A DNA stretch of 64,000 nt from Tolypothrix carrinoi HA7290-LM1 (lineage in GTDB: Bacteria; Cyanobacteriota; Cyanobacteriia; Cyanobacteriales; Nostocaceae). The stretch is from contig JAHHIK010000007.1 of assembly GCA_019358935.1 (NCBI GenBank), positions 1 to 64,000 of the forward strand, read 5' to 3'. Positions within the stretch are counted from its first letter, which is position 1; the number at the start of each line of letters is the position of its first letter. The notes beneath the pieces were generated by a model. That model saw only the letters and a program-made list of their open reading frames with translations. It was not told the origin of the DNA and ran no database searches. Positions 1-64,000 of this stretch are shown piece by piece. The translations under genes and the position numbers were made by a program.

Positions 1-342
1 GCATTAGCAATAGCATCAATCCTCCTAATCAATCAAATAACCAATAGAGAAGTATTTGATGAGATAAATATTAATCGCAAAGATGGACAATGGTCAGCTG
101 ACAATATGGGTAAACTTATCAAATTTGGATTCTCAACCTTAGTCACTGCATTTGTAATGTGGAGTGCCTTGGGTAGTTTTTTGAACATTGTTAACTCATC
201 AAAACAAACCTACAACCAATTGCAGGATACCGTTACAGCTTTTAATAAGCTACCCGAAGACAAGCAAAATGGATTTATTATTGTAGGTGGTTTACTCGTC
301 TTAGCTGGTATCTACACGATTATTGACTCAAAAAGAAGATAA
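1..342 (+). CDS. Multi-pass membrane protein, 5' end outside window; copy of 42536-43114
   Basis: Open frame from base 1; DNA identical to 42773-43114; hydrophobic segments FGFSTLVTAFVMWSALGSFL and GFIIVGGLLVLAGIYTII. Confidence 0.8.
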   Translation, partial: ALAIASILLINQITNREVFDEININRKDGQWSADNMGKLIKFGFSTLVTAFVMWSALGSFLNIVNSSKQTYNQLQDTVTAFNKLPEDKQNGFIIVGGLLVLAGIYTIIDSKRR

Positions 343-343
343 G

Positions 344-1792
344 ATGAAAGTCTACTCAGGGTTAACAGTTATCGGGGTAACAATTGCTTTATCAAGTGCG
401 ATGTATTTAAGCCAGTCTAATCGTCCACATGACTTAGTAGCAATTAAATTCTGCCCGAAAACTGCCAACTTACCACCTCGCTACGGTGAAGAATTTAGTC
501 AACGTTCCCAAGAAAGTTTAGATAAAAAGTATTGCGACTACGAGCATAAATTGCTCAAAGAGATATGGTCACAAAAGCAATTTGAATCGTCTACACCATT
601 ACCAGAATCATCATTCAGCATTCGTCATATCCCTGCTAGTAATAAGAATGCGATTTGGTTTTTAGTTGCTCCCATAGCTTCTGGAATCGCTTATTTAAGT
701 TGGACTAAAAAGGCAGAAATAGACGAACTCTCAGCACATTCTGAATTAGAAGCGTATAAAAGTTGTATTAAATTAACCACAGTCTCTAATCAAAATGAGA
801 GAGAATTTAAGACGCTTCAAACTAATCAAACATGGGATAAACAAAAAGTTAAGCATGGTTTTATATCCATTGAAGCGATGCAAGATAAGTTAAAGCGCTC
901 CTCTCTTATACAGGATAAAACCCACGCTTCTACTCTCAAACAGTTTGATTTAGCCGACTCCGATATGGATAAAAAGATTGCTGAAAACTTGCGAGATAAG
1001 CACAAGGCTTTATCAGATACCCAAAAGATACTAGGTAAAAAGTCCAGCAATGATTCAGAAACATTAAGTAACCCAGAATCTCATATCCAAGAAAGGGTAA
1101 ATCAACTCATAGAAGCCTTAAAACAATGGGAGGATGGTTGGCTGTATACAATTATCAAAAATAACAAACCTTTATGGTTAATTGGTTCCCAAGGAAGCGG
1201 TAAAACCAACACAGCGGGGTGTATTGCAATCATCCGTAAATATTGCTTTAATGCTCCAATTTACCAGCTTATCGACCGTCACGCTACGGGTGAAAATTGG
1301 CAGGTGTGGCAATTATTAAATGCACAAATCAAAGCAGAATCAGAGTCAGAAATAGGACAGGCTTTAGAGGATGCTTGTGAGCGTTGGTTAGCGAGGATTA
1401 AAGAAGTACCAAAACAAAAGCAACAACTAGTTATTGATGAATTTACCAATCTCAAAAAAATACCATCTTGCAAAGAAGCGGCTATGAAGTTTTTCTCCAT
1501 GCACTTGACAGATACCAGAAAAGCAAAAGAATATTTTATTGGCATCAATCATTATTTTACCAATGAAAGTACTGTGGAAGGCACATTTGAAGCACGTAAG
1601 GCTGGCACGATTCAAATTAAAAAGTTTTCTGCAAATGGGGAAACACCATTACCAAGAGTACAAATTGTACATGGTTTGGTGGATAGCAATGGGAATGAAT
1701 TAGAAGAAGTTGAGGTGACGCTACCTAGTTGGTTTGAGGCAGGACAAATTTACAACCATTTTAACGGTAGCAAGATCGACTTTTCAGGATAA
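344..1792 (+). CDS. Membrane-anchored P-loop ATPase, FtsK/HerA/VirB4-like, copy 1
   Basis: Two N-terminal hydrophobic segments, coiled-coil middle, Walker A GSQGSGKT, Walker B LVIDE, downstream TRK...FIGINH motif. Confidence 0.75.
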   Translation: MKVYSGLTVIGVTIALSSAMYLSQSNRPHDLVAIKFCPKTANLPPRYGEEFSQRSQESLDKKYCDYEHKLLKEIWSQKQFESSTPLPESSFSIRHIPASNKNAIWFLVAPIASGIAYLSWTKKAEIDELSAHSELEAYKSCIKLTTVSNQNEREFKTLQTNQTWDKQKVKHGFISIEAMQDKLKRSSLIQDKTHASTLKQFDLADSDMDKKIAENLRDKHKALSDTQKILGKKSSNDSETLSNPESHIQERVNQLIEALKQWEDGWLYTIIKNNKPLWLIGSQGSGKTNTAGCIAIIRKYCFNAPIYQLIDRHATGENWQVWQLLNAQIKAESESEIGQALEDACERWLARIKEVPKQKQQLVIDEFTNLKKIPSCKEAAMKFFSMHLTDTRKAKEYFIGINHYFTNESTVEGTFEARKAGTIQIKKFSANGETPLPRVQIVHGLVDSNGNELEEVEVTLPSWFEAGQIYNHFNGSKIDFSG

Positions 1793-1800
1793 ATATTAGT

Positions 1801-2165
1801 TTACAAGAGCGTTAATTCCCCAGACGGTAAATCAACTACCAATCGCCTAGTTTTCAACCACTGACGACCAAGTAAAACGGACGGTACACCTTGTCCGACG
1901 TGAAAAACGAATATCAAATTCTTGCCCATCGATTTTTACCTTTCCAGCGTAGATTTTAAAATCTGCTTCCCCTTGTGCTGTCCGCTGCACTCGTGTCTGC
2001 ACGTAAATCCAGTCTAGAAGAAAGTAAATCTTGTTCGTTAATAGCTAACCAACCAGAAAAACCTGTATCAAACATTGCATCTACTGGTAGTTCTAAGCCA
2101 TCCGAAGTAATAAGTTCAACTTCAAAGAATAATGCATCCTCATCACCAAACCAGCCAATTATCAT
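1801..2165 (-). pseudogene. Clan AA (retropepsin-like) aspartic protease, frameshifted
   Basis: FDTGF catalytic motif; homology continues in other frames (DWIYVQT..., VLLGRQWLKTRRLVVD) to a stop at 1801. Confidence 0.7.
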
Positions 2166-2482
2166 ATCGTTCCGGAAACCCCTGTCTCATTAATTCGGAA
2201 GAGAAATAATGGTAGAGTACCAGGGTGTTTTTGACGAGCCATCCTCATTGCTACTTCTTCATCACGGTCGATAAAATAGTCTCCACTATCCGGCTCAACA
2301 ACCATATACCAGTTGTAGTGAGTTTCTATGTAGTGCAGCTTAACGCGGTCAAAAATAACCTTACAACGTTGGTGGAATTTCTCATCTTCTGCTCTACGAA
2401 GTGCTTTTTGTTCCTCTGTCCACTGGATTTCGGGGAATATTCGTCCCCTGCGTGCGGTACGAGTCGGTTTGGTTTCAGTCAT
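2162..2482 (-). CDS. Small hypothetical protein coupled to the aspartic protease gene
   Basis: ATG at 2482 (MTETKPTR...), stop overlaps next start; NWYMVVEPDSGDYFID type seen in such gene pairs. Confidence 0.65.
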   Translation of the reverse strand: MTETKPTRTARRGRIFPEIQWTEEQKALRRAEDEKFHQRCKVIFDRVKLHYIETHYNWYMVVEPDSGDYFIDRDEEVAMRMARQKHPGTLPLFLFRINETGVSGTI

Positions 2483-2942
2483 GGTTGGTTCAAAGCACAA
2501 TTGCAATATCTCTATTGGACAGCATTTTTCACCCACGGTGGTCGTGACCGATGCGAGAGTACGCAAGACCGAGAAAGGCAACCAAAATGAGCATATATGG
2601 AAGAAAGGGGAATTTAACAGGCTTTGTCAGTGCCATTAACCGACTAGAGCGCTCCAAGCCGCAGACGGCAGCGCTTCGCGATCGCGCTCTATCACCTTCC
2701 CGATTTTACATTCCATACCTTGCCCGCGCGGTCAAACTTATCACCACTACTCACAAGAAATCTCGCTCAACCAATACACTCGCAATCTTTGATGCGCTGC
2801 TGATAAGTAACAGTCATTGCGTGGTAAATATAAGGAGAATCTGCGCTTAAAATATGTAACGCGCGTAGAATCTACCCTTGCCTACAACCGCGCATGACCA
2901 AGGAATATTATGACCCCATGACAGGCACAATTGATTTAGTCC

Positions 2943-3432
2943 ATGCTCCGGATGAAGTCAAAATTTTTGAGATTGCCTACGGGTATTTTTTATGCCCAAG
3001 GTGTGAAAACTAACGTGCTGTTTTTCCAACGGGGAACGACGGAGAAGAGCAACACCAAGCAGGTGTGGTTTTACGATATGCGGACGAATATACCTGTTTT
3101 TGGCAAGCGGACTCCTTTAACTAGAGAGCATTTTAGGGCGTTTAAAGAAGTTTACGGGGATGATGCTAATGGGGGAAGTCCGCGTGTTGACCAAGGGGAG
3201 TCGGGACGCTGAAAGCAGATGGACGCGGGAGGATATTGCTAAACGCGGCGAAAACCTGGATATTACTTGGCTGCGGGATGAAAGTTTGCAGTCGGGGGAT
3301 GATTTGCCGGAACCGGAAGTGATTGCAGCCGCTATTATGACGAAGTTACAAACGGCGATCGCGGAGATGGAGGCTTTGACGGCGTTGCTGGAAGGAGAAG
3401 CGGAAGTGGATGAAGTTTCACTTCTAGAATAA
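2943..3432 (+). pseudogene. hsdM: Type I R-M methyltransferase C-terminal fragment, frameshifted
   Basis: LRLPTGIFYAQGVKTNVLFF...VWFYDMRTN...FGKRTPL then NLDITWLRDESL...LPEPEV in another frame; N-terminal part absent. Confidence 0.8.
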
Positions 3433-3479
3433 AAATACCCAATCACAATAGAAGTAGTAACAGTAGTGGGTGAATTCTA

Positions 3480-3722
3480 ATGAGTCCAGAACAAGAGTTA
3501 TTAACCAAGTGGCGTTCTCTTCCACAAGACAAACAAGAGGAAGTTTTAGATTTTGTCGAATTTCTTCGTTTGAAAACCTCTGCAAATAAAACCCCATTGG
3601 GAGAACGTTTGCGGCAAATTCGGTCTAGGATTATTGCTTCTGGTAAACATTTATTAGATGAAGATGAAATCGAAAAAGAACTCGCCAGTCGCAGAGGTGG
3701 GCTACAGGGTAAAGAAGAATGA
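3480..3722 (+). CDS. DUF2281-like antitoxin
   Basis: WRSLPQDKQEEVLDFVEFL signature; ATGA overlap with downstream PIN gene. Confidence 0.75.
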   Translation: MSPEQELLTKWRSLPQDKQEEVLDFVEFLRLKTSANKTPLGERLRQIRSRIIASGKHLLDEDEIEKELASRRGGLQGKEE

Positions 3723-4124
3723 AAATAACTTATATTGATTCAGGAGTGTTACTTAGTGCAACAGATGGTGTTGGGAGAATTGCCGAGAAAGCCCTTGAAA
3801 TATTAGGAGATTCCCAACGGGAATTTGCATAAGCGTGAGTTTGTCAAATTGGAGGTAAGTCCCAAAGCGGTTTATAACAAGCAAATAGAAGAAGCTCAAT
3901 TCTATGAAGAATTTTTTAGCGATGTTACCTATTGGGCGAGTGATTTGACTCATATTGTTCAAGATGCTTACCAAATTGCTTCTCAGTATGGTTTAGCAGC
4001 TATGGACGCGCTTCATGTAGCTGCGGCGTTGTCAGTTGGGGCAGAGGAATTAGTTACAACTGAGAAAAGAACAAAGCCCATGCATCGAGTAACTAGTATT
4101 AATGTAGTTTCTATTTTTGATTAA
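3719..4124 (+). pseudogene. vapC: PIN-domain (VapC-like) toxin with stop and frameshift near 3830
   Basis: MKITYIDSGVL start at 3719, TAA at 3830; second frame gives AMDALHVAAA...LVTTE. Confidence 0.75.
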
Positions 4125-4169
4125 TTACTAAAAGCCGCTAGAGTAACTTTTTATGAGGATAAAAAGACG

Positions 4170-4400
4170 ATGGATAGTATAAAAATCCGGTCGCATGTGG
4201 GTAAAGATGGTATTTTACATTTAGATATCCCAGTAGAAATGGCAGATACAGAAATTGAAGTTACGGTAACAATTCAAAGAGTTACACCACAACAACGGGG
4301 CTGGATGCCTGGTTTTTTTGAAGAGGTGATTGGTGGTTGGGTAGGAGAACCGTTAGAACGGGCAGAACAGGGAGAATATGAAACTAGAACGATTGAGTAA
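4170..4400 (+). CDS. Small antitoxin-like hypothetical protein
   Basis: SHVGKDGILHLDIP...WMPGFFEEVIGGW resembles cyanobacterial VapB-like partners; no cognate toxin follows. Confidence 0.6.
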   Translation: MDSIKIRSHVGKDGILHLDIPVEMADTEIEVTVTIQRVTPQQRGWMPGFFEEVIGGWVGEPLERAEQGEYETRTIE

Positions 4401-4576
4401 TCACTTGCCTTGAGTAAATACTCAAATACTCAAATACACAAAACACTTTGGCATTTTCGCTACACATAGCGTTCGCAAACACTACAAAAAACGGAACAAG
4501 TTTTTACCATCTGGCTTGCAAACCATATTGACATAGGGAAGTGCATCTATAACCTTGGATGCCATCAACCCCCCAA

Positions 4577-5539
4577 CTAACCCTCATAAGGAACGTGCAG
4601 ATGTTGTTGCACAGCTTGACGTTTGGTAACTTCCGGGCGCAAATCATATTTTTGCGTAGTCATTGGGTCAGCATGACCAGCCAGCTTACTCACAGTAAGC
4701 ACATCAACATCAGCAGTTAACAAATTAGTAACAAAAGTGCGCCGGAAATCGTGCGGCATTATAGCAGCCACCCCTGCATTCAATGCGCGTTTGGTCAAAA
4801 TCACCATCACCGCCTGGTCAGTCATCCGCCGAATATTTACATGCCCGCCGCGTATCACAGGACTTATCAAAGCACCCTTAGCATCCCCCCTTACCTTTAC
4901 CCAAGCATCAACCGCCGCCACAGCCCCCGCTGGCAAATACACCATGCGCGACTTCCCCCCCTTACCCTTGCGGACAAGCATTGAACCCTCAGATGGGTTA
5001 TAATCCACCAAGTCTAAAGCCACCGCCTCTCCTCGACGCAACCCAGAACCACTGAGAATTGCAATCAGTGCCGCGTCCCTAATTCCAATTTCTCCATCAT
5101 CCTTGCAATTCTGCAACAGCGCTGCGACTTCTTCTCCTTTCAACACCCGCCCCCGCAAAGGCGAATCACCCCGCACATTCTTTACCAACGCCGCGTGACC
5201 ATAATCATCAGCACTCATTAACCCCAACCGAAAAGCTTCCTTTAACACCCGACGCAACGCACAAAGCATCCGGTTAGCAGTAGCAGGAGAGTATTTTTCC
5301 ATCAACACAGCCCGAATTGCAGCCGTATGCTGGTAACGTAATTTAGACCAATCCAGAGACAGAGCATCACACGAATCAGAAGTTAGCATCCGAGCTAGAG
5401 CGTTGAGCGCTTTTCGCATCGTCCGCCTGCTCCCACTCGTCAAACTAGACAAATAGACCGCAGCCGGATGAAGCGTCAGCGGGGTCGGAGTAGCAAGAAC
5501 CAGGTCTAATAGAGTTGTTGATAGCTCGGTCGGGAGCAT
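4577..5539 (-). CDS. Tyrosine recombinase (XerC/D-like plasmid resolvase or integrase)
   Basis: GLRRGE, HDFRRT and GHADPMTTQKYD catalytic motifs. Confidence 0.92.
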   Translation of the reverse strand: MLPTELSTTLLDLVLATPTPLTLHPAAVYLSSLTSGSRRTMRKALNALARMLTSDSCDALSLDWSKLRYQHTAAIRAVLMEKYSPATANRMLCALRRVLKEAFRLGLMSADDYGHAALVKNVRGDSPLRGRVLKGEEVAALLQNCKDDGEIGIRDAALIAILSGSGLRRGEAVALDLVDYNPSEGSMLVRKGKGGKSRMVYLPAGAVAAVDAWVKVRGDAKGALISPVIRGGHVNIRRMTDQAVMVILTKRALNAGVAAIMPHDFRRTFVTNLLTADVDVLTVSKLAGHADPMTTQKYDLRPEVTKRQAVQQHLHVPYEG

Positions 5540-5647
5540 ATTTGACGCTACACTCCTTGCTTATTTGGTAAATGAGAGTTTCCGTAACTTATTATCTCCT
5601 CACCACGCCACACAATCGATTTCACCGTGACAATTATTCACGAGTTT

Positions 5648-5977
5648 TTGATATCAACCTTGATATCAAGACCCCCAACCGTGCTCTTGAAGAACGCTTT
5701 CGCCTTTCTTGTAAGGGGCGCTTTCAAGCAGACAATTTGGCTCCCAACGCTGACGGCTTGCCCTCAAGAAATCGCAAAACAAGAATTATCCTGCCCCCGC
5801 TTTCATGGATAATGGATGACGGGGGCAGGAAATTGCCCTTGACAATAACGCATATCACTCTTCGTACACTCATTACCACAAAAGTTATATTTAATAATCC
5901 ACTTCTTCTCGGGGTGCGGAATTCATCAGGTGTTTGATATCAATCGGGACTATGTAAATTCGCTGCTTTGATATCAA
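5648..5977. repeat. Four copies of the palindrome TTGATATCAA in two pairs
   Basis: Copies at 5648, 5660, 5934 and 5968, between the recombinase and the par genes. Confidence 0.8.
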
Positions 5978-6132
5978 GATTGATAGCTTTAGCAACGGTC
6001 AGCAGAGTATAGAAAACTGTACAGAAAAATGTTAACGCTCTGAGCGTGAGAATGCAGTGTTCGTCGCTCCGATGAAGGTGTAGTGTACATATATATAGAT
6101 GTAGTTCAACAAATAGCGGTTGTTGCTCCGTT

Positions 6133-6588
6133 TTACTTCGACGAGTTACTCAGCATCGTTATTAACCGTTTGAGTTGACCAACTCGCTTGCGCTGATCGT
6201 ACCTATGTTTGGCTTCAGTGGTAATTTTCTCACGTAACGTATTATCTTCACTAGCCACTGTCCAAGCTGCTTCTAGGAAGGTTTCAACTGTAATTCCCCG
6301 TATGCGGCAAAATTGTGTCAGTTTTTGGTCAAGGTCTTTTTCCAAAACTATCGCCGAGTGGCGCTTGGTTTCTGGGTATTGTTCGAGTTCTGCCGTTAGT
6401 GCAGCAATAGTATCAGCACCATTAGTTGTAGTTGGACTTTCTACTGACTCTACTGGCAACGGTAGTGTTGCTGCTTCTTCAAGTTCTTTTTCTGACTGAG
6501 ATCCTTGCTGAACGAGCGCATCAATTCTTGGTTCAACAGTGGCACGGTTGCGTTTGTTGCGAATTTGATTGAGTACGTTATCATCCAT
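6133..6588 (-). CDS. ParA partner (small centromere-binding/adaptor protein candidate)
   Basis: Overlaps parA stop; basic N-terminus, acidic linker, RHH-like C-terminal part. Confidence 0.6.
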   Translation of the reverse strand: MDDNVLNQIRNKRNRATVEPRIDALVQQGSQSEKELEEAATLPLPVESVESPTTTNGADTIAALTAELEQYPETKRHSAIVLEKDLDQKLTQFCRIRGITVETFLEAAWTVASEDNTLREKITTEAKHRYDQRKRVGQLKRLITMLSNSSK

Positions 6589-7372
6589 TGTTTATTCCCA
6601 ACCCAATGTGTGTGCTAATTTTCTCGATTAAGATTTCAAACGGATATTCCAGGTCGGTGTATCCCAACTCGCTTAAGGTGGTGCGACGGTTGATTGCTTG
6701 TTTGAAACGTTCCGATTCAAGTATGGAAGGTAGAACTAGTTGTTCGCCAACTTCAGAGCGCATAGAGTCAACAGATGCTCGACTTTCTTGAGCTTGGGTG
6801 TTTCCAAACCAGCGATCGCGAAATGGCAGGACACCTAATAATTCGGCATCAGTTGCACCGACATCGCGCAGTCCCGCCAGTAAATCGAGGGTTCTGATTA
6901 AGGAACCATAACCTTTTACTGATGCTTCTGCGGGAATGACCAAAAAATCTGCCGCCCCCAGGACGGTTAAACAAATTTGCGAACGCTGGGGTGGAGCATC
7001 GATAATGCACACTTTGAATATTTTGGCAACTGCTTCTAACCGACGTTTGAGTAAGGTTGCACCCACCCCGCTATTGGAGAGGTAATCCTGTACGGTGTCG
7101 AGTTGGTCGTCGGCGGGGATGAGAAATAAATTGTCGTTATATGCGGTGGGGTATATGCTATCTTCGGCGGGAACCGTTTTTTTGAGAAATTCCAGTAGAG
7201 TTGGTTGGTTGGGTTCCAACTCGAACCCCAAATAAGTAGTGAGGTTGTGCTGCGGGTCAGAATCAATCATTAATGTGGGACAGGAGCGATTTGCGAGCAG
7301 CCGACCTAGAAATAAGGCTGTTGTCGTCTTCCCCTGTCCCCCACTGAGACTGGCGATGCTAATTGTCAGCAT
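6581..7372 (-). CDS. parA: ParA family partition ATPase
   Basis: SGGQGKTT deviant Walker A, IDSDPQ, IIDAPP. Confidence 0.92.
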   Translation of the reverse strand: MLTISIASLSGGQGKTTTALFLGRLLANRSCPTLMIDSDPQHNLTTYLGFELEPNQPTLLEFLKKTVPAEDSIYPTAYNDNLFLIPADDQLDTVQDYLSNSGVGATLLKRRLEAVAKIFKVCIIDAPPQRSQICLTVLGAADFLVIPAEASVKGYGSLIRTLDLLAGLRDVGATDAELLGVLPFRDRWFGNTQAQESRASVDSMRSEVGEQLVLPSILESERFKQAINRRTTLSELGYTDLEYPFEILIEKISTHIGLGINNG

Positions 7373-7517
7373 ATAGAAATTTATTAAATTAACTTTTTAA
7401 CTTAAAGTTATTTGGTTATTTTGTCAAATATTAATTTAATAAAATTAGCTATTCATAAAATTAGCTTTTTAAGAAAGTTTAATTTTAGCGACCATTGATG
7501 GGGAGGGTCTTTCCGTA

Positions 7518-7595
7518 GACAAAGGTGGACAGCCTTGTTTACTAGATCCGCGATACCCCACGACCTGCATCGGATGAAGGCTGTCCACCTTTGTC
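7518..7595. repeat. Large hairpin with 19-bp perfect arms
   Basis: GACAAAGGTGGACAGCCTT at 7518-7536 and its reverse complement at 7577-7595; inner ATCCG/CGGAT pair. Confidence 0.85.
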
Positions 7596-7633
7596 AAGGA
7601 TTAGTGCAGCGGGCTAGCCGGGATACCAGAAGA

Positions 7634-7950
7634 GTGCGATTCGTTCTGGAGAAACCCAACCTCTGGGGGGATTCCAGGCTTCGATAGAGTAAACCTTCTT
7701 TCTTTAAGTCCGCACTTTAATTCTCTATCGATGACAACTTAATATCCATGTAGGTGAGGTAAGTATCCTAGAAGACGCTCGTCCTAAAGAGTGCGGGGTT
7801 GAAAGCACATAAACTACCAACAATGGTAGCCCCTGCTCCGGCGACTGACTATTCATACCGTAAAGCGGGGATGAAAGCGGTAAAACGGTGGTAATAGTTG
7901 AAAGCACCAACCGCAATTCCCGAGTTTATTTTATGGGGAGAGCAAGCGAA
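7634..7950 (+). ncRNA. Probable 5' fragment (domain I) of a group II intron, no RT ORF or domains V/VI
   Basis: Begins GTGCGATTCG; internal GGCGACTGACTATTCATACCGTAAAGCGG...GGTAAAACGGTGGTAA resembles cyanobacterial group IIB intron domain I as I recall it. Confidence 0.5.
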
Positions 7951-7957
7951 ATTGGGA

Positions 7958-8020
7958 TGCTCCCCTTTCAAACTGTATTAGTGGATAGTTGGTATGCAAC
8001 AAATAAACTGATGCTGTATG
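7958..8020 (+). pseudogene. IS701-family transposase fragment
   Basis: Translates to LPFQTVLVDSWYATNKLMLY. Confidence 0.55.
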
Positions 8021-8037
8021 ACTTAAAGAATTAGCTT

Positions 8038-9042
8038 ACGGCTTATGTGAGTTGGGGTAGCAAAAAAGAAGGGGAAACCACAAGATAAAGGTAACGACAC
8101 CAAAACTTGAGGTCTCCCAATGACTATGGTAAACGGTTCAACCCTATTGACAACAATTTTTGTGCTAGTAGATGACTGGTATCAGCTTCGAGGCTATCGT
8201 TATGTACCGTTATTGCCAGGGCCATCACCAAGATTCACAGATAGTGAGATGTTAACGTTGTTGGTAGCAATGGATTTTTTCCCATACCCAGGAGAACAAC
8301 AGTTTTTAGGGTTTGTGCGAGCCAACTACTTGAGCCTATTCCCGAAACTGTTAGACCAAAGCCAGTTCAACCGACGAGCCAGACGATTGGAGGGAATGCT
8401 GGAACAATTAAGACGTTTCTGGGTTCGAGAGTTGGGGGCAATCTTTGAGCGCACCCTACTATTGGATACAAAACCAGTACCAGTAGTGGGTTACAAGCGG
8501 AATAAACTCAAGAGTGATTTTACTGGTAGTGCTGATTATGGGTGCTGTGTCAGTCGGAAAATGAATTACTTTGGCTACAAATTGGTACTCATCAGTACCC
8601 TGACCGGAATACCCATAGTTTATTCATTAGTGCCAGCCAGTACTGATGAACGTCTAGCAGCAGAATCTGTTTTAGACTGTGTTCGTGGCTGCCGCATTTT
8701 AGCTGACAAAGGATTTATTGGCAAAGAATGGCAGAATGCTATTTCCAAAACCACAGGCAATCAAATTTTCACCCCCTATCGAACCAACCAACTTCAACAA
8801 CAGCCAAAAGCTTTTGAAGCTTTATTAAACAGCCGGAGCGAGCGGATTGAAGGTGTATTTAACGAAGTCCAAAATACTGGACGTAATTTGGAACGTCTGT
8901 TGAGAAAGAAAGTTGAGGGTGTCTGCGTCCATTTTGCCGCTAAAATCACCAGTCATACTCTGCGTATTTTTCTGCGTCAGCGTTTTGGTATTGATGTGCT
9001 TACTTTTGAACAGCATCCAGTCCCTTCACTCACATAAGGCGT
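8038..9042 (+). mobile_element. IS982-family insertion sequence
   Basis: Terminal IRs ACGGCTTATGTGAGT / ACTCACATAAGGCGT (1 mismatch) enclosing a transposase. Confidence 0.85.
8120..9037 (+). CDS. IS982-family DDE transposase
   Basis: LLDTKPVPV, YFGYKL, LADKGF, ERIEGVF motifs. Confidence 0.88.
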   Translation: MTMVNGSTLLTTIFVLVDDWYQLRGYRYVPLLPGPSPRFTDSEMLTLLVAMDFFPYPGEQQFLGFVRANYLSLFPKLLDQSQFNRRARRLEGMLEQLRRFWVRELGAIFERTLLLDTKPVPVVGYKRNKLKSDFTGSADYGCCVSRKMNYFGYKLVLISTLTGIPIVYSLVPASTDERLAAESVLDCVRGCRILADKGFIGKEWQNAISKTTGNQIFTPYRTNQLQQQPKAFEALLNSRSERIEGVFNEVQNTGRNLERLLRKKVEGVCVHFAAKITSHTLRIFLRQRFGIDVLTFEQHPVPSLT

Positions 9043-9066
9043 ATAATATGATCTTTAAACCACTGT

Positions 9067-9369
9067 TTAAGAAAGGGGACGCATGAAGCTCCGCTCATAA
9101 CTCACAATACACCGTGTCTTCTCTGCGAAGGCAAAGGCAGCTTGACACTCCGCGTCGGTTTGGATGAGCTGCCGATATTCCTCATAAGCCGCTAGGCTTG
9201 GGAAACTGAAGAGCGCCACAGCAATGTTATTGGCTCCCTCATATGGCAGGAAATAGCCATGATGTGTCCCGCCAAATCGGTTGACAAGCGGTATCCACAT
9301 TTTCGCGTATACTTCAAAGTCATTAAGTTTATACGGATCAATAATGTAACGCAGGTAGCAAGTTATCAT
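9067..9369 (-). CDS. NIPSNAP family protein
   Basis: MITCYLRYIIDPYK...GGTHHGYFLP.EGANNIAVALFSFPSLAAYE. Confidence 0.85.
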   Translation of the reverse strand: MITCYLRYIIDPYKLNDFEVYAKMWIPLVNRFGGTHHGYFLPYEGANNIAVALFSFPSLAAYEEYRQLIQTDAECQAAFAFAEKTRCIVSYERSFMRPLS

Positions 9370-9984
9370 TGTTAAACCTCGTTTGTGCAGTTAAATTTGC
9401 ATAAGCCGTATGGAACTACCTATCATTCCACTTTTGGCATTTTCAATACGGGTATTTGTCTTAACTAAAGCGTATTGAGTTCTAAGCATTCTCAAAAGGC
9501 TAACAATAGTTATGGTTTTTACTACTCAAATCGAAATATCAATCAGTTAATTAATTTCAACCGAATGCCAAATTTGTAAATCCATTGAAAAGCAAATTAT
9601 GTATAAGCGGTTGACCACTTTTAAGATACATCAAAACATCAAGCAATAAAAATAAAAAGTCAAAATAAAATTATTTTTTGTCTTTTAAAAATTATTTTAT
9701 TGAATTAGGCGGGAGCGGAAGGTCGAACCCAGAGTTACTGCCACTAGAGGTACTTCAGATATTCTTCGTACACCACGCTTTTACTGCCCAGTGCCACAAG
9801 TTTGAAACTGTTACGGTAAAAAAGACATGAATCTGTGTCTATATTAAACAAGAGTTTTTCCTTAATATGCTTAGGAGTATGTTTGAACAGCAACTCAAAA
9901 CTTTGGGCAATCAACTAAAATTGACCCTTAATTTTTCCTTTTCAATTCCTTGAATTCTTGAATTTGTCGTTTCCCAATCCAACT

Positions 9985-11016
9985 ATGATTACTAATTTGG
10001 AAACTATACAACGTCAAGACAACATCAATCAGATATATAAAGACTCTGCAGATATAGCCGGTGCTGCGGTTCTGCTGGAGATCGGTGCTCAGTACGGAGT
10101 AATTGATTTCCTTCGTAGTAGTGAAATCATTGATGTTTCTGACGTAGTGAAAAATACTGGTATTCCGACGAATATCCTCCTCAGATACCTCAAGGCTCTG
10201 GTTAGCGCCGGGCTGATAAAGCCCCTCGAACCAGGGAGTGAGAGCGGGAAGTTCCGCGCGATGTCGTTCTTCGACCAAATGATTCACACCGTGGGGTATG
10301 TGTGTTGGGGGCTTGGAGCATGCCAACCTCTAATATCTCACGCCAGGGAATTTGCCAATTCTCCACTAGCTTCGTGCCAAAACTATAAGCGCGACGGTGG
10401 ATTGGTTGCTCGCACTTCCGCTTGGATGGGGGAAAAGGCGTTCTACCCGCAAGCCGAGCGGGCCATCATCTCGCTTCGTCCGAAACGTATTGTTGATCTT
10501 GGTGCAGGTTCTGCACAGCTTTTAATCCAGTGTCTCAAGCTTCTACCCGATGCCATAGGAATAGCAGTGGACGTCAGCGCGAAAGCCTGTGCACAAGCAC
10601 GCAGTGCGGCAGAACAAGCAGGGGTGACGGATCGCCTAGAAGTCGTCGAATCACCTATTCAGGTGCTAGCCGACGATGACAGCATCCTCCAGGGTGCCGA
10701 TGTCATCCATGCCGGATTCGTGCTGCACGATCTCCTGCCTGAGGAGGAGGCAAGCCTAGATGCAATCCTCTTTGCGTGTCACAAGGCTGCTCCGACTGGG
10801 ACACTACTTTTCATGGAGGCGATACCATACGCCGAGAGAAACGAGGAGCGTATGTTTTCTGCGGCTTTCTCTTTCCTCCACGAGTGTTTTATGGGCCGTA
10901 CTCTCCTAAGCGAAGCTGCTTGGCGCAAGAAACTTCTCCAGGCGGGCTTCAAACATATCAAATGCGAGCCTTTGGGCATACCAGGAGGCCGTCTCTTCTC
11001 GGCTACCAGCCTTTAA
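9985..11016 (+). CDS. Class I SAM-dependent methyltransferase with N-terminal wHTH/dimerisation region
   Basis: IVDLGAGSA motif I, IAVDVS, FVLHD; ATG at 9985 preferred over the upstream TTG. Confidence 0.85.
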   Translation: MITNLETIQRQDNINQIYKDSADIAGAAVLLEIGAQYGVIDFLRSSEIIDVSDVVKNTGIPTNILLRYLKALVSAGLIKPLEPGSESGKFRAMSFFDQMIHTVGYVCWGLGACQPLISHAREFANSPLASCQNYKRDGGLVARTSAWMGEKAFYPQAERAIISLRPKRIVDLGAGSAQLLIQCLKLLPDAIGIAVDVSAKACAQARSAAEQAGVTDRLEVVESPIQVLADDDSILQGADVIHAGFVLHDLLPEEEASLDAILFACHKAAPTGTLLFMEAIPYAERNEERMFSAAFSFLHECFMGRTLLSEAAWRKKLLQAGFKHIKCEPLGIPGGRLFSATSL

Positions 11017-11331
11017 AAAGATGACTGTTAACTTCTACTGTCAACTGATCTAGCCGCTCAAGATTCACGTCTTCTTCAAAATGCCCACTCATGGTCGGTC
11101 AGTTTGCAGGCAAAGGGGACGGATTAAGATGTCTGCAAACAATAGACTTCTAGAATGCATAGGAGTCGAGTGTTCAAAAACGCGCAGCCCTGGTTGAACG
11201 TAGCAGGGGTTAAGAGCCGTTGTAAATGTTTAGCTCTCTATCACAGCACTGGGTTTTTGGTGTGCTGCGCCGAGCTGAGTACTTTTTCGTTCCATTTTCT
11301 AATAGTTCTTGTTTTCTGTAGGAGATTTATC

Positions 11332-12153
11332 ATGGCAAAGACAATTGAACAAATCGTCGAATACATTCGGAATCATCGTTGCTACACACATCCAATCTTT
11401 AAAAACTGGGCTGTTGTCGAACCGACACCAGAGGTAGTCGGTGCCCTCTTCCACCAAATTCAAAGCTTTTGTGCTTCAACCCGCCCTGGTTGGAATTTCC
11501 CCAAAGCATTGGAGAACCTAGGTCTACAGGGAGAAAGCACGTTGCTACAGGAAATCGTGGATAGCGAGGCGAACCACGGTCCGGAACTCGCCACAATGGC
11601 CGGCTTCATTCTCAACTGTGCGGCGAAGGGCAATATTTGCTCCGATCTCTACAACCAGGCAGCCGTTGAAGGTAAGCTTAAGGAGTACTCGGACCAACTT
11701 CTGAGCAGTTTGCCAGGATATGACCCGAAGACCGGACTTACGATTCAGACCCGGAAAGCGATCGCTGTCTTTGTTCGGCGCAAGCTTACAGACCGCGAGT
11801 CCACTTTCCACAACCTTGGAGTAGCCTTAGCACTCGAGATCATCTCAAACTGCCAGCTAATTCCCGGCGAGAAGCACTGCTTGATCGATAGCGGTTTGTA
11901 CGGTGCAAACATGGATTATTCCGAGATGCACTACCTACTTGAGCATTGGGGTGAGATCGGAGCGGAGCAACAGCACGAGAAAAACGCAATTGCGGCTGTC
12001 GCATCTATTCTTAATGAAGAGACCGAGCCTTTGATTATGGAAGGAGTGAATGATTTCCTCAACTCGCTAGCAGACCTATGGGATCTTCTGAACACCGCGC
12101 TGCTTCAGTCTGGCAACAAACGGGTGACTAGGGAAATCGCCCAAGTTGCTTAA
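11332..12153 (+). CDS. Heme-oxygenase-like fold diiron oxidase candidate (TenA/PqqC/CADD-like)
   Basis: GGAG RBS before ATG 11332; HPIF near N-terminus; candidate ligands EIVDSEANH, ALE, EHWGEIGAEQQH. Confidence 0.6.
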   Translation: MAKTIEQIVEYIRNHRCYTHPIFKNWAVVEPTPEVVGALFHQIQSFCASTRPGWNFPKALENLGLQGESTLLQEIVDSEANHGPELATMAGFILNCAAKGNICSDLYNQAAVEGKLKEYSDQLLSSLPGYDPKTGLTIQTRKAIAVFVRRKLTDRESTFHNLGVALALEIISNCQLIPGEKHCLIDSGLYGANMDYSEMHYLLEHWGEIGAEQQHEKNAIAAVASILNEETEPLIMEGVNDFLNSLADLWDLLNTALLQSGNKRVTREIAQVA

Positions 12154-12606
12154 GCTAAATACGCATCGGCATCTTTAAACATTTGGAACGTCTCTGTAAA
12201 CTACTCCATGCTAACTTTACTATAGCAAGGGTTCAACCCTAACTTAGTGCTCAAAAAATTGCAAAAGAAAGTCGAGTTTTCAGGCAGGTTCACAAAGACA
12301 GCAAGGCATTAAAGTGGCAAGATACTCTGATTGCCTTTTACCTCCCATAGTACTTCATCCCGATTTATTGAAAAAGCTGTAGATCCTGCCTAGCTTTCTT
12401 CCCTACCAAAACAAGGTTTGGAGCGGTTATTCAGTTGGGGAAAACAGAATTTCGAGACAGTCAGTGTTATAAGCGCATTTTGCTCTTGGTAACCAGCAAT
12501 CTGCCGTGAGTCAACCGAAGTGTTCGAGTAAGCCTATGGCAGCAAATCCCGCTATAGGATCTTGACGCAAGGGAGCATACAACACCTACAACAGGAGAGG
12601 AAAGTA

Positions 12607-12906
12607 ATGACTGCTTATATGATCGGTATGATGAAAGTCACCGACAAAGGCGCTTACGAAGAGTATAAAAAGTACACACCAGTGGCGGTTGCTAAGTACG
12701 ATGGCAAATTTCTCTCACGCGGCGGCACCAAAGTTACGCTGGAAGGTGAAGAAGAGTCCCGCCGGGTCGTGATTGTTGAATTCCCATCACTTGAGAAGGC
12801 TCAAGCGTTCTACAACTCATCAGATTACCAGCATGCGATTACCTACCGCAAAAACGCGGCAATAATGCAGTTGGTAGTGGTTGAAGGGTTTGAACAACTC
12901 GGATAA
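12607..12906 (+). CDS. DUF1330 family protein
   Basis: YDGKFLSRGG...LEGE...VVIVEFPSLEKAQAFYNSSDYQ. Confidence 0.88.
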   Translation: MTAYMIGMMKVTDKGAYEEYKKYTPVAVAKYDGKFLSRGGTKVTLEGEEESRRVVIVEFPSLEKAQAFYNSSDYQHAITYRKNAAIMQLVVVEGFEQLG

Positions 12907-13294
12907 CGCTGGCTTAGATCCCAAACATCGTCATTGACAATCGCCTCGTCGCTGAATTTTCCTTGGCAACGAGGCCATCCAGCAGTATATCAGCAAGTGG
13001 GACGATGCAATAGTTTGACGGGCATTGTACAAGGTCGCCAGCGTGCTTGTAACCTGTGCCAAGCAATGGTCGGAGTTGAAGGCTTGGCAATATGATTCCC
13101 AAAGCAGAGTGATCTCCAGCGTGTCCTTTGCGCAACTCACCTGCAAGCTTGCCTGGATCGTGCACCGCATGTGGCTCAAGGCTTCTGTTGCAAAAACTGT
13201 TTGAGCACAAAAGTCCCGCTTGTGTGGAATCTATCTATGTCGTTTTAGAAAGTTCATCAACCAATCTAGAATATTTACCAGAGAGAAGTAGCAA

Positions 13295-14428
13295 ATGGAA
13301 ATTGGTGTCCCTAAGGAAACCAAGGATCAGGAGTTTCGCGTTGGGCTAAGTCCGAGTAGCGTCCGGGTGTTGGGCGAGAATGGTCATACAATCTTTGTTG
13401 AAACAGGAGCCGGTGCTGGTGCTGGATTTACAGATGACGACTATCGACAAGCAGGGGCGCAAATTGTTTCCCAACCGGAATATGCCTGGAATCGCGATCT
13501 GGTTGTCAAAGTTAAAGAGCCGCTGCTGCCGGAGTACAGGTTTCTGCAAAAAGAGCAGCTATTGTTTACCTACCTACATTTGGCAGCTGACCGGAAGTTA
13601 ACCGAGCATTTAATTGATTGTGGTGTAACGGCGATTGCCTACGAAACTGTAGAACAACCAAGCAGCAACAAACTACCTTTGCTGACACCCATGAGCAACA
13701 TTGCTGGTCGTTTAGCAGTGCAATTTGGGGCAAGGTTCCTAGAACGTCAGCAAGGTGGTAAAGGAATTCTTTTGGGCGGTGTTCATGGGGTTAGACCAGG
13801 CAAAGTGGTGATTTTAGGCGGCGGTGTCGTTGGCACAGAAGCCGCGAAAATTGCTGTAGGTATGGGTGCCTCTGTCCAGATTTTAGATGTTAATGTTGAG
13901 CGTTTATCTTACTTAGAAACTTTATTTGGCTCTAGAGTCGAACTCGTGTACAGTAACTCCGCCCACATCGAAGCCGCAGTCAATGAAGCCGACTTGCTCA
14001 TTGGTGCAGTTTTAATTCCCGGACGTAGGGCACCGATTTTAGTCAAGCGTGACTTAGTTAAACAAATGCGTCCTGGTTCTGTAATTATCGATGTTGCCGT
14101 GGATCAAGGCGGTTGCGTAGAAACTTTACATCCTACATCCCACACTCATCCAATCTACATTGAAGAGGGTGTGGTACATTATGGCGTTCCTAATATGCCA
14201 GGGGCTGTGCCTCGTACCGCAACGCAGGCGCTCAACAACAGTACCCTTCCTTACGTGCTGAAGTTGGCAAATTTTGGGATGAAGGCACTGGAAATTGAGT
14301 CTGCCTTAGTCAAAGGCGTAAATGTTCAAAATCATCACCTGGTTCATCCTGCGATACAGCAAGTGTTTCCCGACCTGGCTGTCAAAAGTATTGCCCATAA
14401 AACATTGCGGATTTTTGGAGAGGTCTGA
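13295..14428 (+). CDS. ald: Alanine dehydrogenase
   Basis: MEIGVPKETKDQEFRV, FTYLHLA, GGGVVG, DVAVDQGGC, VPNMPGAVP. Confidence 0.96.
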   Translation: MEIGVPKETKDQEFRVGLSPSSVRVLGENGHTIFVETGAGAGAGFTDDDYRQAGAQIVSQPEYAWNRDLVVKVKEPLLPEYRFLQKEQLLFTYLHLAADRKLTEHLIDCGVTAIAYETVEQPSSNKLPLLTPMSNIAGRLAVQFGARFLERQQGGKGILLGGVHGVRPGKVVILGGGVVGTEAAKIAVGMGASVQILDVNVERLSYLETLFGSRVELVYSNSAHIEAAVNEADLLIGAVLIPGRRAPILVKRDLVKQMRPGSVIIDVAVDQGGCVETLHPTSHTHPIYIEEGVVHYGVPNMPGAVPRTATQALNNSTLPYVLKLANFGMKALEIESALVKGVNVQNHHLVHPAIQQVFPDLAVKSIAHKTLRIFGEV

Positions 14429-15609
14429 TGCAGTTTGCAAAGCGTTTAGAACCCCTGCAAGCCAATGTGTTTGCTGACATGGATCGGGCCAAGGCGAGGG
14501 CTTTGGCAGATGGGCGAGACTTAATTGACCTGTCGCTGGGTTCTTCTGACCTGCCAGCTGAGGCGCATGTCATCGAGGCGATCACTCACTCTCTAAATGA
14601 TAAGAGTACCCACGGCTACTTGCTGTTTCACGGCACTCAAGCGTTTCGCCAAGCGGCAGCTAACTGGTACAAGCAAAAATTTGGCATCCCGGTTGACCCA
14701 GAAACCGAGGTACTGCCCCTGATTGGTTCTCAGGAAGGCACAGCCCATTTACCTCTAGCAGTGCTGAATCCAGGAGATTTTGCCCTCTTGCTCGATCCGA
14801 GCTATCCGTCCCATACTGGGGGAGTCTACTTAGCCAGTGGTCAGATTTATCCGATGCCACTACGAGCAGAGAACGGATTTTTGCCGATTTTTGAGGAGAT
14901 TCCAGCGCCAGTCTTAGCCCAGTCTCGGATGATGGTGTTAAGCTATCCGCACAATCCTACTACTGCAATCGCACCGTTGTCTTTCTTCCAACAAGCTGTT
15001 GCGTTTTGCCAACAACACAATCTGGTGTTGGTTCACGATTTCCCTTACCCTGACCTGATATTTGCGGATTCAGCTGCCCCCTCAATTCTGGAAGCTGACC
15101 CGGATAAAAGTGTCTCCATTGAGTTCTTCACTCTCTCCAAATCATACAACATGGGAGGCTTTCGCATCGGCTATGCCATTGGAAATGCCCAGTTGATTCG
15201 GGCCTTACGGCAGGTAAAAATAGCTGTTGATTTCAACCAGTACCGGGGCATTTTGAATGGTGCAATTGCGGCCCTCACTGGTCCTCAAGACGGAGTCAAG
15301 TCCGCCGTCGCCACCTTCCGCCAGCGCCGAGATACTTTTATTAAAGCTCTTCATCGCGAAGGCTTGCAGGTTCCCACCCCGGCTGCCACGATGTATGCCT
15401 GGGCACAGCTGCCAGAACCTTGGGCTAATAATTCTGTAAAATTTTGCACCCAGCTAGTTGAAACAACTGGCGTGGCGGCTTCACCAGGTGCTGGGTTCGG
15501 TAAGTTTGGGGAAGGGTACGTCAGGTTTGCCTTGGTACACGAACCAGCTGTGCTTGAAACTGCGGTTGCCAGAATTGCTGCGTTTTTAAATGGCTCCTAT
15601 GTAGGGTAA
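14428..15609 (+). CDS. Class I/II PLP aminotransferase (LL-diaminopimelate aminotransferase-like)
   Basis: GSQEG, YPHNPT, HDFPY, TLSKSYNMGGFRIG (PLP lysine); TGATG coupling to ald. Confidence 0.9.
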   Translation: MQFAKRLEPLQANVFADMDRAKARALADGRDLIDLSLGSSDLPAEAHVIEAITHSLNDKSTHGYLLFHGTQAFRQAAANWYKQKFGIPVDPETEVLPLIGSQEGTAHLPLAVLNPGDFALLLDPSYPSHTGGVYLASGQIYPMPLRAENGFLPIFEEIPAPVLAQSRMMVLSYPHNPTTAIAPLSFFQQAVAFCQQHNLVLVHDFPYPDLIFADSAAPSILEADPDKSVSIEFFTLSKSYNMGGFRIGYAIGNAQLIRALRQVKIAVDFNQYRGILNGAIAALTGPQDGVKSAVATFRQRRDTFIKALHREGLQVPTPAATMYAWAQLPEPWANNSVKFCTQLVETTGVAASPGAGFGKFGEGYVRFALVHEPAVLETAVARIAAFLNGSYVG

Positions 15610-15693
15610 GGTTCACGGCTAATACCAGAAAACTACTACTTTTCAGACACTCTCCATTAATTCTGAATGTCACATTAGTTTAGCAGTAAGCCT

Positions 15694-16998
15694 ATGAATT
15701 TCGATCTGCCTGACCACCCACAATTGCAGTTTTCTAATATTTATGCTGCTGCCCCTGTTCTTCCCAATCAAGACTATCTCATCGTCTTAGATACAACACT
15801 GCGCGATGGAGAGCAATCACCCGGAGCCACACTGAACAGCGAAGCAAAGCTGGTGATTGCCAAGCAGTTGGCTAGGCTGGGTGTGGATGTGATTGAGGGT
15901 GGCTTTCCCTTTGCCAGTTCCAGTGAGTTTAAAGCCGTTCAGGAAATCGCCCACTGTCTGGGCGTAGAGGATGGTCCTGTCATCTGTAGTCTGGCAAGAG
16001 CAATTCGGCAGGATATTCAAGCAGCAGCAGAAGCGCTCAAACCTGCTGCCCATGCCAGGATACACACATTTATTTCCACCTCAGACATCCATCTGGAGTA
16101 TCAGATCAAAAAGTCGCGAGCGGAGGTTCTGGCGCTGGCGGAAGAAATGGTTGCTTACGCCAAATCTTTTACAGAGGATGTTGAATTTTCACCAATGGAT
16201 GCAAGTCGCTCTGACCCTGAGTTTTTGTATCAGGTTTTAGAGCGAGTGATTGCAGCTGGTGCAACGACTGTCAACATTCCAGACACTGTGGGCTACACCA
16301 CTCCCGAGGAATTTGGGATGCTGATCCGAGGCATTCGAGAAAATGTGCCCAACATTGAGCAGGCAATTATTTCTGTACACTGCCACAACGACTTGGGTTT
16401 GGCTGTTGCCAACACACTAGCAGCAATTCAGAACGGTGCACGGCAGGTAGAGTGCACAATCAACGGCATCGGCGAACGGGCTGGAAATGCCGCACTTGAA
16501 GAGATTGTGATGGCATTGCAGGTTCGTAAGCAGTATTTCAATCCTTATTTTGGTCGTCCTGTCGATTCCAAAGCGCCTCTGACCAAGATTAATACTCAAG
16601 AAATTTATCGCACTTCTCAGCTTGTTTCCAGCTTAACAGGAATTTTGGTTCAGCCTAACAAAGCAATCGTGGGAGCCAATGCTTTTGCCCATGAATCTGG
16701 CATTCACCAAGATGGAGTACTCAAGAACCGACTTACCTACGAGATTATGGATGCCCAGTCCATTGGTCTTTCAAAAAACCAGATCATCCTAGGCAAGCAC
16801 TCTGGACGGAATGCCTTCCGCACGCGCCTTAAGGAACTGAACCTTGTTTTACCAGAACAGAACTTTAACAAAACCTTTTTGCGGTTTAAGGAACTAGCGG
16901 ACAAAAAGAAAGAGATATCCGACTGGGATCTGAAGACGATTGTCAATTATGAGAACCGTACTTACCTTGAAGCAGGGTACTTAGATGCACATAAATAA
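15694..16998 (+). CDS. leuA: 2-isopropylmalate synthase homologue lacking the C-terminal regulatory domain
   Basis: [33 protein letters not shown]; ends shortly after [11 protein letters not shown]. Confidence 0.88.
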
Positions 16999-18406
16999 GC
17001 AAAAGCAAATTGAGCGTCAGGTAAAAATGCTGGCGCTTACCGCCATCTGCATTGGTTTCTTCATGGTGTTGCTTGACAACTCAGTTGTGAACGTGGCTCT
17101 GAAGAGAATTCAGGAGAACCTTGATGCCGATGTGTCAGGACTTCAATGGGTAATTGACGGCTACGCACTCGTCTTCGCCTGCCTTCAGCTCACCGCAGGC
17201 ACACTAGGCGACCGACTCGGAAGCAAACGAGTTTTCCTTGCAGGTCTCTTGGTGTTCACGGTAGCATCGGTGCTTTGCGGTCTCGCTGTCTCACTCTGGG
17301 ATCTGCTGGCGGCTCGGGCTTTGCAGGGAGTTGGTGCCGCTCTGCTTGTTCCAGCATCCCTCTCGCTCATCAGCCACATATTTCTGGAGTCTGAGGAGCG
17401 AGCCAAAGCGATGGGTGCCTGGTCAACTGCCGGGGGGATCGCACTCGCCGCAGGTCCGGTTTTAGGTGGTCTCCTTATCGACACCCTTGGCTGGAGGAGC
17501 ATATTTTTTATCAACCTACCTGTGGGCGTAGTTGCATACATCTTCACAGTCCGCTTCGTCTCCGCGTCACCCTGTTCCAAGCACCGTGAGTTCGACCTTG
17601 CTGGCCAAGTGACATGGGTTGCTGCCCTCTGCTCTCTCACTTTTGTGCTCATCGAAGGTAGTGCCCAAGGCTGGGGTTCTGTACTTATTATCGAAGTTCT
17701 GGGCATTTTTGCAGTGGCAGCAGCAGCCTTCATTGTTCTCGAACGTCGAGCTAAAAGCCCGATGCTCCCACTTGGGCTGTTCGCCATACCAACATTCTCG
17801 GCAGCAACCTTGGCGGCGCTCTTACAGAACTTTGCTTACTATGGAGTAATCTTCCTCCTCAGCCTCTTCTTGCAACAGGTGAGGGGTTACTCACCTCTAG
17901 TGACGGGGTTGGCTTTTCTGCCGATGACTGGCACCGTTGCGTTCGCAAGCACTCTCGCCGGACACCTCACTGGGCGCTTTGGTCCACGCTTACCTATGGT
18001 CGCTGGTTTGGCGCTTTGTAGCGTTGGCTTCATTACCTTGACCACTATTAACGCCACGACAAGCTACGTCGTCATCTTCATTATCCTGCTTCCAATTGGC
18101 TTTGGCGCTGGCCTTATTGTGCCACCCTTGGCTACTGCTCTCATCGGGGCTGCGCCGAAGGAGCGGTCAGGGGTTGCTTCGGGAATACTCAACACCAGTC
18201 GGCAAGTCGGCGGGTTGCTCGGAGTGGCGCTTCTCGGATCGCTGGTAAAAATGCACCACTCCTTCGTGGACGGTATGCACTTGGCTTTTATAACGGCGGG
18301 CGGTGCTCAACTGGTCAGTTGTGTCATCACGCTGCGCTACCTTCAAAGTGGAAAAACGCTAACAGAGGTCATTAGATCTTTTGCAAAAGCTAGACACAGA
18401 AACTGA
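16985..18406 (+). CDS. DHA2 (EmrB/QacA-like) MFS efflux transporter
   Basis: [31 protein letters not shown]; many hydrophobic segments. Confidence 0.92.
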
Positions 18407-18600
18407 GGTTGTTGTACAGACAGTTTTTTACAAAAACTTTTTGAATATAAAAGTTCCATTTGAGTGAAAGATGTTTATGCAGCCACTTGAAAGATTTGTG
18501 CAATGAACCTGACCTAATTGTGATTTCCCTTTTCCACTCCTTGAATTTGTCCCTTGCGAATCATGTTCATCATTTCGTACCCCCTCAACCTCCGCCCTAC
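18407..18600 (-). mobile_element. IS6-family remnant (transposase C-terminus)
   Basis: RRLRGYEMMNMIRKGQIQGVEKG. Confidence 0.6.
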
Positions 18601-18876
18601 TGTGTAATGAACAGAAACCCAGACTGTAATTGACAATCGGTTATGGTAGTTGATTATATTATGTGCTATGTAATTAGAGTTCATTCTGCTGTAGGCAGTT
18701 TTTAAGTAGCAATAGAATAGGAAAGTTGCGCTAAAGATAAAAGCTTGTCTGAGCAAGCTTTTAGATATCAATCTTAAATCATAATTTTCTTTCATTAATT
18801 CAGTCGCATCAGTTGCACAGTTAATATATTAGGAGATGTCAGTTTAAATGGACCGTAATCGCACAACTAAAGAAAG

Positions 18877-19386
18877 ATGAGCATAACAGAGGTAAAGATG
18901 GATGAGGTGAAGCTTTGTGGCTATATTCCCGGCGCAATAGGCAGGATCACAGAGCTTCACGCAACCTATTACAATGAGCACTGGGGGTTTGACCTAAATT
19001 TTGAATATCAAGTTGCAACGGAACTGTCAGAGTTTTTAATCCGTTTTAACGAGGCATCTGACGGTTTTTGGCTGGCTATTCTGGATGGAAAAATTGTGGG
19101 TTCAGTTGCTATCGACAGCAGTTCTGGCAGTACCGAAGGCGCACGTTTAAGATGGTTTATTGTCGCGCCAGAGTGCCAGGGGCACGGCGTTGGTCAGGCG
19201 CTGATGCGGGAGGCCATCAATTTTTGTAAGAAAGCGAATTTAAGCCGAGTTTGTTTATGGACTTTTTGCGGGCTTGATGCAGCCCGCTACCTATACGAAA
19301 AATACGGATTTACCCTTTGTAAGGAACACAAGGACAATCAATGGGGAAATACGGTCACTCATCAGATGTTCAAACTAAATATTTGA
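18877..19386 (+). CDS. GNAT N-acetyltransferase
   Basis: ARLRWFIVAPECQGHGVG acetyl-CoA motif; LWTFCGLDAARYLYEKYGF. Confidence 0.9.
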   Translation: MSITEVKMDEVKLCGYIPGAIGRITELHATYYNEHWGFDLNFEYQVATELSEFLIRFNEASDGFWLAILDGKIVGSVAIDSSSGSTEGARLRWFIVAPECQGHGVGQALMREAINFCKKANLSRVCLWTFCGLDAARYLYEKYGFTLCKEHKDNQWGNTVTHQMFKLNI

Positions 19387-19612
19387 GTTTGTTCGCTATC
19401 AGGTCTTCTGATCTAAGAAACCATAAAAAAGTGGGGGCAAATGGAATTGCTACAAAAAAGTTGCTAACCTATTGAGGTACAATACTACTCCTTTATAGTT
19501 ATTACCACAAAATCTATAGAGGAGTGAAAATGAAGTATAAACTACAACTCATTGCTGTAGCGTAAGATGGGCAGGAGGAAGTTGCTGTCGAAGTTGCACT
19601 CCTAAATAAGCC

Positions 19613-19909
19613 TTGCAAGCGCACAGACCAGCTTGCGTGATCGCAGCTAGTGCAGATTCTTTAATATTCGAGGTTCATCACCCCAACCCAGCCAAGGCAC
19701 TCTCAAACGGTTCTAAGTCTCTAACGCTAGAAGGCTCTAAGCAATTGATGCTGGAGATGGCTCTCCTTGGCAAATTAACTAGTCGTTGGACTAAAACAAC
19801 TGTCGTCACAACTGCAACACCGAAGTTTGCTCCACTTGTTTTTTCCACCAGGCATCTTTTGAGTCAATCCATCTCTCTTGGCTCTAATTCCATAGGTGGG
19901 AATGACTAA
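19613..19909 (+). pseudogene. C-terminal remnant of class I-beta DAHP synthase
   Basis: ADSLIFEVHHPNPAKALSNGSKSLT resembles the EVHPNPxKALSDGPQSL motif, degenerate. Confidence 0.6.
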
Positions 19910-20040
19910 TTCCATATTACCAACTGTTACCCATAATGGCGCGAGCGAGAAGCTGTGCCAAAAGAAGAAGCTGAATCGCCCAATCTTTGCACGCTAATGA
20001 ACACATTGCTTACGTTTTCTAAAATTGGAGGTTATTAAGG

Positions 20041-20469
20041 ATGATTAACAACACAGTTATGCAGTCCAGTATTGAAGCACCAAAAATCGATGTTCCTCAA
20101 AACAATGATGCCCTGTTGACTCGTATACAGAGCTTAGGACTAGCTAAAATTGAGCGACACGTCTTTATCTGTGCTGACCAGACAAGCGCTAAATGCTGCT
20201 CACTAGAAGCTTGTCTGGAATCTTGGGAATACTTGAAAAAGCGGCTTAAGGAGTTACAACTCGACAAGCCAACAGACGAACGTCTTGGTTGCATCTTTAG
20301 AACAAAAGCCAGCTGCTTGCGAGTTTGTTGTTCTGGACCGATAATAGCAGTTTATCCTGATGGTGTGTGGTATCGTCAAGCTACTCCAGAAGTGATTGAG
20401 CGAATTATTCAAGAGCATTTGATAGGTAATCAAGTGGTTCAGGAATATGCTTTAGTGCCACACCCGTGA
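20041..20469 (+). CDS. Thioredoxin-like [2Fe-2S] ferredoxin
   Basis: HVFICADQ...[11 protein letters not shown]...[14 protein letters not shown]. Confidence 0.88.
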
Positions 20470-20630
20470 CCATTCGTCGGGTTGTGGTTTGCTTGGCTTG
20501 ACAATTACTTTTGAGGCTGACTGCGTGATATTCCCTTTGCAGCGGTAAGAACTACTTTTGGATTAACTTGCCGAGACAGCCTAATTGTTTAAAGTTAAGG
20601 CATATCAAGGGTTTCAGTATTGCCAAAGTC

Positions 20631-22079
20631 TTAGAAGGAGAAACTTCGGACTAAACGTCCCAGCGTGATAAGCCCCTGCTCTAGGATGGGAGACCAAGGA
20701 TAACCGCAGTTGAGACGGATGAAGTTGCGGTATTTGTCCTCGGCCGAAAAGATGGGGCCGGGGACGATGCTGATGCGCTCAGCCAGCGCCAGTCGCTGCA
20801 GTTCCAAGCTATCTACGGCCTTGGGCAACTCTACCCACAGAACGTACCCTCCTGTGGGGCTAGTTGCTTGGGTGTTGGTGGGGAAGTGATCATAAATGGT
20901 CTGGGTCACGCACTGAATCTGCTCTGAATAAGTTTTGCGGATGCGCCTGAGGTGTTGGTCGTAACCGCCACTTTGGAGGAATTCGGCAATGGTCACCTGG
21001 ACGGGGGTGCTCGTGGTCACGCTGGTGATGAACTTCAGGTACTCCACCTGCGCCTGGTAACGCCCTGGAACACACCAACCTACCCGGTAGCCGGGGGCCA
21101 AAGTCTTGGTGAAGGAAGAACACAACAGAACAAGACCTTCGTTATCAAAGGCCTTGGCTGAGCTCGGGCGCGTGTTGCCAAAATACAAATCCCCTTGCAA
21201 GTCGTTTTCGATGAGCGGGCTTTCGTAGCGGGCGAGCATCTCTACCAGTCGCTTCTTATCATCGTCAGGCATGCAACTGCCTAGGGGGTTGTTGAAGTTG
21301 AGAGTGAAGAGGCAAGCTTTGATTTGCTTCTTCTTCAAGGCAACTTCAAGAGATTCCAGGCAGACCCCGTTGCGAGGATGTGTTGGTATCTCCAGAACTT
21401 TCATACTTAGGCTCGAAATCATCTGGATAATACCGTAGTAGGTAGGTGATTCGATGGCAATGGTGTCGCCAGGTTGAGCTACCGCCCTTAGACATAGGTT
21501 CATAGCCTCCATGCAGCCCGCGGTCGTGACGATCTCCTCGCTTGAAATCCCACTGCTCCAGTCTAAAGAGCGCCTTGCTAGCTGATGACGCAGGAGTTTG
21601 TTGCCAGGAACAACTTCATAGGTGTTGACCTGCTTTCCCAAGCGGCGGGAAACCCCGGTGAAAAGCCGATTGAGCTTAAGAGTGGGGAAAAGTTCCGCTC
21701 CTGGAATAGCCGCCCCGAAAGGAACGATATGTGGGTCACAGGAGGCTGCCAGCAATGACATCACCAACTGATTGATACTATCCCAGGTTGCATATGAAGT
21801 TTCACTGGAGGTATTGGACTCGGAGGGCAGTTTCTGAAACCGAGCCTTCACGTAGTAGCCGGACTGGGGTTTGGCCTCAATGAGGCCTCGGTTTTCCAGC
21901 AGCAAGTACGCTTGGAGTACGGTGGACAGGCTCACCCCCAGTTGTTTGTGGAGTTTACGCACTGAGGGAATGCGCTCTCCAGGTTTGAGGGCTCCTTGCT
22001 CAATCAAGCAAGCGAGCCGTTCGGCTACCTGCTCATAGAGTGTACTCTTTTGGTGTGATGAGACAGTGTCAAAAAGCAT
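20631..22079 (-). CDS. MocR/GabR family regulator (GntR HTH plus PLP aminotransferase-like domain)
   Basis: LKPGERIPSVRKL...GVSLSTVLQAY HTH; NFNNPLG, SFTKTLAPGYRVGW. Confidence 0.92.
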   Translation of the reverse strand: MLFDTVSSHQKSTLYEQVAERLACLIEQGALKPGERIPSVRKLHKQLGVSLSTVLQAYLLLENRGLIEAKPQSGYYVKARFQKLPSESNTSSETSYATWDSINQLVMSLLAASCDPHIVPFGAAIPGAELFPTLKLNRLFTGVSRRLGKQVNTYEVVPGNKLLRHQLARRSLDWSSGISSEEIVTTAGCMEAMNLCLRAVAQPGDTIAIESPTYYGIIQMISSLSMKVLEIPTHPRNGVCLESLEVALKKKQIKACLFTLNFNNPLGSCMPDDDKKRLVEMLARYESPLIENDLQGDLYFGNTRPSSAKAFDNEGLVLLCSSFTKTLAPGYRVGWCVPGRYQAQVEYLKFITSVTTSTPVQVTIAEFLQSGGYDQHLRRIRKTYSEQIQCVTQTIYDHFPTNTQATSPTGGYVLWVELPKAVDSLELQRLALAERISIVPGPIFSAEDKYRNFIRLNCGYPWSPILEQGLITLGRLVRSFSF

Positions 22080-22343
22080 TTGGTTAACTGAGTTCAACGT
22101 AAAAAACAGGACTAAAAAGCAGTAGCAGGAAGCTATGCCAGAAGGCTTTTTCTCCTGGTACTCCCTTCCCATTCCAAGATTTACTTAAGCAAAGCACATA
22201 AATGTGCTCAATCGTCTTCTATATCTGATTTCTTGCCCTTTCGCCACCTTCAAAACACTCAGTGATAATGAGCGAACGGGTAGTTCTTCTTCCAAAAATG
22301 CCATTTTTTTAAGTTTTTTTCTGAACTAGCCAACACTAAGCAG

Positions 22344-22541
22344 CTAATGTGAGCTGTTTCTCCCACCTGTATAGGAGATCACCATACCCCTCTCGATATT
22401 GTCCAGATCGAGTACCACAAGGGTGTACCTGTTTCCAAAATTTTTGTCCGCTTCCGACTTACGCCTCACCTCCTGAAGATTTTGCAAATTCTTGGGGGTA
22501 AGTGCAATGCCACGCTTGCATCTCCAATTTTGTAAACTCAT
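22344..22541 (-). pseudogene. Probable remnant of a cyanobacterial N-terminal HTH domain
   Basis: KRGIALTPKNLQNLQE...NFGNRYTL resembles N-termini of cyanobacterial NACHT/WD40-type regulators. Confidence 0.35.
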
Positions 22542-22818
22542 GTGTCAAAAATGCTAATAAGGTTTACCAACTGATTTTTCAAACTCTCACCCGCTTAACC
22601 TACTCTCTTGTGCACATGAAATAATAAACTGAGTATGTTTCCTCCTTCATCAATAGCTTGGTCTTATGGATTCACAACAAGCTAACAAGGTTTATCGTGT
22701 TTACTACTCAATTGTAAATGTAAATCCACTTAACTAGCTTTAAACAACCACCACATTGGTTAATCTGCCTAAAGGAAGATTAAGTAAAGCGGTTAATCAA
22801 CCCTAAATAGATGAAGAC

Positions 22819-23280
22819 GGTATTATCAACTTAACTTATAATCGACAAGATTAAGCAGGATAACTGCCGCATATGCAGTCAGGGGTCTTGTTATGCAGCT
22901 GTCTTGATGCCAGTCAACTCGCACCATCTGTCAAATCGCTGGTGCATCACTTGGCGATATTCTTAAGCAGTAGTCCTGGTTGTTTGGGGTGGAAGTGACC
23001 GCAAATGAACTTGAAAGCTGAAAGAAACCGTTGCGCCTGTCCTGGGGACTTAAACTTACGCATTCGCTTTTCTCTCAAACGAGTCGGCTGATGGGAGTTC
23101 TCCGCTCGATTGTTCAGTCCTTTGTGCTGGCGGTGTTCCACCCCTTTGAGAATTTCCTTTTTAGCTGCCGCGTAGCTCTTAAGCTTGTCCGTTACAATTA
23201 CCCGTGGAGCAAACCCCTGCTTCTTAAGTAGTTTACGGAAGAACTTTTTGGCAACCGTCTTATCGAGATGGCTCTGCATC
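22819..23280 (-). mobile_element. IS6-family element, 3' part only
   Basis: PRVIVTDKLKSY, LNNRAENSHQPTRLRE; end-like GGTATTATCAACTTAA at 22819. Confidence 0.8.
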
Positions 23281-23842
23281 ACTGGTGTTTAGACTAGTTC
23301 GCGGTGCGAAACTCCAAACCTTTACGGAGATTGATGTACATCAAATATAACCGCACCCACTCAAAACTTGAGCAGGGAATTTATAGTACATTTTAACTAT
23401 AGATGTCACCAGGACAATCAAGGATGCGCTCGCCTACGGTGGGCGGAACGCCATCGCATCCTTGAGTGCGTTGTAGGCGATCGCGCCTATAAAATAAATT
23501 GACGAGCGCGATTTTCTCTTCTTCAAGTCTCTTGGGATAAAAATGATGACTGAATCTCAATGAAAGATGAATTTTTTTATTTAAATTATTTTTGAGTATA
23601 TTTTAATAGTTCACCTAATAAAAGTATCTTTTTAAGTATTACAGGGTTATAGATTTCTTTTTTGTGTGATGTTACGGAAAAAATATTAATTTTCTCAAGA
23701 ATTCAACATGGGGATTCAGTTAATAGGATAAATGGATGATTTCATTTATAAAATAGATAAACTCCTTTCGGATGGGAAATTGTTTCGGTTATTTGAATCC
23801 GATTTATCAAAGCGTTATCCCAACACAATTGAACTTTGAAGA

Positions 23843-24017
23843 AAGGCAGAGGGCAGGAGGCAGAAGGCAGAAGGAGCAGTCGGATGGGGATTCAAACCCC
23901 AACCGATTGAAGACACCGTGTAGACGGTGGGGTTTTATACCCAGTTGGCTCCAGCCAGAAGGCTGAATCAAAGACATAATTTATACCTTCTGCCCTCTGC
24001 CCTCTGCCTTCTGCCTT
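23843..24017. repeat. Heptamer-repeat-bounded inverted element inserted in the transposase
   Basis: AGGCAGA-type heptamers on the left and TCTGCCT-type on the right. Confidence 0.8.
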
Positions 24018-24578
24018 CCGCCGAAGGCGGATAAAACTGGAAGAAATTCAACGAGGCGTCGAAGTAATATTGCGAATGTTAGTATTGAAGCACTTCCGGT
24101 GTTTGAGCTATGAAAAAACTATTTCAAATGTTAACAAAAGCTTAGTTTTCAGACAATTTTGTCGAATTTATTTTCATCCAATTCCCAGCAAAAGCACTTT
24201 AATTCGTTGGTCAAATCAGATTCGTCAAGAAACCTTGTCACAATTTAACCAACGTCTGACTCAGATAGCAACTCAGTTGCGAATAACTCAGGGTAGAAAG
24301 ATAAGAACAGATGGTACAGTAGTTGCTACTAATATTCACTTCCCCTCAGATAATAGTTTGTTAGTCGATGGAGTTAAAGTTATTAGTCGTCTTTTATCCC
24401 AAGCAAAAGCAATTATTTTAGCTTCAAAAAATATTAACTTAAGTATTTTTCGTAATCGTCACCGCACAGCCAGAAGAATTTCTCGACAAATTGATAATTT
24501 ATCTAAAACGAGAAATCAATTGGGTCGTCAAAAAAGAGAACAATTGTACTCCAAATTAATTGAAGTGACTCAAGCTAG

Positions 24579-24656
24579 TGTGTAATGTCTGTAAAAAGTC
24601 GTGGGGTATCGAGGATCTAGAAAACAAGGCTGGTCACTTTTTTTTGTCCTAATGTA
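24579..24656. mobile_element. 78-bp mini-insertion with CTAG target duplication
   Basis: CTAG at 24575 and 24657; removing it restores CAA GCT AGC TTA AAA CAG in the transposase frame. Confidence 0.7.
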
Positions 24657-25724
24657 CTAGCTTAAAACAGGCTCAAAAAGTGAAGATTATGCTGGAAAAT
24701 TTAAAATCCTCAGATTCCCAGAAGCTACTTCAAATATTTGCAATTTTTCTACCTCGTGTAGAACAAGTTATTGAACAAACTCGTAGACGAATTTTTCTTC
24801 AAGAGAAAGTGTCCGCTTCCGAAAAAATTGTGAGTTTATTTGAATCTCATACAGATATAATATGTCGAGGTAAAATCAATGTAGATGTCGAGTTTGGGCA
24901 TAAAGTTTGGTTAGACGAAGTTGACGGGGGTATTATCAGTAATTATCGAATTTTAAAGGGTAATCCTCATGATACTCAACAAGAGCGTCCCAAGTCTCGA
25001 TCAACAGGCTCGAAAATTTTGGTTCACCGCCAAAAGTCGTGACTACAGACAGAGGTGTTTACTCTCAAACAAACGAAAATTATGCTGCTGTGTTAGGAGT
25101 AAAAGAAGTAATTTTACCTAAAGGCGGTTATCGAAGTAAAGAACAAATCAAGCATGAAAGAAAAAGAAATTTTAAAAAAGCTCGTCGTTGGCATAACGAA
25201 GTAGAAGGACGTATCAGTTTTCTGAAACGTTGTTTTGGCTTACAACGCTGTTTATATCGGGGAGAGTTGGGATTCTCTCGTTGGGTTGGCTGGGGAATTA
25301 TTGCTCATAATTTAACTATTCTTAGTCAAGGTACTCTCAAAAATAAAATAAATATTTCGGCTTAATTTTAAGTTTTTTACCATCCAAACATTTGATATTA
25401 CTAAAGTATTGTTTTCCCAAAAAGGAGCAAGATATTTAAATTTTACTTTGCTATAACCATATGGTTAACACATATAACTATTGATTATTAACAAAGTTTT
25501 ATATCTAATTTATTCAACAGTTTCGCACCGCGAACTAGTCTAAACTCCAGTTCTTAACTCAGCACCACTGGGTTGTTTTTTCATGCTTTAGTCTAAACAC
25601 CAGTTTTAATTAACTTTTGACATCACGCAACGCACAAATAATTCACTCTTTTGACACCCGTTGGGTACAGATAAAGCGCTCTCTCTAGCAAGCCGAGCCT
25701 TAACCTCACAAACGCTCTCAAGAG

Positions 25725-26195
25725 TCAACCGTCGCCAAAAATACTGTCCAAATCCTGTGACGAAGCTTTGCCTTGAACCATTGAAGTTGGTCGCTGAGGC
25801 TGTTCAACTTCATGGTTAGTATCGGACTCTGGAGTTGTCTTACTGTCGTTATAGGCAATTGTCTTGGCATTCACCGTCACGCTCTCTAGGGGTGTAACCT
25901 GTGGTAGCACAAACTGCGGTTGCTCCACAGACATAGCCAAACGCATATTACTACCATGCTTGTTCAAAGAATCCTGCGCCTCCCAACAAGCGAAACGCAA
26001 TTGCTCGCTCGTATAATTGCCACTTACAAACCGTGCATACGGCAACAAAGCCGCCACCAAAATATCAGCCACCTTCCGGTTCACTTCTTCCTTGGGCAGA
26101 GAATTCAAATAATCAGCCACCTCCGCCATTGGGTCCCCCGAATAAGGTTGGAGACGCAACGATAGCGAAACACGCTTTCTCCTAACTCTAGTCAT
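25725..26195 (-). CDS. ParR-like adaptor downstream of ParM
   Basis: Translationally coupled to the ParM-like gene; basic N-terminus and low-complexity tail. Confidence 0.6.
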   Translation of the reverse strand: MTRVRRKRVSLSLRLQPYSGDPMAEVADYLNSLPKEEVNRKVADILVAALLPYARFVSGNYTSEQLRFACWEAQDSLNKHGSNMRLAMSVEQPQFVLPQVTPLESVTVNAKTIAYNDSKTTPESDTNHEVEQPQRPTSMVQGKASSQDLDSIFGDG

Positions 26196-27464
26196 TAGGA
26201 CCCCTCCAGTGAAAGCAAATAATCAAATAATCCAAAGCAGTCCACAAGACGAGCCGATATGCATTGTTCCCCAGACTGCTCGTCTGACAGAGCGAAAGAA
26301 AGTTTAACTTGCTCAGTAATGCCACTACCCCAAATCATCGGTGTGTGATGTCTGCTGTAATCTTTGGTTCTGTATTCATCGGTTCTCTCCTTTGCGCGGT
26401 TCCCCCATCTGTAATGTTCATTTATATAAGGTTTGCAATTAAAATAATTCTCCAGCTCCGGCTCAACGTGGTAAGCTGCACCCCCACCAATAATCACCTC
26501 ATCCAACTCAGTTGGTAAAACCCGATTCATCCAGCGCTGCAATTTATCCCAATACGACTCCGTGGCAGTTTTAATAGCATTACCAATATCTTGAATTTCA
26601 GATGCTCTAAGATTGGGGTCTTTGGCACTAGCTAAAGTTTTAATAGATGGGGACGCAACCCAGTTAGGGTAACGGGTGTATTTATAGTCCGCACTGTATA
26701 TTTCATTTTTGAGAGCGTAACGTGCGGAAAATATAGCTCCTGCCAAACGCTCTCGGTCTAGCCCACTCGTCATTTCAATAACCATATCCAGCATAGTGGA
26801 AAACCCCAACAGCGGACTATCTCCCGACTTTAACTGTCCCCGGTCGAAGTAAAGCGCAGTTGTATTGCGATGACCAAACATCAGCACACCCAACTGTTGG
26901 GAACGCAACCAATCAATACCTTGCTGCTTAATCCGAATAGCTGCTAATCCCCCACCTTCGCTCCCGGCATAAAAAGCGTTCCAGGCTCACCTTCAATGCC
27001 ATTTTACGTACCTGAAAGCCAGCCAACATTTTCTGCAACTGTTCGGAGAACTTTTTCCGATCTGAGTACTCATTCCAAGGGAGAAGTAGTGCCAATTCTA
27101 CCTTAAGAGTCTTTTTGGACGACACCTTGATTTTCGACATTTCTACAATCAGCCCAATTGCCCCCAATACTTTCCACAAAGCATTTTCATATTTCAGTTC
27201 GCCCAATCGGTCTTGTGGGTCAAAAGAAGATGCGAAATCTCCCAGGACAACCACACGAGAATTCCACTCCACCCATAATTGTTGGTCGGGATGGGGGCTG
27301 CCAATCCACCCCAGACGTGCCATATAATTATCGAGTTTAGTCTTGCTAATTTCCTCCAATATTGGTGGCATCAATAAATAATTGGGTTTTTGAGAGCCTG
27401 CTAGCTGATAAATAATCTTGGTTTGCGAGCCTCCCACGTCCACGCTGAGATAAATATCAGTCAT
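26195..27464 (-). pseudogene. parM: ParM/StbA actin-like ATPase split by a frameshift near 26960
   Basis: SVDVGGSQTK phosphate-1, disrupted C-R-x-EGGG, MFGHRNT, IIGGGAA. Confidence 0.8.
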
Positions 27465-27639
27465 GCAAAAAGTATTCTAAACACTACGGCACTATCTTGG
27501 CTCAACAATGCCTCAAATCGCCTCCAAAAATCCACGGAGAATGCACCATATAGTATTTCAATTGCCCTATCAGTTAGAGATAACGGTCAAGACAAATTGT
27601 GCTGACATTGCACTCATACTGTGCCACGTTCGCACTCAT

Positions 27640-27790
27640 AAGCTACCCCCAAGCCGATTTCGGGTAGGTGGACTAAAATAGTCGTACTCACTACGGTTAT
27701 TTGCCCTGCGGGTTGCCTGTGGCAATGCCTCGCTGTCGCTCGTCACAAATAACCTGCGTTCGCCCCATAGGGGGAAGAATCACGGGTGCA
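27640..27790. promoter_or_regulatory. Candidate oriT region upstream of the relaxase
   Basis: Nested inverted repeats (GGTTATTTG...CAAATAACC, TTGCC...GGCAA) directly upstream of the mob gene. Confidence 0.4.
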
Positions 27791-27887
27791 ACAATAACTT
27801 TTTTTCGGCATCCCATCCCAATTAATTCATCTTCCCATTAATCAGTAACGCCAGAACCAGAAAAACCACGATGATTCAACGCCTTTT

Positions 27888-29646
27888 ATGACATACGGTT
27901 ACGCGATCGCCCGCACTAAAAAACTCAAACGCAGCAATCTTGCTGGCAGTGAGGCACATACTGCCCGAACACGCGAAACCCCCAACGCGGATTCAGAGAT
28001 TCAAAACATCAGGCTTATTGGCAGCGATGACCCAAATGAAAAACTTGAAGATTTGGTGCTGACGAAAATTGGGCAATATGAACAAAAGCGCAAAATTCGC
28101 ACCGATGCTGTTTACTGTGTCGAGATTCTTCTGACGGCATCTCCCCAGTACTATCGTCCAGACGACCCAACCCGCGCCGGGTACTATCACTCAGACAAAC
28201 TTAAACAATGGGTTGATGCAAATCTCACATGGTTGGACGAGACGAGAGAGCGATCGCATTGTCCGCGCCGAACTGCACCTTGATGAGGCGACACCCCACT
28301 TACATGCATACTTCGTTCCACTCGACTCCAAGGGACAACTCCGGTGCAATCACTTTTTCGACGGTCGTCAGAAAATGCAAGCTTTTCAGGATTCCTACCA
28401 CACCGCGATGCAAGACCTGGGGTTAGAAAGAGGCATCAAGGGGAGTAAGGCGCAACACCAGGATATTAAGGACTTTTACAGGATTGTCGAAGAGGGAAAA
28501 GACCTCTCTTCAGGGAAACTCTCCCCCCAACAACTCCAAGCCAAGGCTGCCGATCGTGACCGGGCAGTTAAACGTAAGTCCGAATTGGAACTGACTGCCA
28601 AATATCTGGTTAAAGAAAACGAAAAACTTCAAGCACTTAAACAGCAACTAGAAGCCGAAAATCAACAGTTGCGTTCTGAGCTATCCCAACAAGCGGAACA
28701 ACTGCGCGACCTCCCGCTCGACTCGGTGGCTTGGCAGTTGGGATTGACCAAAACCAAGGGGGATGATAAGTATCATGGAGAAAACCACATCATTAATATA
28801 GATAGAACTCAGTGGTATGACTTTCATCCGTCTCAGGACAAAGGTGGTGGCGGGGCAATTGACCTGGTGATGCACGTCAACCAGTGCGATTTCAAGGAAG
28901 CGCGAGCGTGGCTTCAAGACCGATTTGGAGAATCAGATATGCTGCGAGCAGTCACCCACCACGCTCGTACACAAGCGCTCAAAGTTGTTAAGTCATCTCC
29001 TTCCCCCCAGTTTGTGCCACCAGCAGAGGACGAATCGAACTGGCAAGCGGTACACAACTACCTCACCCAAAAACGGGGACTGCCTGAAAACTTGGTAGTT
29101 GGTCTTAAAGAGCGGGGATTAATTTATGCTGACTCCAACCAAAATGCCGTGTTTTTAATGCGGTCACTAGATGGTGAGACTGTAGGCGCATTTCTACGGG
29201 GGACAAGAGGAGAAAACAACACCTTCATGGGTTATGCCCCAGGAACCAAACGTACCGATGGGTGGTTTTATGTAGGTAGGGGAGGACAACCAGATGATGA
29301 AATCCACACATGTGTGCTGTGCAAATCCCCCATCGATGCTTTATCAAAAGCAGTGTTGTCACTCTCAGATAACAAGGGAATGCCCCAGGAAAAGACAATG
29401 TACCTAGCAGCAGATAGTGCCAAGAGCTTGCCCCTAGAATTCCTCAAGCGCTTACCCAAGGTGATAGCTGCTTTTGGCAACGATGATGCTGGCAACAGTA
29501 TGGCACAAACCATTAAGGAACTGTTGCCATCCTCCTTCTTTGTGCGACCACAAACACTCGATTGGAATGAACAACTGCGCTATAACCACACATTTCCGGA
29601 AAAACAGCGGCAGTCCAAATCATTGCATCGGGGATTAGAACTCTAG
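27888..29646 (+). pseudogene. MobV (Mob/Pre) relaxase fused to DUF3991/TOPRIM-like region, frameshift near 28245
   Basis: HTARTRETPNAD, VEILLTASP, AELHLDEATPHLHAY, GGGAIDLVMH, KSPIDALS, DWNEQL. Confidence 0.85.
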
Positions 29647-29715
29647 TTACGTACCAACACAATAACATTACCGCTCATAGAAACCGCTGACATTGCTACC
29701 CAAAGATAGCCAATG

Positions 29716-30939
29716 CTAGACAACTACGTTTGTAATCTTAGTCCAAAGGTCTAAAACTACAGGGGTAAACGGCAATCCCACTATTCCCTCAAAAATATCG
29801 GGAATTACTTTTCTCGCTATATTCATACTTCCATTGGTGTCAGCATTTATTGTTCTACCAGTGGAAGTTTTGTATAAACCGCGTTTAACACGTTTACCGC
29901 TAAATACTGGTTTAACATCAGTCTTAGCTCTGTAAACTGGCAACTTATCGCCGTCCAACGCACTAGCAATACTTGTGTAACTTTCTTCTGTGAGAGTCAC
30001 TTTAATTCCTGCTAATTGTGCCTTATAGGTCAACATACTAATCAGTTTGGCATGAGGAATCTTGGTAAAATCTTGATTATTCTTTTTCCCAATGTTAATA
30101 TCCTGTTTCCAACCTTGATTATTACCAATAATTAAATGACCAATATTGTTTAACTTACACCAATCAATTACACGACGGCTAACGGTATGAAGATAATTAT
30201 CTATCCTTCTATCGCGCTTTCCATTTAATGATTTGATTTGACGATACGCTTGGACTGATTGCGCTAAGGCTACTCTCTTATTGAAGAATTGGTTAATACT
30301 TTTCAACGGTCTACCATTTACCAGTAACGGTTTTACCCCGGATTGGTTGGATGTTATAGCCATTAAATTGTTTAAACCAAGGTCTGCACCAGCAACGCCC
30401 ACCGCATTGGTATGGCGCGTATCTTCTATCGAGTAAACAACTTCAATAACGTAATGGTCAAGTTTAGGAACTATCCGCACTTGGTTAACGCTTTTAGCGT
30501 TCGTTGTCAACTCAATACTAGTCTGAGATAGCTTGACAATTCCTTTGATTAAGGCAGGTTTTGATATCGCGTCAATCGGGTAAATAACAATATTTCTACC
30601 GCGCTCTTTATGTTTATATCCAGGCATTTTTGGTTTACCTAAATACTTCTCTGGATACTTTGACCAATCCTTGAGCGCGGCTAACCATCCCTTCCAGGAT
30701 TCAGAAACTCTACGCACAATCTGTTTACTAACTTTAGTTGGTAAATAGCGATAAGCTGTCTTATTTTTGGTTTGATGATAAATATCAATTGAGTTGTAAT
30801 ATTTCTTAGTTTCAAAAAAGTATTGACGTTGCACATAGTTTGCACAATTGTACAAATGTTTGGATTGAAAAGCTAAGTAATCGCATTCAAACCAAAATTT
30901 GTGCTGTCTATTAATGACGTGTTTCTCTACTAACTGCAT
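29716..30939 (-). CDS. tnpB: TnpB-family RNA-guided endonuclease (IS200/IS605/IS607-associated)
   Basis: SKHLYN, GADLGLNNL, DNYLHTVSR, LTYKAQLAGI, EESYTS, INADTNG. Confidence 0.9.
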   Translation of the reverse strand: MQLVEKHVINRQHKFWFECDYLAFQSKHLYNCANYVQRQYFFETKKYYNSIDIYHQTKNKTAYRYLPTKVSKQIVRRVSESWKGWLAALKDWSKYPEKYLGKPKMPGYKHKERGRNIVIYPIDAISKPALIKGIVKLSQTSIELTTNAKSVNQVRIVPKLDHYVIEVVYSIEDTRHTNAVGVAGADLGLNNLMAITSNQSGVKPLLVNGRPLKSINQFFNKRVALAQSVQAYRQIKSLNGKRDRRIDNYLHTVSRRVIDWCKLNNIGHLIIGNNQGWKQDINIGKKNNQDFTKIPHAKLISMLTYKAQLAGIKVTLTEESYTSIASALDGDKLPVYRAKTDVKPVFSGKRVKRGLYKTSTGRTINADTNGSMNIARKVIPDIFEGIVGLPFTPVVLDLWTKITNVVV

Positions 30940-30999
30940 TGAGCCGACCTCTCAATATATATTAAAATGCATGATAACAAGCATAGCGAGTAATAGTCA

Positions 31000-31185
31000 A
31001 TGCCTTTTGAAAAAAATAATTCACATCGGTATGAAAGAAAGTCAAAACGACCCCTAGGTAAGATGATTGGCTTTAGAGGGTATGAAAATCAGAGCGAACA
31101 AATCAAAGCCGTTCCTGACTGGCAAGAACGGCTAAGAGATTTTGTTGAGGAGTTGATTGCGGAAAACTCTCCCCCAAATGAGTAG
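31000..31185 (+). CDS. Small hypothetical protein divergent from tnpB
   Basis: 61 aa; IGFRG...VPDWQERLRDFVEELI suggests an RHH-like fold. Confidence 0.55.
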   Translation: MPFEKNNSHRYERKSKRPLGKMIGFRGYENQSEQIKAVPDWQERLRDFVEELIAENSPPNE

Positions 31186-31488
31186 CAATGGGTAAAAATG
31201 GGGAAGAATTAGGTGACAGTTACGAACCCCCATCCCCACTAGCCCCTGCGGTGCCTGCATTGGTGGATATTTGACTGTTGCGGCGACACCCACCCTAACA
31301 AATCCTCTAGTTTGGATCTACCTGGGTAGTTGTAGCGATGTGCCTATTTATGATCGCATTTAAATTTTTGTAACGCGATCATATTATGCTGGTGGCTAAA
31401 ATTGTAAAATATTATCTTTAAATAGATGAAAAGTTATATGTAATAACTGATTGTCGGTTTTCACACAATTAAAATAGGAAAAACTTTA

Positions 31489-31698
31489 ATGCTAAATAAA
31501 TGTATTTTTGGTGTTTTTTTTGTTGTAATAACTGCGATGACAACTATTGCTGTTAATGCAAGCGATGGAAGTAACACAAAGAATAGCGTTGATGGTGTCC
31601 ACAAGATGCTTGAGAAGCATGAGCTTGTAGGAAAGTCTTGCTGCGCGGATGAGTTTGGAAACTGTATAAGTTGCTTTATTGATCGACGCAATTTCTAA
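31489..31698 (+). CDS. Secreted Cys-rich small peptide (core CCADEFGNCISC)
   Basis: AGGA RBS, signal-peptide-like N-terminus ending AVNA, paralogue at 33892-34047, terminator-like hairpin downstream. Confidence 0.7.
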   Translation: MLNKCIFGVFFVVITAMTTIAVNASDGSNTKNSVDGVHKMLEKHELVGKSCCADEFGNCISCFIDRRNF

Positions 31699-31744
31699 TT
31701 ACCGAAGCGTTTTGTATCAATCAATAGTATCGAAAAGTAATCAA

Positions 31745-31780
31745 AATAAAACCCACTTTTTAAACTAAGTGGGTTTTATT
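31745..31780. terminator. Likely bidirectional intrinsic terminator
   Basis: AATAAAACCCACTT-N8-AAGTGGGTTTTATT. Confidence 0.7.
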
Positions 31781-31956
31781 TATATCAATAATTTAACAAT
31801 CGCTATATTCTTCGGCAGATTCGTACTTCAGCAATGAGTCGCTCAAAACTTCGTTAACAGTGCGTTGCAACTCGATAATAATCAATAAGAAATCTGTAAC
31901 TAGTTGATTGTTTTTCCCGTCGCGATGTTCGCACCATTTTTGATAAGCGCGATTCC

Positions 31957-33333
31957 TTAGAGCATCAGCGTCAAGTTTCCGGCATTTGCGGAACCTAGAG
32001 TCCTAGCCAACAAGCTGCTGGGAAAACCTGTGGCTGAGGTTCCAATTAGCTCTATGGACTCGGAGGCATTCACGGTCAAATTCCCTCCATTTCCTGTAGC
32101 TGGTGTAAATTGTGAATTCCGTATAAATCCACTAGAATCTGTTGATACCTCTGCCCCATCTTGAATACGCAGTCTACCAGTGTTGATCGTTATGTCACCT
32201 GCCTTACCGGCAGCGCTGGTAAAACTAGACAATGCACTGGGCTGGGTTTGAGAAGTCTTTGGATCTATAAAGCTACCAATTAAGTCTACAGACCTGGAGG
32301 CGTTCACTGTCAATCTTCCTCCCGCACCGAATCCAATAGTATTAGATAAAACTTGTGCGCCATCCCGAACAATTAATTTCTCACTAGTAATCGTTAAGTC
32401 TCCACCATCTCCGACACCCCTAGCCTGACTTCTCAAGCGCGTATTATAACCAATTAGTTCGACATCTCTACCTTGTACCTGGATATTACCTGAGCTGCCA
32501 TCTCTGTTATTGGCATCTACTTGTGATGGAATCTGAGAACTGTCAACAGCTCGCAGTCTTAATTGAATGTTTTGGAAATTCTGAACCCCAGAATAGCCCA
32601 AAACCCAGCCTTGGTTTATTGGGTTAAGACTGACCAAACTATCAAGAGCGACACTTCCTATCTCAATTCGTCCCGACGGTGCTGTTAAATTTCCGCCCTC
32701 AAATATCACATCACCGCCTACAAGTGCTAAGGTTTTGCCTGTTGGCACCTGTAGACCAACGGGGAATCCAAAACTATTGATTGCCCCACCTGGACTAGCT
32801 TGAGATTGGTTGCGGATGGGTGCCGCAGTTGCTCCGAATTGTAAGCCAATAGGAACACTTACTGTCAGCAGGGGTGCGGTTATTGTATCTGTAGCACTAA
32901 ACTTAGTACCATCGGCAAAATTCAAACTAGCGGCTGTACTTGCTACAAATGAACCACCGATGTTGAGGGAAGCATTGGAACCAAAAATAATCCCGTTGGG
33001 ATTAATCAAAAACACGTTGGCTGTGCCGTTGGCTCGGAGTATGCCATCAATATTAGAAGTAGACTGACCCGTTACCCGGCTAATAATGTTCTGAATATCG
33101 AAGGCATTGTTAAAGTAAGCCGCACTTCCAGTAGGTACGGAAAACATCTCAAAACTGTGGAAAAGATTGCCCCCAAATCGGGTTCCACCTTCAATAATTC
33201 TTATGTTGTCTTGTGTTGTAATGCGAGAATTGTTAGGTAGAGTAACATCTGGGACAATTTGGGCAATAGCACAGCTTTCCCAGAAAGCTATTGCACCAAC
33301 TATTACAATTCCTAGCCCTTTAAACCTGCCCAA
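31957..33333 (-). pseudogene. Filamentous haemagglutinin (TpsA-like) N-terminal domain protein, apparently C-terminally truncated
   Basis: Signal peptide, NLFHSF, NIISRVTG, NPNGIIFG TPS motif, beta-helix repeats ending abruptly mid-repeat. Confidence 0.8.
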
Positions 33334-33650
33334 AAGAATGCTGATAGTGCAACCCCTCCATGCTCTCTTCTCTGTTGCTGAATAACAGTAACTCTGTACC
33401 TATATTACTCCCTTCCCGGTGTTCAATTGAGGAACCACATTAGCTGTGTCATATTGGTCTCAAATCAACTGAAAATGATTCGACATCTCCAGAAAAGACG
33501 TAGAGACGTAGCACTTGGTAGTCTCTTGGGTTCGGGCAACGCATAATTAATTTCTACGCCTATGTCTATTGCCTACCATACAGTAGGCACGCGCTTGCCC
33601 TCTTATGCTTACTGTAATTAAGTTTTAGCAGTCGCCCTAAATTCTGTCTA

Positions 33651-33680
33651 TTCCTGTGATAAAGATTTTTATCACAGGAA
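33651..33680. promoter_or_regulatory. 13-bp perfect inverted repeat, candidate operator
   Basis: TTCCTGTGATAAA-GATT-TTTATCACAGGAA. Confidence 0.5.
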
Positions 33681-33891
33681 AAATACGCTCAAAGCCTGAA
33701 TTCGGGCGTGAGAATGAAGCATTGAATCCGGTTGAAATTTTATCCTGATCACTTTCCATCAGTCAGAGCGCGTACATTTTGGTGACAATGCTCAAAGCAC
33801 GCGAATTATAGCTACCGTTGCGCCTTTATTCTTTCTTTTAAACTAGATTGGTAGTAAATTAGTCAATACGTCTGGTTTAATCGAGAGGTAT

Positions 33892-34047
33892 TCAGCAACT
33901 TATACAGTTTCCAAACTCATCCGCGCAGCAAGGCTTTCCTAGAAGCTCTTGCTTTTCAGGCACCTTGCCGAAGTTAGACTTCTTCTGGCTCTCACTTGTT
34001 TGCTGCTTAATCTCGTCTTTTGACTGCTGTATTTTTTGAGAATCCAT
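33892..34047 (-). CDS. 51-aa Cys-rich peptide missing from the ORF track
   Basis: My translation: MDSQKIQQSKDEIKQQTSESQKKSNFGKVPEKQELLGKPCCADEFGNCISC*; AGGAG RBS upstream; C-terminus shared with 31489-31698. Confidence 0.72.
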   Translation of the reverse strand: MDSQKIQQSKDEIKQQTSESQKKSNFGKVPEKQELLGKPCCADEFGNCISC

Positions 34048-34572
34048 GACTTTTTTTCTCCTAGCAATATAGTAGATTTATGGAAATGCATAGTACCAAT
34101 GATGGTGCATGGTACTGTCTGTTAACCGAGCGGAGCTTTGAGTAGCAGTCGAACTAACAATTGAGTGAAGTAAGTTCAACTTTTTCCTTCTGCATTCTTA
34201 ATAGGTTTAATTGAAATAAACTTATGCATTTAGAAAAAATGCCTTACATTGGCACGAGCGATCGCTCGATCGCTGGTGATGGTGCGACTGGGGGACACTC
34301 GTCGCAAGCTATGAGGCGCTCACTCTCCGTTACAAGTGCCTTACTTGCCGTTTCTCAAGCATATCCCCACCCACAGCACTGCCCGTCGCCAAAATCTACA
34401 CCAATTGCTTGCAAGGCATACTTGTACTTATCAAAAATACAAATGCTTGACTTCAAGTTCTTCACTGGGAGCAACTTGAATTGAGCGACAAAATTCTTCA
34501 GAAGAAAGCATTTAGCACAAAACTATTCGTTCTTCCTTAACAACTTAAATTATGATGTAGGCGCAATAAAAG

Positions 34573-37500
34573 CTAATCTTTCCCTCTTTTGTTAAGAAAG
34601 GCTAACCTTTCCCTCTCCGATTGAGAAAGCAATGCCCAAGCCACTTGCCTCTCCTGAAGTTCATAAAGTTCAAGAAAATCCACAACCAATTCCCACGAGT
34701 CGCACCCACATAGAATTTCAGGCATACTCAATTCAAATTCTACTATTTGTTGCGAGTCGCGGTTTAGCCGAATTTCCTCCAACTGTTCTTTATCCACAGC
34801 CGGTTCGACTTTTATAAGCTTATTAACCAAATGCGGATTTTCTAACGGGTCTAAATCCGGTACAAAAACTGTCCCCGACTGGCTGGAGATATAGTATTTC
34901 TTATATCTTTGGCTAGTTGGGGACAGTTTTGGGGGTTCAAAAAATCTCTTGTCAATCGCCTCTAACACAAAACGTGTCGTGTCGTCAAGTTGAGGTAAGG
35001 TGGTAGGGTCAAAGTGGTAGAAATACTTTCTTTCCCCCCCTCCAACACGATGGCGATCGCGCACTATGACAACACCAATTTTCGACAAAACTCGTCTTAG
35101 CAAGTAAACCGGATCGCTATCAGCATCAGCATTAATCGCCAACACAGCACGCAGTTTGTAAGAATTTTTTACACAAACCCGTTTAAAATCAACAATTAAT
35201 TCCTCATCAGCAGTCCAATGCCCAAGTTTTCTACTCAACTTATCAACCAAAGAAGGCACACCCAAATCACACAGCACGCTTGCTTGCATTGCACGGGAGC
35301 GCATATCCCAAATCTCATCACCGTAGTTAAGGGATTTTAGCCAGCGCTCAACATCAAACATTTTTTGTTTGTCCAGATTGGACATAGCCCAGCGTAATTC
35401 CAGCTGACTGATATAATCTGGGTCTTTAAAGTGTTTTTCGTATATAAAATCAGCATCAAAATCAAAACCTGGTAATCTATGTTTTAAAATTGCTTTTGTA
35501 GCTTTGTGTCTATCCTCTGGTGTTAGCATCATCGATTCCCAAAGCTTTAGAGCTTGCTGATAACTTATATCTTCCGCTTCATAGATAGATGAAGATTCCT
35601 CTTTTAGCCATTCGTCGCGAGCTTCATTAATCTTCTTAAAAGACTCGTAAACTTGCATAGGCATTTCTGAAGCGTTATGTCCTATATTCTGTAAATCTCG
35701 AATCAGCGATTCTCGCAAATTAGCACGACTGTGATTATCAAGTGCTGTATAGCTACAAACAGCTTTAAAATGTGGTGATTGCCACTTATTAGAAGTAAAA
35801 TTCATCAATTGTTCCAGATTGTCAATAATACTAGTAGCCTCGTTTTTGTCAGGTAAATAATTGCAGATTCCCAACAAATCTATAGCTTGTTGGTGGTTGT
35901 TAAAATAATTGCGAGCCACAACTTCTGGAAGCGGAGAGCGAGAAGCGTGATTATCCAAGAGAGAATAAGTTTTGCAGAAGACAATTCGCTCTACAGGCTG
36001 TCTGTACCGTGCCAACATCTGCATAATTTGACGGTGGTTTATCACCCCAAAAAATGTACCGTACACCCGCTCAAAATAAGGAAGAGTAATATCTAAGCTA
36101 CTTTCAGCAGTAGGAGATATCAATACTACTTGCGGTTTATTTTCTGCTAAATACTCGTTGGGTTTTTGCAGGAAACTGTTAACAGCATGGCTTGTCTCTG
36201 GGTCAGCTTTTGTCATGCTATCAACTCGTAAAACATCAAGATTAAAAGACTCTAAAACGCTTTGTAAACCAACTAAGTTGCGTTGTGCGTCACTGACAAT
36301 TAGCAATTTATTGCCAAGAGCAGCATCATAAACAAGTCCTTTCTCAAAGCCCCCACGAGCATTTTTCATTTCACGGACTTTACCACTTTTAAATACTTTC
36401 TTTTCGCCACCATATACGCTTACCTTCCATGCTGGAACTTGTCCTTTGTTCCAAATTCCAAATATGTTTTTCCCAGAAATTTCTTGTAAATATTTAGAAG
36501 AAATTGCAGTTAGGTCAGCGTCGAAACAGAAGATATAATCAGCTTCACGTATCAGGCGAACAAAACTTTCAATAATAATCTTGCGACGCTTGCGGCAGGT
36601 GCTTCCTGCTAGCATCTGCTGCAAGAGTTTATCGACTTCTTCGAGGATTAAGACTTTTCGGGATGATAATAAAAAGCAAGAATCAACACAAGCAGCAATC
36701 CAAGAACAAACCGAGCGCAACTTTTTATTTAAACGCTTGTCGTCAGTGGAAATATCATGGAGGTGAATGACTTTATCTTGAGATTTTTCACAAAATTGTT
36801 GTAGTAAAGAATTACGGTAAGATAATACGGTTCCTTGACTAAAATGTTCGACAATTTTGAGGGCAAGTGTAGATTTACCAGTTGCCATTCCCGATTTCAA
36901 AAGATAAACACCTTTGGCGAGATTATTGAGGTTTAAGTTAAGGAATCTCTCTGATTTTATCGAATCTGCCCACGGGGAGAAATCTTCTAAATATTGTTGC
37001 GCTGCTTGAACTCGTTCTTTATAATCACCAAAGTTAAGTTGTTTAGAGTCAAACCAATTATCCTCTGACTGGAGTCCACCATGCTCACGGGCATACGCTA
37101 GGAATTGCTGCCAACTGATATAATCAATTTCGGTAAAGAGCGGCAGTTCGTCGATATCCTGGTGCTGTTCCTTATCAATTTGTCCCCACCAACCAACACG
37201 GACGAATAACCCCAGGCTGTGGAAGAATTCGTATTGACGAATCCAGCGACGCATTACTTGGGGGTTTTTCACGTCCCCGGCATCTGGGCAGATGTTGATT
37301 GTGTGGATAATTTTGGTAGTGATTAGTTCTTGAAATTGCTCTCCAGATCCGCTAAAATTGCCACCGGCTGCCCCAACAAACAGTTTGTTAAAATGTATAG
37401 CAGCAATTAATGGTTTGGGCAATCCTTCAGCTACAAAAGCCTCCCCACCAAATTCCTCTCCTGTCCAGGAGCAATCGGAGCTAAAAATAGCAAAGCCAGG

Positions 37501-38175
37501 GATAATGGTAATGGGCAGCTCGCCATTTTGTAGATGTGAGGATTTATAGCCCTTGGGCCATCTGTACTTACCTCCATCTGGAGAGCCATCTAATCGATAC
37601 TGCCCGCCAGCAATTAATCCTTCGAGGGTGAAGGCAGGCATAAAGATTGCACTATCAGCAACCGCAAGGGAGCCACTACGCACGCCAGGATAATTCGAGG
37701 GAAACAAAGCTGGTAGTTTTTCGCGAGGACTTACGCTGAAAAATCCCGATAAATTAATTTGCTCATCACTTAAACCCCTTGCTCTAAGGGAATCTCTGTG
37801 ACGGCTGGATAAGCCGAAGTATTTGTGAAGCTGCCGAGCGTATTTATCAATTTCCTGTATGGAGAGCTTGCTCTTAGCCTCAGCTGCCTTCTCCTCTCGA
37901 CGGCGGCGCTCTTTCTCCTCACGCCACTCCGGATGCTGTGAAGAGTAATGGCTGCCATCAGAACGTTCCGCAACCAAAATTCCCCAAAATGCGCCACCGT
38001 TGACATCCTTAAGATAGCGCCAGCCCGGTATCGATTGATGGGTGTGCAGACACAGCACCATTGAAAAGTCGCTTTTTACTTGGCAATCGTGTTTTTGCCC
38101 ACTACAAGCAGGGCAAGAGAAAGTGCGACTCGTGCGGATAAAATCTTTTTTGTTGTAATTTGGTGATGCTACCAT
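34573..38175 (-). CDS. Plasmid replication protein, CyRepA-type primase-helicase
   Basis: N-terminal CPAC...C Zn motif, KYRW, AEG..KP and PDAG TOPRIM-like motifs, SGMATGKS Walker A, LILEE, DADL, QMLARYR. Confidence 0.8.
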   Translation of the reverse strand: MVASPNYNKKDFIRTSRTFSCPACSGQKHDCQVKSDFSMVLCLHTHQSIPGWRYLKDVNGGAFWGILVAERSDGSHYSSQHPEWREEKERRRREEKAAEAKSKLSIQEIDKYARQLHKYFGLSSRHRDSLRARGLSDEQINLSGFFSVSPREKLPALFPSNYPGVRSGSLAVADSAIFMPAFTLEGLIAGGQYRLDGSPDGGKYRWPKGYKSSHLQNGELPITIIPGFAIFSSDCSWTGEEFGGEAFVAEGLPKPLIAAIHFNKLFVGAAGGNFSGSGEQFQELITTKIIHTINICPDAGDVKNPQVMRRWIRQYEFFHSLGLFVRVGWWGQIDKEQHQDIDELPLFTEIDYISWQQFLAYAREHGGLQSEDNWFDSKQLNFGDYKERVQAAQQYLEDFSPWADSIKSERFLNLNLNNLAKGVYLLKSGMATGKSTLALKIVEHFSQGTVLSYRNSLLQQFCEKSQDKVIHLHDISTDDKRLNKKLRSVCSWIAACVDSCFLLSSRKVLILEEVDKLLQQMLAGSTCRKRRKIIIESFVRLIREADYIFCFDADLTAISSKYLQEISGKNIFGIWNKGQVPAWKVSVYGGEKKVFKSGKVREMKNARGGFEKGLVYDAALGNKLLIVSDAQRNLVGLQSVLESFNLDVLRVDSMTKADPETSHAVNSFLQKPNEYLAENKPQVVLISPTAESSLDITLPYFERVYGTFFGVINHRQIMQMLARYRQPVERIVFCKTYSLLDNHASRSPLPEVVARNYFNNHQQAIDLLGICNYLPDKNEATSIIDNLEQLMNFTSNKWQSPHFKAVCSYTALDNHSRANLRESLIRDLQNIGHNASEMPMQVYESFKKINEARDEWLKEESSSIYEAEDISYQQALKLWESMMLTPEDRHKATKAILKHRLPGFDFDADFIYEKHFKDPDYISQLELRWAMSNLDKQKMFDVERWLKSLNYGDEIWDMRSRAMQASVLCDLGVPSLVDKLSRKLGHWTADEELIVDFKRVCVKNSYKLRAVLAINADADSDPVYLLRRVLSKIGVVIVRDRHRVGGGERKYFYHFDPTTLPQLDDTTRFVLEAIDKRFFEPPKLSPTSQRYKKYYISSQSGTVFVPDLDPLENPHLVNKLIKVEPAVDKEQLEEIRLNRDSQQIVEFELSMPEILCGCDSWELVVDFLELYELQERQVAWALLSQSERERLAFLNKRGKD

Positions 38176-39002
38176 TTTCTATCTCCAGGCAGTTGACTTG
38201 CCTCGTGGAGAGAGAACCTGCTTGCTATCTGTCAAGTATTTGTATTGGTGGGTAGAGTTCTTTCGTCGGTTGAGTTGAAATAGCTGTAACAATAATTAAG
38301 CTGTAAAGTCCTTATCCTGTATAGATATCAAAGAATCAAGCATTTTATTTGTTACAATTTTTTTATCTCAATACTGACATGGTTCAAATATTGGCAGATT
38401 GGCTTTAGTTGAGCCAAGTGAGTAAGCCAAGCCTCTCTCTTACGAGAAGGATTGTTTGCTCTAAGGGTTACTCACTTGGGTAAATCTAATCGAGCAAATG
38501 AAGCCCAAGCTCTTCAAGTACAGCTTGCGGCTTGGAACTTTTTCCTGCCAACCTTTAACGTATATTCGTTTTGAGCCTAGAAATGGTGCTAAAAGACTCG
38601 AAGCTGGAATATTGTTGAAAACTATTAAGTACGAATCTCTAATCCTCTGCCAGGTCTTGTGTTCTGGGGGCAGCGGTAGATTTTTCGATTGGTTTTGAGC
38701 GAAATCAATGCGAAGAAGAGTAGATGAGCGTGTTCTAGACATATCAACCTAATTTGTTGGGAGTCAGGTCGAACAACACCACACCACTTCCGAAGCAACC
38801 CAACAAAAAAGGTGTACACTAGAGTTAGAAAAAAACATAAACATAAATGATCTGGGTTGTTGGGCAATGCTTGCTTCGTTTGTGGTGACGACTGTTATTT
38901 GTTGTTACTGTCGTTGGTGTTGTCCTCCCCTTTTTTTTACAGGTACTATCTATCCATAATAGTACATAAGCAAAAAGAATTAACTATCTTCCCGCTTTAC
39001 TT

Positions 39003-39416
39003 ATGCATTTATCCTACATGAAATTGGCATACAATGATTGCTCTCCGCTTGGGCAATTCATTTTGAAGTATATGCGAGAAGAAGATTTAACTCTTAAAGA
39101 CCTCGCCGCCAAAGCGGGACTGACACGACCAGGGCTGCGGACAATGCTGGAGAAGCACGGAAGCCCTACGGAAACAAGCTTGATAAAACTAGCAGATGCG
39201 ATGAACGTATCACCTCACTTACTTTTCAAGCTTAAGCACCAAAATGAAATAGAAAATCCAATTACACCTGACGCTATTAACTTCTTTATACAAGCTGTAG
39301 AAAAACTTGTCAAAGCTATTAGAGAAGCAACAAAAGACCTTCCAGAAGAAAAGCGTCCTGATAATGACGAAATTTTATTACTCGCGGTAAAGACAGCAAG
39401 AATGATTAACTACTAA
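39003..39416 (+). CDS. XRE-family HTH transcriptional regulator
   Basis: LTLKDLAAKAGLTRPGL...PTETSLIKLADAM; divergent from the rep gene. Confidence 0.8.
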   Translation: MHLSYMKLAYNDCSPLGQFILKYMREEDLTLKDLAAKAGLTRPGLRTMLEKHGSPTETSLIKLADAMNVSPHLLFKLKHQNEIENPITPDAINFFIQAVEKLVKAIREATKDLPEEKRPDNDEILLLAVKTARMINY

Positions 39417-39702
39417 AAATAATACGCACTTAATCCCTAAAATTGTCCGTAAATTTTGGGGATTTTTATTTTTAATTTCAAAACCACTAACTTTATATCA
39501 ACAACATTGTGTAGCTTTTAAGGGTTTTCAAGCCCGGAATACCGGAAATTGCACGCTTATAGGCAAGGGAGCATATATGCTTTTGATGCGATCGCAATCT
39601 AAAACAAAGTAGATAGCAGAACAAGAAAGGTAGCTTGCAACGAGAATATAGCGGAAGCGATAGCAATAGACGCGGGATTGATATTAGCAGAGTTCATAAA
39701 AG

Positions 39703-39909
39703 TTAAGAATTGTCGCTACTTTTTTCTTCAGGATATTTAAGTCTGCCTTCTTTTTCAGCTATTTCAACGTCTCTACGCAACAGATAAGCAGCTAAATCGG
39801 CTAGACTGGTGCCTTCAATGTCAGCCCATCTCTGCAATTTTTCATGAGTTAAATCTGGAATAGAAACACTTACTCTCTTAGTCACTGCAAGCTTTTTATT
39901 AATTTTCAT
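39703..39909 (-). CDS. Ribbon-helix-helix (CopG/Arc-like) protein
   Basis: KRVSVSIPDLTHEKLQRWADIEGTSLADLAAYLL. Confidence 0.85.
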   Translation of the reverse strand: MKINKKLAVTKRVSVSIPDLTHEKLQRWADIEGTSLADLAAYLLRRDVEIAEKEGRLKYPEEKSSDNS

Positions 39910-40415
39910 GTTCCATACTACTTCTAACGGTGGAATTATGTTGCTGTTAATTTAGCATTAAAAAGCTGCTATATAGCATCTATTATGCTAAAGTATCAAA
40001 TATCGGCTGACTCAGTTTTCAGGCTAAAGAGAAAGCGTAATTGCCAGTGCAAGCGCCCAACCTCATACACACCAAAGCTTTCAGCAAGAAGGAGGCAAAT
40101 TTCTCAAGATGCGAAAAATCCCGACAGAAAAAATCAAATCATCCTTATGAAAAACCTCACCCTAAAAGGTGCGTAGGTAATGCAGGCTATCCCCAACCAG
40201 AAAACAACAGATTGTAAATCTTCATTTCATCGGGTGCATTTGTCAGCAGCAATGAATCATCGCTGCGGTTCGTAAAGAAATGTGACTTTCACAGCCTGCT
40301 GATATCACTCACAGAAAAATGCGTGCTTGCACCTGTGATTTATGTTTTAGGTGGCACTACACAACCGTGCAAGAAAAAGAAGTAGTTTTCAATACTTACA
40401 TGAGGACTTACTTAG

Positions 40416-40880
40416 ATGAGAAAACTAGACCAAAAAGAGGCACGAGAGTTATTTGAGGAAGTATTCGGAAAGCGAATAAGCGATGCAAGCTGGTACAGAT
40501 TAAAGCCTGTTTTTGGGAAAGATTTTCCCCTGACGAAGCAGAATGTTATTTGGCTAGCTGAAATTAAAAAACAACTTCCCAAATGCAATTTGAGACTTGT
40601 ACCAATTGTCAATTTGGTAAAGCAAGCGAACGAATTAATTGCAGGTCGTGAATCAAGAATTAGTGGGAAAGATTTACTTGAACTCTTCGAGCAACACCAA
40701 ATTACAATTCACCCTAACACGCTTACAAAATGGTTTCGTCCGCTTAATGGGTTTCGCCAAACTCGAATTTATTTATTGCAGGAATTGTACCCGGTAATTC
40801 TCGCAGCACACACTTACAAACTCCGGAGGGAGATAAACAACGTTATCCAGTATGAACGTAAAAGCAAGTTAGAAGAATAA
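40416..40880 (+). CDS. Hypothetical protein, possibly tandem HTH-like
   Basis: GAGG RBS; two HTH-like segments ISDASWYRLK and IHPNTLTKWFR; first gene of operon. Confidence 0.7.
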   Translation: MRKLDQKEARELFEEVFGKRISDASWYRLKPVFGKDFPLTKQNVIWLAEIKKQLPKCNLRLVPIVNLVKQANELIAGRESRISGKDLLELFEQHQITIHPNTLTKWFRPLNGFRQTRIYLLQELYPVILAAHTYKLRREINNVIQYERKSKLEE

Positions 40881-40885
40881 GAATT

Positions 40886-41614
40886 ATGAAAGATTACATC
40901 AAGTTAATCCAAGGACGGCTAACCAGGCAAGGCATCAAACAATCACGGTCGGTTTTAAGGAATGCCGTGACAGAGTTGGGTTTTGACTATAAAAACTTAG
41001 CTGATGATGTTCATGTAACCAATTTACTACTTGAGAAATTCCAAGCCACAAAAGAAGAAGCTATTGAAGTAACTCAGACAGAACCCATCCAAGACACTGT
41101 ACTAGTCACCGAAACACATACAGTAACAGACACACAAAAGGATGCTCCCTACAATTCTGAACATGTATTCAGCCCACAATATACCACAGAAGATGTATTA
41201 ACCCCTCCAGAAACTTTACTCTCTTCGGAGGAAGTAGAAGAATCAGGAATAGTAGTAAGCGAGGGAGAGAAACACGATTTAATCACGTCTCAGGCATCGG
41301 TTTATGGAATTGAACTGTCAGAGGTAGAAATACTGGAACTAGCATCAAATGTTGGGGATAAGTTTACAGATTATGCTGATTTCGTACAGGAAACAAAGCA
41401 GGTTATTAAGTCCTATGCCGACCAACGTTACGATTCTCTTCTTCGGCAGATAGAGGATACGAGTGAGGATTTAAGGAATCATTTCGAGCATCGGGAAAGG
41501 CAATTGAACCAGAAACTTGCAACAGGATTAGAGGAAATAAATACCTTTTTTCGTGCCCAATCAGCCAAGCGAAAAGAACTATCAAAAGTTATCGCAGCAG
41601 CGTTCAAAACTTAA
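40886..41614 (+). CDS. Acidic hypothetical protein with C-terminal coiled coil
   Basis: 5 bp after previous stop; E/T-rich middle, heptad-like C-terminus. Confidence 0.75.
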   Translation: MKDYIKLIQGRLTRQGIKQSRSVLRNAVTELGFDYKNLADDVHVTNLLLEKFQATKEEAIEVTQTEPIQDTVLVTETHTVTDTQKDAPYNSEHVFSPQYTTEDVLTPPETLLSSEEVEESGIVVSEGEKHDLITSQASVYGIELSEVEILELASNVGDKFTDYADFVQETKQVIKSYADQRYDSLLRQIEDTSEDLRNHFEHRERQLNQKLATGLEEINTFFRAQSAKRKELSKVIAAAFKT

Positions 41615-41765
41615 CCCAAACACCTTTTACCTACTACCAATTGTACTGTTGTTTTTACCGCTATTAATTCAATTGTTGTGGAGTTCCCGACCTTTGACCC
41701 CCAGCCAGCAACGACAAAGGTTAGTCGAACAGGGTTTCATCTGTAAAGGACATTGCAAGGATTAA
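41553..41765 (+). CDS. Small single-pass membrane protein, start uncertain
   Basis: FYLLPIVLLFLPLLIQLLW hydrophobic helix; fills the gap between adjacent genes. Confidence 0.5.
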   Translation: MPNQPSEKNYQKLSQQRSKLNPNTFYLLPIVLLFLPLLIQLLWSSRPLTPSQQRQRLVEQGFICKGHCKD

Positions 41766-41767
41766 TT

Positions 41768-42424
41768 ATGAAAAACAAAGCCAAAGTTCGTGACCACATA
41801 TCAGGCTACGGTAAACAAATAACCAAAGCTACAAATCTTCATTTTGGTATCAACAATGCTTTGATTATCAAAGCCGTAAACGGAGACGAGAAAGCCCTCA
41901 AACAGATTGGCGATATGGGTAAGCTGGGGGAGAGACTAGCTACGTCTATGCCACTTATCCGGGAGAATCTTAAAGCTTATATCGAAGGCACAACCGAATA
42001 CAACACAGCCCTAGCAGATATTTATAAAAGTGGTGGTAAAGGTGCCGCTTCAATCGATAAAGCCGCAGGTGATGTAACTTTAGAGAACACCCGTTATAAC
42101 AACCTGATTTCAGAGTACAAAGCTAGTTTATTTGCCAAACTCGAATCTGAGAACCAACGTCACGATGATGCGCTAGATGTCATCGAGTTACAGGCTTGGA
42201 TAGATACTCAAATGGCTACAGTTAACGCCAAAGCTAGCCTTGAATCTATCAGCAATAAGCCATTTTTAGCGCAGATGAAAGCCGACGCGGATTATGAAGA
42301 TAAAAAGATAAAGCACCTGCTAGAGAATGGTAGTGATTCAGATTTATCACTTATCCCCAAAAAGCATTATTCCACCAACCCAGTAGTAAAACTATGGAAT
42401 GAAATCAGAGATATTTTCAGTTAA
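41768..42424 (+). CDS. Helical/coiled-coil hypothetical protein
   Basis: ATG 2 bp after previous stop; A/K/E-rich. Confidence 0.75.
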   Translation: MKNKAKVRDHISGYGKQITKATNLHFGINNALIIKAVNGDEKALKQIGDMGKLGERLATSMPLIRENLKAYIEGTTEYNTALADIYKSGGKGAASIDKAAGDVTLENTRYNNLISEYKASLFAKLESENQRHDDALDVIELQAWIDTQMATVNAKASLESISNKPFLAQMKADADYEDKKIKHLLENGSDSDLSLIPKKHYSTNPVVKLWNEIRDIFS

Positions 42425-42506
42425 TTAAAACACCTCCAGGCATAATTGTAACTGGAGGATATTTTCAGTTAATTAAAAAACCTCCAGACACAATTGTAAC
42501 TGGAGG
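42410..42506. repeat. 48-bp tandem duplication, each unit with a CCTCCAG...CTGGAGG hairpin
   Basis: Units start at 42410 and 42458 with GATATTTTCAGTTAATTAAAA. Confidence 0.85.
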
Positions 42507-42535
42507 TACAAATAAACAATTCATTGGTTATTTCT

Positions 42536-43114
42536 ATGATGCCCGAATTTGAATTAGGAGAGGATACCAGCCAAGAATCAAATTATCCAATCCAAGAAGA
42601 TACTGCATTTACCCCCGATGAAATCGAAGCTATTAAAGCCTACAAAGATAATCTCACCCGAAAACTAAGCAAAAATCGAAGTATTTTAAAGGGATTAGAA
42701 ACAAGCTTTTGGGGAATTACTTCCTACAGTTTAGCTAGATTTTTGATTCTTACCAGTGGTACTCAAGGAATAGCATTAGCAATAGCATCAATCCTCCTAA
42801 TCAATCAAATAACCAATAGAGAAGTATTTGATGAGATAAATATTAATCGCAAAGATGGACAATGGTCAGCTGACAATATGGGTAAACTTATCAAATTTGG
42901 ATTCTCAACCTTAGTCACTGCATTTGTAATGTGGAGTGCCTTGGGTAGTTTTTTGAACATTGTTAACTCATCAAAACAAACCTACAACCAATTGCAGGAT
43001 ACCGTTACAGCTTTTAATAAGCTACCCGAAGACAAGCAAAATGGATTTATTATTGTAGGTGGTTTACTCGTCTTAGCTGGTATCTACACGATTATTGACT
43101 CAAAAAGAAGATAA
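42536..43114 (+). CDS. Multi-pass membrane protein
   Basis: Three to four hydrophobic segments; abuts the ATPase gene. Confidence 0.78.
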   Translation: MMPEFELGEDTSQESNYPIQEDTAFTPDEIEAIKAYKDNLTRKLSKNRSILKGLETSFWGITSYSLARFLILTSGTQGIALAIASILLINQITNREVFDEININRKDGQWSADNMGKLIKFGFSTLVTAFVMWSALGSFLNIVNSSKQTYNQLQDTVTAFNKLPEDKQNGFIIVGGLLVLAGIYTIIDSKRR

Positions 43115-44564
43115 GATGAAAGTCTACTCAGGGTTAACAGTTATCGGGGTAACAATTGCTTTATCAAGTGCGATGTATTTAAGCCAGTCTAATCGTCCAC
43201 ATGACTTAGTAGCAATTAAATTCTGCCCGAAAACTGCCAACTTACCACCTCGCTACGGTGAAGAATTTAGTCAACGTTCCCAAGAAAGTTTAGATAAAAA
43301 GTATTGCGACTACGAGCATAAATTGCTCAAAGAGATATGGTCACAAAAGCAATTTGAATCGTCTACACCATTACCAGAATCATCATTCAGCATTCGTCAT
43401 ATCCCTGCTAGTAATAAGAATGCGATTTGGTTTTTAGTTGCTCCCATAGCTTCTGGAATCGCTTATTTAAGTTGGACTAAAAAGGCAGAAATAGACGAAC
43501 TCTCAGCACATTCTGAATTAGAAGCGTATAAAAGTTGTATTAAATTAACCACAGTCTCTAATCAAAATGAGAGAGAATTTAAGACGCTTCAAACTAATCA
43601 AACATGGGATAAACAAAAAGTTAAGCATGGTTTTATATCCATTGAAGCAATGCAAGATAAGTTAAAGCGCTCCTCTCTTATACAGGATAAAACCCACGCT
43701 TCTACGATAAAACAGTTTGACTTAGCTGATTCCGATATGGATAAAAAGATTGCTGAAAACTTGCGGGATAAACACAAAGCTGAAGCAGATACCCAAAAGA
43801 TATTAGGGAAAAAATCTGATAGTGATTCAGAAATATCAAGTAACCCAAATTCCTATATCCAAGAAAGGGTAAATCAACTATTAGAAGCCTTAAAACAATG
43901 GGAGGATGGTTGGTTATACACAATTATCAAAAATAACAAACCTTTGTGGTTAATTGGTTCCCAAGGCAGCGGTAAAACCAACACAGCAGGGTGTATTGCA
44001 ATCATCCGTAAATATTGCTTTGATGCTCCAATATACCAGCTTATCGACCGTCACGCTACTGGTGAGAATTGGCAAGTGTGGCAATTATTAGATACACAAA
44101 TTAAAGCAGAATCTGAATCCGAAATCGGACAGGCTTTAGAGGATGCTTGTGAGCGTTGGTTAATGAGAATTAAAGAAGTACCGAAACAAAAGCAACAGCT
44201 AGTTATTGATGAATTTACCAATCTCAAAAAAATCCCATCTTGTAAAGAGTCAGCTATGAAGTTTTTCTCCATGCACCTGACTGATACCAGAAAAGCGAAA
44301 GAGTTTTTTATTGGCATCAATCATTATTTTACCAATGAAAGCACAGTGGAAGGCACATTTGAAGCACGTAAGGCTGGCACGATTCAAATCAAAAAGTTTT
44401 CTGCAAATGGCGAAACACCATTATCAAGAGTACAAATTGTACATGGTTTGGTGGATAGCAATGGTAACGAATTAGAAGAAGTTGAACAAACACTCCCTAG
44501 TTGGTTTGAGGCAGTACAAATTTACAACCATTTCAACGGTAAACCAATCGATTTTGAGGGATAA
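42773..44564 (+). repeat. Long direct repeat, copy 2
   Basis: Matches 1-1792. Confidence 0.95.
43116..44564 (+). CDS. Membrane-anchored P-loop ATPase, FtsK/HerA/VirB4-like, copy 2
   Basis: Same motifs as 344-1792; frame intact in both diverged copies. Confidence 0.75.
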   Translation: MKVYSGLTVIGVTIALSSAMYLSQSNRPHDLVAIKFCPKTANLPPRYGEEFSQRSQESLDKKYCDYEHKLLKEIWSQKQFESSTPLPESSFSIRHIPASNKNAIWFLVAPIASGIAYLSWTKKAEIDELSAHSELEAYKSCIKLTTVSNQNEREFKTLQTNQTWDKQKVKHGFISIEAMQDKLKRSSLIQDKTHASTIKQFDLADSDMDKKIAENLRDKHKAEADTQKILGKKSDSDSEISSNPNSYIQERVNQLLEALKQWEDGWLYTIIKNNKPLWLIGSQGSGKTNTAGCIAIIRKYCFDAPIYQLIDRHATGENWQVWQLLDTQIKAESESEIGQALEDACERWLMRIKEVPKQKQQLVIDEFTNLKKIPSCKESAMKFFSMHLTDTRKAKEFFIGINHYFTNESTVEGTFEARKAGTIQIKKFSANGETPLSRVQIVHGLVDSNGNELEEVEQTLPSWFEAVQIYNHFNGKPIDFEG

Positions 44565-44609
44565 CTAATGAATAAACAACAATTATAATAAGATGATAGG
44601 GAATTAATT

Positions 44610-44831
44610 ATGCGATTAGAACCACTTTATCAACAAGACCGGGAACAAGCCAAACTCGAAGGAGAACGCCTTGTTGTCGAAAACTTACTACGAGTTCGCT
44701 TTGGTTCATTAGATAACGAATTAAGCGCAATTATTTCACCATTATTAGCTTTATTGCCAGAAGAGTTTACCCCATTACTAATGCAGTTATCGCGGTCGGA
44801 ATTAATTGCTATGTTTGGTGGACAATCTTAA
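44610..44831 (+). CDS. Stand-alone Rpn/DUF4351-like C-terminal domain
   Basis: DDRELI|MRLEPLYQQ...VVENLLRVRFGSLD...LSRSEL. Confidence 0.6.
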   Translation: MRLEPLYQQDREQAKLEGERLVVENLLRVRFGSLDNELSAIISPLLALLPEEFTPLLMQLSRSELIAMFGGQS

Positions 44832-45024
44832 TATTTAATTGGTCAGTTGTAACAAAAGCGAAAATTCAGAAAAATAGCCATGTCGGAGATATTATCCCCG
44901 ACATTTTTAATGCACTAATAATCACCAAATACTTTAGGTAGAATAAACCCAACAAGCAACGGGTGACGATGCAGATAAGCGCTCTTGCTTATAACTAAAA
45001 ACTAAAAACTTTTTCTAATTACAA

Positions 45025-45345
45025 CTAATAATTAATTCCTAATTCTTTCCACAGAGACAATTGTCCAGGTGAAATATTCCCCTTTCTTCGACAGTGATAT
45101 AATAAATGACAACTGGTGCAGACAGCACAAAGATTTTCTAATCTGTTGTCTTCGGGCGTGAAGTTTTTGTGATGGACTGTAAGTGTTAAAGCCATTCTTT
45201 CAGAACGAGAAAGCCCCTTTGTGCTATCACCTGGACGGATGCATTGTAAGTTGCATTTAGAACATTTCCAATCTGCGGATTGTTTGACCTCTAACGCGAT
45301 ATCTGCCCAATTCTCTGGGTATCTGTTATGGGATTTTTTCAACAT
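45025..45345 (-). CDS. HNH endonuclease
   Basis: CSKC...LTVHHKNFTPEDNRLENLCAVCTSCH. Confidence 0.88.
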   Translation of the reverse strand: MLKKSHNRYPENWADIALEVKQSADWKCSKCNLQCIRPGDSTKGLSRSERMALTLTVHHKNFTPEDNRLENLCAVCTSCHLLYHCRRKGNISPGQLSLWKELGINY

Positions 45346-45347
45346 CT

Positions 45348-45956
45348 TTATGTTACTGGGTGATATAGTCCCGTCTTCTCGTTAAATTCCCACCCAATGC
45401 CTGAACTATCCTTACGCTTAGACCACCCGACAAAAAGCGGTGGTGGCTGGCTACTTCTCTCTTTGCGTACAGTTTCTACATTTACACCCAATCTTTTCGC
45501 TAAATTGTCTTCTGTTAATGGCTGAATTTTAACACTTTGCCCTTGATAATAAGAATTGTTGTACGATTTATTTCGCTTCGGTTGGTTGTTGAGTCCTGTT
45601 TGAATTTGGATAATAGCATCGGCAAATTGTGCCATTCGGGTTGTAATAAAGTCGATTTTTTGTTCTAGATCAACGAGACGTTTGGTTTCGAGCGTTTCAT
45701 TGCGAGGCTCCTCACCCAACAATTGCGACTCCAAGTTATCAAGTCGTTCGTAAATTGCCCCTACTGTTTGACTTGTGGCATTGTATGTGCTGTCACTGCT
45801 GTTATCCAACGCCAATATTAATTCATCCAAACCTTGAAGTACCTCACTTGTGCGTCCCTGTCGGTGCAACCGGGATAATTCCCTAACTGCGGGAATTAGG
45901 GGAGTGGGGACACGCACCATTGCACTTGGTTTATTATCATCGACCGTTTCGGACAT
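45348..45956 (-). CDS. Plasmid hypothetical protein (coiled coil, C-terminal HTH-like)
   Basis: MVRVPTPL N-terminus, LAKRLGVNVETV near the C-terminus. Confidence 0.7.
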   Translation of the reverse strand: MSETVDDNKPSAMVRVPTPLIPAVRELSRLHRQGRTSEVLQGLDELILALDNSSDSTYNATSQTVGAIYERLDNLESQLLGEEPRNETLETKRLVDLEQKIDFITTRMAQFADAIIQIQTGLNNQPKRNKSYNNSYYQGQSVKIQPLTEDNLAKRLGVNVETVRKERSSQPPPLFVGWSKRKDSSGIGWEFNEKTGLYHPVT

Positions 45957-46109
45957 GTTGATATCGCCATTGATAGCATCGCTATCGATATCGAATCTTA
46001 TTGCATTGATATCACAATATCAGGAATTGGATGCTTAAAGCATTATTTGATTAACTGTAGGAGCGGGACTCAACCAGGGGATGGTGAGCAATTTCGCGCC
46101 TAATAAAGG

Positions 46110-46183
46110 GGCAATCTCTTCAATCATCCGGTCAGTAAATTATCTCCATCATTGCTTGCTTTCGGCTCTCTTGGCTACCCGAC
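46110..46183. repeat. 74-bp direct repeat, copy A (copy B at 59776-59849)
   Basis: 65/74 identical by my alignment. Confidence 0.8.
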
Positions 46184-46499
46184 CACGGTGATATCAGTAG
46201 TAATGGATACTGTTGTCTAAGTGTTACAACTCCTCATACAGGCGTGTTGCAGTTCTAAAGGAGCAACAAGAAATTAAAAATTTCATTGTTTGTAATTAAG
46301 TAAGAATGTGTAAATTAGTCAGATTTACGTAAAAGTTTGTGTATGTAAATGTAACTTTTTCAATTTAATAGTTTAGGGCTCAAAACCGTTGTGATGGTTG
46401 TGCGAGTCCGACGTTTCTGGAACAAAACTACCCATGAAGTTCAGTTTTATTTGACTAGTTTAGACAGTGACGCGCTTATTCTGGGACGGGCTATCCGTT

Positions 46500-46716
46500 G
46501 ACAAATTTGCAATTACCTTAACCTCTCACCGATGGGATGCGGGCTGTAAACTGTTATATTTACCCCCCTATTCACCAGACTTTAACAAAATTGAGCAATG
46601 CTGGTTTTGCTTAAAGAGTCGAATCCGCAAAAAACGATTGGCAGTTCGATTGTTTACGAGATGCCCCACTCGGATGTCTTGCGTTTCGCGTCTTAACAGC
46701 CTTGGTGGTTGCTATA
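46500..46716 (+). mobile_element. IS630-family remnant
   Basis: LLYLPPYSPDFNKIEQCW; ends ...GTTGCTATA. Confidence 0.75.
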
Positions 46717-46754
46717 CATCCTCCAGCGCTGGAATGAAGGTTGTTTCGCTACAC

Positions 46755-47933
46755 CTAGAAAATATCTGCCGGATCTGCGGAGCGGAGTTTGTTCATAGCC
46801 AGCAACCCAGAAGTCATACACATTAAAATTGTTGATATTAAGATAATTAATATATTATTCCAGTTCATCATAATTGGTAATTTAGTGGCTTTCATGGTGA
46901 AATCATATATGCCTAAAGAAATAGCAAATCCAGGTATATAACCCAAAATTGCCAATATAAAACCCTGTTGAAATACCACATTTAATAAATAATTATCTTC
47001 ATAGCCTATAGCTTTTAAAGTAGCATAAGCAGTCATTTGAGTGGAGATATTACTATAAAGAATTTGATAGACAATGACCACACCAATTACAAAACCCATT
47101 GTGAGCATGAGGTTAAATATAAAACCAATGGGCGTTCTGGTCGCCCAATATTTTTTTTCAAAATTTTGAAATTCTTGCTTTGTAAAGATTAGGACATCAT
47201 TAACTAAATTGGTTCGCAGATTTTCTAAAATTTTTTGCGGTTCGACACCAGGAGCGAGAGTTATTGCACCCACATCTATCATTTCTGAAGTCCGGTTGTT
47301 TAGAAATATCCTGAGGAAAGTTGAGTCACTGACAATTAAATTACCATCTACTCCAAAAGAAGGACCTAAACTGAATAAACCACCAACTCTCATTCTATAA
47401 CCAGTGACTGAATTAAAGGGAAATATTTCAACTATTTGCTCAGTACTTTCCGACTCAAATCTCTCAGCGACTGGTCCAAACTCCGGTCGAGAATTTCGGT
47501 CAAACAGTACCACATCAGAAATTTTAATTTTTTCTAAATTCCCCTCAATTTCTGGTAAATTTATACCTACCTTTCCCGGTTCAATACCAATAACATATAT
47601 TGAGTATTTCTCACCGTTTACAGGATTTTTAAATTTGGCAAATCCCAAATACATAGGACTGATTGACTCTACACCATAAAATCCCAAGGCTTGATATAAA
47701 CGAGTCCGAGAAAAGCTTTGATTTGCAGTCAAAGATTTATATTGAGAACTGACTAAAAATAGATCTCCTCGGAGACTCTGATGCACCTGAGTAGCACTTG
47801 AATAGAGAGCATTTTGGATGCCAAGTTGTACAAACATTAGAATCACAATAAAACCAATGCCAGCCACAGCCATTAAAAAACGAACTTTGTCTCGGACTAG
47901 TTGTAGCCAAGCTAAGGGAATTCTAAAAACCAT
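46755..47933 (-). CDS. devC: DevC-type ABC exporter permease
   Basis: IPLAWLQL, FVQLG, SFGVDGN, IVYQILY, YATLKAIGY, ADPADIF. Confidence 0.92.
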   Translation of the reverse strand: MVFRIPLAWLQLVRDKVRFLMAVAGIGFIVILMFVQLGIQNALYSSATQVHQSLRGDLFLVSSQYKSLTANQSFSRTRLYQALGFYGVESISPMYLGFAKFKNPVNGEKYSIYVIGIEPGKVGINLPEIEGNLEKIKISDVVLFDRNSRPEFGPVAERFESESTEQIVEIFPFNSVTGYRMRVGGLFSLGPSFGVDGNLIVSDSTFLRIFLNNRTSEMIDVGAITLAPGVEPQKILENLRTNLVNDVLIFTKQEFQNFEKKYWATRTPIGFIFNLMLTMGFVIGVVIVYQILYSNISTQMTAYATLKAIGYEDNYLLNVVFQQGFILAILGYIPGFAISLGIYDFTMKATKLPIMMNWNNILIILISTILMCMTSGLLAMNKLRSADPADIF

Positions 47934-47975
47934 GATTTCAGTCTGTGATTCTTTTAACAGTGTCTTCAATGGCAA

Positions 47976-49172
47976 TTATATTTGAATGGCAACATCCACC
48001 TGTAAGTTGGTTAAACCTGCGACCCGTTGACTATCCTCTAGATTATCGATGCGAATTTTCACCTCAATGACTCTGCGGTCTGTGTCTACTCCGGGATTAA
48101 GACTTAAAATACTCTGTTTACTAACTTGCAAACCAATCTCACTCACTGTTCCCCACAATTTTTTAGTAAACGCAGTACTAGTAATGGTGGCTTTTTGACC
48201 TAGACGCACTTTCTCTATATCAGTTTGATAAACTTCTGCAACCACATACATTTGAGATGTTTTGCCTATCTCAACAATCCCTGAATTACCAATCACTTCT
48301 CCTGTTTTGGTATGAACTTTCAAAATTTTTCCATTTATAGGAGATGTGACATAGGTTAAATCTCGTTCTGCTTTTGCTTGTGTGACTGCAGTTATGGTAC
48401 TATTAAGTTCCGCTTGTGCGACTTGGACATCTACATTACGCACCTCGCTAATGCTTGCTAGTCTGGCTTGTGCCTCCTTTATCTGGTCGCCAAGCGTGTT
48501 CACAGTCTTGTTTAGGTTTGCCTTGGCTTCTGTGAGTTGCTGTTGCACCGTCAGAAGTTGTAAACGCTTGCTATCTGCAATAGAAGCTGAAATGGCACCT
48601 TGAGAATATAACTGCTGATACCGATTGTTCTCGGTTTGAGCATTGTCTAACTCAGCTTGCAAGCGGGCGATTGTTGCTTGTTGAGTGGTCACTTCTCCTT
48701 TTAATTGAGTTTCTAAACGGGCGAGTGTTGCTTTTTGAGCCGAAATGTCTCCAGATTTTGCTCCGGCTTTGACCTGAGCTAGTCGAGCTTGAGCAACTCT
48801 AACTTTGTCTTGTGCCTGTTGCAGTGCCGCTGTCGCTCTGGCATAATCTTGGAGTAACGCCACTATTTGCCCTGCCCGAACTGTGTCTCCTTCTTTGATC
48901 AACAGTTTTTCTACTCGGTTCCCAGAGAGTGAACTGGGGGCAGATAATTGAGTCACTTCGCCTTGAGGCTCTAGGCGTCCCAAGGCAGTAATAGCAACTC
49001 TGACAGGAGCTGCTTTATGGGATTTTAATGGGTGAGTCTGAATATTAGACCGATATTGTGAAAAAATGTAGACAGATGAGACTCCTATGGCTAATGCGAT
49101 AAAAGCTGCCGATATTATTCGCCATCGACCTGAAGATTTTTCAAGTAATCGGCTTTCTTTGTCCGCTGCCAT
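47976..49172 (-). CDS. devB: DevB-type membrane fusion protein
   Basis: ALGRLEPQGEV, MYVVAEVYQTDI, DRRVIEVKIR, LTNLQVDV. Confidence 0.92.
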   Translation of the reverse strand: MAADKESRLLEKSSGRWRIISAAFIALAIGVSSVYIFSQYRSNIQTHPLKSHKAAPVRVAITALGRLEPQGEVTQLSAPSSLSGNRVEKLLIKEGDTVRAGQIVALLQDYARATAALQQAQDKVRVAQARLAQVKAGAKSGDISAQKATLARLETQLKGEVTTQQATIARLQAELDNAQTENNRYQQLYSQGAISASIADSKRLQLLTVQQQLTEAKANLNKTVNTLGDQIKEAQARLASISEVRNVDVQVAQAELNSTITAVTQAKAERDLTYVTSPINGKILKVHTKTGEVIGNSGIVEIGKTSQMYVVAEVYQTDIEKVRLGQKATITSTAFTKKLWGTVSEIGLQVSKQSILSLNPGVDTDRRVIEVKIRIDNLEDSQRVAGLTNLQVDVAIQI

Positions 49173-49273
49173 ATTTTCATCCCAATCTTACTACGCTAAT
49201 GTGGCTGCAACCGGGCTTATAAATGTCTCTATAAGCATTAATTCTCAAAATACCACCAACTAGTCCCGTTGCC

Positions 49274-49307
49274 AGATCCCCGACAACTTTGGCGAAGTCG
49301 GGGATCT
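49274..49307. repeat. REP-like palindrome
   Basis: AGATCCCCGAC-N12-GTCGGGGATCT. Confidence 0.7.
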
Positions 49308-49328
49308 AACCACTGAAGCACTAGGAGC

Positions 49329-50396
49329 CTAAAAACTTACGAGAATTCGCCGCTGCTGACCTCGAAACGGCTTGCGTCCATGTCCAAATCGAAAATTATC
49401 AAGAAACAAAACATCTCCTTGCTGCCAGTTGAAGACAATAGTTTCAGCGATGACAGCATCCCATATTGCTTCAATATCTTTGCGTGTAAAAGGAGTACCA
49501 TTGCCAAGGGTACAATTCCAATAAATATTACCGGGAGCATACCACTTTTGGAAAAATAAAAGTACTGGAAGCATCTTGCTCCCTAATTTTAGTAGTAATG
49601 GGCTAGAAGCTGTCGCTATAAACCTAAGGATTGGAGATGCTTTCATTTTATCTGAATTGACAGATGCTACTAAATCACCAAGAAATTCCTGTGGTGTAAT
49701 CCGCAGTGAGTGTTCCTGTCTTGAGGAGTGATAGCTAGTAATTTGATTAACCCAAAGTTCTTCCCCTGTGTGTGGATGGCGACGAATACCTTCTACGGTG
49801 TTAGTAATCACCATGATTTCGCCGTTACTTTCCCAAGTACAGTTAAAACCCATTGCCTTGCACCTTTCTTCGGCAATACGGGTATTTTCAGTTTTGAAAG
49901 ATTGACTCCAACCTTTTAAGTAACTTCCACTTTCTTTCGGTAAGCGTCGGATATAGCGAACGCCGTGAGTACGTATGGCATCCACAAGTTGATTTGGTAG
50001 CCGTTGCAAAACACGCCGACAGTCGCAGATTGGTGTCTGTCCCCCTACCTCTGCTGTTTCTAAACAGAAAAAAAGTATTCGCTCGGGAGGCTTATCAGAA
50101 TACCCCATTTCATTGTGAATAGGAAAGGTGACTGCTGGAGGGAATTCACTTGAATTGTATACTAAGCCTTTCACTGGCTGGCGAACTATAGTGCCACCCA
50201 TGTAATCCGTTGGGGTAGTGATAAACTGTGCTGCGACATCTGCAAAATCTTCAGCAGTTTTTAACGGAAAACCCCGCAGTAAAACGGCTCCATGCTCTGC
50301 AAATATTGAGTTGATTTGACTGACAGCATCTTTGTTTAAGAAATGCTCGCCAATCTCCTCAAAATTTAGTTGAAATGGAATAGTGATGGTTTTCAT
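49329..50396 (-). CDS. TauD/TfdA (SyrP-like) Fe(II)/2-oxoglutarate dioxygenase
   Basis: GAVLLRGF, IHNEMGY (H-x-E), GGQTPICD, WQQGDVLFLDN...HGR. Confidence 0.88.
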   Translation of the reverse strand: MKTITIPFQLNFEEIGEHFLNKDAVSQINSIFAEHGAVLLRGFPLKTAEDFADVAAQFITTPTDYMGGTIVRQPVKGLVYNSSEFPPAVTFPIHNEMGYSDKPPERILFFCLETAEVGGQTPICDCRRVLQRLPNQLVDAIRTHGVRYIRRLPKESGSYLKGWSQSFKTENTRIAEERCKAMGFNCTWESNGEIMVITNTVEGIRRHPHTGEELWVNQITSYHSSRQEHSLRITPQEFLGDLVASVNSDKMKASPILRFIATASSPLLLKLGSKMLPVLLFFQKWYAPGNIYWNCTLGNGTPFTRKDIEAIWDAVIAETIVFNWQQGDVLFLDNFRFGHGRKPFRGQQRRILVSF

Positions 50397-50456
50397 GTAT
50401 ATATATTTCTCGTTTTTGCAACACAACCGCTAATTTTAAAAACAGTCTTTCAGAAA

Positions 50457-53400
50457 CTACTTGACAAGTGAACTCATAAGTGGTGTGAGTTCTTCAGAAA
50501 TTGCTTGCAAAAGCAGCTGTTGATCGCTGTGCAGGAATAGATGATTGCCGCTGAACATTTGCAGCTTAAACGTGCTGCGAGTTTGTTCGCGCCAAGCCGA
50601 AAGGAGATCTTCGGTTATCACCTTGTCTTGCGTCCCTCCAAACACAGAAATGGGACAATCCAGTGGCTCTTCCTCTGTGTAGCTGTATCTCTCAGTCAAC
50701 AAAGTTACTTCCTTTAAAATCTGTGGTAACAATTCCACAAGTTCAGTCTTTTCCCAATACAATTGGAGTAAATCGTTGACAGATACTCCTTTGATCAACT
50801 CGAATTCAGAGAACTGCTCAACAGAAGGATGTAAATAGGGTAGCTGAGGAGCTTGTGAAGCACCAATGAACAAGTGAGCCGGAATTTTACCATTTTCGCG
50901 GCGCAACTGACGGGCGAGTTCAAAGCTGACCAATGCCCCCAAACTGTGACCATAGAAAACGAATGGTTTGTCCAGATAAGGAAGCACAACTTGTGCCAAG
51001 GTTTCCACAATAGAGGTTAGCTCGTCGAATGACTGTTCGCCCAAAAAGTCTTTATTTCCGGGAAGCTTAACGGCACAAACTTCTACATCTGATGGTAAGT
51101 CATCTGACCAAGGAAGAAATACTGAGGAACTGCCCCCAAGGTACGGGAAGCAGAACAGACGCAAGCAGGCATCCGGATTTGGTTTGGGGAAAACGAGCCA
51201 ATCGGTTGGAACTGCTGTCACTGAGGGAGGTAATTGTGTCTGGGAAGTTGTTGCGGTAGTCAAGGAAGTTTCCATCAGTTGCTCAACAAGCTCCACTGCT
51301 AGTTGGGAAATGCTTGGACCCTGCATGAGTTTCATTGTGGGTACACTCACACCCAAAACGCTCTCGATTCGGTTACTCAGTTCCACTCCCATTAAGGAGT
51401 CAAGTCCCAGATTGGTCAGCGGTTTTGATCTGTCTAGCTTGGCGGGAGAAGTTCCTAATACCCGTGCAACTTGTTTTTGCAGATGAGATTCCAAAATCTG
51501 CTGGCGCTCCGCCGGTTTTGCTACCAGAACGGTGTTGCGCAGCGAATCTCTTTCGCTATTGCGCCCGTCCGCCTTTCCTAGAACAGTTGCTTCGTTGACT
51601 AGGTGAGAAAATCGCGCTGATGCGCCAGCCGGGTAAATCTCGCCCCACCGCTGCCAGTTAACTGGCGCTACCCCTGTCTGGACTGCCTCAAGGAGGAGCA
51701 ATTGTCCCAGTATCTGTAGTGCTTCCTGCGACGGCAAAGCTTTCATTCCAATCTGCTCTAAATACTGACCTACGACGGTATTCTGAGCGACATAACCAAC
51801 ATCTGCGATCGCACCCCAGTTGACGGTCAGGGCTGGTAGTCCTTGGGCACGGCGGTGATGTGCCAGCGTATCAAGAAAAGTATTGGCAGCCACATAATTT
51901 CCCTGTCCTGCATTTCCAATAATGGAACTAAAGGAGGAAAATGACACGAAGAAATCTAAGGGTGCGTTCAAGGTGTGGGTATGTAAGTTCCAAGCTCCAA
52001 TTAGCTTGGGTGCGATCGCTTTCGCTAAGCGCTCTTGGTTGAGATCGAGCAAGGGAGCATCGTCCAGAACCATTGCCGCGTGAATAATGCCTCGCAACGG
52101 CGGCATAGACTGCTTAATGTCAGTCAGAACGCCCTTTACCTGCTCCTCCTGGGACACGTCTGCTTTAGCGACTACCACGCGAGCGCCTGCTGACTCTAAA
52201 ATTTTTACGGCTTCAGATGCTGCTGGAGAGGAAGCACCACTGCGACCCATCAGCACTAAGTGCCGCGCACCACCTTCCACCAACCACTGAGCTACTGCTA
52301 AACCAAAACCACCTAGTCCACCGGTAATTAGGTAGGTTCCGTCAGGGCGAAAAGTGACCGTTTCTTCAGATGAGGGAGCTACCGTTACATCTGGCTCTTG
52401 CAACGATACGACAATCTTGCCGATGTGCTTCGCTTGTGCCATGTAGCGGAAGGCGCTTATCACCCGAGATATTGGGAAGACCCGGTGAGGAAGCGGGTGA
52501 AAGGTTTTCGCCTCAAAATATTGCATGACTTCGCCCAATAAGGAGCCAGCTTTATCTGGGCGATCACTTAACAGCTTGTCCAAATCTACCGCAAAGAAGG
52601 ACAAATTATTTTGAAAAGGTCGCAGACCCAGTTTGTTGTTCTGCTCGATATCACGCTTGCCGATTTCTATAAAACGTCCATAGGCTCCTAGCACAGAGAG
52701 GGTCTTAGGGATAGCCTCTCCCGCCAAAGAGTTGAGGACGATATCTACACCTTTACCACCAGTGATTTCCATCACCTGGGAGGCAAACGCTAAAGACCGG
52801 GAATCCATGACATGCTGTACGCCAAGCGATCGCAAAAATTCCCGTTTTTCTGGACTACCTGCCGTCGCGAAAATCTCTGCACCCACCAAGCGGGCAATTT
52901 GGATGGCAGCAAGACCCACACCGCCAGCCGCCGCGTGGATGAGAACCCGCTCACCCTTACAGATCTGCCCCAAGTAGTGCAAGGCGTAGTAAGCAGTCAG
53001 AAAAGTCACAGGGATTGTGGCGGCTTCCTCAAAACTGAGATGCGCGGGCTTATGCACTACAGCGCGGGCATCTGTTGTTGTATGCGTACTAAAGCTGTGA
53101 GGGGCACAAGCAATAACCTCATCACCTATCTTAAACTCTTCAACACCAGAGCCAATAGCGGTAACGATTCCGGCACATTCTATACCAAGCGATCGCCCGG
53201 AGAAAGTCCCCTCTAAACTAGCATCACTTAGCAAATTTATTGCCTTAGCAACATCCTTAAAGTTCAAACCTGTGGCGCAGACTTGAATCTCAACCGAGCC
53301 GGAGGCGGGTTCTTGGCGCGCGTAAGACCGCAGTTCCAAGTTATCCAGCACTCCAGGTGTAGAGATTTCCAAACGAAAGGGTTCTTGATTTTGGACAAGG

Positions 53401-56400
53401 GATTTTGGTTTTTGGATGAAATCTGCTGGTGATAGCCGTATTAACCGATTTACATAGCGCTCCTCACCCCGTAAGGCGATTTCATCTTCCTTGTCGTCTG
53501 CCATCAACTCTGACAAAAGTGACTGAATCTCCTCTGGAGTACTGGCTCTACTCAAATCCACCCGAGTACAGCGAAGATTGGGATGTTCGTTGTTGATAAC
53601 CCGACCAAAACCCCACAAAGGAGATTGGGCAACACAGAGGGATTTCAAACCTCCTACTGTTTGGGTAGAGTTCGTCACCAAAAATAGACGCAGAGAATGC
53701 CGCCAATTGACTTTAGCCAATGCTTGAACCAAATGCAGCACGCCCAGACAGCTGTGTATCTGAGTTGATTCTAGGGTGGCTGCTGTCATTTCCTCACTTG
53801 GTGGTGTGTCTAGACTCCAGAGATAAACCACGCCGCGACAGGCTGGTTGACTGGCATTCACCGCTTCCAGGAGTTGCTGCATATCTTCTGCATGTTCCGG
53901 GCAAATTTGGAAGTTATCTGCATCAAGGCGCTTGAAGTCAATTGCAGGCTCTATCAGAATCGGGATTTCTTGGCGTTGTTTCAGTTCTTCTGCTAGCTGT
54001 TGCCCGACTCCAGAACTGTCAGCAAAAATTAACCAAGTTCCTGGATTTTCAGGCTTATGGGGAACAGCTGATGAGGGCTGAACTTCTTGCCCAAGCTTTG
54101 GGCTAGTAGCCAGAATAACGGTGTGGAGAGACTTATCTGTTTCTGGTAGTGTATCTGCAATGCTAGCAACTTCCGCAAACCCGACATCTTTTAGCAAAGA
54201 ACGCCACTGAGGCTCAGAAAGCAAAGGGTGCGATCGCCGCAGTTGGACATCAGTAAATAGCCACCAGCCGTTGAGCAATCCAAATACTAGATCCGCGAAG
54301 CGGTCAGTGGCTGTCAACTCCAGCAAAACCAGCAACCCGGAGGAAGCGAGAAGCTGTTTGACATTTTCTAGGGTCTGACGAAGGTCACGGGTCGCGTGCA
54401 GTACGTCTGATGCCAGAATCAGATCAAATGAATGCGGCTGAAATCCTTGCGCGACTATATCCGCCTCAATATCCAGAATTTGGTACTCAACAAAGGGATA
54501 ATCGCGGAACTTTTGCTCGGCAGAGACTGTAAACTGTGGTGAAATGTCAGTAAATATATATTCTGTCCGACGTGGCGTCAGCTTTGGAAGGACATAGGAT
54601 GTCAGCGAACCTGTACCTGCGCCAATTTCTAAAATCCGTACCGTTCGCTCTTTTGGTAAACCTTCCAGCGCAATAACGATCGCTTTTTCAACCAGCAGGT
54701 TATAGATCCGATAACTAGGTGAATCTTGGTACAGATGCTCAGATGTTGTCACAGAACCTTCCGGAAAAATGAGTTGCAGTGGCTCGACTTCTCCTCGCAA
54801 CACCTGACCCAACTTCTGACCGCACCGCCCTAACAACGTCAGTTCCGCTTGATAAGCGCTAAATTCCGCTAAAAGTGCTTTCCAAGTCTCAATAGGCTCC
54901 TTCATGGACGGTATGCGGCAAACTTCCCACTGGTCATCTACCCGACGCAGCACGCCTTCTTCAGCCAGGATTTCCAACAATCGACCCAAAAGTTGTCGAT
55001 GGTGAGACACTACGCCTAACTGTTCTGCAAGAGTTTCCGCGCTTATACGAGTCAGCAATTTCGGCTCCCATCCAAGTTGCTTGAAAGCTTTAAGAACGTA
55101 AGCAGCACATAAAGCATCAGTTTGTGGCTTTAACTGCTCGTAGAACTGCTTCCTTCCTAATTGCACGCTCAACCGAGTCGCTTCGGATTGGAGGTCAAAG
55201 GCGATTTGCATCGGGGAGGGCAGATAATCAGGGGTGGGGCGAACTAACTCTTGAGTGGGACGTGCCTTCATCTCCCATTGGTATTCGTAGAGGTAATCCA
55301 CTTTCTTTGAACTTTCCTGCTTGTTCTCCAAGGACTGGCAGACAAGTCCGAGAATTTCTACCAGTACGTTTCCGGCATCATCGAGCAGTTGAATATCTCC
55401 TTTGAGACGGGTGGCGGCGGTTTGCTCCATCAGGCGGGCGTAGCTCCACATTTGCAACCCTGGACGACCGTAAACTCTCACTTGTTCTATCTGTACTGGC
55501 AGGTAAGTCACTTTAACAGAGACAGTGGCGAGCGACACCTGAAAACAAGCATCAAGGATAGCCGGATGCAACTGGTATTCCCCGACTTCTGTCTGTAAAG
55601 CATTACTGATCTGAATTTGAGCCAGCGCTTCGCCTTCGCCGCTCCAAAGCTGCTCGATTCCTTGAAAACAAGGACCATATTCGAGTCCTATTTCCTGGAA
55701 TTGCCGATATAGATCTATCTTAGAAATTTCGTTGGGACAACGGCGGCGAATTTCATCCAGCACAACCTGCTTAGAGACAAAGCTATTTTGATTACGGCTC
55801 AGCTTGCCAGTTGCGTGTCGAACCCACTCCGATTGGGCACCTTTAACATTGCTGTTAATCTCGAAGAATGTTTGGCTTAGCTCTATACTTAACTGAAGTG
55901 TTGACGCACTACTTTCTGGTAAGAAGAGAGCTTTTTGAAATTCAATTTCCTCTATAATATAAGCGCCATCTTTGAAAATTTCCGATGCTGCAGCCAAAGC
56001 CATTTCCACATAAGCTGCTCCCGGATAAACCACGGCTCCTTGGACGCGATGGTCATCAAGATAACTGAGGCGATGCTTGTCAATCTCTGCATCCCAAATC
56101 GGTTGACTTGATTTCAGACGGCTTCCTAAAAGGGGGTGGACTTGTTGCCCCAACATTGAGCGCTGGGGGATTGTTCCAATCCGCACTCCCATAGATTCTT
56201 CAGACTCGTGCCAATAACGCTCTCGCTGCCAGGGATAAGAAGGCAAACGCACGAAACGCCCTTGCTGCGGATAGAGCTGATCCCAGTCAACCGGGTATCC
56301 CAAGGTGTAGAGCTTGCCAAATGACGAGAGCATCGTAGGGCGTTCCGGTTCTTTACGCCGCAGGGTTTGAAGCACTGTTCCAGATATCTCAGCTAAAGCC

Positions 56401-58943
56401 AGACACTCAGAAATTGAATTGGCGAGAACTGGATGAGCGCTTATTTCGAGGAAGGTGTTATAACGAGCTTGAATCAGGGAAGCGATCGCCGCTGCAAAAA
56501 GCACTGGCTCCCTCATGTTCAGACCCCAGTAGGTACCATCCAACTCTGAACCGTCTACCTGCTTGCTAGTAACGGTAGAGAACAGAGGAATTGTAGCCTT
56601 TTTAGGCTTGATTTTTTGCAGAGATTGTGCTAATTCTGCCTTTAATGGCTCCATGAAGGGGCTGTGATAAGGCACCTCAACTTGCAGGAACCGGCAGAAA
56701 ATTTGTTTTTGTTCTAAAGATGTGACAATTTCTGACAAGGCGGCGCTATCCCCAGCCAGGGTGACGGCACTGGGGCTGTTAACAGCTGCAATAGAAACGC
56801 AACTCTCGTATTTTAATCCTGCTAATACGCGCTGGGCTTCCTCTTGAGACAGCCCAACAGCTAGCATTTTCCCTTTGCCCGCAGCCGATGCTTGAACGCG
56901 GCTGCGGTGGAAAATGACCCGCACGGCATCTTCTAGACTCAGAACTCCGGCAACGTAGGCGGCTGCGACTTCACCGACGCTGTGACCCACGATTGCTTGG
57001 GGCGTAATGCCCCAGTCACACCACAAGGCGGCTAGAGCGATTTGCACGGCAAAGATGGAACACTGAGCGATTTGGGTAGAGTTGATGCGGCTCGTCTCTT
57101 CTGATGCTCTAAGTTCTGACAACAATGACCAATCAGCATATTGCCGCAGCAATTCGTCGCAGTGTTCGATTACCTCTCGGAATACGGGTTCGGATTCCAA
57201 CAACTGACGTCCCATTGCCCACCACTGGGGTCCCATACCAGAGAAAACGAAAGCCAGTTTGGGTTCAAAACCTGGAGCTAGGGAACCCGAAGACATAGCT
57301 GGACGGTTTTCTCCCGCTAGAAATGCTTCTAGGTTTTCTACCAGTTCTTCTTTAGTATAAGCCACCAACGCCAACCGATAGTCGTGATGACCTCGGCGAT
57401 TGCTAGCAGTGTAGCAGATGTCTGTCAATGAAACATCAGCGCCCTCTTCAAGAGCGGTTAAAAACTCATGGGTTGCTTTTGCAACAGCGATAAGTGCCTC
57501 CGGACTCTTTGCTGATAGGGGTAATAGCACTGAAAGAGAACCGCGCTCTGAATCGGCTATATTCGTTACAGCATCCGTTGCTAATCCTGATAAAAGCACA
57601 TGGGCATTCGTTCCCCCAAATCCAAAGGAATTCACGCCAGCAATGCGCGGTCCATTTTCGTTTTCCCAAGGTTCAAGGGTAGTAGGCACGCGCAACCCCA
57701 ATTCTTCAAAAGGAATTTTGGGATTCGGTGTTTGAAAATGTAGATTTGGCGGAATTTGGCAGTGCTTGAGAGCCAGCGCGACTTTGATGAGTCCAGCAAT
57801 TCCCGATGCTGTTTCCAAATGTCCAATGTTGGTTTTTACTGAACCAACTGTACAGTAGTTTCCTGGAGTCCGATTTTTACTCAGTACGTTTCCCAGAGCG
57901 ATCGCTTCTATCGGATCGCCCACGGGTGTGCCTGTGCCGTGAGCCTCAATATACTGTATTTGATGTGGCGATACCCCTGCCTGACGGCAGGCTTCCTGGA
58001 GTGCTGCTTCTTGAGACTGTCCGTTAGGAACCGTGATGCCATTGGTTTGACCGTCCTGGTTGACTGCGCTGCTAAGAATCACGGCATAAATCGGGTCTCT
58101 ATCTGCTTGCGCTTGAGATAAAGGCTTCAAAATAACAATACCGGCTCCCTCAGCGCGGACATAACCATTAGCTCGTGCATCAAAGGTAAAGCAACGCCCA
58201 TCGGGAGAGAGCATTGATGCCTGAGAAAATCCTATGGTTGCTTCTGGTCTGAGTATCGCATTCACGCCTCCTGCTATTGCCAGCACAGACTCTCCATTCC
58301 AGATACTTTGACACGCAAGATGAACTGCAACCAGCGATGAAGAGCAGGCTGTGTCAACAGTCATACTTGGTCCTTTGAGGTCAAATACGTAGGAAATGCG
58401 GTTAGCTGTGATACAGTTAACGCCGCCCAAGTTTGTATAAGCGTTAATGGAGTCGCGATCACTCCCTTGGATGTTTTGGTAATCGCTACCTGATATTCCA
58501 ACAAACACCCCTGTCTTCGAGTCAGCAAGGCGTTCTGGCATCTGCCCCCCGTCCTCCAGCGCTTCCCAGGCTACCTCCAGCATCAGTCGTTGCTGCGGGT
58601 CCATGCGAGATGCCTCTCGCGGAGAAATTCCGAAAAATTGGGCATCAAATTCGTCTATCTTATTTACAAAGCCGCCCCAGCGGGTTCGTATTTTGCCCGG
58701 TTTTGCTATATCCGGGTCGTAAAAATTATTTACGTTCCAGCGCGACTCTGGCACCTCGCTAATGGCATCCACGCCCGAAAGCAGCAGTTTCCAGAAAGCT
58801 TCTGGGCTGTTGACATTGCCTGGAAAGCGGCAGCCCATACCGATAATGGCTATGGATTCTTTTTCTCTACCACTGCCCCCACCTTCAAAGTACGTGGTTT
58901 CTTTTAAAGTTTGCTGCTTAAGATATGGCACATCCTGAGTCAT
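50457..58943 (-). CDS. Single-module type I PKS: KS-AT-DH-MT-ER-KR-ACP-TE
   Basis: DTACSSS/HGTGT/NIGH, GHSVG and VPYHS, HPLLG and DHRVQGAVVYP, LEIGAGTG, HAAAGGVG, ITGGLGGFG, LGLDSL, GHSLG. Confidence 0.95.
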   Translation of the reverse strand: MTQDVPYLKQQTLKETTYFEGGGSGREKESIAIIGMGCRFPGNVNSPEAFWKLLLSGVDAISEVPESRWNVNNFYDPDIAKPGKIRTRWGGFVNKIDEFDAQFFGISPREASRMDPQQRLMLEVAWEALEDGGQMPERLADSKTGVFVGISGSDYQNIQGSDRDSINAYTNLGGVNCITANRISYVFDLKGPSMTVDTACSSSLVAVHLACQSIWNGESVLAIAGGVNAILRPEATIGFSQASMLSPDGRCFTFDARANGYVRAEGAGIVILKPLSQAQADRDPIYAVILSSAVNQDGQTNGITVPNGQSQEAALQEACRQAGVSPHQIQYIEAHGTGTPVGDPIEAIALGNVLSKNRTPGNYCTVGSVKTNIGHLETASGIAGLIKVALALKHCQIPPNLHFQTPNPKIPFEELGLRVPTTLEPWENENGPRIAGVNSFGFGGTNAHVLLSGLATDAVTNIADSERGSLSVLLPLSAKSPEALIAVAKATHEFLTALEEGADVSLTDICYTASNRRGHHDYRLALVAYTKEELVENLEAFLAGENRPAMSSGSLAPGFEPKLAFVFSGMGPQWWAMGRQLLESEPVFREVIEHCDELLRQYADWSLLSELRASEETSRINSTQIAQCSIFAVQIALAALWCDWGITPQAIVGHSVGEVAAAYVAGVLSLEDAVRVIFHRSRVQASAAGKGKMLAVGLSQEEAQRVLAGLKYESCVSIAAVNSPSAVTLAGDSAALSEIVTSLEQKQIFCRFLQVEVPYHSPFMEPLKAELAQSLQKIKPKKATIPLFSTVTSKQVDGSELDGTYWGLNMREPVLFAAAIASLIQARYNTFLEISAHPVLANSISECLALAEISGTVLQTLRRKEPERPTMLSSFGKLYTLGYPVDWDQLYPQQGRFVRLPSYPWQRERYWHESEESMGVRIGTIPQRSMLGQQVHPLLGSRLKSSQPIWDAEIDKHRLSYLDDHRVQGAVVYPGAAYVEMALAAASEIFKDGAYIIEEIEFQKALFLPESSASTLQLSIELSQTFFEINSNVKGAQSEWVRHATGKLSRNQNSFVSKQVVLDEIRRRCPNEISKIDLYRQFQEIGLEYGPCFQGIEQLWSGEGEALAQIQISNALQTEVGEYQLHPAILDACFQVSLATVSVKVTYLPVQIEQVRVYGRPGLQMWSYARLMEQTAATRLKGDIQLLDDAGNVLVEILGLVCQSLENKQESSKKVDYLYEYQWEMKARPTQELVRPTPDYLPSPMQIAFDLQSEATRLSVQLGRKQFYEQLKPQTDALCAAYVLKAFKQLGWEPKLLTRISAETLAEQLGVVSHHRQLLGRLLEILAEEGVLRRVDDQWEVCRIPSMKEPIETWKALLAEFSAYQAELTLLGRCGQKLGQVLRGEVEPLQLIFPEGSVTTSEHLYQDSPSYRIYNLLVEKAIVIALEGLPKERTVRILEIGAGTGSLTSYVLPKLTPRRTEYIFTDISPQFTVSAEQKFRDYPFVEYQILDIEADIVAQGFQPHSFDLILASDVLHATRDLRQTLENVKQLLASSGLLVLLELTATDRFADLVFGLLNGWWLFTDVQLRRSHPLLSEPQWRSLLKDVGFAEVASIADTLPETDKSLHTVILATSPKLGQEVQPSSAVPHKPENPGTWLIFADSSGVGQQLAEELKQRQEIPILIEPAIDFKRLDADNFQICPEHAEDMQQLLEAVNASQPACRGVVYLWSLDTPPSEEMTAATLESTQIHSCLGVLHLVQALAKVNWRHSLRLFLVTNSTQTVGGLKSLCVAQSPLWGFGRVINNEHPNLRCTRVDLSRASTPEEIQSLLSELMADDKEDEIALRGEERYVNRLIRLSPADFIQKPKSLVQNQEPFRLEISTPGVLDNLELRSYARQEPASGSVEIQVCATGLNFKDVAKAINLLSDASLEGTFSGRSLGIECAGIVTAIGSGVEEFKIGDEVIACAPHSFSTHTTTDARAVVHKPAHLSFEEAATIPVTFLTAYYALHYLGQICKGERVLIHAAAGGVGLAAIQIARLVGAEIFATAGSPEKREFLRSLGVQHVMDSRSLAFASQVMEITGGKGVDIVLNSLAGEAIPKTLSVLGAYGRFIEIGKRDIEQNNKLGLRPFQNNLSFFAVDLDKLLSDRPDKAGSLLGEVMQYFEAKTFHPLPHRVFPISRVISAFRYMAQAKHIGKIVVSLQEPDVTVAPSSEETVTFRPDGTYLITGGLGGFGLAVAQWLVEGGARHLVLMGRSGASSPAASEAVKILESAGARVVVAKADVSQEEQVKGVLTDIKQSMPPLRGIIHAAMVLDDAPLLDLNQERLAKAIAPKLIGAWNLHTHTLNAPLDFFVSFSSFSSIIGNAGQGNYVAANTFLDTLAHHRRAQGLPALTVNWGAIADVGYVAQNTVVGQYLEQIGMKALPSQEALQILGQLLLLEAVQTGVAPVNWQRWGEIYPAGASARFSHLVNEATVLGKADGRNSERDSLRNTVLVAKPAERQQILESHLQKQVARVLGTSPAKLDRSKPLTNLGLDSLMGVELSNRIESVLGVSVPTMKLMQGPSISQLAVELVEQLMETSLTTATTSQTQLPPSVTAVPTDWLVFPKPNPDACLRLFCFPYLGGSSSVFLPWSDDLPSDVEVCAVKLPGNKDFLGEQSFDELTSIVETLAQVVLPYLDKPFVFYGHSLGALVSFELARQLRRENGKIPAHLFIGASQAPQLPYLHPSVEQFSEFELIKGVSVNDLLQLYWEKTELVELLPQILKEVTLLTERYSYTEEEPLDCPISVFGGTQDKVITEDLLSAWREQTRSTFKLQMFSGNHLFLHSDQQLLLQAISEELTPLMSSLVK

Positions 58944-59008
58944 GACGGATTTATTCTTGAAGGGTTACTTTTATTCTTACTGTGGTGAGCATCCATAGGA
59001 GTTGATTT

Positions 59009-59054
59009 ATGCTTCCGGTAGTGAAGTCATAATACGATTCAGTACCGGAAGCAT
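59009..59054. promoter_or_regulatory. Hairpin about 65 bp upstream of the PKS start
   Basis: ATGCTTCCGGTA...TACCGGAAGCAT followed by a T-run on the + strand. Confidence 0.5.
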
Positions 59055-59775
59055 TTTTTCATACTTCTGATGATAATACAACATCTATTGAGCTAAATGA
59101 TGACGTAATCTCGTATTAGTAGAGATTTTGTGTAAAAAAAGTTTGTGCCAATAGAGATAATCATATCCACCGCTTGGGTGGCGATTAACTCCTCTCGAAT
59201 CTCCTTTTCCCCATGTCCCGCATCCGATGCAGAACTCGCCATCACAAACCCGGCTCTACCTCGCTCATTTAAATAACTGTAAAAATACTGTACTGGAGTT
59301 TAGACTAACGCTCTTTTATTACTAAACTTAAAGTATAATTAATTACTAACAGCTTAACCTACCAGGAGTGTTTGATTGGGTTCAAGAACAGCTACCTCCA
59401 CCATCACCGTGGTGAAATTAAAGACGATCATGTTAAATTGTGGCAGATGGGAGGATTAGATGAACTACTAGAGCGGGGTTGTCAACAGGTGCGAGGTTAT
59501 CTAGTTAATCTTGATGAGAATCACAGCGATCGCCATCTTTGTGATAGCATCAGCAATTCTCAGAGATGATATTGTATTACTCACGTTCGCGTCACTACCT
59601 TTGACTAAAAGCCATTATCGGCATTTAGAAAAGTCTTCAAGCACAAATTTAGCTAATGGTACGGTGACCTTATGTTCTTAAGAAAAAAATAATAAATTTA
59701 ATCCTGGCAATCAAAAAAAGCACTGTAGCATAAGCAACAAAGGAGCTAATCATGTTACCTTCACTGCGCGGTATT

Positions 59776-59849
59776 GGCAATCTCTTCAATCATCCTCAGA
59801 GCAAATTATCTCAATCGTTGCTTGCTTTCGGCTCTCTTTGCTACTCGAC
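59776..59849. repeat. 74-bp direct repeat, copy B
   Basis: Matches 46110-46183. Confidence 0.8.
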
Positions 59850-60070
59850 ATTTGTCAAGTACGCATTCGTGGATGGCGTATAGATATGGGAGTGCAGTAG
59901 TTGGCTGCTGCGGTGCTTAGTGCGACTCTAATTCTTCCATTTGTTGCTTTTTCGCTTCGTTTCTGCTCTCAGACTAACTATTCCCCCAGAACAGCCTCCA
60001 ATTGGGCGATCGCTTAAGAGTGAATCGGTGCAACCTGTTCTTGAATGGGCGCTAACTGTGCAGCTATCTT

Positions 60071-60178
60071 GACAATAACGTTATTGGCAGAGTCTGGTTC
60101 CTCTGACTCAGTTTTGACAATAACGTTATTGGCAGAGTCTGGTTTCACCGTTTCACCTTTGACCATTACGTTATTAGC
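60071..60178. repeat. Three non-coding copies of the parB-internal palindrome (candidate parS)
   Basis: GACAATAACGTTATTGGC at 60071 and 60116, GACCATTACGTTATTAGC at 60161; 45-bp period. Confidence 0.85.
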
Positions 60179-60658
60179 TACTTTGGCATCAACGAGCGAG
60201 AAGGCGTTTTAATGTAGCTCAAGATTTGGAGTGCCTGTGCCGGCAAATTTTACTCTAACTGTTTAAGTTTCTCATCAATTCTTCGCACACTTGACGCGAG
60301 TCGGCACACCCTATCACTAGACGCATCAGTTATAGACTACAAAGCGCCTGTTCTTACCAAAGACAATTGCTCGTGACCCGACATCTTCACATACAGCTAG
60401 CAGCTTTACACTTGAGAAGAAATAATAATACTTCCTACGGAATTTTCCGCGCATTACTATCAGCAAGACGCGTGGAGTGCAAGCGATCGCTCGCAGTGCT
60501 CAAATTGGTAATAAGCGGTACTAAAGAAGCGATCGCGCTTCTTGACTCTGCGGTCAATCGTAAGAACGTCATCAAGTCTTTTTATGAGACAAACACAATT
60601 TAACAGCACTAATTGAGTTATCTTACCTCTATATGGGGCAGAGCCAATCAACTCACTT

Positions 60659-61414
60659 ATGAGCCGAATTATTGCAATATTTAATCAAGCGGGTGGTGTC
60701 GCCAAGTCAACTCTTACCCAAAACTTGGGCTATCATTTAGCACAACTCAAGCATCGTGTCCTCCTCATCGACATGGACCCTCAAGGCTCCTTAACAATCT
60801 TTATGGGTTTGGTTCCTAGAGTTTTAAGCAAAACTGTCTATGATGCCATAGTCGAAGAACAACCCCTGTCGATTCATCAGGGAATTCACGGCATGGACTT
60901 AGCCCCCACCAACACCACCCTTAGTACAGCGGAAATGCTATTGGTCAATGCCGAACTGCGCGACTTCCGTCTCAAAGAAGCTATTGAGCCAATCCAGGAC
61001 GATTACGACTTCATCTTAATAGACTGCCCTCCCAGTCTAGGACTGCTAAGTTACATTTCTCTTGTAGCTGCTACTCATGTCCTTGTCCCCATCGAAACTC
61101 ATTTCAAAGCTTTTGAAGGAACAAACGAACTCCTGAAAACCGTCGCCAGGATTCGCACCAAAGTCAACCGTCATCTTGAGATAGCTGGGTTTGTTCCCAC
61201 CAAATACGATTCCCGTAATTCCCAGGACACTCGCACCTTGGGAGCAATTACTGAACAACTCTCTCAGATGGGAAAAGTCTTTCCCCCCATTCCTCGTTCC
61301 ACTACCTTCGTTGATGCAACAGAAGACCGAATGCCCCTAGCCGTGTATGAGCCAAAGCATCCAGCTGTTGCTGTCCTTAAACAGTTAGCTAGCAGCATGG
61401 AGTCCTTAAAATGA
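60659..61414 (+). CDS. parA: ParA/Soj family ATPase
   Basis: NQAGGVAKST, IDMDPQGSL, LIDCPPSLG. Confidence 0.95.
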   Translation: MSRIIAIFNQAGGVAKSTLTQNLGYHLAQLKHRVLLIDMDPQGSLTIFMGLVPRVLSKTVYDAIVEEQPLSIHQGIHGMDLAPTNTTLSTAEMLLVNAELRDFRLKEAIEPIQDDYDFILIDCPPSLGLLSYISLVAATHVLVPIETHFKAFEGTNELLKTVARIRTKVNRHLEIAGFVPTKYDSRNSQDTRTLGAITEQLSQMGKVFPPIPRSTTFVDATEDRMPLAVYEPKHPAVAVLKQLASSMESLK

Positions 61415-62757
61415 TCCGCAAACGCAACCAACCTCTCAAAAGTCAAATTGAAGTGCCTTGGGACCCCAGAAGCGATTTATCTCCCAACGCTGCCGCCGAG
61501 TCCACCCAGAACGTGCCATTAGAGCAGATACGTCTCCCCCAACAGCAACCCCGGCGTTACTTTGACCCTCAAGCTCTAAACGAGTTAATCGACTCAGTCA
61601 AACAGCATGGCATCCTGCAACCCTTATTAGTGCGCCCCATTGATGAGGGTCAATACGAATTAGTGGCAGGGGAACGACGCTACCGCGCCGCAAAAGATTG
61701 TGGACTTGAAAAAGTTCCCGTCGTTGTCCGCGAGTTGAGTAACGAAGATGCTTTCCAACTCGCACTAATAGAAAACTTGCTTCGAGAAGACCTCAACCCA
61801 GTGGAGTCAACTGAAGGCATCCTACAACTGTTGGCAGTCAGGTTAAAGCGCAATGTTGAGTCAGTTCCAACCTTACTGCATCGCCTACAACGCGAATACA
61901 AAGAAGCCGCCAAAGTTGCCAATAACGTTATTGGCAACTTTGGCGCATCGGATCTAGACACTGCCAATAACGTTATTGGCAAAAGTGAAGCGGATGATGA
62001 ACCGGAATCTGCCAATAACGTTATTGGCAAAACTTCAGTATCGGATCAAGACACTGCCAATAACGTTATTGGCAAAACTTCAGTATCGGATCAAGACACT
62101 GCCAATAACGTTATTGGCAAAAGTGAAGCGGAGGAATCAGGCGCTGCCAATAACGTTACTGTCAAAAATGAATCTGATGAGGGGGAATCTGCCAATAATG
62201 TTATTGGCAAAAGTGAAGCAGATCCAGACGCTGCCAATAACGTTATTGTCAAAAATTCAGCATCGGCTCAAGACTCTGCCAATAACGTTATTGGCAAAAC
62301 TGAGTCGGATGGTTCATCACCATCCCCCAACCCGAATTTAAGTGCCAATCCAGACCTGAAGATTATTGAAGAAGTATTTATCGGCTTGGGGACAATGACC
62401 TGGGAGTCCTTTGTCAATAATCGTCTGCCCCTACTAAACCTCCCAGAAGACATCCTCAATGTGCTGCGCTCTGGACAAATTGCCTACACCAAAGCCAAAG
62501 TTATTGCCCAAATCAAAGAGGACTCAACACGGCAAACCGTTTTAGAAAAAGCCGTTGCCAATAGCTGGTCACTATCACAAATTAAAGAACACATCCAAAC
62601 CCTATCACCCACTACGCCACCACCAACGCCTCTCAAGTCTCGTCTGGATGCCACAATCCGTCAGGTGAAGAAAGCCCGGATTTGGGATGACCCCAACAAG
62701 CAAACTCGTCTATCAACACTTCTAGCAGAACTGGAAACCCTCCTGGCTGAGGATTAA
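61411..62757 (+). CDS. parB: ParB/Spo0J CTPase-type partition protein with internal ANNVIG repeats
   Basis: QPRRYF, GILQPLLVR, LVAGERRYRAA, IENLLREDLNP, NNRLPLLNLP. Confidence 0.95.
   Translation: MIRKRNQPLKSQIEVPWDPRSDLSPNAAAESTQNVPLEQIRLPQQQPRRYFDPQALNELIDSVKQHGILQPLLVRPIDEGQYELVAGERRYRAAKDCGLEKVPVVVRELSNEDAFQLALIENLLREDLNPVESTEGILQLLAVRLKRNVESVPTLLHRLQREYKEAAKVANNVIGNFGASDLDTANNVIGKSEADDEPESANNVIGKTSVSDQDTANNVIGKTSVSDQDTANNVIGKSEAEESGAANNVTVKNESDEGESANNVIGKSEADPDAANNVIVKNSASAQDSANNVIGKTESDGSSPSPNPNLSANPDLKIIEEVFIGLGTMTWESFVNNRLPLLNLPEDILNVLRSGQIAYTKAKVIAQIKEDSTRQTVLEKAVANSWSLSQIKEHIQTLSPTTPPPTPLKSRLDATIRQVKKARIWDDPNKQTRLSTLLAELETLLAED
61908..62295. repeat. Nine copies of 18-bp palindrome GCCAATAACGTTATTGGC in the parB coding sequence
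   Basis: Starts 61918, 61963, 62011, 62056, 62101, 62146, 62191, 62233, 62278; six perfect. Confidence 0.95.
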
Positions 62758-62950
62758 ACGCCACTAAAAACAACACCCATAATCCGTAAAACCTTTGCCC
62801 TGACTGCATTGGAGAGTGTATAACCAACTACGAACCTGGCTGAACTGGAAACCCTTCTCACTCTCGATTAAACGCCACTAAAACCTACGCCTATAATCAG
62901 TAAAACCCTTATCATTACTGCATTATAGAATGTATAACAAACCACAAAAG
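62728..62950 (+). repeat. Degenerate 114-bp tandem duplication of the parB 3' end and downstream DNA
   Basis: GAACTGGAAACCC...GATTAAACGCCACTAAAAAC at 62728 and 62842. Confidence 0.8.
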
Positions 62951-63007
62951 CAAAATTAATAAACTACACTAGCATTTAAATCCTTTGTTGATCGCCCTTT
63001 CCTGACA

Positions 63008-64000
63008 ATGCTAGATAAGCATAAGATTGATCAGCTACTGAACGCCTGGTTGGATTTCTTTTATCTGGAAAACCTTTCCCATGCTGAAGTTGATGCTGCC
63101 GACGATGATAACCAAATCTTGGACAAAGGCATCTCCCTGGTCGGCGACAATCTGCTTATAGAAGAATCTTTATTTAAACAACTCAAGCAACAATTCCTCG
63201 CGCTCAAGAAGAAAGGTAAAAATAATGACTTTCAAATGGCTGTAGCTTTGCCTCAAATTTGGCGGGCAATTGAAGGCAGTCGCCGATTTTATCCCCTGTT
63301 TAAGATTGATATTTCCAGCATCTTTCAAGGCAACTACCGCGCTAAAGGTTGGGATTTGAATTCTTTTGAGTTCCAACCCGTTCCCCCAAACTTGATGGAA
63401 TTGTATCAGCTTGACGAAGAAGAAATCGAAGCCTTAGTCATAAAAGAAGGTCTCAAGGTCTTCTTAGAAACCACCTTTAAGCAATCTTTCACCAGCCTGC
63501 AAGACTTTCTTGACCTTGTTGACTTGCCAGTCAAACCTTACACAACCAAACGCGCTCCCTATCTGCTGCACTTTGACTTCGTTGCTTACAATTACAATCT
63601 CAAAAAAGACTTACAGAAAATATTAGAGCAGCCGCAGTGGGAGTGGGCAGAACCAGGTCATCCCGCTTATGAGTATCTGTTTGGGCAACCCCAACCACCA
63701 CACCATGAAGTGCTGTTTCTGGGTGCTTTTCCGACTCATCCCCCCACGGACTCTCAAGCAGTGGCTCTCAAACACACCCAAGAGAACCCCATCACTGCCG
63801 TTATTGGTCCTCCAGGAAATGGCAAGACTACCTTGCTGTTGCACAAACTAGCCCAGCAAGTGGTCAAACGGGCTGTGCAGTTGGCGCAAACGGGACAAGA
63901 TGAAAGTAATTTGACCCTAGTTACCAGTACGAACAACCGGGCTGTCTCCAATGTTGAGCAACGATTAGCTCAAGACTTCCCAACCAACCGATTTTATTTA
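63008..64000 (+). CDS. Superfamily 1 (Upf1/DNA2-like) helicase domain protein, runs off the window
   Basis: My translation MLDKHKIDQLLNAWLDF...; SQAVAL Q-motif, GPPGNGKT Walker A, VTSTNNRAVSNV motif Ia. Confidence 0.82.
   Translation, partial: MLDKHKIDQLLNAWLDFFYLENLSHAEVDAADDDNQILDKGISLVGDNLLIEESLFKQLKQQFLALKKKGKNNDFQMAVALPQIWRAIEGSRRFYPLFKIDISSIFQGNYRAKGWDLNSFEFQPVPPNLMELYQLDEEEIEALVIKEGLKVFLETTFKQSFTSLQDFLDLVDLPVKPYTTKRAPYLLHFDFVAYNYNLKKDLQKILEQPQWEWAEPGHPAYEYLFGQPQPPHHEVLFLGAFPTHPPTDSQAVALKHTQENPITAVIGPPGNGKTTLLLHKLAQQVVKRAVQLAQTGQDESNLTLVTSTNNRAVSNVEQRLAQDFPTNRFYL

Follow-up and report, generated by a model that had tools for sequence, protein, structure and literature searches.

Two shortened cysteine-core peptides on a Nostocaceae plasmid contig as members of an unnamed peptide family linked to TPS genes

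The TpsA protein HxuA captures haem-hemopexin. Disulfide peptides of the alpha-conotoxin-like type carry CC-C-C frameworks, and peptide pheromones are paired with receptors. TPS-domain proteins are numerous in filamentous cyanobacteria, which also have CHAT/CHASE2 clusters, and to our knowledge the inputs of both have not been described; the domain content of the cyanobacterial TPS-TpsB-TPR-CHAT-DUF928-CHASE2 clusters suggests a signalling role. The periplasmic TPR-CHAT sensor DdvA is, in the accessible part of its description, a myxobacterial (Myxococcus) anti-sigma factor and not a cyanobacterial one (PMC11506125). The N11P (TIGR03798/PF07862) and NHLP RiPP precursors, as far as the accessible text of PMC2887384 portrays them, resemble the family reported here in being small and cyanobacterial, in forming paralogous sets, and in having a long and conserved helical N-terminus followed by a hypervariable, Cys-rich C-terminus.

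The window, the whole stretch of 64,000 nucleotides that we analysed, comes from contig C7 of the Nostocaceae genome G000. Two small genes, which an earlier note on this DNA had described as a secreted and a leaderless form of one Cys-rich micropeptide, are located between the genes for TnpB and for the plasmid replication protein CyRepA1; a MobV relaxase gene divided into two ORFs and an actin-like gene that is also split are close by. Both ORFs are present as described. ORF A (31489–31698, forward strand) encodes 69 residues, comprising a predicted signal peptide (about residues 1–24, not of the FHA type), a short spacer, a remnant of helix 2 of the family, the core CCADEFGNCISC and a 7-residue tail. 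ORF B (33892–34047, reverse strand, 51 residues) is a leaderless family member that has a degenerate leader, is missing about 45 internal residues, and carries the core at its C-terminal end. Residues ~4–17 of A are hydrophobic (Kyte-Doolittle 2.6 over 11 residues), in line with the signal-peptide-like start proposed for it, and the N-terminus of B has no comparable stretch. The proposed AGGAG ribosome-binding site of B lies 10 nt 5′ of its ATG, the putative one of A is AGGA, and a terminator-like hairpin with a perfect 15-bp stem follows A (31744–31781).

Translation of the two ORFs confirmed the common sequence K-x-x-EK-x-EL-x-GK-x-CCADEFGNCISC. The two N-termini, which the earlier note had called unrelated, are so up to the repeat, but the first half of the repeat is itself a remnant of the family helix 2. 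The 39-nt exact inverted repeat (31637–31675 and 33894–33932) was likewise recovered, and the similarity extends beyond it to 74 nt at 92%. The left arm (31602–31675, forward strand) encodes the helix-2 remnant and core of A, the right arm (33894–33967, reverse strand) encodes the same sequence in B, and A and B differ by five amino-acid changes and one silent change. The match between A and B is unique within the 7.96-Mb genome (tblastn E 7e-12; runner-up 0.3). In the probable source run the 39-mer has a depth of 1356, about twice the ~650 of its flanks, and it is thus a true two-copy repeat.

Searches with A and B against 5.8 billion proteins, 1.84 billion representatives and plasmids returned only A and B themselves, the ESM Atlas gave no usable match to A, and no Pfam or NCBIfam family was found for either peptide. 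DNA patterns for the exact core had no matches in genomes or metagenomes. A looser form of the core pattern had seven matches in 185,579 species genomes, one of which is cyanobacterial (L051) and written with other codons. The six non-cyanobacterial matches, one of them checked by tblastn alone, were taken as expected chance matches, and two weak order-level matches were read as chance frames upstream of another gene.

The family was opened by a search of 389 Nostocaceae genomes with A, whose best match outside its own genome (E 0.002) was the core of a signal-peptide protein at locus L046. At E ≤ 0.5 A matched 84 genomes; of the 20 loci returned, only L006/L046 and L011 are family members. 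L046 contains two TPS genes with small genes before each. Its leaderless proteins end in CCEDWQGRCVTC and WCVPCPSNGNPLGCNC and its signal-peptide protein in CCEDEYGNCISCW. A profile built from this leaderless pair picked out 56 of 96 candidate proteins, and the names listed for these were hypothetical or uncharacterised except for one Nif11 label. The same profile matches 205 of the 389 Nostocaceae genomes, in 30 of 68 genera. A second profile from an alignment of 29 family sequences (A3) matched 12 of 35 Nostocaceae genomes. Among 265 cyanobacterial genomes from outside the Nostocaceae it gave weak matches in 2; both of these (E 7e-5 and 1e-3) fall inside long ORFs and were taken as noise. 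A3 found no member in ten other genomes of the window's genus, three of which are less than 92% complete. No account of the family was found in the accessible literature, and subscription papers and supplements, such as those of the Nostoc exoproteome paper PMC11424642, may list these proteins.

Family members are ~90–110 residues long and combine a conserved helical N-terminus with a hypervariable C-terminal Cys core, which supports the earlier proposal that A and B are real peptide genes of leader-core layout. The AlphaFold model of the family has two helices and two strands, followed by the core (pLDDT 76). Fold searches with this model reached a best Z of 3.4 and no Foldseek match, and comparison of 29 members with Pfam and NCBIfam gave nothing convincing among the best 25 of 61 and the best 25 of 27 weak families. 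Conservation within the family is lowest in the core, and 50 of 74 members have at least four cysteines among their last 25 residues. The CC-x6-C-x2-C arrangement of the window is not a fixed framework, as had been supposed, since the last 25 residues hold from two to eight cysteines in many spacings. Cores near CCADEFGNCISC are those at L046 (given above as CCEDEYGNCISCW), in P0005 (CCEDENGNCVSCW) and at L011 (CCFDEFGRCVPC). The coding sequences appear to be under modest constraint: pN/pS in seven close genes is 0.61 for the leader, 0.71 for the linker and 0.35 for the core, and about 0.7 for B against L087. Homologues preserve the cysteines and not the bases, L051 among them, the reverse of what a conserved DNA site would give.

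Comparison with the full-length family places B within it. Residues 1–38 of B, with the core excluded, match A3 at E 1e-6, the top score among the 66,509 ORFs of G000, and a second A3 search gave E 1.4e-7. At conserved columns, L19, L40 and G44 of P0003 are replaced by S, P and E, and three of the four near-invariant leader residues are lost in B. Worn leaders similar to that of B are also found at L136 and L011. The B gene with its promoter DNA is 71% identical to L087 over 279 nt. The strand region of ~45 residues is absent from both A and B. Profile-profile comparison of A with the leaderless family was not significant (E 0.12), and A counts as a member through its core and its 92% DNA match to B. 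On this sequence evidence, A and B are shortened, plasmid-borne members of a widespread leader-core Cys peptide family that is unnamed and unannotated.

We compared 61 loci of 5–20 kb each, chosen from family matches to span many genera and therefore a non-random sample of kin. The pairing of secreted and leaderless forms around a shared core, first noticed in the window, recurs in other genomes: 13 of the 61 loci hold signal-peptide copies, recognised by patterns picked from the sequences. Most loci have the leaderless form only, for which no exporter was identified. The signals are of three types, namely a Sec start copied from the TPS gene (FHA-type), a twin-arginine signal (L152, L153) and one other (L138). 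Some copies retain the entire leader after the signal sequence and others the core alone, and L092 has seven signal-peptide copies in an array. As three unrelated types of signal peptide have been recruited and the core is the sole part that all such forms keep, the core would be expected to act outside the cytoplasm.

Cores were scored in 17 hand-read pairs of leaderless and signal-peptide forms, the window included and the L136 pair and extra L092 and L101 copies left out. The core score is 68 within a locus against 28 between loci; the own partner is the best core match in 8 of the 17 pairs, and the cores are unlike in 5. Exact runs of 26–41 nt occur in five pairs, among them L069 (36 nt), L076 (41 nt) and the window (39 nt). 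The inverted repeat of the window is thus a duplicated coding core, of which comparable exact runs are found at other loci as direct repeats.

The link between the peptide and a TPS gene is strong. Of the 60 loci that bear a family gene, 54 have the start of a co-oriented TPS gene at most 2.5 kb downstream, and by that measure six loci have none. These partner genes lie directly 3′ of the peptide gene and encode a TPS-domain β-helix of ~800 residues; in G000 only one of 25 TPS ORFs has a family gene. Among 463 neighbouring proteins, TPS is the only wide recurrence (54 loci; the next cluster has 14), and most recurring clusters were assigned by eye as housekeeping genes. TpsB (5), TPR-CHAT (10), DUF928 (3) or CHASE2 (3) genes are present at 11 of the 61 loci, TpsB being adjacent to the family genes in its five, and CHAT, TpsB and CHASE2 are absent within 16–20 kb at the other 50. 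G000 does have TpsB, TPR-CHAT, DUF928 and CHASE2 genes, all on other contigs: contig C7 has no TpsB, and six TpsB-like ORFs lie elsewhere in the genome.

The same neighbourhoods bear on the idea of a RiPP or bacteriocin precursor, in which the helical leader would be read by a distant maturase and exporter, the modified Cys core would be antagonistic or allelopathic, and the β-helix would serve as carrier or decoy. A conserved helical leader before a hypervariable Cys-rich core is a RiPP layout, one UniRef label (P0023) reads 'Nif11 domain-containing', and N11P substrates may be far from their LanM, according to the accessible text of PMC2887384. However, no RiPP enzyme, maturase or peptidase transporter recurs among the 463 neighbours (within 6 kb), and the window has no maturase, peptidase transporter, LanM or cyclodehydratase. 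Only 8 of 74 members, and neither A nor B among them, have G[GA] at most six residues ahead of a Cys of the core, and neither Nif11 nor NHLP is among the best 25 of 61 and the best 25 of 27 Pfam/NCBIfam families for 29 members. Sec-type forms that have lost the leader altogether still carry the same core, and leader-dependent cytoplasmic enzymes could not process those. With no maturase nearby and no Gly-Gly leader, the family does not appear to be of the Nif11/NHLP type; the RiPP precursor that the earlier note had offered is not supported in its classical form, and we regard the version with a distant maturase as unlikely.

The partner was modelled as a long β-helix over residues ~30–640 (about 600 residues), which Foldseek places with EtpA, HMW1 and the protein-binding HxuA. 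The full-length relative from L046 matches PF05860 alone and has no toxin domain, and no small gene recurs downstream. The more variable blocks of the partner are residues 301–320, 361–380, 401–420 and 481–500. In a quick tree, where L045 was labelled peptide-linked though an N gap precedes it and no peptide gene is seen there, the window TPS protein falls among the peptide-linked TPS proteins (SH-aLRT 100) and is separated from 23 further TPS proteins encoded in G000. This closeness is kinship, not co-evolution, and TPS proteins 70% identical to that of the window sit with different cores (L087). When the L046 β-helix and P0003 were modelled as a complex, the score was 0.00, with the partner fold itself uncertain.

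HxuA-hemopexin is the second-ranked Foldseek match of the partner, and the peptide C-termini are Cys-rich with CxxC and CC motifs. Both would suit a metal shuttle, in which an exported thiol-chelator core is captured by the β-helix once loaded, in the manner of HxuA. Yet cysteines vary freely in number (2–8) and spacing, the neighbours include no recurring metal transporter or TonB receptor, and the HxuA match reflects the shared TPS fold at 11–16% identity, which makes a shuttle unlikely. A role as TPS accessory, whether as chaperone, plug, inhibitor or disulfide partner, finds a possible target in the linked TPS proteins themselves, whose C-terminal Cys is invariant and whose poorly ordered tail contains another Cys that is nearly so. 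The tight, one-to-one gene pairing also fits such a role, and many secreted copies start with copied TPS 5′ sequence, as they might if they were by-products of recombination. A binding part should be conserved, though, and the core is hypervariable. The L092 arrays (up to seven intact secreted copies with diverging cores) and the Tat forms at L152 and L153 moreover point to selection on export, and we judge an accessory role improbable.

We then return to the window, where A and B had been read as converging on an FHA/TpsA-like gene. That gene is indeed between them, but B does not converge on it; B lies 559 nt upstream of the TPS ORF on the same strand, the family's usual position. The 5′ part of the gene (31967–33345, reverse strand) encodes residues 1–460 of a TPS-domain β-helix (TpsA/FHA-like; PF05860 E 2e-70, TIGR01901) and is broken at 31967. 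Its product is 70% identical to full-length relatives of 770–840 residues, and it has ATC at the position of their ATG start, with a TTG at 33333 that opens an ORF of 458 residues. A 60-bp remnant of the same gene (31226–31285, reverse strand, about residues 534–553) is found with one difference in the longer TPS sequence of X6 and X8, two related strains. Apart from this remnant, the gene beyond residue 460 was not found at the window locus. In between lies an AT-rich insert of 681 bp (31286–31966, forward strand, 34.5% GC) that holds A, its upstream region and the terminator, takes the place of ~73 TPS codons, and sets A opposite to the TPS direction. It has no second copy in the genome, and one idea is that it represents a circle excised from a tandem B-A array.

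On the B side, dispersed-repeat DNA (33436–33802) separates B from the TPS gene and is skipped in the X6 and X8 contigs. A conserved upstream motif of the AAGTGCATAAGTTRATTT-N9-CTATTAAG type (34188–34231, reverse strand), 184 nt before B, is likely a promoter or operator. With a matrix trained on 12 sites from other genomes, this 44-nt motif scores 40.2, the second of 31 sites of at least 18 in the genome (none in a 3-Mb shuffle); it is found in 16 of 65 family upstream regions, 12 of these being the training sites. Neither a full-length peptide with both β-strands nor an intact ~800-residue partner is present at the window locus. The unit is rearranged and partly broken, with the TPS gene interrupted by the A insert and the B leader degenerate. 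Given the truncated local β-helix and the degenerate leader, it probably amounts to half-dead cargo of a plasmid in decay.

Public runs of related strains, read as k-mer assemblies with one depth figure for each contig, show less disrupted arrangements. The TPS gene is immediately preceded by B in X6 and by A in X8, the other N-terminus being without cover in each, and in both the TPS frame runs on past 31965. The A of X8 retains the frame and four cysteines, with four amino-acid and two silent changes. From the B-first and A-first arrangements of X6 and X8, A and B resemble alternative N-termini joined to a single core ahead of a single TPS gene. X2 and X3 share the TPS break of the window, and the A-first join of X2 may be a collapse at the repeat. 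Joins of this kind could also be read as a DNA inversion site, at which the repeat flips a 2.2-kb segment and swaps the N-terminus and promoter before the TPS gene, the peptides being incidental. The X8 and X2 contigs do join the N-terminus and core of A to the DNA after B, and contig C7 bears tyrosine recombinase genes. However, the assembly of the source run is interrupted at the 39-nt repeat, and joins of this sort may therefore be assembly collapse. X8 has neither of the other arms, and its TPS frame is uninterrupted, which a different allele explains better than a flip. Together with the direct orientation of comparable exact core runs elsewhere, and with relatives that keep cysteines instead of bases, this makes inversion highly improbable.

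We propose that A and B represent two precursors of a single Cys core, likely an exported disulfide ligand of a cognate β-helix that feeds a TPS/TPR-CHAT/CHASE2 signalling module, a tentative reading to which we give slightly less than an even chance. Weighing against it are the modest coding constraint, the failure to identify an exporter for the common leaderless form, the unlike cores in 5 of the 17 pairs, the different cores beside similar TPS proteins, and the many loci at which the CHAT, TpsB and CHASE2 genes, or in six cases the TPS gene, were not seen. The helical N-terminus would be an export or processing leader, the exported core would close its disulfides, and the β-helix would act as its receptor, with core variation conferring strain specificity. 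Ligand and receptor would then feed a proteolytic module via TPR-CHAT, DUF928 and CHASE2; with these genes at a minority of loci, signalling from ligand through receptor to proteolysis is the simplest reading. In the window, A may still be made and exported while the local β-helix is truncated. A broader and doubtful extension is a peptide code of heterocyst-forming cyanobacteria, in which hypervariable disulfide peptides leave by private helical, Sec or Tat leaders and are read by TpsA β-helices that trigger TPR-CHAT/CHASE2, for recognition of kin or partners. Shuffling of cores by recombination, arrays and plasmid transfer, the last as in the window, would rewire specificity.

The family is thus a candidate input to the TPS/CHAT/CHASE2 clusters, encoded beside a candidate receptor in about half of the Nostocaceae genomes. 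As the peptide is short, can be synthesised, and is encoded beside that candidate receptor, binding of cognate and non-cognate pairs is directly testable. The family further provides diverse natural frameworks of Cys peptides that Pfam and NCBIfam overlook. The window copy is of lesser weight, a decayed example through which the family surfaced.

Comparison with the described systems indicates where the family departs from each. Unlike N11P and NHLP precursors, it has no Gly-Gly site, no profile match and no adjoining LanM, cyclodehydratase or ABC exporter; it is tied to TPS β-helix genes, and its leader can be replaced or extended by Sec or Tat signals. As modelled, the partner matches TpsA proteins (FHA, HMW1, EtpA, HxuA; PF05860) in signal peptide, TPS domain and β-helix. 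Unlike in known TpsA systems, most family loci have no TpsB, and the dedicated upstream Cys-core peptide is undescribed in the accessible literature. With the cyanobacterial TPS-TpsB-TPR-CHAT-DUF928-CHASE2 clusters the family shares genes at the 11 loci noted above. CDI and polymorphic toxin TPS loci with orphan cassettes, as portrayed in the accessible part of the literature, likewise combine a TpsA gene with short, variable cassettes nearby and recombine at sequences held in common. The family unit is not a CDI system: measured against that same partial account, its variable part is a Cys core of 12–25 residues in separate upstream genes and not a C-terminal TpsA toxin, its TpsA is only ~800 residues long, and no immunity gene is seen at its loci. 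To pheromone-receptor pairs and alpha-conotoxin-like peptides the family has no sequence relation, and the CC-x6-C-x2-C framework of the window core is not fixed within it, but as in those systems a variable short ligand sits beside its presumed partner, here with a secreted β-helix as the presumed receptor.

Several members of the peptide family depart from the simple arrangement of a helical leader followed by a hypervariable C-terminal Cys core. An array of seven genes at locus L092 (11418-16619) encodes signal-peptide proteins of ~160 residues with diverging Cys cores, and is followed downstream by one leaderless gene and one TpsA/FHA-like (TPS) gene. Two further members, L152 (8790-9188) and L153 (7786-8868), place an N-terminus of twin-arginine type, assigned by eye, ahead of the whole leader. 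In L163 (7814-8245), the leader domain is internally duplicated.

The TPS gene is absent downstream of the family gene at L090, L159, L137, L158, L099 and L103. The L099 and L103 genes are truncated, ending before the core, and a TPR-CHAT gene adjoins the L137 gene. A close, full-length orthologue of the window's own TPS gene was found in a congener at L045 (4100-4560 noted), where the 44-nt motif that precedes peptide gene B in the window is partly present alongside an N gap. A peptide gene could sit in this gap.

We located 31 sites for this upstream motif at a score of at least 18 in the Tolypothrix carrinoi HA7290-LM1 genome, comprising the window site (34188-34231, minus strand) and 30 others; shuffled sequence gave none at this score. 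The genes downstream of the genomic sites are varied, and the motif looks like a class of promoter or operator.

Elsewhere in the window, an actin-like gene lies in two ORFs and a MobV relaxase is split across two frames (26195-29646). Since both genes are split, this region is a decaying plasmid backbone. A single run of methyltransferase, alanine dehydrogenase, LL-diaminopimelate aminotransferase-like, isopropylmalate synthase-like and MFS exporter genes (9958-18406) is a possible small-molecule pathway, and at 46755-58943 a type I polyketide synthase (2828 residues) is accompanied by genes for DevB/DevC exporter proteins and for a dioxygenase-like protein.

Outside the window, contig C83 of the same genome holds a 101-residue ORF (32896-33201, minus strand) with a signal-peptide-like N-terminus and a C-terminal Cys core. 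Our 29-sequence family profile, A3, did not match it. Another TPS gene lies 114 nt downstream, and the upstream motif of B is also present (84% over 49 nt). This ORF possibly represents a second peptide family, analogous to the A3 family.

Follow-up and report, generated by a model that had tools for sequence, protein, structure and literature searches.

What is the role of a palindrome that is written nine times into the codons of a cyanobacterial parB gene, and which molecule, DNA, RNA or protein, is it kept for? The gene in question lies near the end of the 64,000-nucleotide stretch of Tolypothrix carrinoi HA7290-LM1 that was analysed here (hereafter the window), where ANNVIG peptide repeats are the translation of an 18-bp palindrome. 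The window belongs to contig C7 (117,883 bp, 44% GC) of a 184-contig draft assembly. C7 is plasmid-like, because it harbours genes for a CyRepA1-family replication protein and a DUF3854 protein, two Mob_Pre genes and integrase genes. The features discussed below are as follows.

34573..38175, minus strand: gene for a CyRepA1-family plasmid replication protein (NF042913, E 4e-87, above cut-off)
60071..60178, minus strand: three further copies of the site (60071, 60116 and a weak one at 60161) at 45-bp spacing upstream of parA, found by scan; apparently an inverted, non-coding relic
60659..61414, plus strand: parA, 251 aa, overlapping the start of parB (Pfam AAA_31, E 5e-49), with the Walker A signature lysine replaced by Ala
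61411..62757, plus strand: parB, 448 aa (Pfam PF02195, E 1.8e-33; PF17762 and TIGR00180 above cut-off; structure model)
61669..61680, plus strand: GERR CTP-binding motif, identified in the sequence and aligned to solved ParBs
61855..61932, plus strand: subfamily-specific extra helix, aa 149-174 (alignment and model), whose R161 position co-varies with site position 1
61918..62295, no strand: the array, candidate parS, encoding the ANNVIG repeats (motif scan; structure model with residues 175-310 at pLDDT <50)
61918..61935, no strand: copy 1, at the same place as the palindrome of single-site homologues, with a 38-bp extension in this genome only
61963..61980, no strand: copy 2, perfect (motif scan, as for all following copies)
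62011..62028, no strand: copy 3, perfect; its unit 62011-62055 recurs unchanged as 62056-62100
62056..62073, no strand: copy 4, perfect
62101..62118, no strand: copy 5, perfect
62146..62163, no strand: copy 6, two mismatches
62191..62208, no strand: copy 7, one mismatch
62233..62250, no strand: copy 8, one mismatch
62278..62295, no strand: copy 9, perfect
62401..62439, plus strand: recognition helix WESFVNNRLPLLN, aa 331-343 (HMMER alignment with the Spo0J recognition helix; covariation)

C7 probably consists of two related plasmids joined together: Rep-like, Mob and ParA genes are each present twice on it. A gene set is repeated on it (window 344-1792 and 41753-44564; C7:115057-117346); 482-aa ORFs at 344 and 43116 share their first 50 residues, and 218-aa ORFs are found at 41768 and 116050. 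The second ParA-like gene (window 6581-7372) has an SGGQGKT Walker A motif, which we take to be McdA-like, and no ParB CTPase is encoded beside it. Adjoining the par locus, the segment 50457-58943 codes, as judged from its translation, for a 2828-aa type I polyketide synthase-like protein, and transporter-like genes accompany it. Promoter and terminator scans of positions 59000-63100 gave 6 and 5 matches, respectively, vs 6.5 and 4.0 in shuffled sequences.

The first-pass annotation of this DNA had described nine perfect palindromes at 42- to 48-bp spacing in the reading frame of parB. The number, the frame (all nine are in frame 0) and the spacing (45, 48, 45, 45, 45, 45, 42 and 45 bp from start to start) stand, but only six copies are perfect, two others having one mismatch and the last one two. 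At up to three mismatches the site has 11 matches in the whole window, vs a mean of 0.04 and a largest value of 1 in shuffles. Units 3 and 4 are a recent 45-bp duplication. The 38-bp perfect palindrome reported around copy 1 (61908-61945) is indeed present in the assembly. Its extension is private to this copy, since the palindrome at the same place spans only 22 bp in the orthologues L001, L002 and L004; it was thus ruled out as a functional part. Our guess is that it arose by a template-switch mutation. The contigs of run X1 break at 61937, inside the 38-bp palindrome, where a hairpin formed by it would split them.

To place the array, we collected 277 distinct HMM hits, of which 125 passed a helix filter and form the subfamily set of cyanobacterial/Thermus-type ParBs. 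The other 152 comprise 138 distant ParBs or weak hits and 14 high-scoring homologues examined apart. A scan of viral contigs placed one of 80 loci (L134) in the subfamily. Among the 125 subfamily genes, the best 18-mer of the loop is a perfect palindrome in 93, has 8/9 pairs in 19 and seven or fewer in 13. These 18-mers are centred in frame 0 in 123 genes and have an AACGTT core in 111, and the perfect ones represent 35 distinct sequences. Control windows of equal length from the same loci yielded a perfect palindrome in 1/250 cases. None of 115 distant ParB genes has a perfect loop 18-mer (11 have 8/9 pairs), and the 14 homologues outside the filter are divided into seven with 8-9 pairs and seven with fewer. 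In this loop, all three other ParB paralogues of the T. carrinoi genome and 17/17 related loci show perfect palindromy over 14 bp or more, centred on AAC|GTT. By this comparison, the nine-copy array has grown from a single site, present at one fixed position in most members of the subfamily.

Expansion is found elsewhere in the subfamily: 26 of the 125 genes have at least two copies (2 to 10, at no more than one mismatch of the 16-mer), with seven state changes on the tree. The proposal that the number of sites changes in frame was borne out by the exact 45-bp duplicate and by the contigs of related strains, in which array lengths differ by -42, -87, +93, -270, +390 and +90 bases, 6/6 being multiples of three; these counts include only joints with a known insert, and the relatives were matched at 88% likeness and are not one population. 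A mixed array was observed in the ParB gene L346 (G401:C6), with four THNVMG sites and two NNVIG units in which the palindrome is broken by an ATA codon. The same genome, G401, also has an ANNVIG-type replicon. In another of its contigs, G401:C13, the opening 20 kb recur exactly, as reverse complement, in the closing 20 kb, and the par locus is present twice (L344 and L345), reflecting either an inverted duplication or an assembly artefact.

The window's ParB is composed of a ParB_N (CTPase) domain, the extra helix, the array loop, an HTH domain and C-terminal helices. The CTPase motif GxxRxxA is present as AGERRYRA, and the GERR and QPR motifs are each found in 120/125 members of the subfamily. 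The nearest named relatives are records of Tolypothrix, Scytonema and Spirirestis, with 78-85% identity. With 151 bits, the window's ParB falls below the curated cut-off (315) of the Noc family TIGR04285. In the structure model, pLDDT is <50 for residues 175-310, between the extra helix (149-174) and the HTH helices (314-326 and 331-343); the array-encoded insert of ~140 aa is thus predicted to be disordered, just before the HTH. The model of a single-site homologue (L009) matches ParB-parS, Spo0J and Noc-NBS structures (Foldseek E 1e-14, Z 15-16), and KorB is among the fold matches.

A parA gene directly precedes parB in 96 loci, 114 of the 125 having enough flanking sequence. The Walker A motif of the window's ParA reads NQAGGVAKS and lacks the signature lysine of the deviant motif (KGGxxK); an A, S or C is found in its stead in 82/96 adjacent ParAs. 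The partner is thus, as judged from its motif, a variant ParA without the signature lysine. In 81 of the 82 lysine-less ParAs a Lys residue is present later in the chain, at a P-x-x-x-x-K position, and might serve as a McdA-type substitute, a replacement for the signature lysine described in PMC6582323. As in type Ia ParABS systems, we found a ParB CTPase domain, a central HTH, an adjacent Walker-type ParA and replicon-specific palindromes near par.

Is the repeat kept for its peptide? If the ANNVIG repeat were conserved as such, its codon symmetry would be incidental, and Asn-Val is indeed conserved at the loop position. Nevertheless, TRNVSG, ADNVIR, EENVFL and other peptides take its place with the symmetry kept, and the loop is predicted to be disordered. 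Given the peptides and the codon usage of the family, the probability of a perfect palindrome has a median of 0.0017 and a maximum of 0.015, and only one of 32 Asn-Val pairs outside the loop in these genes is coded AACGTT. In ten NNVI-type genes, a single codon string accounts for 51/56 units, despite synonymous differences to the window's gene of 0.10 to 0.63. Among 41 array units from five genes, the palindrome positions are ~80-100% invariant, vs mostly 40-80% for the outer linker positions. On the tree, we counted 43 arm changes; they are two-sided, and palindromy is kept. The array is real and is not a peptide repeat; the peptide reading appears largely refuted, and we give it hardly any weight. 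These data agree with the earlier suggestion that selection acts on the DNA. As that annotation had also anticipated, homologues encode other palindromes and other x-x-N-V-x-x peptides, among them AHNVMG; at the fixed loop, the codons are palindromic in 93/125 genes, with 35 types of sequence.

The palindrome might instead work at the RNA level: a hairpin with the loop ACGU could influence how parB is translated or how stable its mRNA is. From its sequence every copy can form a 7-bp stem with a 4-nt loop, and regulation of Caulobacter parB by mRNA structure is described in PMC13371061. We found no support for an RNA stem, because the mismatched pairs are not biased towards G-U (14 are of the G-U type and 23 of the A-C type). 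Furthermore, the bases at the centre form a palindrome of their own and hardly vary, perfect copies occur in non-coding DNA, and the covariation partner is the DNA-recognition helix. The RNA hairpin is therefore highly improbable, and the symmetry points to a DNA site.

If ParB itself reads this DNA, its residues should change with the bases. We counted site-helix combinations (69 distinct ones; 12 of 123 rows with weak sites were left out). F+3 Asn goes with T at site position 6 in 38/38 combinations, Ser, Thr, Ala or Lys with A in 24/26 and His with C in 3/4. F+2 Arg goes with G at position 5 (8/8) and F+1 Arg with G at position 3 (16/19). In the window's recognition helix, the positions of V335, N336 and N337 co-vary with site positions 3, 5 and 6. 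In an unbiased scan of 229 columns, the top rank falls to F+3 for position 6 and, for position 1, to the column of R161 in the extra helix, with Asn accompanying A in 45/47 cases. No clear partner residue was identified for positions 2 and 4. The position-6 rule is also followed, on at least one arm, by 8/8 members outside the first filter, and by Thermus pTT27 (one arm), pVV8, pTB1 and pCC7120epsilon.

These associations were placed on a weakly resolved FastTree phylogeny built without the loop and the helix (2 of 125 incomplete rows left out). Position 6 changes 13 times, and 12 of these changes fall together with a change at F+3, vs a mean of 1.7 and a maximum of 6 in the simulated null (0/1000). 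For the four rules, which were picked after the table was seen and involve site bases that are also codons, the coincident changes number 12, 3, 6 and 5, vs null maxima of 6, 2, 4 and 4 (0/1000 each). Independent pairs on well-supported branches amount to 3, 3, 4 and 2, too few for significance (p 0.125-0.5), with no opposite pair in three of the four rules. Covariation between protein residues, or linkage, could contribute to the signal. According to PMC7383237, the specificity residues of ParB and Noc sit in this recognition helix.

Copies outside the gene were then compared with the local ParB. The three copies upstream of the window's parA, which the first-pass annotation had overlooked, are evidently an inverted relic of the parB array, and thus they do not count as independent evidence; they were rejected as such. 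In loci L001 and L004 the upstream copies are frameshifted, with their palindromes kept. Two intergenic copies beyond the window, at C7:68129 and 68184, recur in G401 and G402. In the 7.96-Mb genome of T. carrinoi, four of 29 site types correspond to its four parB genes and have 15, 3, 2 and 1 matches of the 16-mer (at most one mismatch), whereas 24 of the 25 other types have none and one type has a single one-mismatch match. Twelve of the 15 matches of the window's site type fall in the 8 kb surrounding this parAB. All 24 matches in five THNVMG-type genomes are on the parB contig, as are most of those in five NNVIG-type genomes, with a few elsewhere. Flanking copies are cognate in 21/93 loci vs 4/2343 tests with non-cognate sites. 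Of these four, two are due to another parB present in the locus, a third is a one-mismatch match in L004, and the fourth, on G230:C4, is a real mismatch. At this last locus (L253; 25513-28240), parA and parB are divergent and the site beside parA is of another type than that in parB, possibly owing to a parB replacement. On G306:C4 (L234; 51967-54288), twelve 211-bp tandem units follow parB; each is a parB fragment with a cognate site, which makes up an extragenic array of parB pieces.

Altogether, the 18-bp palindrome is, with a probability of about 0.8, the cognate site (parS) where this ParB binds and loads, as part of a type Ia-like ParABS system of a plasmid. We favour this reading because the site has a fixed position and two-sided palindromy, its outside copies are replicon-specific and the helix changes with it. 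Against it speak the 13/125 members with seven or fewer pairs, half of the 14 homologues outside the filter, the foreign site type on G230:C4, and ParBm of Thermus, the one homologue tested, for which binding to a different palindrome in its gene was reported. The idea that the gene carries its own centromere holds in part: the site is inside parB and would most likely be the ParB's own parS, as indicated by the match between site type and local parB, the cognate flanking copies and the covariation, but 25/125 loci have cognate copies outside the gene as well (none was detected in the available flank of the other 100).

Two other readings accept a DNA site. ParB might bind it chiefly to control how strongly parAB is expressed, as an operator or a roadblock, like KorB, with segregation determined elsewhere or secondary. 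Twelve loci do have a cognate copy ~34-112 bp before parA, and the fold resemblance to KorB fits. However, parA is directly upstream of parB in the 96 loci mentioned above; in several plasmids (G306:C3, G144:C3), the intragenic site is the sole such palindrome on the whole replicon, and dispersed and tandem copies near par resemble centromeres. We consider a mainly regulatory role unlikely. That the site belongs to another factor, such as a host protein, a resolvase or a Rep protein, and sits in parB by history, would agree with the different palindrome published as parSm of Thermus, and with the exact 18-mer that an unrelated gene in prophage-like elements carries in its reading frame. Nevertheless, the site type tracks the helix of the local ParB and not the host, with four types in one genome, and through all the arm changes on the tree position 6 is tracked by one ParB residue. 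This makes another owner very unlikely.

The unrelated gene just mentioned, of unknown kind, codes for 144 aa and follows an integrase-like ORF in prophage-like elements, two of them in G000 (L022, C79:39486-39920; L023, C102:831-1265). Among its close homologues (L022, L023, L315, L316, L333, L334 and L339), 4/7 have the perfect 18-mer and three have one mismatch. At the site, 4/5 codons of invariant residues are unchanged, vs 20/62 outside it. The three genomes with close homologues all have the site array, and two with distant homologues have neither. Conceivably, these elements might use the plasmid's ParB through the 18-mer.

If the palindrome is the cognate parS, the following scenario may apply. 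An ancestor of the subfamily would have acquired, ahead of the HTH, the extra helix together with a loop that tolerates change, and the codons of this loop spell the site, always centred on AAC|GTT (Asn-Val). A ParB dimer would read each half-site with its recognition helices. The putative residue code would pair F+3 Asn with T, Ser, Thr, Ala or Lys with A and His with C at position 6, F+2 Arg with G at position 5 and F+1 Arg with G at position 3, and the extra helix possibly contacts position 1. ParB would then close as a CTP clamp and spread, and ParA would move it. Duplication of the segment with the site, in multiples of three bases, has occurred in some lineages and gives nine sites here, and the disordered insert of ~140 aa is apparently tolerated by the protein. 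The copies just upstream of parA in other members are probably operators.

Site differences had also been proposed to define incompatibility groups. This was not supported: identical sites are found in 3/49 within-genome pairs vs 63/1491 pairs between genomes, a small sample with at most four candidates scored per genome, and identical sites are thus not depleted within genomes. All three identical pairs are from G059, with three replicons that have the same site. Sites are all different in 17/18 genomes with several ParBs, which is no proof of incompatibility because diversity alone would give that.

In the literature, covered mostly without subscription journals and searched with five motifs as literal strings, neither the cyanobacterial sites nor the fixed loop, the residue code or the arrays in frame turned up, and we saw no parS sequence reported for a cyanobacterial plasmid; the accessible parts of PMC12704722 and bioRxiv 2025.06.27.661541 contain nothing bearing on these sites. 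The parS of such plasmids may be predictable from the parB gene alone, including that of Nostoc PCC 7120 plasmid epsilon, which has a TRNVSG site and one outside copy. Plasmid segregation in polyploid filamentous cyanobacteria thus becomes directly testable. Deletion or complementation of parB in this family would remove or move a centromere. The 35 natural protein-site pairs with a candidate code form a set for studying the evolution of DNA specificity, and might also supply orthogonal ParB/parS pairs with which to label loci or build stable shuttle vectors. More tentatively, and with somewhat more doubt than confidence, one may picture a widespread cyanobacterial/Thermus ParB subfamily in which the codons of a disordered loop are the protein's own centromere, a four-position code includes a contact of the extra helix, specificity and site mutate together within ~100 bp, expansion tunes strength, the Thermus parSm is a secondary half-site and prophage-like elements use the resident ParB.

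How does this system compare with known ones? In the F plasmid, sopC is the centromere of SopB and consists of tandem ~43-bp units, each with a 16-bp palindrome. The tandem palindrome units are alike, but sopC is non-coding and located downstream of sopB, whereas here the units are parB codons. A parS site is also established inside spo0J of B. subtilis. Chromosomal ParB/Spo0J-parS and Noc-NBS have the same fold; according to PMC7383237, a few recognition-helix residues change their specificity. The chromosomal parS is nearly universal, unlike the 35 sites found here with their AACGTT core and an insertion of ~30 aa before the HTH. Intragenic parS sites are already known, in Thermus and for ParB1 and ParB2 of Streptomyces SCP1. 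The ParB1/parS1 and ParB2/parS2 systems of SCP1 are likewise plasmid ParB CTPases with a palindromic site inside each parB and a strict specificity; ChIP-seq and BLI are shown there (PMC13245405). They differ in having three sites per system, of 13 and 19 bp, and the accessible text of that paper describes no in-frame array or family-wide code.

The closest system is ParABm-parSm of the Thermus thermophilus HB27 megaplasmid pTT27. ParBm belongs to the same subfamily (45% and 37% identity in two blocks), with the same extra helix, a WESFV..RLPLL helix, a parAB operon and a ParB site inside parB. According to PMC4409726 and PMC10085754, ParABm is required for partition of the megaplasmid. In the former, ParBm bound a different, 14-bp palindrome, picked by inspection, in EMSA, and ParBm-GFP formed foci in E. 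coli from its gene alone; in the latter, the parABm deletion, in which the site was lost too, was not complementable. Unlike the locus described here, pTT27 has one site and no array, and the published 14-bp parSm is located outside the loop: its distance from the ENL motif is 111 codons, vs ~50 for the loop, which puts it ~60 codons further downstream. No palindrome of at least 14 bp was found at this place in pVV8 and pTB1. We observed an unreported loop site in pTT27 (L348:1858-1875; NC_005838.1), 8/9-paired and with an AACGTT core. It is unique on the 232-kb plasmid at no more than two mismatches from its symmetrised form, and it fits the code, with His for C6 and Asn for A1. The half-site GGAC, common to this loop site and parSm, could explain the EMSA result, and the assignment of the Thermus parSm is worth re-testing.
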